Of a stretch of DNA of 37,297 bases, positions 1 through 37,297 are shown piece by piece; within the stretch, counting starts at the first letter, position 1; every line of letters begins with the position of its first letter. Source of the DNA: Candidatus Tayloriibacteriota bacterium (GTDB lineage Bacteria; Patescibacteriota; Minisyncoccia; Phycocordibacterales; PALSA-1337); the NCBI GenBank assembly GCA_026395105.1, contig JAPLZH010000005.1, forward strand, positions 1-37,297. The letters are read 5' to 3'. The notes beneath the pieces were generated by a model. The model saw only the letters and a list, made by a program, of their open reading frames with translations. It did no database searches and was not told the origin of the DNA. The position numbers and the translations under genes were made by a program.

Positions 1-193
1 CGTAAAGCGTTCTTAGATTTCTAAGTTCTACTAATCTTTCATCTATTTGTGATTTTGATAGTCCTCTCATAATCATTTATTACGAGGGAACTGCCTATTT
101 ACTTTCCATCAATAGTGTGGGGGAGGGTGTGGGTACTTACCTCTTTCCACAGCCTTATTACTAGCTTTCCTCACGATGTGCTAAACTATTCAC

Positions 194-1864
194 ATGATTC
201 AATTCGATGAAGATAAGCAAAATCGTAGAGTTAAAGAACTCTATCAAAAAGAGGAGGAGGAATTAGCGAAGGTTATCGCCACTCGGCATAACCTAGAATA
301 CATAGACCTCTCCGGCATTCCTATAGGTACTGACGCACTAAAAGTCATAGAGGAGATAGACGCCCACGCTGCTAAAGTGGCCGCCTTTGCCATTAGTGAT
401 AAAAAATTAAAAGTGGCTGTCCGAGTACCAGAAGAAGAAAAAACGGCCATGGTAATTCGCTCTCTAATAGATCAGGGTTATGAAGTAAAACAGTATGTCA
501 CTTCCACAACGAGCCTTGAAAAAGCTTGGGCTGCATATGCCGACCTTTCCAAAACTAGAGAAACCACAGGAGGTTCTATAGACATTGCTCACGATGAAAT
601 TCTAGACATCATAAACACTCACCCATCGCTCGTGGACATCCAGAATGTCATTAAAGATATTTTGGCAAATAAAAAGGGTTTTAAGACTTCCAGAATCTTA
701 GAACATGTTTTAGCTGGTGCACTTTCTACGAATGCATCAGATATTCATATAGAACCAGAAGAAGAATATGTACGAATTCGCTATCGTTTAGACGGTGTGC
801 TTACGAATGTGGCAAATTTAGACACATCTGTATATAACCTCGTCCTATCCCGCATAAAACTCCTTTCTGGAATGAAATTAAATGTTAAAAAGGATGCTCA
901 GGATGGACGTTTCAGTATTAAACTTTCTGATATGGATATAGAAGTCCGTGCTTCTATTTTACCTGGTGCATATAATGAATCTGTGGTGCTTCGACTCCTT
1001 AACCCTAAGTCTATCGCCGTTCCGTTAGAAGAACTCGGAATTCCTAAAAAGCTTCTCTCTGTTATTTTAGAGCAAATAGAAAAGCCGAATGGAATGATAC
1101 TGACGACTGGTCCTACAGGTTCCGGTAAAACCACCACCCTCTATGCTTTCCTAAAGAAAGTATATAATCCTGGTGTAAAAGTTATTACCATAGAAGACCC
1201 TATCGAATATCATTTGCCGGGAATAGTTCAGACTCAGGTGAATGACAAAGGCTATAATTTCCTAGAAGGACTCCGTGCAGCATTAAGACAGGACCCTGAT
1301 GTGATCATGGTGGGAGAGATACGTGATAGTGAAACAGCACAAATAGCCATCAACTCTTCGTTGACGGGACACTTAGTCTTTTCTACTTTGCACACGAATA
1401 ACGCCGCCGGCTCATTCCCCCGCCTCATAGACCTAGGAATAAATCCGCACGTTATTAGCTCGGCTATAAACATCGCCCTCGCTCAGCGTCTCGTTCGAAA
1501 ACTTTGCCCCGTTTGCCGAAAAGAAATCACATTAGATGGGACAAATAAAGAGAAGATTGAAAAGGTTTTAGCTGGGATTTTTGATAAAAGTGAAATTCCA
1601 CAAAATAACAGTAAAATCTGGCAGTCCGTAGGCTGTGAAAAATGCAATATGACTGGATACAAAGGCCGAATCGGTATATACGAAGGAATATTAGTAGACG
1701 AATCTGTAAATAAATCCGTGGAAATGAGCGATGGCGCCCAAGAAATACAAAAGACCGCCTCTCCGCAGGGTATTTTAATGATGTCTCAGGATGGGATAAT
1801 AAAGGTTTTATCAGGAATGACTAGTTTAGACGAGCTAGAAAGAATTATAGATATAAACCTCTAA
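194..1864 (+). CDS. pilB: GspE/PilB-family type IV pilus / type II secretion assembly ATPase
   Basis: 556-aa ORF with a GspE_N-like N-terminus. Walker A GPTGSGKTTT, Asp box/Walker B DPDVIMVGEIRD, His box LTGHLVFSTLHTN, tetracysteine CPVC...CEKC. Confidence 0.9.
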   Translation: MIQFDEDKQNRRVKELYQKEEEELAKVIATRHNLEYIDLSGIPIGTDALKVIEEIDAHAAKVAAFAISDKKLKVAVRVPEEEKTAMVIRSLIDQGYEVKQYVTSTTSLEKAWAAYADLSKTRETTGGSIDIAHDEILDIINTHPSLVDIQNVIKDILANKKGFKTSRILEHVLAGALSTNASDIHIEPEEEYVRIRYRLDGVLTNVANLDTSVYNLVLSRIKLLSGMKLNVKKDAQDGRFSIKLSDMDIEVRASILPGAYNESVVLRLLNPKSIAVPLEELGIPKKLLSVILEQIEKPNGMILTTGPTGSGKTTTLYAFLKKVYNPGVKVITIEDPIEYHLPGIVQTQVNDKGYNFLEGLRAALRQDPDVIMVGEIRDSETAQIAINSSLTGHLVFSTLHTNNAAGSFPRLIDLGINPHVISSAINIALAQRLVRKLCPVCRKEITLDGTNKEKIEKVLAGIFDKSEIPQNNSKIWQSVGCEKCNMTGYKGRIGIYEGILVDESVNKSVEMSDGAQEIQKTASPQGILMMSQDGIIKVLSGMTSLDELERIIDINL

Positions 1865-1921
1865 CACTGTCAATTGAACTTTTTCTATAGAAGAGTACGA
1901 TTACAGGTATGGTGTTGCCGA

Positions 1922-2108
1922 GAAATGCACAAGCGCATAATTCTCCAAGCAATACTTTCAATGCGATCACTAAAAGTGCGAAAGATTATTAAGGATAACC
2001 CCAGAAAACATACCGAAGTAAGTTACCAGAACGTCCTCTATAAAAAATCAATTTGTCTGCGTGAACAGACAACATTGTTTGGAGAATTATGCGCTTGTGA
2101 AGATTTCG
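1922..2108 (+). ncRNA. Candidate structured RNA (6S-like layout) or MITE-like inverted-repeat element; class unknown
   Basis: 1928-1953 pairs with 2074-2099: 26 bp, 25 Watson-Crick plus one G:U (1949:2078) that exists only on the + strand. Possible extension 1922-1926/2104-2108. Internal 7-bp hairpin 2053-2059/2066-2072 abuts the closing helix. Lies in the 271-nt gap between pilB and ruvB. Confidence 0.3.
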
Positions 2109-2135
2109 TGAATAGCTTAGCATAATTCGATTTTA

Positions 2136-3170
2136 ATGTCAAGCCCTACCAAAACTGGTTCGGCCGATATTCCAAAAGAGGGCTTAGAAACTGGATATTT
2201 AGACCAAACCCTCCGCCCTTCCCGCTGGGAAGACTATATCGGTCAGGAACCCATAAAAAACAACCTTCATATTCTACTTACAGCGGCTAAACAGCGAAAG
2301 CATCCGCCGGAGCATATTTTATTTTACGGACCCCCAGGCCTCGGAAAGACCACTTTAGCCCATTTAATAGCAAAAGAAACCGGTGCTCAGATGAAAATCA
2401 CATCTGGTCCTGCTATTTTAAAAGTGGGCGACCTAGCTTCTATTCTCACAAACCTTTCTCATGGGGATATTCTGTTTATAGACGAAATACATCGCTTAAA
2501 TAAGGCTATTGAGGAGGTGCTTTATCCGGCCATGGAATCTGGTAATTTAGATATTATTATAGGCAAAGGTCCTTCCGCCAGAACTATACAGCTAGAACTC
2601 CCCTCTTTTACACTAATAGCCGCCACTACCCGCATAGCGATGATTTCCTCCCCCCTTCGCTCACGCTTCTCCGGTGGAACATTTAAACTAGAGTTTTATA
2701 CAGAAGAAGAAATCGAAAAAATTATTCATAGATCATCAAAAATTTTAGGAATAGAGATAGAAAAGGACGCCGCTCGGGAAATAGCCCTTCGTAGCCGTTT
2801 TACACCTCGTACAGCAAACTATTTCCTTAAAAGGTGCAGAGACTACGCTCAGGTTATTGGTGGCACTTTAAATAAAGAGGCTGTTGAAAAAGCTTTGAAA
2901 CTTTTGCAAATAGATTTTAAAGGATTAACCGCGAGCGACCGCTCTATTTTAGAGGTGATAATAAATAAATTTAGAGGTGGCCCCGTCGGCCTAGGAACTA
3001 TAGCCGCTGCACTTTCGGAGGAAGAAGCCACCATCGAGGAATTTAATGAGCCATATTTAATACAAATAGGCTTTATAGAAAGAACTCCGCGTGGAAGAAT
3101 TGTCACAGAGCTCGGTTATATGCATTTAAATTTAACCCCGCCAGACCACATTACAAAAAAGCTTCTATAA
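2136..3170 (+). CDS. ruvB: Holliday junction branch migration ATPase RuvB
   Basis: 344 aa. AAA+ Walker A GPPGLGKTT, Walker B ILFIDEIHR, typical RuvB C-terminal winged-helix region (EPYLIQIGFIERTPRGR). Confidence 0.97.
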   Translation: MSSPTKTGSADIPKEGLETGYLDQTLRPSRWEDYIGQEPIKNNLHILLTAAKQRKHPPEHILFYGPPGLGKTTLAHLIAKETGAQMKITSGPAILKVGDLASILTNLSHGDILFIDEIHRLNKAIEEVLYPAMESGNLDIIIGKGPSARTIQLELPSFTLIAATTRIAMISSPLRSRFSGGTFKLEFYTEEEIEKIIHRSSKILGIEIEKDAAREIALRSRFTPRTANYFLKRCRDYAQVIGGTLNKEAVEKALKLLQIDFKGLTASDRSILEVIINKFRGGPVGLGTIAAALSEEEATIEEFNEPYLIQIGFIERTPRGRIVTELGYMHLNLTPPDHITKKLL

Positions 3171-3958
3171 TCTATCCATCATTTTCCCAGTCTTTTTTTC
3201 TAGGGCTTCTTTCGCTCCTTTAGAAATCTTTCCACCCTCCACAGCAGACTTTTTATTCTCATCAAATCCCATGGCTTGGTCTTTCTCTGCTATATGTCTA
3301 GTGGACATTTCAGCCAGAGCTGTAAAAAGAAGCTCCGCCTCGTCCATATGATCTCTCAAATTATGCCATTTATTCCCTTCAATTCTTTATGCTCTCTAAC
3401 AGATAGTCCTGACCATTCTTTATGGATTACATTTGTTAAAATAGCGAATTCTTTCTCACTACTAATCTCGTGGTCCGACCAATAATCTGTTAGTTTATTC
3501 CTCGTTTCTTGCCCACTCATTCTTTTTTCTATCCACTTTTCAGATCGGCCGAGTCTTTTCCAATTATCCCTTGATCTATTTAAGCCTATTTCAGGATCTA
3601 TTGTTTCTTTCATTCTTTCATACCCCACCTTAGCCAACCAGCTTTTAAAAGGTTCTGCTTTGGGAGAAGGGATGGACTGAACGATTCTTAAACAGGTCTC
3701 CACATCTGCCACATCTGTTAGATATAATTTTCCATCAGCACTAGGCATTTTCAGTTGTCCGATTTTGTCGGACAACTGAATGAAACCCTCTTCTTTTATC
3801 TTTCTTTTCAAATCATCCCAGTATTTTCTAGGCCTTTCACTTTCTGTTAAAACGCTAATTATATCCACCAAGCTAAAATACCACTTTTCGTCTTTTTTGG
3901 ACCATATTCGTCTTACTGGTTCGTTTTGAAAAATAATGATTAATTTATCTTCTGCCAT
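3165..3958 (-). pseudogene. Bro-N domain (phage antirepressor-like) gene split by a single frameshift
   Basis: The 200-aa ORF (3356-3958) carries a Bro-N-like N-terminus (VRRIW..EKWYFSLVDIISVL) and a conserved middle (ILTNVIHKEWSGLSVREHKELKG). The 64-aa ORF (3165-3359) continues the same family (NLRDHMDEAELLFTALAEMST...GGKISKGAKEALEKKTGK) in a different frame. The junction lies at about 3356-3375. Confidence 0.6.
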
Positions 3959-4049
3959 GATGGGTATATAATAACACCGAGGGATGAACGAAAGTAATCC
4001 CCAGTTAACAAAAAATTCATAAATATTTTATCTCTAATATCTTACAAAA

Positions 4050-4580
4050 ATGTCCGGACATAATAAATTCTCTAAAATTAAGCATTTAAAGGCAAAGACC
4101 GACGCTCAGAAGAGTAAGGTTTTTACTAAATATGTTCGTCTAATTTCCATGGAGGTAAAGAAAGCAAACGGAAATCTCTCTTCCCCCGCCCTAAAGGCAG
4201 CTATAGAAAAAGCACGTGAGGTAAATATGCCGAATGACACCATAGACCGCGCTGTTAAAAAGGCTACGGAGGCCGGTAGCGCCGTGATGGACTCTGTTGT
4301 CTATGAAACCTATGGACCCGGAGGTGTAGCTATTATGATAGACGCATTAACCGACAGTCGAAATAGAACGTCTCAAGAAATCAAACATTTGCTCTCTAAA
4401 AACGGTTATGAATTAGCCGCTCAGGGCAGTGCATCATGGGCTTTTACAAAAACACATGAAGGCTGGACACCGAATACCACCATGCCCTTAGAGGACGCAG
4501 ATATAGAAAAACTACAGGCATTAATAGAGGAATTAGAGAATAATGATGACGTCCAGGAAATCTATACTAATGCGGAGTAG
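4050..4580 (+). CDS. yebC: YebC/PmpR-family protein, short form
   Basis: 176 aa. N-terminal MSGHNKFSKIKHLKA, YETYGPGGVAIMIDALTDSRNRT and C-terminal DDVQEIYTNAE match the YebC family. About 60-70 residues shorter than canonical members. Confidence 0.9.
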   Translation: MSGHNKFSKIKHLKAKTDAQKSKVFTKYVRLISMEVKKANGNLSSPALKAAIEKAREVNMPNDTIDRAVKKATEAGSAVMDSVVYETYGPGGVAIMIDALTDSRNRTSQEIKHLLSKNGYELAAQGSASWAFTKTHEGWTPNTTMPLEDADIEKLQALIEELENNDDVQEIYTNAE

Positions 4581-4604
4581 TATAATAAAAAGGCAAATAT
4601 AAAT

Positions 4605-5087
4605 ATGAAAGTAATCGGCATTGATCCCGGATATGAAAGGCTCGGAATAGCTATAGTCGAAAAGCCTGAAGGAAAGGGCAAAGAAACTTTGCTCTTTTCA
4701 GAATGTTTTAGGACTAGCGCAAAAACATCTTTTCCAGATAGATTAAAAGCCCTCGGGGAAGAATTCCGACGACTCATAGAAGAATTCGAACCAGAAGCAC
4801 TTTCGATAGAAACCATTTTCTTTACAACAAATCAAAAAACTGCTATTCAGGTAGCCGAAGCCCGCGGTGTTTTACTTTACGAAGCTAGAAATCACAACCT
4901 TTCCGTCTTTGAATATTCCCCTCTCCAAATAAAGATCGCTATTACGAGTTACGGCAAAGCGGATAAAAAGCAGATAATATCGATGATTCCGAAGCTGGTT
5001 TATATAGAAAAAGTAATAGAACACGATGATGAGTACGACGCCATAGCGGCGGCCCTCACACACTTAGCCTGCCACAGAAATTCTTAG
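4605..5087 (+). CDS. ruvC: Holliday junction resolvase RuvC
   Basis: 160 aa. IGIDPGYERLG (catalytic Asp), SIE (Glu) and C-terminal HDDEYDAIAAAL motif. Lies 24 nt downstream of yebC, the common yebC-ruvC pairing. Confidence 0.93.
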   Translation: MKVIGIDPGYERLGIAIVEKPEGKGKETLLFSECFRTSAKTSFPDRLKALGEEFRRLIEEFEPEALSIETIFFTTNQKTAIQVAEARGVLLYEARNHNLSVFEYSPLQIKIAITSYGKADKKQIISMIPKLVYIEKVIEHDDEYDAIAAALTHLACHRNS

Positions 5088-5183
5088 AACTCCCCACAGT
5101 CCAAATGGGTGCCTTCCTTTTGTAGGTTTTCCACAGTTTTCCATATTTGCAAAATAAAGGCAGTTTTGATACAAATGACGTAT

Positions 5184-5192
5184 TGATATAAT
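5184..5192 (+). promoter_or_regulatory. Extended -10 promoter element (TGATATAAT) upstream of the 92-aa ORF
   Basis: TGnTATAAT match read directly, 27 nt upstream of the ATG at 5219. Confidence 0.4.
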
Positions 5193-5218
5193 AATTACTT
5201 TTTACCCATTTCACTAAT

Positions 5219-5497
5219 ATGCTAAAGAAAAAGGAAGTCAAAAAAGCAAATAAGTCAGTTAAGAAAAATGAGAAGGTTATAAAGAAGGAGGAAATAAAAA
5301 AGAAGCCTGCTGTTAAGCCTGTTATTAAATCAGTTATTAAACCAGCCATTAAGCAATCCCAGAAATCTGTCGCACAGAAGCCTGTTCGCGAAGCCATAAT
5401 AATTGAAACTGAGGAAGAAATAATAAATCCAGATATTTTAGAAGAAGGAATGCTTGAGGAGGATATTAATCCTTTTAACGATAAATACGAGGAGTAG
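5219..5497 (+). CDS. Small bipartite protein: Lys-rich basic N-half, acidic C-half; function unknown
   Basis: 92-aa ORF with its own extended -10. N-half has KPVIK/SVIK/PAIK-type repeats and the C-half is Glu/Asp rich. A hairpin overlaps the stop codon. Confidence 0.45.
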   Translation: MLKKKEVKKANKSVKKNEKVIKKEEIKKKPAVKPVIKSVIKPAIKQSQKSVAQKPVREAIIIETEEEIINPDILEEGMLEEDINPFNDKYEE

Positions 5498-5505
5498 TTC
5501 CTCGT
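5487..5505. terminator. Possible bidirectional hairpin between convergent genes
   Basis: ACGAGGA-gtagt-TCCTCGT, a 7-bp stem overlapping the stop of the 92-aa ORF. The flanking T-tract is weak. Confidence 0.3.
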
Positions 5506-5534
5506 ATATTCGCTGTCCCGTCTGATATTTTCCT

Positions 5535-6788
5535 TTATTTAGAAACCTCCACCTTTAGGAATCTCTTTTTACCAATTCTCCAAACGGAGCTTTTAATGAC
5601 TATTTCATCATAGCTTGTGATAGGCTCCTGCCCTATCTCGGAAATCGCCCCCTCGTCTACCAGTCTTTTAAAATCTGTTTTTGATTTAACTAAATTATTT
5701 TCTAAAAGGAGTTCTGAGAGCTTCGCCGAGCCTTTAACTGAAGAGACGGGCGCATCTTCCGGTATTCCCCCTTTTGCAAAAGTGGATTCGAAATCTGCGA
5801 CAGCTCTTTCGGCTGCGAGCGAGCCGTGATAAACAGAAACGATTTCCTTTGCCAAACGGACCTTAGCATCTCGAGGATTTTCCCCAGCATCTAGTCCGGC
5901 CTTTATTTTCTTAATCTCTTCTGTCGAAACGAAAGTGCAAAGTTCAAAACCGAGTGGAATTAAAGAATCTGACCAGCTCATTACTTTTCCAAACATATCA
6001 GGCGCCGTCTGATTCGCGCTCACTGCATTTCCGTCGGTCTTTCCCATTTTCTTTCCACTAGAATCTGTGAGGAGTTTGCAAGTCACTACGAATTTCTCCT
6101 TATTTTTAAGTGTTTTTAGAAGATCACGACCCATAAGCATATTAAAAGTCTGGTCATTTCCGCCGATTTCGCCATCCACATTCATGGCTACGGAGTCGAA
6201 TCCCTGCATAAGAGGATACATGAATTCATGGATGTATATAGGTTTTCCTTCCTTCATTCTATTCTCAAACATATCTCTCTTTAACATCTGATCTACAGTG
6301 ACGAGTGAAGAAAGCTCTAAAACATCTCCGAAATTTAACTTTCCCAGCCACTCAGAATTATATTTCAGTTCCGCTGGATTAGAACCGCTAAAATTAAGAA
6401 AAGTGGACGCCTGTTTTTTGTATAACTTTGCATTAGTTAAAACCTCAGCATGGGTTAGTTTTTTTCTAGTAGCTGATTTGTCCGTCGGATCCCCTATCAT
6501 TCCTGTGAAGTCGCCGATAAGCAAAATGACTCCGTGGCCCAGGTCCTGAAATTCCTTTAATTTTTTCAAAGGAATAGTGTGGCCGAGGTGTAGTGTGGAG
6601 CCTGTCGGATCAATTCCTAAATAAAGAGTAACTCTTTCTCCATTTAAAAGTTTCTTTTTTAGAAAGTCTTTGCTCGGATAAATGTTTTCCACCCCACGAG
6701 TGAGAAGTTCTTCTATTCTCGCCTCGTCACGGATGACGCTATTATCCTCATTATTTCCCTCCTTTTTTGCTTTTTTTGACCAAATCAT
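5535..6788 (-). CDS. tyrS: Tyrosine--tRNA ligase
   Basis: HIGH-type motif HLGH, KMSKS-type motif KMGKT, C-terminal S4-like domain. I trimmed the start to the ATG at 6788 (MIWSKK...). The 58 extra N-terminal codons of the ORF are non-homologous and overlap the divergent PBP gene. Confidence 0.92.
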   Translation of the reverse strand: MIWSKKAKKEGNNEDNSVIRDEARIEELLTRGVENIYPSKDFLKKKLLNGERVTLYLGIDPTGSTLHLGHTIPLKKLKEFQDLGHGVILLIGDFTGMIGDPTDKSATRKKLTHAEVLTNAKLYKKQASTFLNFSGSNPAELKYNSEWLGKLNFGDVLELSSLVTVDQMLKRDMFENRMKEGKPIYIHEFMYPLMQGFDSVAMNVDGEIGGNDQTFNMLMGRDLLKTLKNKEKFVVTCKLLTDSSGKKMGKTDGNAVSANQTAPDMFGKVMSWSDSLIPLGFELCTFVSTEEIKKIKAGLDAGENPRDAKVRLAKEIVSVYHGSLAAERAVADFESTFAKGGIPEDAPVSSVKGSAKLSELLLENNLVKSKTDFKRLVDEGAISEIGQEPITSYDEIVIKSSVWRIGKKRFLKVEVSK

Positions 6789-6804
6789 ATAGATATACCT
6801 TATC

Positions 6805-9384
6805 ATGAATGCACAATATGGTAAAATACTATCAATGAAATATATTAAAAAAGAATTTAGGCATTTTAAGAAGCATTGGATAAGAAATACAGTGCTTTTA
6901 ATTCTGTCTTTATGTGCCTTATTTACAGGCATATTTGCCTTATGGTTTGCCTCTATAGACATTCCTGATCTTCAGGCTTTTCAAAGTCGTGTCATATCAC
7001 AGTCTACAAAGATATATGACCGAACTGGCCAAATCCTTCTTTATGATATTCATGCGAATGAAAAAAGGACAGTGGTTACTTGGGATGATATTTCTGAGCA
7101 TATTAAAGACGCCACCATTTCTATAGAAGACGCTGATTTCTATAATCATCCAGGAATTAAAGTTACATCTATTATAAGGGCTATTTTTGCAAACATTACT
7201 TCAGCTGGATATGCGCAGGGCGGATCTACTATTACCCAGCAGGTTGTAAAAAACACCATATTAACAAACGATAAAACCATAACTAGAAAATTAAAGGAAT
7301 GGGTTTTGGCTTTGAAACTAGAACGTGTTTTAACTAAACAGCAAATTTTAACCACTTATTTAAATGAGTCTCCGTACGGAGGAAACATTTACGGTGTTCA
7401 GGAGGCTAGTATGCAGTATTTCGGCAAATCAGCAAAAGATGTCACCATAGCCGAATCCGCATATTTAGCCGCCCTTCCCCAGGCACCCACCTACTACTCT
7501 CCTTTTGGAAAAAATAAGGCCTCACTAGACGCTAGGCAAAAAACTGTTCTTAAGAAAATGCTTGATTACAAATACATAACTCAGGTGGAATATGATGGAG
7601 CGATCAAAGAAAAAGTAAATTTTTTACTTAAGACGGAAGGAAGTATGAAGGCTCCACATTTTTCAATGTTTGTTAGAGATTATTTAGTAGAAAAATATGG
7701 TGAAGAAAAGGTAATGAATGGAGGATTAAGGGTTACCACAACAATGGATTACACTATGCAGCAAAAGGCCGAACTGACTGTCTCTAGTTTCGCACAGGCC
7801 CTCGAAGATAATTTTGACGCTAGTAATACAGCCATGACGGCTATAAATCCTAAAAACGGAGACATCCTAGTAATGGTCGGATCTAGAAATTATTTCGATA
7901 CAAAAATAGACGGAAATGTGAACATTGTTACTTCCATGCGTCAGCCTGGATCTTCCTTTAAACCCTTTGTTTATGCTGAGGCTTGGGAAAAAGGATATAC
8001 CCCAGAAACAGTTCTCTTTGATGCGGAAACAGAGTTTTCTTCCGAATGTACTCCGGATGGAAAGACTAAAAATCCTAGCGAGGACCCAGCGAAAATCTGC
8101 TATTCTCCAGTAAACTACGACGGAATTTATGAAGGACCTTTGACTATGAAAAAGGCTTTGGCCCAGTCTAGAAATATTCCTGCTGTTAAAACCCTTTATT
8201 TAGCTGGTGAAAGAGAATCCTTAAACTTAGCTAAAACAATGGGAATAACGACTCTCGGCGATCCGAATAGATATGGTTTAACTTTAGTGCTCGGTGGTGG
8301 AGAAGTAACCCTTTTAGACATGACGAGTGCGTATGGTGTCTTTGCAAATGAGGGAAACCGTGTTCCATATAGATATATTTTAAAAGTAGAAGATTCTGAT
8401 GGGAATGTTTTAGAACAGGCGGAGGATCCCACCCCTCAGCAGGTGGTTAGTATAAATGTGGCTAGAGAAATATCAAACGCTTTATCAGATAAATCTGTTC
8501 GTTTAGACAGTATTAATCAGGTTATGAAAGACGTCAAACAGGATGTAGCAGTAAAAACTGGAACGACGAATGACTATAGGGATGTATGGATACTTGGGTA
8601 CACGACAGACCTCGTGGTCGGTGCTTGGGCTGGAAAAAATGATAATACTCCTATGGAAAAGAAGGTCGCGGGGGTGATTATCACACCTGTCTGGGCTGCT
8701 TTTATGAATGATGTTTTAAAAAGCTATCCAGTGACCACTTTTACCCCACCTCAGGATCCACCGGCTGGTTTAGCTCCTGTTTTACGTAGTATTTGGCAGG
8801 GAAATATGGCTTACACTATAGATAAAATATCTGGAAAAGTAGCTACAGAATATACACCTGAACAAACTAGGGAGGAACGGGTTTTTAACGGTGTTCATAC
8901 TATATTAAAATGGATTGATAAAGATAATCCACTGGGGCCTATTCCGACGAATCCAGAAAAAGATTCTCAGTATGCAAACTGGGAATACGGTGTGAGAAAA
9001 TGGTTTGATCAGTGGAAAAAGACAAATAACACATTCGTAGAGGCCTCCGCGACTGCTATTCCTACTGAAACAGATAATGTTCATATACCAGCGAATATGC
9101 CGACGGCAAAGATAATCCTTCCTGCTGGAGCAAATTCTACATTTTCGAGAAATCAGTCTGTTTCTATAGATGTTTCAGCCACAGGAAAATATCCTATTAA
9201 TAAGGCGGAGTTATTTATAAATAATTCCTATATCGGTGCATCTACCGGTCCTTCGTTTAAATTCACCTTCTCCCCCGCTGATTATGAATCCACAAAAGAA
9301 AACAATGATCTCACGGCGATAGTTTATGATTCTGTTTATAATTCAGTAAAGGTCACCGTTCCATTTAATATAAAAAGTGATTAA
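6805..9384 (+). CDS. Class A penicillin-binding protein (bifunctional transglycosylase/transpeptidase) with C-terminal beta-rich extension
   Basis: N-terminal TM anchor. GT51 motifs EDADFYNHPG, GGSTITQQ, RKLKEW. Transpeptidase motifs SSFKP (SxxK), SRN, KTGT. The true start may be the ATG at 6835 (MKYIKK). Confidence 0.9.
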   Translation: MNAQYGKILSMKYIKKEFRHFKKHWIRNTVLLILSLCALFTGIFALWFASIDIPDLQAFQSRVISQSTKIYDRTGQILLYDIHANEKRTVVTWDDISEHIKDATISIEDADFYNHPGIKVTSIIRAIFANITSAGYAQGGSTITQQVVKNTILTNDKTITRKLKEWVLALKLERVLTKQQILTTYLNESPYGGNIYGVQEASMQYFGKSAKDVTIAESAYLAALPQAPTYYSPFGKNKASLDARQKTVLKKMLDYKYITQVEYDGAIKEKVNFLLKTEGSMKAPHFSMFVRDYLVEKYGEEKVMNGGLRVTTTMDYTMQQKAELTVSSFAQALEDNFDASNTAMTAINPKNGDILVMVGSRNYFDTKIDGNVNIVTSMRQPGSSFKPFVYAEAWEKGYTPETVLFDAETEFSSECTPDGKTKNPSEDPAKICYSPVNYDGIYEGPLTMKKALAQSRNIPAVKTLYLAGERESLNLAKTMGITTLGDPNRYGLTLVLGGGEVTLLDMTSAYGVFANEGNRVPYRYILKVEDSDGNVLEQAEDPTPQQVVSINVAREISNALSDKSVRLDSINQVMKDVKQDVAVKTGTTNDYRDVWILGYTTDLVVGAWAGKNDNTPMEKKVAGVIITPVWAAFMNDVLKSYPVTTFTPPQDPPAGLAPVLRSIWQGNMAYTIDKISGKVATEYTPEQTREERVFNGVHTILKWIDKDNPLGPIPTNPEKDSQYANWEYGVRKWFDQWKKTNNTFVEASATAIPTETDNVHIPANMPTAKIILPAGANSTFSRNQSVSIDVSATGKYPINKAELFINNSYIGASTGPSFKFTFSPADYESTKENNDLTAIVYDSVYNSVKVTVPFNIKSD

Positions 9385-9401
9385 TTTATATAGAAATTAA
9401 A

Positions 9402-9656
9402 TCACCTAATATCTTTAATAGAATTAGGAATTTTCTCATTAATTTCCTTTAGGATTTTTTGTTTTTTTATAAAAATCATAGCCTTTATAGGAGATGATGA
9501 GCGGATAGTTAAGGTGTTTTGGGAAAGTTTAATATCTTTGTCCACTAGATTTATTCCTATTTCTTTTAAAATCACATCCTTAATAAGGGTTATTATAGAG
9601 CGTTCTTTGTCTCCGATTCCTGAGAATTTTACTAAGTATTTAGAAATATTGAACAT
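9402..9656 (-). CDS. DUF721/DciA-like small protein
   Basis: 84 aa, 16 nt downstream of dnaN. The C-terminal half LTIRSSSPIKAMIFIKKQKILKEINEKIPNSIKDIR fits the DUF721 pattern (L.V...S......L.....IL..IN......I.DIR). Called from family-pattern recall and genomic position only. Confidence 0.5.
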   Translation of the reverse strand: MFNISKYLVKFSGIGDKERSIITLIKDVILKEIGINLVDKDIKLSQNTLTIRSSSPIKAMIFIKKQKILKEINEKIPNSIKDIR

Positions 9657-9672
9657 CGTTCGCTTTTATAGA

Positions 9673-10773
9673 TTAGCGATTCATCGGCATCACTAAATAC
9701 GTAAAGGTTTTATCTGACGCACCGCGAATAACGAGCGGTCTCTGTGCCCCAGCGAAACTAAGGCTAATACTATCTGAAAGAACAGACTGGAATGAATCAT
9801 TTATATATTTATGATTAAATTTGCTCGCTATCTGATCACCTGAGACAGAGCAGTGTAAAACGCTAGTGTTTTCTCCGACATCTGAATTTTTTGTGGAAAT
9901 TTGTATATTCTTTTCATTAGGACTAACTGTTATGTTTATTTGATTAAACTTATCACTAAAAACTGTCGAAAGTTTTAAAGCATTAACTAAGTCCTGTTTA
10001 ATAATGACAGCTTCTGAGGCGAATTCTTTTGGAATAATCTGCCTATAATCAGGAAAAGACCCATTTACTAAGCGAGAAATAACATAAATCCCCTGATATT
10101 TGAATGAAACTTGGTTTTTATCAAATGAAACATCTACTTCCCCATCTACTCCGTCAAAAATCTTAATTATTTCAGGAACATTTTTATAAGGTATGAGCAT
10201 TCCCTCTCCATCTTTATATCCATCTACCCTAACTCTCTTCTCAGCTAGTCTAAAAGAGTCTGTAGCCACGAATACAGCGTATTCATCCTCTCCATATACA
10301 TAAACACTGGAAAGTTCTGGTTTCATTGAAGACACAGACGCGCTGTACCAGACAGATTTAAGACCTAAACACAGATCTTCTGAATGAATGGTGAATATAT
10401 AGCCGTGTTCTATATGGGGAAGTGATGGAAAATCATTATGAGGCAAAGTTTTGATAGTGGTCGTGGTTCTCGATGAGGTGATGTGTAAATTCCCATCCTT
10501 TTCTTCTAAAATAATATTCTTTTCATTTGAAATTCCGGAAATATATGAATATAGGATGCTCCCAGGAACAGCGATATCCCCCTCTTCACTAACTTTTGCC
10601 GGAACGTCTATCTCTACTCCTATATCTAGGTTAGTAGAACGGAGAATCACTGAATTATCTTTAGCTGTAAGCAGAATACAGGAAAGAACTGGGAGATTTT
10701 GATTTTTATTCGTAGACCGTTCCGCGTGGGCTACTGCACTATGAAGTTTTTCTCGCGAGCATTCTATTTTCAT
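9673..10773 (-). CDS. dnaN: DNA polymerase III beta sliding clamp
   Basis: 366 aa with three-domain clamp length. N-terminal MKIECSREKLHSAV and C-terminal RPLVIRG....TYLVMPM are typical. Sits immediately downstream of dnaA. Confidence 0.93.
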   Translation of the reverse strand: MKIECSREKLHSAVAHAERSTNKNQNLPVLSCILLTAKDNSVILRSTNLDIGVEIDVPAKVSEEGDIAVPGSILYSYISGISNEKNIILEEKDGNLHITSSRTTTTIKTLPHNDFPSLPHIEHGYIFTIHSEDLCLGLKSVWYSASVSSMKPELSSVYVYGEDEYAVFVATDSFRLAEKRVRVDGYKDGEGMLIPYKNVPEIIKIFDGVDGEVDVSFDKNQVSFKYQGIYVISRLVNGSFPDYRQIIPKEFASEAVIIKQDLVNALKLSTVFSDKFNQINITVSPNEKNIQISTKNSDVGENTSVLHCSVSGDQIASKFNHKYINDSFQSVLSDSISLSFAGAQRPLVIRGASDKTFTYLVMPMNR

Positions 10774-11047
10774 TTTAGTAAGTATTAATTAATTTTTTTT
10801 ATATAAACACTTTATTATTATTAGAGGTGTGGATTTGTTAAGAACTTTTTCTACCGCCTAAATTAAACATATTTTCAGTATCTTTTTTCCACCACGCTGT
10901 GAATAATTTTCGGATAAGGAAGTGACTCGTGTTTTTCTGACTATTTATACCCACCCTATCCAGATATATTCCCCAGGCTATTCCCCTAATTATTAACTAC
11001 TTATTCACAAAGTAATCCACAGTTTTCCCGACAGCTAGCCGAAGTCC
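10774..11047. promoter_or_regulatory. oriC segment in the dnaA-dnaN spacer: DnaA-box cluster plus AT-rich tract
   Basis: Four near-consensus 9-mers versus TTATCCACA: TGTGGATTT 10828-10836, TGTGAATAA 10898-10906, TTATTCACA 11001-11009, TAATCCACA 11013-11021. AT-rich run at about 10780-10825. Confidence 0.6.
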
Positions 11048-12388
11048 CTAAAGCATAGAACGAATCTGATTTAATTCCTGAGTCAAAGAAGGGTCTGTTT
11101 TTAAATCACCCTTTATCTTTTCACAGGAATGAATAACAGTAGTATGATCCCTTCCTCCGAGTTTTTCGCCGATAGATGGATAAGAAAGGCAAAAATCTTC
11201 ACGGAGAAGGTACATTGTTAACTGGCGTGGCTTAACCACCTCCTTTTTTCTAGTCTTATCATATATATTATCCTCTTCTATATTATAAAACTGGGCTACC
11301 ACCTTAACAACCTCTTTAACAGAAACATTCTTTTTTGGTTTTACAGCGTCTTTGACTAGGTTTTTTATTTCCGTGAGGCTCAGATGCTTACCCTTCATCT
11401 GTGTCTGTATAACTATGGTATTAAGAACACCCTCTAATTCACGAATATTACTGTTAATATTTTCAGCTAGGTGGTTTAGGACTTCTTCTTCCAGTACTAA
11501 ATTATAAAAGCGACTTTTTGCCTTTAAAATGGCTACCTTCGAATCTTTATCAGGTGTCGGTACATCTACCATCATACCCGCTCCGAAACGGCTCTTAAGG
11601 CGGTCTTCGAGGTTTGGTATGTAGTTAGGGTGTCTATCAGAAGAAAAGATAATTTGTTTAAAATTATCATACATATGATTAAATAAATGGAAGAGCTCCT
11701 CCTGAAACTTTTCCTTTCCAGAGAAAAACTGTATATCATCTACTATAATGGCGTCATACTTTCTGTATTTTTCCTTAAAGTATGCCATTTTATTAGTCTG
11801 CAAACATTCTAAACAGTCCGTTCCGAACTTTTCTGATGTTAAGTAGAAGACTTTTTTATTCGGATAGTGTTTTTTAATGTAGTTTCCTACGGCCTGTATG
11901 AGATGTGTCTTTCCTAGACCTGTGTTTCCATAAATAAAAAGTGGATTATAGACCTTTCCTGGGTTCTGTATGATGGCCTGGGCTGCCGCGTGAGCTATTT
12001 GATTAAAAGGGCCTATTATAAAGGAATCAAAAGTATAACGAGGGTTTAGATTATCCTCTTTATTAATGTAGAAATCATCTAGTGGAAGTTCACTACAGAC
12101 TGTATTTTTAATATTTCTGATAGATTCTTCCTTTTTATTTCCACCGATCTCAGCGATAACATAGTCTAATCCCCTAACAGATTCATTATGAGTTCTTAAT
12201 ATACGTAAAATAGTGTTATGAAAATGTTTCCATACCCACTCTTTTATAAACGTACTCGGAACATTTAAATAAACTACACCCTCCTCCATTCTGTGTATAT
12301 TCGAATCCTTAAGCCACATTAAGTTGCCCTTTGATACATCTAGTTCCATTTCTATTTTTACTGCTTCCCAAAGTTTGGTGTGATCCAT
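11048..12388 (-). CDS. dnaA: Chromosomal replication initiator DnaA
   Basis: 446 aa. Walker A GNTGLGKTH, Walker B IIVDDIQF, domain IV signature GGRDHTTVIHSCEKI. Confidence 0.97.
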   Translation of the reverse strand: MDHTKLWEAVKIEMELDVSKGNLMWLKDSNIHRMEEGVVYLNVPSTFIKEWVWKHFHNTILRILRTHNESVRGLDYVIAEIGGNKKEESIRNIKNTVCSELPLDDFYINKEDNLNPRYTFDSFIIGPFNQIAHAAAQAIIQNPGKVYNPLFIYGNTGLGKTHLIQAVGNYIKKHYPNKKVFYLTSEKFGTDCLECLQTNKMAYFKEKYRKYDAIIVDDIQFFSGKEKFQEELFHLFNHMYDNFKQIIFSSDRHPNYIPNLEDRLKSRFGAGMMVDVPTPDKDSKVAILKAKSRFYNLVLEEEVLNHLAENINSNIRELEGVLNTIVIQTQMKGKHLSLTEIKNLVKDAVKPKKNVSVKEVVKVVAQFYNIEEDNIYDKTRKKEVVKPRQLTMYLLREDFCLSYPSIGEKLGGRDHTTVIHSCEKIKGDLKTDPSLTQELNQIRSML

Positions 12389-12565
12389 AAAATGAAATTA
12401 AAGTTAAGCTCATTATATACCTGTGAATATTTTTTCAAACTTGTGCGTGAAAGATAAATATGTTGAGAAGGTGTGGATAACTATTTTTATAGTATTTTTT
12501 GCAAAAAAATTAAGACAGCTCTTTAAATTTGATTTTTTCTGGAAATATTATATACTCATTCTGTT
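12389..12565. promoter_or_regulatory. Second oriC/dnaA-promoter segment with DnaA boxes
   Basis: Perfect box TGTGGATAA at 12472-12480 and a one-mismatch box TGTGAATAT at 12422-12430. TATAAT on the minus strand about 28 nt upstream of the dnaA ATG. Divergent from rpmH. Confidence 0.55.
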
Positions 12566-12712
12566 ATGTCATTCACATATAAACCTAAAAAGATAAAAAG
12601 AGCGCGTTCACACGGATTCCTAAGACGCATGAAAGATAAGGACGGAAGAAATGTTCTCGCACGCAGACGCGCAAAGGGTAGAAAATCCCTCACTGTTTCC
12701 TCATCAAAATAA
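12566..12712 (+). CDS. rpmH: 50S ribosomal protein L34
   Basis: Not in the ORF track because it is short. My own translation gives [48 protein letters not shown], matching the L34 signature (..RSHGF..RM....GR.VL..RR.KGR..L). Its stop overlaps the rnpA ATG (TAATG). Confidence 0.9.
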
Positions 12713-13044
12713 TGCTAAGTAAAAGGAATAGGCTCTCAAAAAAGCTGTTTTTAGAGGTTTTTGAGAAAGGGTCTGTCTATAGATCTGGGATTTTAATGTG
12801 CAAAGTGCTTAAAGACCCTAAATTAAAGGGCCTTTTTGCTGTTTCAATTTCCAAAAAAGAGGTAAAAACGGCGGTAGAAAGGAATAAAATCAGAAGGAGA
12901 TTCTATTCAGCTATAGAGAAAGATATAAAAAAGAATAAAGAATTACCGCTCGGCATCATCTTTTTCGCCAGAAAAAACACATTAGAACTGGATTTTAAGG
13001 TTCTTTGTGAGGAAGTGGCTCGCATTATTGCTAAAATCAGATAA
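12712..13044 (+). CDS. rnpA: RNase P protein component
   Basis: 110 aa, basic. RNR motif region AVERNKIRRRFYSAI. Canonical rpmH-rnpA-yidC order. Confidence 0.85.
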   Translation: MLSKRNRLSKKLFLEVFEKGSVYRSGILMCKVLKDPKLKGLFAVSISKKEVKTAVERNKIRRRFYSAIEKDIKKNKELPLGIIFFARKNTLELDFKVLCEEVARIIAKIR

Positions 13045-13053
13045 AATAGACAG

Positions 13054-13794
13054 ATGACTTATCTATATCACGCATTAGTATCAGTTCCCCTATATAACGG
13101 CTTCATTTTGCTTTTCGATGTGATTCCCTGGCTAGACGCTGGAATGGCCGTTATTATCTTTACTATTATAGTTAAACTCATTCTCTTCCCTCTCGCTAAG
13201 AAATCTGTCGTCACACAGTTAATGATGAAGAAGGTTGATCCAGAGGTGAGAAAAATAAAGGCAAAGTATCCGAATGATAATCAAAAACAATATCCCGAGA
13301 CAATGGCTCTCTATAAAAAACATGGAATAAATCCCCTTTCTAGTATTTTCCTCCTTTTGGTTCAGCTCCCAATACTCCTCGCCCTATACTCTATTTTTTA
13401 CAGCTCTGGCTTACCTAAGGTTGATTCCTCTCTTTTATATTCCTTCGTGTCTATACCTCATATAGACATGTTTTTCCTAGGTTTTTTAGATATTAGTAAG
13501 AGTAACTGGATAATTGCCCTACTCGCCGCTATTTCCCAGTATTATCAAATAAAACTTTCTGTTCCTGCCGTTCCACCGAAGAAACCGGGAGAAACACCTA
13601 GTTTTCAGGATGAGCTCGCTAGAAGCATGGGCTCAAATATGAAATACGTTTTTCCGGTAGTGATTTTCATCATTTCTTTCAAATTAGCCGCCGCCCTCGG
13701 TATTTACTGGGTAGTAAGTAATCTATTCATGATCGGCCAAGAACTCTTTGTTAAAATAAAACTAGAAGCCGAGTACGCGAATAAAACACTCTAA
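13054..13794 (+). CDS. yidC: YidC/Oxa1-family membrane protein insertase (short, Gram-positive type)
   Basis: 246 aa, polytopic. Conserved KYPNDNQKQYPETMALYKKHGINPLSS..LLLVQLPILLALY block. Confidence 0.88.
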   Translation: MTYLYHALVSVPLYNGFILLFDVIPWLDAGMAVIIFTIIVKLILFPLAKKSVVTQLMMKKVDPEVRKIKAKYPNDNQKQYPETMALYKKHGINPLSSIFLLLVQLPILLALYSIFYSSGLPKVDSSLLYSFVSIPHIDMFFLGFLDISKSNWIIALLAAISQYYQIKLSVPAVPPKKPGETPSFQDELARSMGSNMKYVFPVVIFIISFKLAAALGIYWVVSNLFMIGQELFVKIKLEAEYANKTL

Positions 13795-13810
13795 TACAGA
13801 ACGACCACCA

Positions 13811-15097
13811 CTATTTTATTTCAAGAGACCAGAGAGAAAGGTCTCTTTTATTCATGAATATTAAGTATCCGTCTTTAGGATCGATGGATATATTATAGGC
13901 GTCTATCGCCTTCCCCGAAAGAGAATAAAGGTCGCCGATCATAGTTACTTCACCTGTTTCCGTGTCATATTTCCAGACCCTGTCTCCCGGAAAAACTAAA
14001 CCTTTATACCAATCATCTGGATAAATTCCGTTCGGAATGTTATTCGGCACTGCGCAGTAAATCGTCTTATTTTCCACCGTTCCCCAAGCACATTTTTCGG
14101 TCAAAGTTTTAAGCACCGTGTTTTCAATAGTCTTTTCTTTTGTCTTATATATAGAAAGGGTCAAAATCCCCCCAGGAGCTGTCGTCGAAAAGGCTATCTC
14201 ACTCATATCTCCATTTGGAAGAACTGTTAAACCTGTTCCAGAAACGATTTTCGTCATTTCAGCCTTTTTAATATCATAAGTGTATGCGGAACCCACGCTA
14301 ATAGACGAGGCTTTTGAAGAAAATATAAGGGTGTTTTGATTTGGCCAAAAGAGATTCCAGCTCTCTAATGGTGAAGAAAAAACCTCGACTACATTACCCG
14401 TAACTGTGTCCTGTATAAAGCCTTTAACTCCTGGATTTGTCTTTACCAGAAAGGCAAAGGATTCATTTTTTACATCTTTTGGTGAATTCGCTACAGCTAC
14501 TACACCTGTCGGTATATATGAAGTTCTAACGGCTTTAATAGTGGATGTGGCGAGCACGGTGGTCGTTCCTACTTTTATAGGCTTAGGGTCAATTATCGAA
14601 AGAAGCTCTGTATTTACTGTATTTTCATCATTCTCATCTAGATTCCTAATTACTAGAGACTGAGCTTTCTTTGACCAAAAGGCCTCATAGATTTGAGAAA
14701 GGGTTTTATCAGAAATTCTCGTGACATCAGTTCCTGTAACCTTCGTTTCCATAATATTTCCTAGTCCCCTGTCGATATACCTGATTATAGTCGAACTGCC
14801 TGTGGTGGATGCTACAGCTCCAGCTACTGGGTCTGCAGAAATGAGCCTGAGCTTTGGAATATTTGGATTAGTGGTCGAGGCAAAGACAAAAGGAGTCGAT
14901 GTGGCTCTCGGTGTAGATGTACTATTCCCTCCTCCAGAATCACCACCGAATGGATTAAAGGTCGGATTCGTTCCTGTTCCAGTACCAGTGCCCGGCGTGG
15001 TATCACCCGGCTTATACATGAATAAATAATAATAAGTGCCCACCCCTATAAGGAGTATGATTATTACAGAGATGATTATAAGGGTTTTGTTTTTCAT
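13811..15097 (-). CDS. Membrane-anchored extracytoplasmic protein with a beta-rich (propeller-like?) domain; last gene of the T4SS-like operon
   Basis: 428 aa. N-terminal TM (LIIISVIIILLIGVGTYYYLF), Thr/Gly/Pro/Ser linker (PGTGTGTGTNP...), then a long beta-strand-rich region. 1-nt gap to the upstream gene. Confidence 0.7.
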   Translation of the reverse strand: MKNKTLIIISVIIILLIGVGTYYYLFMYKPGDTTPGTGTGTGTNPTFNPFGGDSGGGNSTSTPRATSTPFVFASTTNPNIPKLRLISADPVAGAVASTTGSSTIIRYIDRGLGNIMETKVTGTDVTRISDKTLSQIYEAFWSKKAQSLVIRNLDENDENTVNTELLSIIDPKPIKVGTTTVLATSTIKAVRTSYIPTGVVAVANSPKDVKNESFAFLVKTNPGVKGFIQDTVTGNVVEVFSSPLESWNLFWPNQNTLIFSSKASSISVGSAYTYDIKKAEMTKIVSGTGLTVLPNGDMSEIAFSTTAPGGILTLSIYKTKEKTIENTVLKTLTEKCAWGTVENKTIYCAVPNNIPNGIYPDDWYKGLVFPGDRVWKYDTETGEVTMIGDLYSLSGKAIDAYNISIDPKDGYLIFMNKRDLSLWSLEIK

Positions 15098-15098
15098 T

Positions 15099-16364
15099 CT
15101 ACTTCTTTAGATTGCTTAATAAGGTCTTTGCTTTTGCTATCTCTGTGTCAGCGTATGTAACAACCTCGTTTTTTGAGTTTGGGCTAAGATTAGTCTCCTG
15201 GCTAATTAGTGTCTTTTGTGACTCCATTTTGTCTATTAGTTTCTGTATATCTCTCGCTTTTTCGGTTGCACCATATGCGTATTGCGCGGTAGCACCGACT
15301 CCACCAACAGAAAGATTGTTTTTTACATCAGGTTTCTCATATATATATTGTGTAGCAGAAGACCATCCATATAGCTGAACCTGGTTTTTTGTAACTGTTT
15401 TTTCGTCAGCAATTATTTTTAATAATTCAGTTTCATTTGATCGTCCTATTGCGTCAATTTTTAAATCCTCAAACTTTTTGTTTATTGATGAGATCATTTT
15501 TTCATCCAAAAGTGTTTTTTCTCCAACCAACACCTTTTCTTTTTCCATAGCAACGTCTTTGTCGTACGAAGTTGAGTCTTTGTTTACAGCCAAGTGCGCC
15601 GCCTCTAGGCCACGCATTACATCCTCAGAAAAACTTTGTGACTTAACCAACGCCGCCTTTTTTTCTACCAAAGACTTTTCTGCGTTCGGTATACTTTCGT
15701 TTTCTAGGGTAATTTTTTCTTCATCACTTATTAGTGGGTCATTTAATCTTTCTTGATAATCATATATTTGATTTTGGACATCAGTAAGTTCGTTTCTAAT
15801 TTGTGCTCGGTTTACATATTCTCCAGTTAGTGTTTTTCTAAGATTTGCTTCTGCTTGTGTGTTTATTATTAGCGCGAAGGCAGAGGTTGTGTCTACCTTC
15901 ACTCTGTCTAGGCTGGTGTTAAACTCCACATACCGCGGGTCTATGGTGTAGAGAATGATATATGAGGCGAGGGTAAGAAGAAGGCCGATGAGGGCGTTTT
16001 GAATAATTTTCTTTCCTTCGGTTTTCGCTGGGATAAGGTCTGTCGTGGCGTATGTAAATCCTCCATAAAAAACCATAATAACAGCTAGAACGACGGCTAT
16101 TCCGACGGCCAGCTTAAACATATAGTTAATATAGTAAGCTAAGTTTGGAATAGTTTTCTGCTGGCCAGTACAACCTGGGCCAGAAACACACGGTAGTGGT
16201 TCCAGAAGAGTATAGGTAATATCTTTTACTGGACGAACTCCAAGATCTACCCCACCTGTGAGGGTGCCAGCGGTCGTCGTCGCAAAGACGAGCGGAACAA
16301 AGGAGAAAAGACAGACGAAAACGGTTATGGCGGAAAAGATAATTTTTTTAATTTGAATTTTCAT
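15099..16364 (-). CDS. T4SS pilin-like (VirB2/TrbC-like, CPR type) domain fused to a ~270-aa helical/coiled-coil region
   Basis: 421 aa. Signal peptide (..PLVFA/TTT), LLEPLP motif, two hydrophobic helices (LAVGIAVVLAVIMVFYGGFTY; ALIGLLLTLASYIILYTIDP) typical of T4SS pilin-like proteins, then a K/E/L-rich heptad-like region running to the C-terminus. Confidence 0.6.
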   Translation of the reverse strand: MKIQIKKIIFSAITVFVCLFSFVPLVFATTTAGTLTGGVDLGVRPVKDITYTLLEPLPCVSGPGCTGQQKTIPNLAYYINYMFKLAVGIAVVLAVIMVFYGGFTYATTDLIPAKTEGKKIIQNALIGLLLTLASYIILYTIDPRYVEFNTSLDRVKVDTTSAFALIINTQAEANLRKTLTGEYVNRAQIRNELTDVQNQIYDYQERLNDPLISDEEKITLENESIPNAEKSLVEKKAALVKSQSFSEDVMRGLEAAHLAVNKDSTSYDKDVAMEKEKVLVGEKTLLDEKMISSINKKFEDLKIDAIGRSNETELLKIIADEKTVTKNQVQLYGWSSATQYIYEKPDVKNNLSVGGVGATAQYAYGATEKARDIQKLIDKMESQKTLISQETNLSPNSKNEVVTYADTEIAKAKTLLSNLKK

Positions 16365-17391
16365 TTGTTATAGAAAAGTTTATTACTGAAGAATTTTCGG
16401 CTTTTTGTAAGATATGCAAAGGGGTCGTGACTTCTGAATATATGGTAGATGCCCCACTCACACCAGACTTCGGTCTTAGAACGACGCTGTTTTTCCCCGC
16501 GAGCTCAGGATATTCTGTTCCGCCGATTAGCCAAATATAATTCATCTTACTCGTCAAAACGTCCTTTTTTGTGAAGTTGTAGGGTGTAGCTAAAACTTCT
16601 ATCTCATTATTCGTCATGGTATATGGAGAAGTAATGGCTTTATTCCAAAGCGTTCCGAAAAGAGGATTCTTTTCATAAAAGACGACCTGCGGATCTTCTG
16701 GTTCTAGATTTATTCCCATTTGCCCGACCATTTCATTCTCAGGAGAAACTACAGTTACGGTTATAAAAGCAGATTTTTGTAAAACATCCCCAGGAAGAGA
16801 TAATCTCTGCTTCCCTCTTCCGGAATCATCCCCTAATACATTTGAATCTTTTTTCCATGTGTAAACTAAATCTTTCGGATTAAGGACTTTTCCACTCTTT
16901 GTCTTAAAATACGGCTGTGCTACTACATATACTGTACCCTGATATGTATAATGCGAAAGTCCTTTATAAAGAGGTGGAACATAGCCATCTGTTTCCCAAA
17001 GAAGGTCTATTTGTGTCGGATTTATGGAGAGTGTTTTTGAAATAATATCACCCGCTGTGCTTTTAATAAGAGCCTTAATTTCTGTCGTCGTTCCCGTATT
17101 ACCGAGAGTCACATTTATAGTTTTTAGTCCGACAGCTTTACTGACGACTTTTTCATTAACGAGCCATGTTATCTCAGAACTGTCTAAGTCCACATTATGA
17201 CTGTCTATAGTTATATCAACCTTACTATTCGGGGTGGGATATGCAGGGTTAGATATCATCTCTATATTTCCTTTAACATAGGCCGGAAGAACACCGCCGA
17301 CTGTTAGCTGGGCGGATGCGTATGAATAAAGGAAAAAGAAAGAAAATATAATAACTGTAGAGAAAAATGTGGCGCGAAATGTTTGCCTCAT
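16348..17391 (-). CDS. Secreted protein with three tandem beta-sandwich-like repeats
   Basis: 347 aa. Signal peptide (..SYASA/Q). Three ~100-aa segments each carry an aromatic-x-W motif (EITWLVNEKVV, LVYTWKKDSNVL, MNYIWLIGGTEY). Overlaps the next gene by 17 nt. Confidence 0.65.
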   Translation of the reverse strand: MRQTFRATFFSTVIIFSFFFLYSYASAQLTVGGVLPAYVKGNIEMISNPAYPTPNSKVDITIDSHNVDLDSSEITWLVNEKVVSKAVGLKTINVTLGNTGTTTEIKALIKSTAGDIISKTLSINPTQIDLLWETDGYVPPLYKGLSHYTYQGTVYVVAQPYFKTKSGKVLNPKDLVYTWKKDSNVLGDDSGRGKQRLSLPGDVLQKSAFITVTVVSPENEMVGQMGINLEPEDPQVVFYEKNPLFGTLWNKAITSPYTMTNNEIEVLATPYNFTKKDVLTSKMNYIWLIGGTEYPELAGKNSVVLRPKSGVSGASTIYSEVTTPLHILQKAENSSVINFSITNENSN

Positions 17392-17421
17392 GACGCCTAT
17401 TTTAACATATTTATTAATAAC

Positions 17422-17970
17422 TTATCCAAGTTTTGAGGGGACAGCCATTTCATCAGACGGTTCCTGAGGGTTTTGTATATTCCCCCTCTTTAAACTTTTT
17501 ACAAAAGGGCTATTTTCTACGCCATATGATTTAAATTCTGGGGCGACGCGTGATCTTATCTGATCCACACTCATCGGCTTTTGAGGAATGGGGTTTCTCG
17601 TCTTTAGTCTTATGCTTTTAGCACCCGCTGGATTAATAGCTGCTACTACATTTATTCCAGTTTTATCTTCCACTCTGACCATGAAGAGAATGGCTAGCAT
17701 TGCGGCCGTATTAAAGGGAATTTCTTGTATTAATGGAATGATTTTCGCTATAACGTCTATAATCACGACAGCCACCCTTTTCCCGCTAATTATCCCGAGC
17801 CCTTTAAGGTAAAAATATATTCCGTAAATAACCGCAGCGACCACCTCTACTAGCCCGCCCACCACAGGCAGGAAAAAAGTGATTATGTCTAGAATAATCG
17901 CTGAAAGCACTAAAAAAACACTGGTTGTTGTACTTATTCTGTATTTCGTTTTGTCTTTTTGTTTATCCAT
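17422..17970 (-). CDS. Small polytopic membrane protein with a basic/disordered C-tail
   Basis: 182 aa with 3-4 hydrophobic helices. The start overlaps the VirB4 stop by 8 nt. Confidence 0.6.
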   Translation of the reverse strand: MDKQKDKTKYRISTTTSVFLVLSAIILDIITFFLPVVGGLVEVVAAVIYGIYFYLKGLGIISGKRVAVVIIDVIAKIIPLIQEIPFNTAAMLAILFMVRVEDKTGINVVAAINPAGAKSIRLKTRNPIPQKPMSVDQIRSRVAPEFKSYGVENSPFVKSLKRGNIQNPQEPSDEMAVPSKLG

Positions 17971-19777
17971 TTGCCGCTTCTAAATCTTTCTTTGCCTGCT
18001 TTATGGCTAGAACTTGCTGAGGGTTAGTAGTGATGATTTGATCCTCTGTGTATGAAGCCATAACTTTTAAGGCTACATGCTTCATTCCGACGAAGAATAT
18101 TCCCTCCCCCACATCTGATTCTAAGAGTAAATACTTTTCTTCATCAGTGAGGTTAAATGTTTGCTGAATTTTATCTATGGAAGACGGAGACTGTTTCAAA
18201 AGAATTTGAATAGAAGAGTTCGTGATAATCGGCAAACCGTAAGGAGAGTTTAAAAAGTCATCCACGTCCTGGGTGATCGTCGCTAATCCTAAATAATATT
18301 TTCTTCCACGCTTTGCTAAGCTGAGTAAAAATGATGCGGTGTCTTCTGATTTCATCATAAACCAAGCCTCATCTATTACTAGCAGGCGCTTCTTTAAATT
18401 CTTTCGTACAGCGCTCCAAATATGGTGTGTGACTATGTACATAGCCACAGGTTTTAATTCCTCCTCCATATCTCGAAGGGAGAAAACCACGAATTTTTTA
18501 TCTATATCCACATTCGTCGGTCTATTTATGAATCCAGACCAAGTACCCCTCGTGTATTTAGAAAGTCTCTGAACGAGTGAATCTCCTCCATCCATTCCGG
18601 CTAAAACTAATTCGAAGTCAGATAATAGAGGTGGCTCTGTATTTGAGAAATCTGATTCCGGCGTGATGTCTTTAAGGGCATATGTTTCTGAAATAGCACG
18701 GTCGACTATAGCGTCCTCTGTTTGAGAAAGTCCACCTAACATTATTCGGAAAAGCCCGACGAGGCTCACTATATGTGATCTTAAAACATCTGCCCTAGAT
18801 TCATCTTCTCTAGCGGCGGGCAGATCGAATGGATTAATGTGATGCTCCGAAGCGAGTGATATATTAAAGTACTTCCCTCCTGTAGCCTCGGCCATATATT
18901 CATATTCTTTTTCTGGGTCGATTACTATAACATCTGTATCGAACATGAGCGTGCGTAGAATTTCTAGCTTCGTGGCATAAGATTTTCCAGAACCCGCTTT
19001 TGCAAAAGTGACGGAGTTATAGTTTTCTAGAAGGAATCTATCGAAAAGCACTAGGCTAGAATTATGTCTATTTACTCCATAAAGAATTCCCTTATCTGAC
19101 GTGAGGTCAAATGATACGAATGGGAAAAGGCTAGAAAGAGGCGAAGAATTAAGCTTAGAATGCACCATTAATTCATCATTCGCGAGAGGAAGAATGCTCT
19201 TATAGCCCTGTTCCTGCTGGAACAGGGCGGGTTTTATATATATTAATTTCGACTCCAAAATAGACTTTATTTCCGACTCTATTTTATCTAATTCATTTTC
19301 AGTATTTCCGTATATTGTAATGTATACACCGACATCGAATATCTTTTCCTGGGCCTGCATTAACTGATCTCTTAAGCCTTCTAGGTCCTGATAAGCCGTG
19401 TCTAGAACTGGATCACGCACGAGCCCCTTCTCTTCCCTAGACTGTATCTGGCTTTGCACTTCAGCTACTTTTTTCTGGAAGTGGCGGAGAATTTTCGCTG
19501 TGTCTATGGGGTGAACGAATATGGAAATATTAAAAACTTTGTCCAGATTAATGATGGGTGCGAACCAGCTGTCAGTAAGAAAGCGAGGATAAGAGATGAC
19601 GAAGAATGTTCGGGCCATCTTTTCTCCTAGATTTATTTCTTTCGGACTTATTTTAAGAGCTGATGGGGCGATGATATCTTTTAGCTCTAAAACTCCAGCC
19701 TCATAAATTTCCTGAGGAAGAAGTGATGTTATTTGTGGCGCTTTATTCCCGCCGAATAATTTTGAAAAAATTCCCAT
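17963..19777 (-). CDS. virB4: VirB4/TrbE-family type IV secretion ATPase
   Basis: 604 aa. VirB4-type N-domain (RTFFVISYPRFLTDSWFAPI), Walker A FAKAGSGKSY, Walker B RLLVIDEAWFMM, downstream GLATITQDVDDF. Confidence 0.88.
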   Translation of the reverse strand: MGIFSKLFGGNKAPQITSLLPQEIYEAGVLELKDIIAPSALKISPKEINLGEKMARTFFVISYPRFLTDSWFAPIINLDKVFNISIFVHPIDTAKILRHFQKKVAEVQSQIQSREEKGLVRDPVLDTAYQDLEGLRDQLMQAQEKIFDVGVYITIYGNTENELDKIESEIKSILESKLIYIKPALFQQEQGYKSILPLANDELMVHSKLNSSPLSSLFPFVSFDLTSDKGILYGVNRHNSSLVLFDRFLLENYNSVTFAKAGSGKSYATKLEILRTLMFDTDVIVIDPEKEYEYMAEATGGKYFNISLASEHHINPFDLPAAREDESRADVLRSHIVSLVGLFRIMLGGLSQTEDAIVDRAISETYALKDITPESDFSNTEPPLLSDFELVLAGMDGGDSLVQRLSKYTRGTWSGFINRPTNVDIDKKFVVFSLRDMEEELKPVAMYIVTHHIWSAVRKNLKKRLLVIDEAWFMMKSEDTASFLLSLAKRGRKYYLGLATITQDVDDFLNSPYGLPIITNSSIQILLKQSPSSIDKIQQTFNLTDEEKYLLLESDVGEGIFFVGMKHVALKVMASYTEDQIITTNPQQVLAIKQAKKDLEAANG

Positions 19778-19781
19778 AATT

Positions 19782-20414
19782 TTATGTTATTTGAATCGGC
19801 TTTTCCACATCCCCTGGATTAAATATCTTATAAAACAGCTCGACGATTTCCTCAGTACCTAGCGGAACGACTCTGATTCCTGAGCGAATAAGTCCCTGCT
19901 CCACCACACTCACCCTCTGGTCTAGCTGACTTCTATTTTCTTCGAAGTCTTCCGTCTTTGATACCGCAGAATCTCTTCTATTTAAAATATTCGTGATCGG
20001 ATTTCCTTTTGTCTTAATGAGAGTCGGAGAATATGGAATGACTATAAAGAAACTCTTATTCATAATATTCGTCTGCTCAGTGAAAGTGCGAATAAATTCT
20101 ATATATTCCCTCGTCTGTATTTTCATAAGTTCACTTAGCTGTTCTTTGTATCTATCCTCTAAAAGATTAAGATAGGGCCTGATATCTAGGCGCTTTGACT
20201 GTATGAAAAACTGAACTGAGAAATCCAGAGAGTTTAAAAAGTTCTGAAACTGCATGATGATAGCGTTCTGTTCATCTCCTGATTTTAAGGCAAAGTTAAG
20301 GGAGGAGGCCATGATGATAGCGCGCATTCCCCCGTCTTTAAGTATAACGACGCCGTCACGGACTTCTTTGATGGGGACGAAATCTTGAGTTGTGTTTTGT
20401 GAAGGAGCTAACAT
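19782..20414 (-). CDS. Soluble protein resembling the N-terminal domain of Gram-positive-type VirB4 (TcpF/Orf16-like), with no ATPase domain
   Basis: 210 aa. TQDFVPIKEVRDGVVILKDGGMRAIIMASSLNFALKSGDEQNAIIMQFQNFLNSLDFSVQFFIQS follows the pattern I recall at the start of monoderm VirB4 proteins. No Walker motifs. Confidence 0.55.
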   Translation of the reverse strand: MLAPSQNTTQDFVPIKEVRDGVVILKDGGMRAIIMASSLNFALKSGDEQNAIIMQFQNFLNSLDFSVQFFIQSKRLDIRPYLNLLEDRYKEQLSELMKIQTREYIEFIRTFTEQTNIMNKSFFIVIPYSPTLIKTKGNPITNILNRRDSAVSKTEDFEENRSQLDQRVSVVEQGLIRSGIRVVPLGTEEIVELFYKIFNPGDVEKPIQIT

Positions 20415-20860
20415 TATCTTTGATTTTTATTTGAATAAATACTTTCGTGAATATCTAGGCTCCACGCTAAATCTTTTAATTTACTTTCAGAAAGTTTCGG
20501 CACAGATAGTCTGGTTAGGGCGCTAGCATCTTCTTTCATTTCGGCATTTGTTTTTTTACCTAATTCTTTTGCAGTCAGTTCAGTCTTTTTCCACAGATAA
20601 AGTTTTTTATGAATGGCGTAAGTAAAAGCAGATTCTACCATATTTATAAAAGGCTTATTATTTACTTTATAGAAAGACAGAGCTAGAACAAAGGCCACCA
20701 CGACTAATATGATTGGGATGGCGAGCATTGTATACGGAATAACGCGGTAAATTATAAAGGAAAGACCGGCCCCACCAGCAATGTATACGAACTGCTTTAG
20801 TGTGAATGGGCCGAAGATTTTATCTTCAACTTCTATGAACTGAGGGACTTGAAAGTTCAT
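20414..20860 (-). CDS. PrgI/VirB3-like small membrane protein
   Basis: 148 aa. N-terminal VPQFIEVEDKIFGPFTLKQF followed by two TM helices, as in the PrgI family. Sits two genes upstream of VirB4. Its stop overlaps the next ATG (TAATG). Confidence 0.6.
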   Translation of the reverse strand: MNFQVPQFIEVEDKIFGPFTLKQFVYIAGGAGLSFIIYRVIPYTMLAIPIILVVVAFVLALSFYKVNNKPFINMVESAFTYAIHKKLYLWKKTELTAKELGKKTNAEMKEDASALTRLSVPKLSESKLKDLAWSLDIHESIYSNKNQR

Positions 20861-20874
20861 GCGTATATTTTACG

Positions 20875-21396
20875 CTATTTTATCGGTTCACGGTAGGGGT
20901 CAGACGTGTATGAATTCTGTGGAGGAGGAACATCTATCTTTTTCACTGTAGTTAGGGTGCCCTGAAGGCCCTGATCGAGGAGATTTGGGACATTTGGGAC
21001 GGATGAGAGGGTGGAAGATGTGGTGGGTGCCGACGGAATTACCAGGGAAGATTCCTGTGTTGTTTGTGGGGATGTGTTTATTTGTGCTGGATTTTCATTA
21101 GTATTTTGATTTTCTAGACTAGAGCGCATCTTTTCCCTAAGAGGCATGAGAACTTCGGTGTTAAATGTATTTACGAGCTCCCCCGCTAGTTTTTCGTCTA
21201 TTTCTAAATTACCTGCGACCTCTCCGATTAGACGATCCCTTTTAATATTTCCAAAAAGAAAAGATTTGACGATACCGACGAACTGCCCCACCTGATCTAT
21301 GTGTAAGGAATACTTTGTAGGAATAGATGCTATCTTATCATCGAAATCTACAGAGTTAATATATTCTTTTATTTCTGGTGAGATATTATTTTCCAT
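20875..21396 (-). CDS. Hypothetical soluble protein with a Ser/Thr/Pro/Gln-rich disordered C-terminus
   Basis: 173-aa ORF inside the operon with no TM segment or signal peptide. No recognisable motifs. Confidence 0.55.
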   Translation of the reverse strand: MENNISPEIKEYINSVDFDDKIASIPTKYSLHIDQVGQFVGIVKSFLFGNIKRDRLIGEVAGNLEIDEKLAGELVNTFNTEVLMPLREKMRSSLENQNTNENPAQINTSPQTTQESSLVIPSAPTTSSTLSSVPNVPNLLDQGLQGTLTTVKKIDVPPPQNSYTSDPYREPIK

Positions 21397-21445
21397 TTTT
21401 TATATTTTAACTACTACTTGTGCTTGTTACTGCCACCTTTGGTTC

Positions 21446-23476
21446 TTATGGTAAATTGAAATCTTTTCTATTCTTGTTTATATATGCACCAGCTGACGGG
21501 CCCTTTCCTGCTTTATGTTCGGATAGTATTTTTTTGGCCAGTGCAGTCGTCAATTTTACATTAGTATTATTTTCTTGGAGTTTCTTAATCTGAGATCCTG
21601 TAAGAATATTTGCCGCCTCCGTACCCATCAAAGCACTCTTATCTATATTTTCTTCATTACCTTTTCCTGCACTAGCTTCGTGGATTGCCATTAGGTCTTC
21701 TGTATCAAGCTTGGTGAAGTTACTCTTTGTTTTACTATCCATATGCTCCTTTTCTCCCAAAGCTTTTACAAAGCCATTATGCCTTGCTCCTATTAATTTA
21801 TCATAATCCTCCTGCTTAACTTCACCGGCCTGTAACTTCTTTTCTACCGCATCATAATAAGACTGAGGTAACATAGCAGCGATGGTCTCACCCTTCTCCT
21901 TATTTTCTTTGAGAATGTCTTTTACACCGATATTCTGTATTTCTGCAGGGGACATTTTATTAAGTTTGTCAGCAAGATCATTTTTTGACTCAGCGCTATC
22001 TTTATTAAACTTTTTAAGTGATTCGCCTAGGGCTGCTTCATTTGATAATTCAATTCCTTTTTTAGCAATGTCTTTTGATGTTTTTGATTCGCTTTCAGCT
22101 AATTTTCCTAGAGTGCTACCCTGAATTGCCTGTGTTGTCATGGCCCTAAATGCACGGCCCGTTCTACTATTACCAAGCGCGGTATTTCCCCACTTCTTGT
22201 CTGTTGCCTCTACGCTTTTTCCGAACTTCTCGACTGCCCACCTACCACCCATCTGGTAAGCTCCTGCCTTCGCCATACTCCACGGATTAAGTTTGTCCTG
22301 TGCCCAGCCGGTTCCTTTTTCTGCCCAGGAGGTAACGGCTTTCGCCCCTTCTATTCCAGAATCCTTCGCTGCTTTTAATGCGGCTAAGAATAATGATAAA
22401 AGTATGAAGTAGTTTATGAGTATTCCGATAGCGCTCTGCCCAGGATTCGCGAGGAAACTTCCGAAAGTACTTACTGCCTGCTGGCTAGCTAAAGCGCTAG
22501 TCGCCCCGGAAGATGCGGAGATGGTATTTGCTATATGTGCTATTTCTGATTCTGTGGCATTCGCTGACGGCTCTAATATTTTAAGGGCTATGTAGATAAT
22601 AGCTAAGAATATAGGTGCAAAAGTGGCCTGAGAGATAAACTGCTTCCAGTATTTTCCACCTTCTGATCCTAAATGATCACTGAGAACTGGTATTTTAATG
22701 AAGGAAAAGGCAAAGAGAGGAGATATGGCGAGGAATATTATGAGCTGTATCGTTCGGAGTAACATGAGCACAGCACCAGCAGCGAAAACTATTCCCGCGA
22801 CGACCATTATTATTCCAGAGACAGCAGCCTGTACGAAAAATGTAATAGGGTTCGCTAATTTATCCTTCGTAATTCCTTTGTACACTGACGGAAGCTTCAT
22901 TCCATTCATGAATACATCAGAGAGGCCACCGTCTAGTCCTGCGGAGCTACCCAGACTAACTTCTGCTGTCCTGTCCGGAATTATCGCATCATAGATACCG
23001 ATAGCCACCACATTCGTAGCATCGATAATAGTCTTTGTTATAAATAAACTGAAGTTTATAAATAATCCGGCGAAGACTATGCTTACCACTAACTTTTTTA
23101 CGCTTGATGAATCACCCTTCCCTACTATTGTGGCTATAGAAACATAGAGTAGGATGAAAATAAAGAATATGCTTGAAAAATCTCTAAGCACAGTCCAGAC
23201 TACATTAATTCCTGGAACACCAGCGACGATCTTTGATATTTGTAAAGTTAGAGAAATCGCTACGTTTAAGGCTAAACCTCCGACGACCACAGTGTATGAG
23301 CAAATGGTTTGGAATGCGCTACCGAGTACGTATAAGATTTGATCAACGACAAAGATGAAACCATCCGCCACTAAACCTCCTCCATTTTGTGCAAAGGAAA
23401 TGTGTGGCAAAAGTAAAGCTGAAAGAGCTGTTATGCTAAGGAGTGTGAAGAGTTTTGTGGTTAGTCTCTTTTTCAT
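21446..23476 (-). CDS. VirB6/TrbL-like polytopic membrane protein with a ~300-aa hydrophilic C-terminal domain
   Basis: 676 aa. Signal peptide (..HISFA/Q), at least 6 hydrophobic helices across residues ~35-370, then a K/E/A-rich soluble region. Assigned from topology and operon position, not from a motif. Confidence 0.5.
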   Translation of the reverse strand: MKKRLTTKLFTLLSITALSALLLPHISFAQNGGGLVADGFIFVVDQILYVLGSAFQTICSYTVVVGGLALNVAISLTLQISKIVAGVPGINVVWTVLRDFSSIFFIFILLYVSIATIVGKGDSSSVKKLVVSIVFAGLFINFSLFITKTIIDATNVVAIGIYDAIIPDRTAEVSLGSSAGLDGGLSDVFMNGMKLPSVYKGITKDKLANPITFFVQAAVSGIIMVVAGIVFAAGAVLMLLRTIQLIIFLAISPLFAFSFIKIPVLSDHLGSEGGKYWKQFISQATFAPIFLAIIYIALKILEPSANATESEIAHIANTISASSGATSALASQQAVSTFGSFLANPGQSAIGILINYFILLSLFLAALKAAKDSGIEGAKAVTSWAEKGTGWAQDKLNPWSMAKAGAYQMGGRWAVEKFGKSVEATDKKWGNTALGNSRTGRAFRAMTTQAIQGSTLGKLAESESKTSKDIAKKGIELSNEAALGESLKKFNKDSAESKNDLADKLNKMSPAEIQNIGVKDILKENKEKGETIAAMLPQSYYDAVEKKLQAGEVKQEDYDKLIGARHNGFVKALGEKEHMDSKTKSNFTKLDTEDLMAIHEASAGKGNEENIDKSALMGTEAANILTGSQIKKLQENNTNVKLTTALAKKILSEHKAGKGPSAGAYINKNRKDFNLP

Positions 23477-23492
23477 TAGTTATATAAGTATA

Positions 23493-25088
23493 CTATAGTC
23501 CGCTCGGAATATAATGTGGGAATTGTTGACATTCGATTAACATCTGCGAAGCCTTTGCTCTAACTGGTATCATTTTTTGTTCTATTCTAGCTCGCTCGGT
23601 CTGAGATACTGTAACATCCTGAGCCTTATGTAGAAGTGTAGAGTTTAGAATATCTAGGTCTATTAAGGAGCTAGAAATGTCGCTTATAACAGTAGCAGAT
23701 TCTATCTTTAATTTAATAGCCCCGAGTTCCTTTAGATTACTGTCAGAAGCATTCGTCTTTTTATTTAATGAAGGAAGCTCAGGGGAAACTTCACTCTTAA
23801 TAAGATTATCCGCTCTCGTTATTTGCTGATTAGCAATGTTTACTTCGGAAGAACTTAATAATCCAGAATTTATTTTATCCACATAGCACCTCTCGACTGT
23901 ATTAAGTGAATCTACGGCAGTCATGGCTGTAGAAAGTGCGTATTTATAATTATCATTATAAGAAGACTCTACGTTTATTAATCCGCCGATCTGACTTAAT
24001 GCTGTAGTTTTATTATCTGCTAACTGAGCATCATTTTGTAATTTCTCTAGATTAGCTCCCTCTCCGCTAAAGTATGAAGATTTATCTCCAGAACCACTTC
24101 CTGATAATGCCCTTACTCCTGATGTAATAGCCTTTTGCATTAACTGAGCGACGAGTGCATTAATCACTTCATCGAATGCGTCGGCTAATTCTAGCTGTCT
24201 TACTCCGCTTCCTAAGCTAGTTTCGAGTGATGAGCTTATAACAGATCCCGGAGTCTGAACCTCACACTTCTCTTCAGTGCTCGTCATAGAATTAGTGGTC
24301 GAATCATATTCTGGCATAGCGGCGAGGTCTTCCTGAGATACTCCACTCGGCGGAGCAGAGGAGGTGGGAATTTTTTTACATGCACTCCACGATAGGAAAC
24401 CTTTTCCCTGCCCTAATTCATCTCTCTTTAACTCAGTTTTTTTACCGAGCCTGTAGTACAGTTCTGTATTTGCTTGAATATACGAGCCGTAAATATTATT
24501 CTGTGGGCTCTGCGTCATCGTTACAAAGGAATTCCAGCCACCGTTTTTACTAAAATCTCCGTTTAAGAATCCGCGCATAGCCTGTCCATTTATGGAAGCA
24601 TTCTTCACTGCATTTGTGGAGTTCTTAATAACATCATTTAGGGTACAGGAAATTCTTCTCTTAAAAGGAGAATATTTAAATGCTAGGGCTAATCTGATGT
24701 CTATTTGGAATGGACTGCATAGGAAATTTAAATCAGGGCTGCTTTCTATGAAGGTACCTATTATTTCTCCACTAGCATCTGCAAAGAAGCCTGCTGGGTC
24801 GGAGACGAAGGCTGGATTTCCTTTAAAGCCACCATTAATCCAGCTTACTATATCCTGAGTCATCGTCTTTATTAAAGTCTTCGCCGCCATAGTGCCTATA
24901 GCATTAAGAGACATAGGAGAACAAATGCCTAAAAAGGTAAATCCACATTCCTTTTTTCCAATTCCTCCAGATTCATTGGTCGGAACAGCCATCTGCGCAT
25001 TTACTGAAAGTAGCGGATAGAATAGTCCCCCGATCATACTTATCGTTATGGCAAAGGAGAAGAAAGTTTTTCTAAAATTATTAAGCAT
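23493..25088 (-). CDS. Secreted protein, function unknown
   Basis: 531 aa. Signal peptide (..LSVNA/Q), several Cys, helical C-terminal half. 4-nt gap to the upstream gene. Confidence 0.7.
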   Translation of the reverse strand: MLNNFRKTFFSFAITISMIGGLFYPLLSVNAQMAVPTNESGGIGKKECGFTFLGICSPMSLNAIGTMAAKTLIKTMTQDIVSWINGGFKGNPAFVSDPAGFFADASGEIIGTFIESSPDLNFLCSPFQIDIRLALAFKYSPFKRRISCTLNDVIKNSTNAVKNASINGQAMRGFLNGDFSKNGGWNSFVTMTQSPQNNIYGSYIQANTELYYRLGKKTELKRDELGQGKGFLSWSACKKIPTSSAPPSGVSQEDLAAMPEYDSTTNSMTSTEEKCEVQTPGSVISSSLETSLGSGVRQLELADAFDEVINALVAQLMQKAITSGVRALSGSGSGDKSSYFSGEGANLEKLQNDAQLADNKTTALSQIGGLINVESSYNDNYKYALSTAMTAVDSLNTVERCYVDKINSGLLSSSEVNIANQQITRADNLIKSEVSPELPSLNKKTNASDSNLKELGAIKLKIESATVISDISSSLIDLDILNSTLLHKAQDVTVSQTERARIEQKMIPVRAKASQMLIECQQFPHYIPSGL

Positions 25089-25092
25089 AGAT

Positions 25093-25977
25093 TTATTTTG
25101 ACATCAAAAAATATCCTGGATCACTAGGAGTAAATTTTACACCCATTGAAATTATATAGCTAGAAATTCCACTTAATGCATTTTCCTGTGCCACTGTCGC
25201 ATCTTTATGACTGGCCATTCCCTGCAGGCTTCGCACTGGATCTTTCTCGGTGCTCGCTATAGCTAATAAAGATTCGGAACTTTTATATAATGCATTTAGG
25301 AAATCTGTATGAAGACTGATCAATGCCTTCGGTACAGTTATTTTAGAAAGTTCTACCGTTAAATTTTTATACATCATACCCACCTCATTCATCTGAATAT
25401 AAAAAGAAGAAGGGTTCTGATTTATCTGACTCTCCGTGGCCAATACCTGATTTTGTTTATATTTCTCAACGTATTTTAAATAGATAGTAGAAAGAGTGTT
25501 ACCATAAACTTTCAGATTTTCTGGTGTATTTTCTTCGGTCTGAATATCACTCATTTTATACTTTATCACATTAAACTGTGCTTCCTGATTAGCTAAAACC
25601 TCTTCGATTATAGCGTTCTGACTAGCCTTATCCCCCACCGTTCCATTTTGCTCTAATGTCATATATTTAGAGAAAAAGCTTTTTGAGAATGCGCTGGTAG
25701 CTGTTTCTTTTTCGGTGCTTGTGGCTGTCTTTTTGGTAGTCGAAAGCTTTTTACCGTCCGTAGTGGCGTCATCAGATGAATCCTGCCAAGTCTTAAATTC
25801 ATTAGGATTCCATGTACTCGTGCTGGAAACCGTAATCGGCGCGGAAACTTTAATATCCTGGGCTTTATAAGTAGCTAATGCCTTTCTGTTTCTGTATTCC
25901 ACCAAGAGAAATAGACCCCCGATAATAATCAAAGATAATGTGATTAATAAAAAGATTTTTGCGCTTGGTCTTTGCAC
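25093..25977 (-). CDS. Bitopic membrane protein (N-terminal TM plus helical ectodomain); first gene of the operon
   Basis: 294 aa with an apparent GTG start. TM helix IFLLITLSLIIIGGLFLLV. VirB8-like topology only; I saw no sequence similarity. Confidence 0.6.
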   Translation of the reverse strand: MQRPSAKIFLLITLSLIIIGGLFLLVEYRNRKALATYKAQDIKVSAPITVSSTSTWNPNEFKTWQDSSDDATTDGKKLSTTKKTATSTEKETATSAFSKSFFSKYMTLEQNGTVGDKASQNAIIEEVLANQEAQFNVIKYKMSDIQTEENTPENLKVYGNTLSTIYLKYVEKYKQNQVLATESQINQNPSSFYIQMNEVGMMYKNLTVELSKITVPKALISLHTDFLNALYKSSESLLAIASTEKDPVRSLQGMASHKDATVAQENALSGISSYIISMGVKFTPSDPGYFLMSK

Positions 25978-26003
25978 GATTTAAATCGTTTTCGAACAGG
26001 CTA

Positions 26004-26012
26004 ATTATAGCA
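26004..26012 (-). promoter_or_regulatory. Extended -10 element (TGCTATAAT on the minus strand) for the T4SS-like operon
   Basis: The reverse complement of 26004-26012 reads TGCTATAAT, 27 nt upstream of the GTG at 25977. Confidence 0.35.
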
Positions 26013-26048
26013 AATTATAATGAAACATTTATTATTTCTGTGGACAGG

Positions 26049-26056
26049 TGTATAAT
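26049..26056 (+). promoter_or_regulatory. Extended -10 element (TGTATAAT) for the divergent small gene; possibly a leaderless transcript
   Basis: TGTATAAT ends 6 nt before the ATG at 26063. Confidence 0.4.
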
Positions 26057-26062
26057 TTACCC

Positions 26063-26467
26063 ATGAATAAGAAAATTTTATCTATCTTTATACTCTCCCT
26101 AATAATTTTTTCCTCCTTTTTCTTATTTTCAAATAAGGTGGAGGCTGTGGGGATGCCTTTTGGTGGTTATGTAACAGTGATTATTCCTTGCACTTGTAAT
26201 GAAGAAACAGGAAATGAGTGGGTTTTTATGTCTCCATTGTATTTTTCTTCCACCCCAATAGCAGGTGGAGGATTGGTTTATCAGGCGCTCGGATCGATTC
26301 CATATGAATATTTTATTATTCCGCCTGTTCCCACGACTTGGCTTCTTGGCGATTTTATTCCAGGCGCAGGACTATGTATGGTGGGCAAAAAGCCTTATTG
26401 TTTCCCCCTTCCTTCTTATGGAAGGATCCAGTCTTACGGCTCTAGTATGCCGGGGGCTAGTATATAA
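26063..26467 (+). CDS. Small secreted Cys-containing protein, divergent from the T4SS-like operon
   Basis: Start moved from the ORF-track GTG (26048) to the ATG at 26063, because the GTG lies inside the -10 box. 134 aa. Signal peptide (..NKVEA/V). Mature part is Gly/Pro/aromatic rich with 4 Cys (CTC...C...C). Confidence 0.6.
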   Translation: MNKKILSIFILSLIIFSSFFLFSNKVEAVGMPFGGYVTVIIPCTCNEETGNEWVFMSPLYFSSTPIAGGGLVYQALGSIPYEYFIIPPVPTTWLLGDFIPGAGLCMVGKKPYCFPLPSYGRIQSYGSSMPGASI

Positions 26468-26468
26468 G

Positions 26469-27266
26469 TTATATAATTTTAAATAGATTTGAGGCGATTT
26501 TCACCCAAGTCTCTAATTTAACCGTTTCTGCGCGGGTGTTTATGTCTAGATTTAGCAGAGACCATATATTTTCTAAGTCTTTTTGATCATAGAATTCGGC
26601 TAGATTTGAGATAAGCTTCTTTCTTTTATGCGAAAAGCCGGTTTTTACTATGTCAAAAAAATCTTCCTCATTTATTTTATTATCTTCAAAAATCTTTTTT
26701 GAAATGTTGTAGATGCCGATTACCGCAGAGTCTACAGATGGTGCTGGTCTAAAACTTCCAGATTTAACTGTTCGAATGTATTTAGGACTTCCGTATACTT
26801 TTACGCTGATAGACAGAATGCTTTCTTTTTCATCTACCATGCGCTCGGCCACTTCTTTTTGGACGAGGAAAACCACCGTGCTCGGATAATCCTCTGACTC
26901 TAGGAACATTCTAGTAACTTCTCCGGTTATATAATAAGGAATATTCGCTATAACTTTATACTCCCCTCTTTTCAAACCGAGCCCGCCCGGATTTTTCTCT
27001 AAAATATCTCCGTGAATTAAAATAAATTTTCCCTCAGCTTTTTCTTTTGCAAATTTCTTTTCGAGAATCGGAATTAAACGATCATCTTTTTCTACTACCA
27101 CTACCTTCTTTGCACTTTTTAAAAGCTCACTCGTGAGTGCGCCTTCTCCAGGTCCGATTTCAAGCACTGTATCTCCTGCCGAAATATTTCCAGCGAGTGC
27201 TATATCATGAAGCGCGCCCGCATCATGAAGAAAATTTTGCCCTAAAGATTTCTTTGCGAAAATCAT
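26469..27266 (-). CDS. rsmA: 16S rRNA (adenine1518/1519-N6)-dimethyltransferase
   Basis: 265 aa. LGQNFL N-terminal motif, SAM-binding VLEIGPGEGALT, NIPYYIT motif. Confidence 0.93.
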   Translation of the reverse strand: MIFAKKSLGQNFLHDAGALHDIALAGNISAGDTVLEIGPGEGALTSELLKSAKKVVVVEKDDRLIPILEKKFAKEKAEGKFILIHGDILEKNPGGLGLKRGEYKVIANIPYYITGEVTRMFLESEDYPSTVVFLVQKEVAERMVDEKESILSISVKVYGSPKYIRTVKSGSFRPAPSVDSAVIGIYNISKKIFEDNKINEEDFFDIVKTGFSHKRKKLISNLAEFYDQKDLENIWSLLNLDINTRAETVKLETWVKIASNLFKII

Positions 27267-27275
27267 ATATTTTAA

Positions 27276-29219
27276 TTAAAAATCTAAAAATATAGCTTTA
27301 ATTCCACGCGGTTCCTCTATCTCCTCCTGCTCTAAAAGATTTCCTTCTAAGTCACCTATAAACTCTGACGGTTCATTAAATCTCTGTGTGCCGAAGATGG
27401 TACGAGTTCTGGCAAAGAGCAAAAAAAGCTTCTTTTTGGCCCTAGTTAAGGCCACATAGAAAAGACGGCGCTCTTCCTCTGCTTCAGACTGAGTCATTTC
27501 ATTTTCATCTAACCTGACATGCGGGAAAAGTTCTTTCTCTAGTCCGCAAATAAAAACATAATCAAATTCTAGTCCTTTCGAAGCGTGCACTGTCATTAAT
27601 TTCACTCCATTTTTTTCTTCTTTTAATTCATCCTGATCTGTGGCGAGTGCGGCGTCGGTGAGTAGCGCTTCTATTCCCTCCCCATTTTGCATATGATCGT
27701 ACTTTTTCGCGAGTGTTACTAATTCGCCGATGTTTTCGAGTGTTTCTAAATCCTCACCTTTTCCTGAACGAAGGTCCTGCTCCAGTCCGCTCGTTTTTAA
27801 AATATATATTATTACTTCTGATGCGGTTTTTTCTGGAATAATTTTTACGATAGAGTCGAGGAAATTATAAAACTGACTAACTTTTGCCTGCATAGCAGAA
27901 CTTAGTGACCCCTCTTCATTTGCTAAAACTTTCATAATGGTGGCCTTTCCTATTCCGCGCGTCGGTACATTTATTATTCGCACTAAGTCTGCGGTGCTTT
28001 CCCTGTTTAGTGCAGAGCGAAGGAATGAAAGCATGTCTTTAATTTCTTTTCTTTCAAAGAATTTCGTACCGAGTAGTTGATAAGGAATATTTTTTTTAAG
28101 AAATGCTTCTTCTAAAACGCGCGACTGAAAATTCGCTCTGTAAAGCACTGCGATGTTTTTAGTATCCACACCATTTGCCATAAGTGTTCGAACTCTTTCT
28201 GATACAGTTCTGGCTTCATCATTCTCAGTCAAATTTTCAATAAGTGTGATTTTCTCGCCAACTTCATTATTTGTGAAAAGGCGTTTATCCCTGCGAAGAA
28301 TGTTTTTCTCTATTATTTGATTTGCAGCAGCTATGATCGTTTTAGTCGAGCGATAGTTTTCTTCGAGTAAAATTACCTTTGCACTAGGATAATCTTTTTC
28401 AAAATTAAGGATATTTTGTATATCTGCCCCTCTCCAGCTATATATATTCTGGTCTATATCACCTACAACGCAGATATTATTATGTGCTCCAGCTAAATAA
28501 TGTGCTATTTCGTACTGGACTTTATTAGTGTCCTGATATTCGTCTATGTGAATATACTGCCACTTTTTCTGATAATATTCTCTAACTTTTGGATTATCAC
28601 GTAGTAACTCAGCCGTTCTTAAGAGTAAATCATCAAAGTCGAGAGCGTGTTCTTTTCTTAGTTGAGCATCATACTTTTCCCATACGCTTTTGACAATTTT
28701 CCCTAGAAAATCTTTAATTTCAGGGATAAAGCTAGAGGCACTCTTAAAATCACCCTTATTTCTGGATATTGCGGAGAGGATTTTATATGGATCAAATTCT
28801 TTTGACTCATAGCCTAATGCTTCTAGACAGTCTTTTACTACCTTTTTCGAATCACCACGGTCATATATGGTGAAATGCTTAGTAAGGCCTAAAATAGAGG
28901 CATTTTCTTTCAAAATATGAACGCCTAGGGAGTGAAATGTAGTCATAAAAGGCCTTTCTGTCATGGAAACCGGTAGATTTAAAGTTTTATCTTCCTCTAT
29001 TAGTCTATAAATACGCTCCCTCATCTCCTTCGATGCCTTATTTGTAAAGGTTATACCTAGAATAGCGTGTGGCGCTACCCCTTTTCTTACTAACTCTAAG
29101 ATCCTATGGGTTATAGTTTTAGTCTTTCCTGCACCAGCGCCGGCTAATATTAAAAGAGGGCCTTCTGTTATAGAAACTGCCTCCTTTTGCTTATCATTTA
29201 ATGAGTTAATATTTATCAC
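27276..29219 (-). CDS. pcrA: UvrD/PcrA-family ATP-dependent DNA helicase
   Basis: 647 aa. Motif I AGAGAGKTKT, motif II IHIDEYQDTN, motif VI TVHASKGLEF, then VALTRAK. Apparent GTG start. Confidence 0.93.
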   Translation of the reverse strand: MININSLNDKQKEAVSITEGPLLILAGAGAGKTKTITHRILELVRKGVAPHAILGITFTNKASKEMRERIYRLIEEDKTLNLPVSMTERPFMTTFHSLGVHILKENASILGLTKHFTIYDRGDSKKVVKDCLEALGYESKEFDPYKILSAISRNKGDFKSASSFIPEIKDFLGKIVKSVWEKYDAQLRKEHALDFDDLLLRTAELLRDNPKVREYYQKKWQYIHIDEYQDTNKVQYEIAHYLAGAHNNICVVGDIDQNIYSWRGADIQNILNFEKDYPSAKVILLEENYRSTKTIIAAANQIIEKNILRRDKRLFTNNEVGEKITLIENLTENDEARTVSERVRTLMANGVDTKNIAVLYRANFQSRVLEEAFLKKNIPYQLLGTKFFERKEIKDMLSFLRSALNRESTADLVRIINVPTRGIGKATIMKVLANEEGSLSSAMQAKVSQFYNFLDSIVKIIPEKTASEVIIYILKTSGLEQDLRSGKGEDLETLENIGELVTLAKKYDHMQNGEGIEALLTDAALATDQDELKEEKNGVKLMTVHASKGLEFDYVFICGLEKELFPHVRLDENEMTQSEAEEERRLFYVALTRAKKKLFLLFARTRTIFGTQRFNEPSEFIGDLEGNLLEQEEIEEPRGIKAIFLDF

Positions 29220-29478
29220 TTTTATACTATATCATTTATTAATAAGGCAGTCGCTTAACTTTGCTTTATTAAAAAGGTATTATGTTAGGTGGTCAAGCGG
29301 TTCTATTGACAATTCTGTAAAGTGCTTGTTATCAACATCTTATACAGTTATAGTATTGACTTTTTTCCTGAAGCTCGTATCCTAGATAGATGCATTAAAC
29401 CACTATGCATGTATATGGCTCTGTTAAGCCATATGTACTAGGTATATACAGACATACAGTAAGATTTTATGGCGCAGA

Positions 29479-30585
29479 ATGAGTGAAAAAACAGTTTACA
29501 GTCTTATGAAATCATATTCTAATAAAAGAATAGAGCTGATTAATTTATATAGCCGAATAATCCTTCCGGCGATTTTCGTGACTTTATTCTCTTTGTCCTC
29601 TTCTTATGCAAAAGCGGGTATTTTTAGCTCAGTTAATGCCTCATTAATTAGTGAAGTAGATGCAGTAACTGCCCCTAAGGAAAGTGCACAGAATATGCAG
29701 ATTTTAGAGGCGGCCCTTAACCCAGATCCAAATATCCTTTCTAAGGAGTCGGATGTAGTAATAGTGGCTAATAGTGCCCTAGACTCAGAACAGGGTCCCG
29801 CTGGAACCAGTGCTGATGTAAGCGGTGAAAAAAATAATGGTCAGATCTCTGTTTATACTGTGAAAAAAGGAGATACTCTAAGCGAAATATCAGATTTATT
29901 CGATATTTCTGTAAATACTATACTTTGGACTAATAATCTATCAAAAAATGCTTCTCTAAAAGAAGGACAAACCTTAATAATTCTCCCTATATCTGGAATT
30001 AAATATACTATTAAGAGTGGAGATACTTTAAAATCAATAATTACGAAGTATAAGGCGGATATGAACGAAGTTCTATCCTATAATGACCTTAATATAAATT
30101 CAAAGCTAGATATAGGCGATGAAGTGATTATACCGGATGTAGATATGGCTGATTCCATACCTGTTTCTACACCTTCTACGAGCAAAATCGCTTCAAATGG
30201 AAATTCGAAGTATCTAGGAGGAAGTGGTCCTTCTTATCCAGGTTACTATATTCGTCCAGTCGTCGGTGGTCGTAAGACACAGGGAATTCACGGCTGGAAT
30301 GCAGTAGACATAGGAGTGTCTGTGGGTACACCTATTTATGCATCAGCTGATGGAACCGTTATGATTAGTGCTGATAATGGTGGATGGAATAAAGGATACG
30401 GTAATTATGTAGTTATAATGCATCCGAACGGTACTCAGACTGTGTATGGCCATGCTAGTAAAACATTAGTTAGGGTCGGGCAGATCGTGAAGCAGGGTGA
30501 TATGATCGCCTTATCTGGAAATACTGGAAAATCTACTGGCCCTCATGTCCACTTCGAAATTCGCGGGGCAAAAAATCCTTTCTAA
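29479..30585 (+). CDS. Membrane-anchored LysM-repeat M23 metallopeptidase
   Basis: 368 aa. TM anchor, two LysM repeats (YTVKKGDTLSEISDLF..., YTIKSGDTLKSIITKY...), M23 motifs HGWNAVD and GPHVHFEIR. Confidence 0.9.
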   Translation: MSEKTVYSLMKSYSNKRIELINLYSRIILPAIFVTLFSLSSSYAKAGIFSSVNASLISEVDAVTAPKESAQNMQILEAALNPDPNILSKESDVVIVANSALDSEQGPAGTSADVSGEKNNGQISVYTVKKGDTLSEISDLFDISVNTILWTNNLSKNASLKEGQTLIILPISGIKYTIKSGDTLKSIITKYKADMNEVLSYNDLNINSKLDIGDEVIIPDVDMADSIPVSTPSTSKIASNGNSKYLGGSGPSYPGYYIRPVVGGRKTQGIHGWNAVDIGVSVGTPIYASADGTVMISADNGGWNKGYGNYVVIMHPNGTQTVYGHASKTLVRVGQIVKQGDMIALSGNTGKSTGPHVHFEIRGAKNPF

Positions 30586-30601
30586 ATCTCTTTTGGGAGA
30601 A

Positions 30602-32086
30602 TTAAAATTTCTGTCGGTACTGAAGGGCCTCTAAAATATGAGGCGTTTTTATTTCATCAGTTTTTTCGAGATTTGCTATAGTTCTGGCTAAGGATATAGT
30701 TTTTTTAATAGATCTAGAGGATAACTGCATTTTTTCTGAGGCTTTTTCTAATATTTTCATATCTTTTGCAGGAAGATTCATATTTGCACTGTGACTTTTC
30801 GAGAATGTGATAGATTCTTCCACCCTTTTTCTAATTTTCTCACTATTCTCCTCAGGAGAATCTTTGCCACTGACTGAATATTCTATAATCTTCGGTCTGT
30901 TTATTTCTGAAACTTCTATCCACATATCTATTCTGTCGGTTATTGGTCCTGATATTTTTCTGCGGTAATCTTCTATTCTATACGCTGGGCATTCGCATTT
31001 ATTTTTCCCTTTAGTCACGCCGAAATAACCACAGGGACAGGGGTTCATGGTGGCTATTAGTATAAAGTCAGATGGAAGATTTATTATTCCGGATGATCGA
31101 GAAATGCATATTTTATGATCTTCCAGAGGTTCTCTTAAGGAATTAATAACCCTCTTATCAAATTCTAAAAATTCGTCCATAAGAAGTATTCCTCTATGAG
31201 CCAAAGAGATTTCTCCAGCCCGAACTGGTGACCCGCCACCTATTATAGCTGAGTATGAAGATGAATGATGGGGGGATCTGAATGGTGGTGAGGTTAATTC
31301 ACACCTTTCTGAGCTAAGGTGGGAATGAATTCCCGCTACCTCCACTGCTTCGTCAAAAGATAATCTGGGTAATATGGTGGGAACCGCCTTAGCGAGCATG
31401 GATTTACCAGTTCCAGCGGGACCCCATAGAGCTATATTATGCTTCCCCGCCACAGCTATCTCTAATCCCCTTTTTGCATAATTATTACCGATAATTTTAT
31501 TAAAGTCGTTTTCATTCGAAATATTTACTGAATTAAAAGCATGGTGAGCTGTTATTTCTAAAATCGCAACACCTTTTAAATGATTAACTACTTCTGATAT
31601 AGAGTCTGTGCCCCTAATTATTATTCCAGAAATAAGTGATGCCTCCTCAGTATTTTCTTTAGGAAGGATAATCTCTTTAAAACCAGCTTTCTTAGCCGCC
31701 ATGGTTATGGGTAGTACCCCCCTAACTGATTTCACTGTACCGTCTAGTGATAATTCTCCGAGAAAAAGTATTCCTTCATCAGGTATGGGTATTTCATTTT
31801 GTGATGCTAAATATGCTATAGACATCCCTAGGTCAAAGCTGGCGCTTTCCTTTTTAATATGTGACGGTCCGAGGGATATGGTTATCTTTTGATTTTTTTG
31901 TTTTGGTGATATAAAGCCAGAATTTTTTATGGCGGCTGAAATTCTGTCTTTCGCCTCTCCTACTAAGGTGCTGCATAGCCCAATGATAGAAAAAGAATGC
32001 AAACCCCTCCCAGTATCTATTTCTATAGATACTATCATCGGTTTTGTCTCGAAAATTTGTGCGCTCCATGTTTTTTGAAAACTCAT
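30602..32086 (-). CDS. comM: YifB/ComM-family Mg-chelatase-like AAA+ protein
   Basis: 494 aa. N-terminal Lon-protease-like domain (VSIEIDTGRGLHSFSIIGL), Walker A GPAGTGKSM, Walker B ILLMDEFLEF, Cys cluster CPCGYFG...C.C. Confidence 0.9.
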   Translation of the reverse strand: MSFQKTWSAQIFETKPMIVSIEIDTGRGLHSFSIIGLCSTLVGEAKDRISAAIKNSGFISPKQKNQKITISLGPSHIKKESASFDLGMSIAYLASQNEIPIPDEGILFLGELSLDGTVKSVRGVLPITMAAKKAGFKEIILPKENTEEASLISGIIIRGTDSISEVVNHLKGVAILEITAHHAFNSVNISNENDFNKIIGNNYAKRGLEIAVAGKHNIALWGPAGTGKSMLAKAVPTILPRLSFDEAVEVAGIHSHLSSERCELTSPPFRSPHHSSSYSAIIGGGSPVRAGEISLAHRGILLMDEFLEFDKRVINSLREPLEDHKICISRSSGIINLPSDFILIATMNPCPCGYFGVTKGKNKCECPAYRIEDYRRKISGPITDRIDMWIEVSEINRPKIIEYSVSGKDSPEENSEKIRKRVEESITFSKSHSANMNLPAKDMKILEKASEKMQLSSRSIKKTISLARTIANLEKTDEIKTPHILEALQYRQKF

Positions 32087-32111
32087 TCATATATCATTAC
32101 ATATGAGGTAT

Positions 32112-32144
32112 GAAGAAAAAATAAAGCGGAAATAAAATTCCGCT
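32112..32144 (-). terminator. Rho-independent terminator after the DksA-like gene
   Basis: Minus strand reads AGCGGAA-ttttat-TTCCGCT followed by TTTATTTTTT. Confidence 0.6.
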
Positions 32145-32184
32145 AAATTTTTTATTATTTCTTTAGAACTTCTTTATCAGAATT

Positions 32185-32556
32185 TTAGTTCTTTTTTGCT
32201 AGAGAGTCTTCTTTGCAGGTTTTTGCTGAAGGGTTTGCTTCTAGGCGTGCCTTCTCTATGGCTTCTCCACAAACTTCACAGATTCCGTACTTTCCATCAG
32301 ATATTTTTGCTAATGCTTTTTTAACATTGTTATACTGAATTTCGAGCTGTTTTAAAATGGCGCTGTTATCTTCATAGAATTCTATTTTATCAGCTAATTC
32401 ATTCTCATCTGCGCTATCTATGTCCACATTACTAGGAACCGCCTCCCAGTCTGCGGGATTACTAGGATTTATTCTACCGACGGTCTTAAGCTCCTCTTCT
32501 AAGGTCTTAAGTTCTTCGTCTAGTTTAACTTTAAAGAATTCTGTATCGTGTTTCAT
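32185..32556 (-). CDS. DksA/TraR-family zinc-finger protein (variant finger)
   Basis: 123 aa. N-terminal coiled-coil region, C-terminal CEVC-x17-CKED in place of the canonical CxxC-x17-CxxC. Confidence 0.75.
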   Translation of the reverse strand: MKHDTEFFKVKLDEELKTLEEELKTVGRINPSNPADWEAVPSNVDIDSADENELADKIEFYEDNSAILKQLEIQYNNVKKALAKISDGKYGICEVCGEAIEKARLEANPSAKTCKEDSLAKKN

Positions 32557-32580
32557 TTTGAAATCCTATCAGATTATTTC

Positions 32581-33846
32581 TTATCTGACAAACTTCTGAT
32601 TATTTATAGAGTCTATTATGGCTTCGAAAGAAGCGTTTGATGTAGTAATCACTAAGGTTTTCGAGTCTATAAAACTATAAAGGAGTACGGTTTGTCCACT
32701 TCTTCTTTTCATAACTCGAACATCTTTATTCTTAATAATAATATCAGAAAAAGAGGTGGCATTAATATTAAACGTGGTCGTGGCCAGAGAGTTATCTGCG
32801 AGCGGGATGAATAATGGAGTGAAGTCCTGTTCCATACTTTGTTCATATCTGATCATACTAGCTAGTGCACCCTGGAAAAAATCTACTTGGAAGATGGCAA
32901 AAGGCTCATTACGGTTTTCTCCCGAATAATATCCGAACATAAAAGGAGTCCTGAGTGCCCTAACGAGAGCATCTGGCACATTAGTAAGCCCTACTAAAGA
33001 GATAAAATTTAGAGCAGAAATGTCTGAACCACCAGATCTGAAATCATTAGAGAATCTGAAGTAAACGTTAGTTAATGTTCCTTTGCTTCCTGACTGTTCT
33101 TTTAGTGTATCGACGAGTAATTTAGATATAGATGTAGTAGATGAAGCTATGACCATCTTTTTATTTGAAGATACTGGGATTATCGCATTTATTTGTTCTG
33201 TCAGTGTGGCAGGTGTATCTGCTTTTGGCCTATTTGAATATAAATAATAAAGTCCGTATCCCCCTCCGCCTAAAAAGCCTATAGCTAAGAGTATTAAAAG
33301 TATATTTTTCCAAGGAAATGTTTTTGTCGGAGAAGAAAAGTCCTCTGAAAAGTCTGATGAATAATCTGGCTCTGCTTTACTTTCGAATCTGGGAGTAGCT
33401 GAACTAGCGTATGGGTTTTGTTTTGGATTATTTTGGATCTGGTCTGGTTTAGGCATGACTCTAAAGGCCTCTATGGGTATCTGACTTTCCGAAACTTTTG
33501 GAGCGGGTGCATACCCAGGGGGCGGAACAGAAACTCCAGCTGGATTAGGAATGAAAGTTTTTTCTACTTTTTCTATAGGAATTTCTTTCGGAATATTTGG
33601 AATCTGTGGTCTCTGAATAGGCCTATTTGATGTATTTTCCCTAGAAAGTATTTCGGCAGCTCTTTTCCTCTGAGCTTCCTGTTCTGCTATGGCGACCTTA
33701 ACTACCGAAGCGTCGCTGTGCTTCAGTGCGTTCGCAATATCACTTTCGAAAGTTCGAAGTGGGCTAATTAGTGGGGATTGGCCAGAGTTATTGTTCGTAT
33801 TTGAGTTGTTTGGATTAATAGTTTTATTTTTTTCTTGTGGATCCAT
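32581..33846 (-). CDS. Bitopic membrane protein with a disordered Pro/Asn/Gln-rich N-terminal region and a folded C-terminal domain; function unknown
   Basis: 421 aa. Single TM WKNILLILLAIGFLGGGGYGLYYLY near residue 180. Lies between pnp and the dksA-like gene on the same strand. Confidence 0.6.
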   Translation of the reverse strand: MDPQEKNKTINPNNSNTNNNSGQSPLISPLRTFESDIANALKHSDASVVKVAIAEQEAQRKRAAEILSRENTSNRPIQRPQIPNIPKEIPIEKVEKTFIPNPAGVSVPPPGYAPAPKVSESQIPIEAFRVMPKPDQIQNNPKQNPYASSATPRFESKAEPDYSSDFSEDFSSPTKTFPWKNILLILLAIGFLGGGGYGLYYLYSNRPKADTPATLTEQINAIIPVSSNKKMVIASSTTSISKLLVDTLKEQSGSKGTLTNVYFRFSNDFRSGGSDISALNFISLVGLTNVPDALVRALRTPFMFGYYSGENRNEPFAIFQVDFFQGALASMIRYEQSMEQDFTPLFIPLADNSLATTTFNINATSFSDIIIKNKDVRVMKRRSGQTVLLYSFIDSKTLVITTSNASFEAIIDSINNQKFVR

Positions 33847-33894
33847 AGATTATATCCATTATACACTTCTTCCGAATTCTCTTCTAATTCTTTT

Positions 33895-36051
33895 TTAAAT
33901 TTTCTTTATAAAATCTTTATCTGCTAACCTTATAGACAAATTAACTCGGCCCTTATCATCTATTTCTTTAACGACGACAGGCACTATCTGACCGACTTTA
34001 AGGTATTTAGAGACTAAATCTACTCTGAATGAGGCGATTTCCGAGACGTGCACGAGACCTTCTGCATTCGGACCGATTTTTACAAAGGCCCCGAATTCCA
34101 TAAGGCGTGTAACTACGCCGTTTTCCACCCTATCCCCTGCTTTCCACTCCTTAGTCATTCCGAGAATTATGTCGCGCGCTTTCTCAGCAGAGCCATTCTT
34201 TCCTGTAATAAATACTGTTCCGTCATCATCTATATCTATAGCTTCTACTAAAGTATCATCCTTAATACCGTTAATATTCTTCCCTCCTGGGCCTATAACT
34301 AATCCTATTTGATCTACTTTAACTTTTATAACGATGATTTTCGGTGCATTTGGTGAAATATCTGCTCTAGGTTCAGCGATAGCGTTTTTTATAACATCTA
34401 AAATGGTGAATCTGGCTAACTTTGCCTTTTCAAAAGCCTCGGTAAGTATTTTTATAGATATTCCGTCTACTTTAACGTCCATCTGTATAGCGTTCACTCC
34501 TTCACGAGTTCCGGCTACTTTAAAGTCCATATCTCCATAATGATCTTCTGGTCCCTGAATATCTGTAAGAACTTTAAATGTATTATCGTCTTTAATCATG
34601 ACACCTGATGAAATTCCGGCAACAGGGCGTTTAATGGGTACGCCAGCGTCCATGAGGGCGAGGGTGGAACCGCAAACTGAGCCCATTGAAGTGGAGCCGT
34701 TTGAAGATAAAGCTTCAGATACTATCCTTATAGTATACGGAAAGACTTCCTTCGGCGGAATCATTGGCTCTAAAGCCTTTTCTGCTAATGCTCCGTGGCC
34801 GATAGAACGTCTGCTCATTCCACCTGTCCTTCCCGTTTCTCCCGTAGAAAATGGAGGGAAATTATAATGATGAATGTATCTCTTATCCTGTTTAACTTCT
34901 ATTCCGTCTATTATCTGTGCATCTCCCGGCGCGCCGAGGGTTAATGCTGAGAGAATATGTGTCTGACCTCTATAAAATATTCCGCAACCATGCAGTACCG
35001 GAGAGATTCCCCCAGCCTGTGCAAAGAGGGGGCGAATTTGATCCACCGTTCTTCCGTCCGGTCTTCTTCCCTTCTCTATGGCCTCCTTATGAATATATTC
35101 ATTAATTTTTTCTTCGAAAAGTTCCTGAGCGCGGGATTTATTCCAAACAGTTTCATTTGTTAATAGTCCACCCTGCTCTCCTAATATTTGTGTATGCTTT
35201 TCATCGAGGAATTTCATCCATACTGTATGAAGTTCGACTATCTTTTCTCCTCCAGGCATTCCACTCATGATGTATGAGTCCATTATCGGTTCTATTTTTT
35301 CTGCAAAAAAAACTTTTAATTCATTACTGACGACGGGTTTCTCTATCACCCCTTTTGCCTTTCCTATTTCTTTAATTATTTCTTTCTGGAAATTCTGAAT
35401 TTTTTCTATCTCTTCTGATGCGAATTCTAAGGCAGAGATAATAGTAGGCTCCTGAGTTTCATTTCCGCCGAGCTCGAGCATGTTTATTTTTCCATCTTTT
35501 CCGCAGGCGACCATTTCAAATTCTAAATCAGGATTTTCACGGACGCCATATGTAGGGTTAACTATAAAATCATTGTGACCTTTTATTTTTGCTATACGAA
35601 CAGCTGAAACTGGTCCATTCCAAGGAATGTGTGAAGTACCGAGGGCGAGTGATGCACCGAGAACGCCTAACATATCCGGATCATCTTCACTTATAGAAAG
35701 CACGGTGATGATTATCTGAATGTCGTGGCGAATCCATTCATTAAAAAGTGGACGAATAGTTCTGTCTACGATTCTTCCTGAGAGAACGGCTTCATCAGAA
35801 GGCCTTCCTTCCCTTCGTACGAAACGGCTTCCGAGAATTTGGCCGGATGCATAAAACTTTTCCTCATACTCCACTGTTAGGGGCAAAAAGTCCCCGCCAT
35901 CTCTAGGTTTATCAGACATTACGGCTGTGGCTAAGATGACGCTATTCCCATACTTAATTAATACGGAACCGTGTGCTCTCTCTGCTAAATCAGAAAAAGT
36001 GGCTGTTAAAGTTTTCCCGCCTATGATGGTGGTAAATTCTTTTTTCTTCAT
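33895..36051 (-). CDS. pnp: Polyribonucleotide nucleotidyltransferase (PNPase)
   Basis: 718 aa. Two RNase PH-like domains, KH motif (GPGGKNINGI), C-terminal S1 domain (GAFVKIGPNAEGLVHVSEI). Confidence 0.97.
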   Translation of the reverse strand: MKKKEFTTIIGGKTLTATFSDLAERAHGSVLIKYGNSVILATAVMSDKPRDGGDFLPLTVEYEEKFYASGQILGSRFVRREGRPSDEAVLSGRIVDRTIRPLFNEWIRHDIQIIITVLSISEDDPDMLGVLGASLALGTSHIPWNGPVSAVRIAKIKGHNDFIVNPTYGVRENPDLEFEMVACGKDGKINMLELGGNETQEPTIISALEFASEEIEKIQNFQKEIIKEIGKAKGVIEKPVVSNELKVFFAEKIEPIMDSYIMSGMPGGEKIVELHTVWMKFLDEKHTQILGEQGGLLTNETVWNKSRAQELFEEKINEYIHKEAIEKGRRPDGRTVDQIRPLFAQAGGISPVLHGCGIFYRGQTHILSALTLGAPGDAQIIDGIEVKQDKRYIHHYNFPPFSTGETGRTGGMSRRSIGHGALAEKALEPMIPPKEVFPYTIRIVSEALSSNGSTSMGSVCGSTLALMDAGVPIKRPVAGISSGVMIKDDNTFKVLTDIQGPEDHYGDMDFKVAGTREGVNAIQMDVKVDGISIKILTEAFEKAKLARFTILDVIKNAIAEPRADISPNAPKIIVIKVKVDQIGLVIGPGGKNINGIKDDTLVEAIDIDDDGTVFITGKNGSAEKARDIILGMTKEWKAGDRVENGVVTRLMEFGAFVKIGPNAEGLVHVSEIASFRVDLVSKYLKVGQIVPVVVKEIDDKGRVNLSIRLADKDFIKKI

Positions 36052-36057
36052 TTTATT

Positions 36058-36690
36058 TTAATTAGTGATATTTGTAGGGTTCTCTGAAACAGGGTTCGTA
36101 GGAGATGGCGCGCCTTTCGGAGCGGAATTCGGATTCTGAGAACGTCCGCGACCACCAACCCTTCTATTTGAATTCTTTTGCTGAACAAACATTAGATATT
36201 TCTTAGGGTTTGAATCTAGGTCTATAAAGTCATCCGCAGAGGCGATTAATTTTGCCGAAGTAGATTTACCGAAAGAAACTACCTCTACCTGACAGCCATT
36301 ATTAGTCTGTAAATACTGAACTAGAGGTACGAAGTCACCATCCCCTGTTACTAAAACTACAGCGTCTAGTTTAGGTGCCATCTTAATAGCATCTACCGCT
36401 AGTCCGACGTCCCAGTCCGCTTTTTTACTTCCTCCTGCGAAAATTTGCAAATCTTTTGTCTTCGTCTCTATTCCGACTTTTGTTAATGCGTCGAAAAAGC
36501 TTTTTTCATCACCCGCTTCTGTAGAGATAACATATGCTACTGCGCGTATAAGCGCACGTCCTGCTACGGCATCCTTTACTATTTGTCCAAAATTTACTTT
36601 TGAATTATAAAGATTTTTACCTGAGTGATAAAGGTTCTGTGTGTCTATAAAAACGCCGACACGCTGCTCTGTGTGTTTAATTACTGTCAT
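36058..36690 (-). CDS. NYN-domain (LabA/DUF88-like) predicted ribonuclease with an RGG-like C-terminal tail
   Basis: 210 aa. VGVFIDTQNLY (N-terminal Asp), VLVTGDGDFVPLV motif, C-tail RRVGGRGRSQNPNSAPKG... 6-nt gap to pnp. Confidence 0.8.
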   Translation of the reverse strand: MTVIKHTEQRVGVFIDTQNLYHSGKNLYNSKVNFGQIVKDAVAGRALIRAVAYVISTEAGDEKSFFDALTKVGIETKTKDLQIFAGGSKKADWDVGLAVDAIKMAPKLDAVVLVTGDGDFVPLVQYLQTNNGCQVEVVSFGKSTSAKLIASADDFIDLDSNPKKYLMFVQQKNSNRRVGGRGRSQNPNSAPKGAPSPTNPVSENPTNITN

Positions 36691-36725
36691 AAAATATTAA
36701 ATGCTTATAAAAACTTATTAAAAAT

Positions 36726-36783
36726 GTGAAACTAATAAAACTGCAAAACTGTAAAACTGTAAAACTTCAAAACTAGTGAAATT
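36726..36783. repeat. Tandem octamer repeat (NNAAAACT, about 7 copies) in the rpsO-NYN spacer
   Basis: GTGAAACT AATAAAACT GCAAAACT GTAAAACT GTAAAACT TCAAAACT AGTGAAATT, read directly. On the transcribed minus strand the unit is AGTTTTNN. Confidence 0.75.
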
Positions 36784-36799
36784 ATACACCTCCGATCGG

Positions 36800-36828
36800 A
36801 AAAGAACTAACCGCCCTAGAGGGCGGCC
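36800..36828 (-). terminator. Rho-independent terminator/attenuator after rpsO
   Basis: Minus strand reads CCGCCC-tcta-GGGCGG followed by TTAGTTCTTTT, starting 8 nt past the rpsO stop. Confidence 0.6.
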
Positions 36829-36835
36829 AGATTCT

Positions 36836-37105
36836 TTACTTTTTCTTTAATTCTAACTTTTTTGCTAAAACATTATAACGTTTAGGGTCTTTTTTGAAAA
36901 TGTATTTAATGTGAGTCTGTCTGTCCGCAACTAATCCTAAAAGTCCGCGTCTAGAGTGATTATCTTTAGCGTGTTTCTTAAGGTGAGCAGTCAATTCCTC
37001 AATTCTCTTTGTAAGAATTCCGATTTGGACCTCCGATGAACCGGTGTCTTTATCGTGCATCGCTACTTCTTTTATGATTTTTGTTTTTTTGGTCTTTGAA
37101 ATCAT
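36836..37105 (-). CDS. rpsO: 30S ribosomal protein S15
   Basis: 89 aa. GSSEVQIGILTKRIEELTAHLKKHAKDNHSRRGLLGLV matches the S15 signature. Confidence 0.95.
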   Translation of the reverse strand: MISKTKKTKIIKEVAMHDKDTGSSEVQIGILTKRIEELTAHLKKHAKDNHSRRGLLGLVADRQTHIKYIFKKDPKRYNVLAKKLELKKK

Positions 37106-37192
37106 CGTGGGATAACATTAGCATACTTCCTTTTAAAATGCAAGGGGTGGCTCTATATATCACTAGTGTCCGCTTAAAAATCCCTCCACATA

Positions 37193-37215
37193 GAAAAAAC
37201 CCTTAGGATAAGGGA
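37193..37215 (-). terminator. Probable terminator of an upstream minus-strand gene lying beyond the window
   Basis: Minus strand reads CCCTTA-tcc-TAAGGG followed by TTTTTTC. Confidence 0.45.
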
Positions 37216-37297
37216 TAATATGTTTATCGAAACCATTATCAACTTAATACTGCCTAAGGGCTCTTTCGTATGCATTATTCTAGCACAATTTTTAGTC

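Follow-up and report, generated by a model that had tools for sequence, protein, structure and literature searches.

The locus examined here, which lies in a 37,297-nt stretch of Candidatus Tayloriibacteriota DNA (the window; the whole of contig JAPLZH010000005.1), is probably the Paceibacteria version of the described Patescibacteria-clade T4SS, a vertically inherited and origin-adjacent core apparatus that descends from conjugation machines of the Gram-positive MPF-FATA type and has a proposed role in exchange on host contact. The placement in the Patescibacteria T4SS clade is drawn from the best sequence matches and the names of their sources. The locus encodes a split VirB4 ATPase (g6 and g7) with a PrgI/VirB3 anchor (g5), a VirB6-like protein (g3) and a pilin-domain protein (g10), and a DNA-processing module is absent from the window.

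Operon layout and flanks

The ORF table of the window shows 11 closely spaced, co-directional minus-strand ORFs (25977 to 13811), situated between rpmH-rnpA-yidC/dnaA-dnaN on one side and ksgA-uvrD on the other (Table 1). The gaps, in transcription order, are 4, 16, 49, 14, 4, 30 and 1 nt, and the overlaps are of 1 nt (TAATG at 20414), 8 nt (17963-17970) and 17 nt (16348-16364), which bears out the packing, with gaps of at most 50 nt, described in an earlier sequence-only reading. The extended -10 proposed in that reading, TGCTATAAT, is present on the minus strand at 26012-26004, and the g1 GTG start follows 26 nt downstream. It is a putative element, and generic promoter and terminator consensus scans, being at chance level, speak neither for nor against it. 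The divergent gene g0 encodes 139 aa if read from a GTG, though a start at the ATG at 26063, giving 134 aa, is likelier; it has no family match, is found in just 10 of 39 related loci, and lies outside the conserved core.

Table 1 Features of the operon and its flanks in the window
Feature	Positions	Strand	Basis
dnaN	9673-10773	-	Pfam
dnaA	11048-12388	-	Pfam
rpmH	12566-12712	+	read from translation
rnpA	12712-13044	+	Pfam
yidC	13054-13794	+	Pfam
g11, last gene, N-terminally anchored, 428 aa	13811-15097	-	hydropathy, alignment
g10, VirB2-type T4SS pilin-domain protein, 421 aa	15099-16364	-	PF18895 T4SS_pilin
g9, secreted, three Ig-like beta-sandwich repeats of ~100 aa each, 347 aa	16348-17391	-	hhalign
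g8, small membrane protein, 2-3 TM segments, 182 aa	17422-17970	-	hydropathy, alignment
g7, VirB4 ATPase, 604 aa	17963-19777	-	Pfam; Walker A AGSGKS, Walker B VIDEAW
g6, TrsD-like protein (detached VirB4 N-terminal domain), 210 aa	19782-20414	-	NCBIfam partial matches
g5, PrgI/VirB3-like small membrane protein, 148 aa	20414-20860	-	Pfam PrgI
g4, presumed cytoplasmic adaptor, 173 aa	20875-21396	-	alignment, hydropathy
g3, polytopic, candidate "extended" VirB6, 676 aa	21446-23476	-	hydropathy, position
g2, secreted protein, 531 aa	23493-25088	-	alignments, AF2
g1, first operon gene, bitopic, 294 aa	25093-25977	-	hydropathy, AF2
extended -10-like TGCTATAAT, putative	26004-26012	-	read from sequence; 70-nt divergent intergenic region upstream of g1
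g0, divergent small secreted Cys-containing protein	26048-26467	+	signal-like N-terminus (hydropathy)
ksgA/rsmA	26469-27266	-	Pfam; conserved in 37/39 loci
uvrD/pcrA	27276-29219	-	Pfam; conserved in 31/39 loci
LysM + peptidase M23 cell-wall hydrolase	29479-30585	+	Pfam Peptidase_M23 1.6e-30, LysM 1.4e-18

DnaA-box-like 9-mers occur at 10898, 11001 and 11013 and a perfect 9-mer is found at 12472; each falls within one of the two intergenic regions flanking dnaA. The housekeeping flank on this origin side (9673 to 13794) is kept in 34-39 of 39 loci, and the ksgA/uvrD flank is also kept in the loci L081-L083. An M23+LysM peptidase gene lies 3.5 kb off the operon, and in the distant locus L081 a LysM/M23 peptidase occupies the same position beside uvrD-ksgA-T4SS. 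The statement that the operon holds no cell-wall hydrolase is literally true, but it misses this conserved neighbour, which the present analysis adds and which is a candidate functional stand-in for VirB1. VirB1-type matches, part of them with M23/LysM domains, have been reported, as has an association of VirB1 homologues with Paceibacteria virB4 (PMC12102498). The window also encodes a PilB-type ATPase, and a TraR/DksA zinc-finger protein and a UvrD/PcrA-type helicase lie near the operon.

The motor and its partner proteins

Five products are recognisable as T4SS parts: VirB4, a detached TrsD-like VirB4 N-terminal domain, PrgI/VirB3, a weakly VirB6-like protein and a VirB2-type pilin-domain protein. 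The sequence-only reading had named four and left seven unnamed; its four stand, but the unnamed number six, because 19782-20414 encodes the TrsD-like protein that it missed. Its membrane-rich set also holds, though not its count of 9/11 products with a signal peptide or TM segment, since the hydropathy scan gives 8/11, or 9/12 when the divergent g0 is included.

The VirB4 assignment of g7 is confirmed by Pfam (P-loop_TraG 1.9e-27, AAA_10, DUF87). Its closest solved structure is the C-domain of the Gram-positive Thermoanaerobacter VirB4 (4AG5, 7e-40), whereas R388 TrwK gives only 1e-6, which points to a Gram-positive ancestry. More than 8000 homologues were found, of which the best 120 are all at least 86% identical. 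The g6 stop codon lies 4 nt ahead of the virB4 start, and g6 matches the NCBIfam models VirB4_plasma (4.3e-12, model positions 101-253), TrsD/TraD (2.6e-6) and VirB4_CagE (1.9e-4, model positions 3-170), all of these matches being partial and under the whole-protein cut-offs; its orthologue in L081 carries Pfam TraC-like PF26593. For g5, a PrgI match over the gathering score (1.1e-9), with a weak TcpE match, supports the PrgI/VirB3-like call. Both g5 and g6 are found in 39/39 loci.

The VirB6-like label of g3 holds weakly. The protein has ~7-9 hydrophobic segments within residues 5-367, followed by a hydrophilic C-terminal tail of 300 aa (hydropathy), its gene is placed upstream of PrgI-TrsD-VirB4, and it is present in 39/39 loci with 29% identity over the membrane part. 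The Pfam scan of the window copy gave no match, but 3 of 29 orthologues match TrbL/VirB6 (best 1.6e-4) and the positional equivalent in the more distant L082 carries TrbL_3 (PF19590). For the pilin domain of g10, T4SS_pilin (PF18895) matches the window copy under the gathering score (1.1e-4) and all 28 of 28 orthologues (best 7e-10), with TrbC in 2/28. Besides its signal peptide, the protein has the conserved motif YTLLEPLPC, two hydrophobic helices (~residues 79-140) and a variable coiled-coil tail of ~280 aa, which gives generic coiled-coil matches only; conservation is limited to the pilin domain (28% coverage). It is the sole pilin-domain gene found here, whereas Saccharimonadia systems have pilin arrays (PMC12102498).

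The six unnamed products are lineage-specific partners kept in position: g1, g2, g9 and g11 are extracytoplasmic, g8 is a small membrane protein and g4 is cytoplasmic. They are conserved yet fast-evolving, which the present analysis adds. The model of g1 (AF2, 135 sequences, mean pLDDT 86.2, pTM 0.69) places a disordered linker (~37-90) between the TM helix (residues 8-26) and an all-alpha ectodomain (93-294), and has a confidently predicted all-helical fold without a solved relative. Since Foldseek of this model against the PDB gave no match (best E 0.4), we rejected a VirB8/NTF2-like identity; likewise, g1 has no Pfam, NCBIfam or PDB sequence match. At E<=1e-3 its family numbers 1671 representatives clustered at 50% identity, each ~240-345 aa long, and g1 occurs in 33/39 syntenic loci (median 24% identity). 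No VirB8-like protein was found among the operon products, with structures predicted for g1 and g2.

In g2, alignments define a conserved N-terminal domain (~residues 60-330) with a WINxGFxGxPxF motif and conserved cysteines, modelled at a pLDDT of just 40-65, followed by a helical bundle (343-522) modelled at ~98. There is no significant PDB match by fold or sequence, and 15 of 66 family members match DUF4141 over a short N-terminal stretch (best 4.6e-7, sub-threshold at 29.5 versus 30 bits). Relatives replace the C-terminus by Ig-like, F5/8-type-C, PKD or InlB-repeat domains; g2 itself is kept in 39/39 loci (32% identity). The three repeats proposed for g9, which has a signal-like N-terminus (hydropathy), are homologous at profile level (pairwise hhalign of the three segments, probability 76-84%, E ~1e-5) but invisible in the single sequence (z <= 1.6). 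Its orthologues match BiPBP_C in 6/29 cases (1.2e-6), and a few match Ig_3, PKD_3 or Cadherin-like; g9 is found in 39/39 loci (33% identity). A Gly/Thr/Ser-rich linker in g11 leads to an ectodomain that is beta-rich, carries a pair of conserved cysteines and is possibly a beta-propeller. Its fold is hinted at only by a TolB propeller match under threshold (E 0.0068, residues 197-306) and by weak, scattered propeller matches in orthologues. This gene too is in 39/39 loci (32% identity).

In g4, presumably a cytoplasmic adaptor, a Pro/Thr-rich linker of variable sequence joins a helical conserved N-domain (~85 aa) to a DPYREPI motif that is invariant at the C-terminus; the protein shows no TM segment by hydropathy and no Pfam, NCBIfam or PDB match, and was found at the same position in 27/39 loci (tblastn). 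The motifs EDKTGI and N..GVR.P are conserved in g8, which has no family or PDB match; it was considered as a relative of the g10 pilin domain and rejected (hhalign probability <1%).

Conservation and described systems

Around VirB4 orthologues, tblastn shows the 11 genes to be a conserved core across 39 species-level genomes, with order and orientation kept in 33-39/39, except for the two smallest, fastest-evolving genes (16/39 and 27/39). The flanks dnaN-dnaA-rnpA-yidC and ksgA-uvrD are likewise conserved among these loci, and a lineage with no more than 73% VirB4 identity keeps the arrangement. A VirB4 relative is encoded in at least 572 stretches, among the 600 matches listed from species-representative genomes. 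Median identity across the 39 species is 83% for VirB4, a value inflated relative to the other genes because the 80 comparison loci were picked by VirB4 similarity, 67% for the TrsD-like protein and 54% for PrgI, compared with 59% for DnaA, 51% for DnaN, 48% for KsgA and 24-39% for the extracytoplasmic partners. These values indicate a strongly constrained motor and a rapidly diverging surface.

The operon does not depart from its flanks in G+C, no tRNA was found in the window and no repeats bracket the operon, and none of the 31 ORFs scanned has a relaxase, T4CP, VirB11 or integrase domain, in agreement with what had been read from the letters. Because order, orientation and flanks are conserved in 33-39/39 genomes, we regard the locus as core chromosomal DNA that encodes a T4SS-type machine and not a conjugative element.

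The suggestion that this architecture is undescribed does not hold. A Gram-positive-derived, Patescibacteria-specific chromosomal T4SS was described by Wang et al. 2023 (PMC10633639) and Quinonero-Coronel et al. 2025 (PMC12102498), with TrsD, PrgI, VirB6 and VirB2-like pilins, no relaxase and a coupling protein rarely nearby; it lies near dnaA/dnaN/rnpA/ksgA/rpmH in Paceibacteria (PMC12102498), and a 2025 review lists it as a T4SS subtype. The locus layout was thus already known in 2023-2025, and only the unnamed surface partner proteins remain new ground.

Proposed function and alternatives

The T4SS-type importers H. pylori ComB and archaeal Ced function without a coupling protein or relaxase. 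We favour host-contact macromolecule exchange as the function, and, by analogy with such importers and since culture work ties tubes to the acquisition of host RNA, we would, as to direction and substrate, put import of nucleic acid or other macromolecules from the host ahead of effector export. Import of DNA or other macromolecules was proposed before (PMC12102498), the T4SS has been named as a candidate route of nucleotide acquisition (PMC11665869), and uptake of host RNA has been reported in a cultured Microgenomatia, together with tubular connections that are possibly T4SS pili (bioRxiv 10.64898/2026.06.21.733656). In Southlakia, the T4SS and its pilins are essential, with no recognisable coupling protein or relaxase (PMC10633639).

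The less likely but most serious alternative is an export machine, which would inject or release proteins to subvert the host in the manner of pathogen T4SSs, with nutrients then entering by other transporters. This was the original speculation for Saccharibacteria (PMC11665869) and is kept among the options by Wang et al. (PMC10633639), and Ptl and Brucella VirB export Sec-delivered substrates without a T4CP (2025 review). The secreted, fast-evolving g2 and g9 could themselves be cargo, but the positions and lengths of g2, g9 and g11 are fixed from species to species, which is what structural parts would show, and the ORF scans revealed no T4CP, chaperone or recognisable effector within or beside the operon. 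VirD4-like T4CP homologues, mostly distant from virB4, occur in 2,918 Patescibacteria genomes, which is compatible with export, although the Southlakia T4CP homologue is not essential whereas the T4SS is (PMC12102498). As a T4CP may be encoded elsewhere in the genome, the single ATPase of the sequence-only reading may not be the full set, and we keep export models open.

That the VirB4 system only builds a pilus or adhesin complex to keep the epibiont attached to its host, with no translocation, appears improbable. The pilin-domain protein, the Ig-like repeats, the adhesin-type modular C-termini of g2 relatives (F5/8 type C, PKD, InlB repeats) and the rapid divergence of the surface parts would fit, but type IV pili already serve adhesion and motility in Patescibacteria (PMC12102498; 2025 review), a PilB-type ATPase is encoded in the same window, and the VirB6-like channel protein and very strong VirB4 conservation suit a translocon. 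The idea that the locus is a conjugative element (ICE), whether ordinary or decayed, with relaxase, coupling protein and integrase beyond the window, is close to refuted: the VirB4, TrsD, PrgI and VirB6 families do stem from Gram-positive conjugation modules, the contig is just 37 kb and the UvrD/PcrA-type helicase and TraR/DksA protein lie nearby, but synteny with the dnaA-side and ksgA-side genes holds in 31-39/39 species and also at 73%-identical VirB4, an integrase, a tRNA, direct repeats and a shift in G+C are all absent, VirB4 is conserved beyond DnaA, and only 109 relaxase homologues are known from 103 of 3,035 genomes, only 15 of them near virB4 (PMC12102498).

In the host-contact exchange apparatus that we favour, VirB4 hexamers would dock via PrgI on the VirB6-like platform and pull pilin-domain subunits out of the membrane. 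These would build a pilus or tube across the thin monoderm wall, aided by the adjacent M23/LysM hydrolase; the 280-aa tail of g10 could block canonical pilus packing, which counts against this explanation. The g1 helical domain, g2 bundle, g9 Ig repeats and g11 beta-rich domain would be the wall-spanning and host-contacting parts. The machine would thus serve these reduced bacteria in contact-dependent exchange of macromolecules with their host cell, and not in conjugation.

Operon layout and recognisable secretion components

The ORF table matches exactly the eleven-gene minus-strand layout, from 25977 down to 13811, on which the sequence-only reading had been built. The genes, named g1 to g11 from the upstream end, are separated by gaps of 1–49 nt or overlap by 1, 8 and 17 nt, and a perfect extended −10 motif, TGCTATAAT, lies 26 nt 5′ of the GTG start codon of g1, within the 70-nt divergent intergenic region. 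Generic promoter and terminator consensus scans of the window gave matches at chance level only, and thus neither help nor hurt the idea of a single operon. The hydropathy scan assigns a signal peptide or transmembrane (TM) segments to eight of the eleven products, instead of the nine proposed earlier.

Coordinates of the operon genes and of other features of the window
Feature	Position	Strand	Source
g1	25093-25977	-	ORF table
g2	23493-25088	-	ORF table
g3	21446-23476	-	ORF table
g4	20875-21396	-	ORF table
g5	20414-20860	-	ORF table
g6	19782-20414	-	ORF table
g7	17963-19777	-	ORF table
g8	17422-17970	-	ORF table
g9	16348-17391	-	ORF table
g10	15099-16364	-	ORF table
g11	13811-15097	-	ORF table
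g0 (divergent gene)	26048-26467	+
Extended −10 motif	26012-26004	-
PilB/GspE-type ATPase gene	194-1864	+
Small ORF	1874-2125
Longest inverted repeat (arms)	1908-1953 / 2074-2119
BRO-N protein gene	3356-3958	-
dnaA	11048-12388
M23+LysM peptidase and ComM/Mg-chelatase-like ATPase genes	29479-32086
421-aa ORF	32581-33846	-
PNPase gene	33895-36051	-
NYN-domain nuclease gene	36058-36690	-

The g7 product is a VirB4 ATPase, with Pfam matches to P-loop_TraG (1.9e-27), AAA_10 and DUF87, and with intact Walker motifs (AGSGKS and VIDEAW) in its translation. Its nearest solved structure is the C-domain of the VirB4 of the Gram-positive Thermoanaerobacter (4AG5, 7e-40), with R388 TrwK far behind (1e-6). 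More than 8000 homologues were retrieved and, ranked by similarity, the best 120 clusters are at least 86% identical and consist entirely of Patescibacteria, Paceibacteria or Taylorbacteria proteins. The two genes immediately upstream of virB4 code for a PrgI/VirB3 protein (g5; Pfam, 1.1e-9) and for a product, g6, that matches the N-terminal ~170 residues of VirB4 models (NCBIfam VirB4_plasma, 4.3e-12) as well as the TrsD/TraD family (NCBIfam, 2.6e-6). The g6 orthologue in L081, a more distant comparison locus, carries the Pfam TraC-like domain. Judged by these profile matches, VirB4 is split into g6 and g7 (210 and 604 aa), like the staphylococcal trsD-trsE pair. The four type IV secretion system (T4SS) parts recognised previously stand, the VirB6-like one weakly, and have to be joined by g6, which had been left unnamed and is TrsD-like, corresponding to the VirB4 N-terminus.

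The VirB2-type T4SS_pilin domain (PF18895) of g10 scores below the gathering threshold in the window copy (1.1e-4), and is matched by 28/28 orthologues (best E 7e-10); it is followed by a poorly conserved coiled-coil tail of ~280 aa. The polytopic g3 (hydropathy scan) has no Pfam match in the window copy, and its family alignment gave no match against PDB sequences. Three of 29 orthologues match TrbL (best 1.6e-4), and one distant positional equivalent (in locus L082) has TrbL_3, so the VirB6 label is a weak one, resting on sequence profiles.

Conservation and chromosomal setting

Among the matches listed, which were pattern-matched in species-representative genomes, 572 of 600 stretches encode a VirB4 relative. 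We kept 80 loci for comparison, and used the 39 with full 10-kb flanks for counts by tblastn. Seven operon genes (g2, g3, g5, g6, g7, g9 and g11) were detected in all 39, g10 in 36, g1 in 33, g4 in 27 and g8 in 16, the lower counts for the last two being due to their short length and fast evolution. The flanking genes dnaN, dnaA, rnpA, yidC, ksgA and uvrD were found in 31–39 of the 39 loci, and the order and orientation of the operon genes detected are unchanged throughout. The divergent 139-aa gene g0 is present in only 10/39 loci, and lies outside the conserved core. In L081, where VirB4 is 73% identical, the order is comM, M23/LysM, uvrD, ksgA, g1-like, g2, VirB6-like, g4-like, PrgI, TrsD-like, VirB4 and g9. 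Patchy, strain-specific presence had been named as an observation that would speak for mobile DNA; we found instead synteny in 33–39 of the 39 species, and the order conserved in a lineage as distant as L081 is the opposite of the patchy spread expected for such DNA. The operon is inherited as part of the core genome.

Median identities are 83% for VirB4, 67% for the TrsD-like g6 and 54% for the PrgI protein g5, compared with 59% for DnaA, 58% for UvrD, 51% for DnaN, 48% for KsgA and 24–39% for the extracytoplasmic partners. VirB4 thus exceeds DnaA, DnaN, UvrD and KsgA in conservation between species, by a gap that is somewhat inflated because the loci were selected by VirB4 similarity.

The Pfam scan of 31 ORFs of the window, a complete 37-kb contig, detected no relaxase, coupling-protein (VirD4-type T4CP), VirB11 or integrase domains, and the window contains neither tRNA genes nor repeats bracketing the operon, all in agreement with the sequence-only reading. 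The proposal of a single ATPase, by contrast, goes beyond what one contig of this size can support. The G+C content of the operon (0.38–0.41) is in line with that of its flanks (0.35–0.40). On one side lie dnaN, dnaA, rpmH, rnpA and yidC, and on the other ksgA, uvrD/pcrA, an M23+LysM peptidase gene, comM, a DksA/TraR zinc-finger gene, and the genes for PNPase and a NYN nuclease. We call the locus origin-proximal because of the rpmH-dnaA-dnaN arrangement and of the DnaA-box-like 9-mers in both intergenic regions beside dnaA. The cumulative GC skew declines monotonically over 1–37297, with no turn at dnaA, and the minus strand carries the T4SS operon as well as most genes to the right of it, an orientation that would be head-on to a fork from a dnaA-adjacent origin; together, these two observations make any exact placing of the origin tentative.

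As had been proposed, the operon contains no cell-wall hydrolase, since no hydrolase domain was found in g1–g11 (Pfam, NCBIfam). The M23/LysM peptidase is encoded 3.5 kb from the operon, on the opposite strand. This gene and that of the ComM/Mg-chelatase-like ATPase occupy the same positions beside uvrD-ksgA-T4SS in L081 (2410–5560), which indicates that the conserved block is larger than the operon. In addition, L081 encodes a large Peptidase_M15_4 protein (21116–22220) directly after the g9 homologue, where the window has the pilin-domain gene, so in some relatives the operon does include a gene for a cell-wall hydrolase.

The PNPase and NYN-domain nuclease genes are ~8 kb from the T4SS operon and on the same strand; a 2026 preprint associates the use of host RNA as food in the Patescibacteria phylum with PNPase and VirB4 (bioRxiv 10.64898/2026.06.21.733656). 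No Pfam match was obtained for the 421-aa ORF that separates the DksA/TraR zinc-finger gene from PNPase. At the left end of the window, a PilB/GspE-type T2SSE ATPase (2.3e-116), which belongs to type IV pilus or competence machinery and not to the T4SS, is followed by ruvB, a BRO-N protein, yebC and ruvC. The BRO-N domain (5.8e-9; protein of 200 aa) is usual in phage and virus proteins, and is found here amid housekeeping genes. Inside a small ORF between pilB and ruvB lies the window's longest inverted repeat, with 46-nt arms that are 78% complementary and separated by 120 nt; it may represent either a palindromic element or a structured RNA.

The six unnamed partners

The six remaining products (g1, g2, g4, g8, g9 and g11) are conserved families tied to the T4SS locus, and not orphan genes. 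Profile, NCBIfam and fold searches assign none of them to a standard Gram-positive conjugation part, an assignment that would have spoken against the sequence-only reading. Searches of the g1, g2, g3, g4, g8, g9, g10 and g11 alignments against all PDB sequences gave nothing significant, the exceptions being a sub-threshold TolB match (g11) and generic coiled-coil matches, and the only yield of the NCBIfam and PHROGs scans of the unnamed products was the TrsD/VirB4-N assignment of g6. For g1, g2 and g9 we can give first fold-level descriptions.

The g1 family comprises 1671 representatives at 50% identity, of uniform length, as determined by an exhaustive representative search (a word-indexed homologue search gave 2 proteins). 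In a confident AlphaFold2 (AF2) model built from 135 sequences (pLDDT 86), a disordered linker joins a TM helix to an all-alpha ectodomain; Foldseek found no solved relative in the PDB (best E 0.4). This predicted fold and the Foldseek result led us to reject g1 as the missing VirB8-like (NTF2) protein. A bitopic protein of VirB8-like NTF2 fold was not found in the operon, where g1 is the only bitopic product modelled; g11 has weak propeller hints. In the family consensus (alignment A10), the linker contains an Asp-rich DxDxDGLxDWEE...DxDxD stretch, degenerate in the window copy, which resembles the calcium-binding thrombospondin type-3 repeats of bacteria; faint TSP3_bac matches occur in L082, a distant locus that has two tandem g1-like genes (598–2496). 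Two further distant g1 relatives are on contigs of ~2 kb, in which the ksgA-g1-g2 adjacency is visible and nothing more.

The N-terminal domain of g2 is rich in invariant residues, including a WINxGFxGxPxF motif and conserved cysteines, and is poorly modelled by AF2, while the C-terminal part is predicted as a long helical bundle (pLDDT ~98). Foldseek gave no fold match in the PDB at E ≤ 0.001 for the g2 model or for that of g1, and VirB5-like and VirB8-like labels were rejected for the two on these null results. Among the g2 relatives, 15/66 touch DUF4141 (PF13605) over a ~30-residue stretch (best 29.5 bits, for a cut-off of 30), and the window copy does not match it; being short and below threshold, the similarity is a lead only. 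In one paper's gene tables, the DUF4141 proteins of Bacteroides conjugative transposons are placed next to traJ, with traG close by. Some g2 relatives carry Ig-like, discoidin, PKD or InlB-repeat domains in place of the helical bundle, which points to a modular surface-exposed end.

The g9 product consists of three homologous ~100-aa segments, visible at the profile level only, and its orthologues have Ig-like/BiPBP_C matches. For g11, the beta-propeller hints are all sub-threshold, also in orthologues. The g4 product has no TM segment, and consists of a conserved helical head and a variable Pro/Thr linker; in its orthologues an invariant C-terminal DPYREPI follows the hypervariable Pro/Thr-rich linker, and this peptide looks like a docking motif. 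Finally, in g8, a small membrane protein, the motifs EDKTGI and GVR.P are conserved; its candidacy as a second pilin related to g10 was discarded, since a comparison of the two alignments shows no relation.

Comparison with described systems and possible function

The sequence-only reading regarded the architecture as undescribed. It is already in print (PMC10633639, PMC12102498, PMC12857230), as is every verifiable element of that interpretation, and the locus is a real, well-delimited and typical Paceibacteria member of the published Patescibacteria T4SS. In a survey of 3,035 genomes (Quinonero-Coronel et al. 2025, PMC12102498), a monophyletic Patescibacteria clade of 2,425 VirB4s branches within MPF-FATA, and the most frequent partner of VirB4 is TrsD, followed by PrgI/VirB3, VirB6 and VirB2-like pilins. 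Relaxase homologues numbered only 109, with 15 near virB4, and T4CP homologues were common, with only 148 near virB4. The same survey places the locus of Paceibacteria and Microgenomatia beside dnaA, dnaN, rnpA, ksgA and rpmH, and reports VirB1 homologues associated with virB4 in Paceibacteria, some VirB1-type matches having M23/LysM domains. The window VirB4 probably belongs to this clade, as its best matches are all Patescibacteria, Paceibacteria or Taylorbacteria proteins and its nearest solved relative is Gram-positive. Otherwise, the window shows TrsD and PrgI adjacent to virB4, a candidate VirB6-like protein, a VirB2-like pilin gene, a chromosomal, origin-side position beside the same genes, no relaxase or adjacent T4CP, and an M23/LysM hydrolase nearby. 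There is no essential difference, and novelty is left only in the six partners, position-conserved families among neighbours that the survey leaves unannotated. In a 2025 nomenclature review, the Patescibacteria systems appear as a T4SS type of their own (PMC12857230).

Genetic data exist only for the T4SS of Southlakia epibionticum ML1 (SEML1_0006-0019), from another class, Saccharimonadia. Epibiotic growth requires this system, its pilin subunits are essential, it is similar to Gram-positive conjugative systems and, as in the window locus, no coupling protein or relaxase can be recognised (Wang et al. 2023, PMC10633639). Its low locus-tag numbers suggest that it is origin-proximal too. In Southlakia, six divergent pilins form an array, and virB4 is directly followed by peptidase and lysozyme genes, whereas in the window the one pilin-domain product ends in a long coiled-coil tail and the hydrolase is encoded outside the operon.

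The Helicobacter pylori ComB and archaeal Ced DNA importers are likewise chromosomal, and combine a VirB4-family ATPase, a membrane channel and pilin-like parts without coupling protein or relaxase. Unlike the window locus, ComB works in a diderm envelope and includes VirB7, VirB9 and VirB10, and CedA/CedB have no detectable relation to g1–g11 beyond the ATPase superfamily. Their function is uptake, which is a candidate function for the window locus. The shared lack of coupling protein and relaxase is one reason why we lean, at less than even odds, towards the import of host macromolecules. Two others, likewise indirect, are that in Southlakia a T4CP homologue is dispensable and the T4SS essential (PMC12102498), and that a cultured member of the Microgenomatia is reported to take up host RNA and to be connected with its host by tubes that are possibly T4SS pili (bioRxiv 10.64898/2026.06.21.733656). 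An export machine is only somewhat less likely than import, and an organelle serving adhesion only is quite improbable.

In common with the staphylococcal and enterococcal conjugation modules of the MPF-FATA class (pGO1/pSK41 trs, pIP501 tra, pCF10 prg/pcf), the locus has a split VirB4 of TrsD and TrsE type, a VirB3 homologue of PrgI/TrsC type and a monoderm setting, and the nearest solved relative of its VirB4 is a Gram-positive one. These modules differ in being plasmid- or ICE-borne, in having relaxase, T4CP, VirB8-like proteins and, within the operon, a hydrolase of VirB1 type, and in having no VirB2 pilin, a domain that the window does contain. In spite of this kinship, a conjugative element is extremely improbable, as the window has none of its marks (relaxase with T4CP, integrase, att repeats, tRNA target or patchy distribution).

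In well-studied T4SSs, VirB4 forms hexamers, which VirB3/PrgI anchors on a platform of VirB6 type and which power the extraction and polymerisation of VirB2-type subunits. By analogy, g7 hexamers on the PrgI/VirB6-type platform would extract and polymerise the VirB2-type subunits, the fast-evolving extracytoplasmic proteins would make up the parts that cross the wall and touch the host, and the M23/LysM peptidase encoded nearby may stand in for VirB1. A more specific, import-directed proposal, which we consider rather unlikely as a whole, is that the six partners form a previously undescribed Paceibacteria-wide extracellular module replacing the VirB8/VirB1/adhesin parts of Gram-positive T4SSs, and that, joined by the VirB2-type subunit with its tail, it would form a tube that penetrates the host and draws host RNA, DNA or other macromolecules into the epibiont.

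A large part of all bacterial diversity belongs to the Patescibacteria, which depend on host cells, and theirs is, to our knowledge, the sole T4SS known to be essential to its owner. The window is a clean, typical Paceibacteria example, and its residual value is practical: the locus defines a compact, syntenic 11-gene unit with a motor conserved more strongly than DnaA, and its six conserved unannotated partners are concrete targets for complex-structure prediction, cryo-ET, and genetics in the few cultured relatives.
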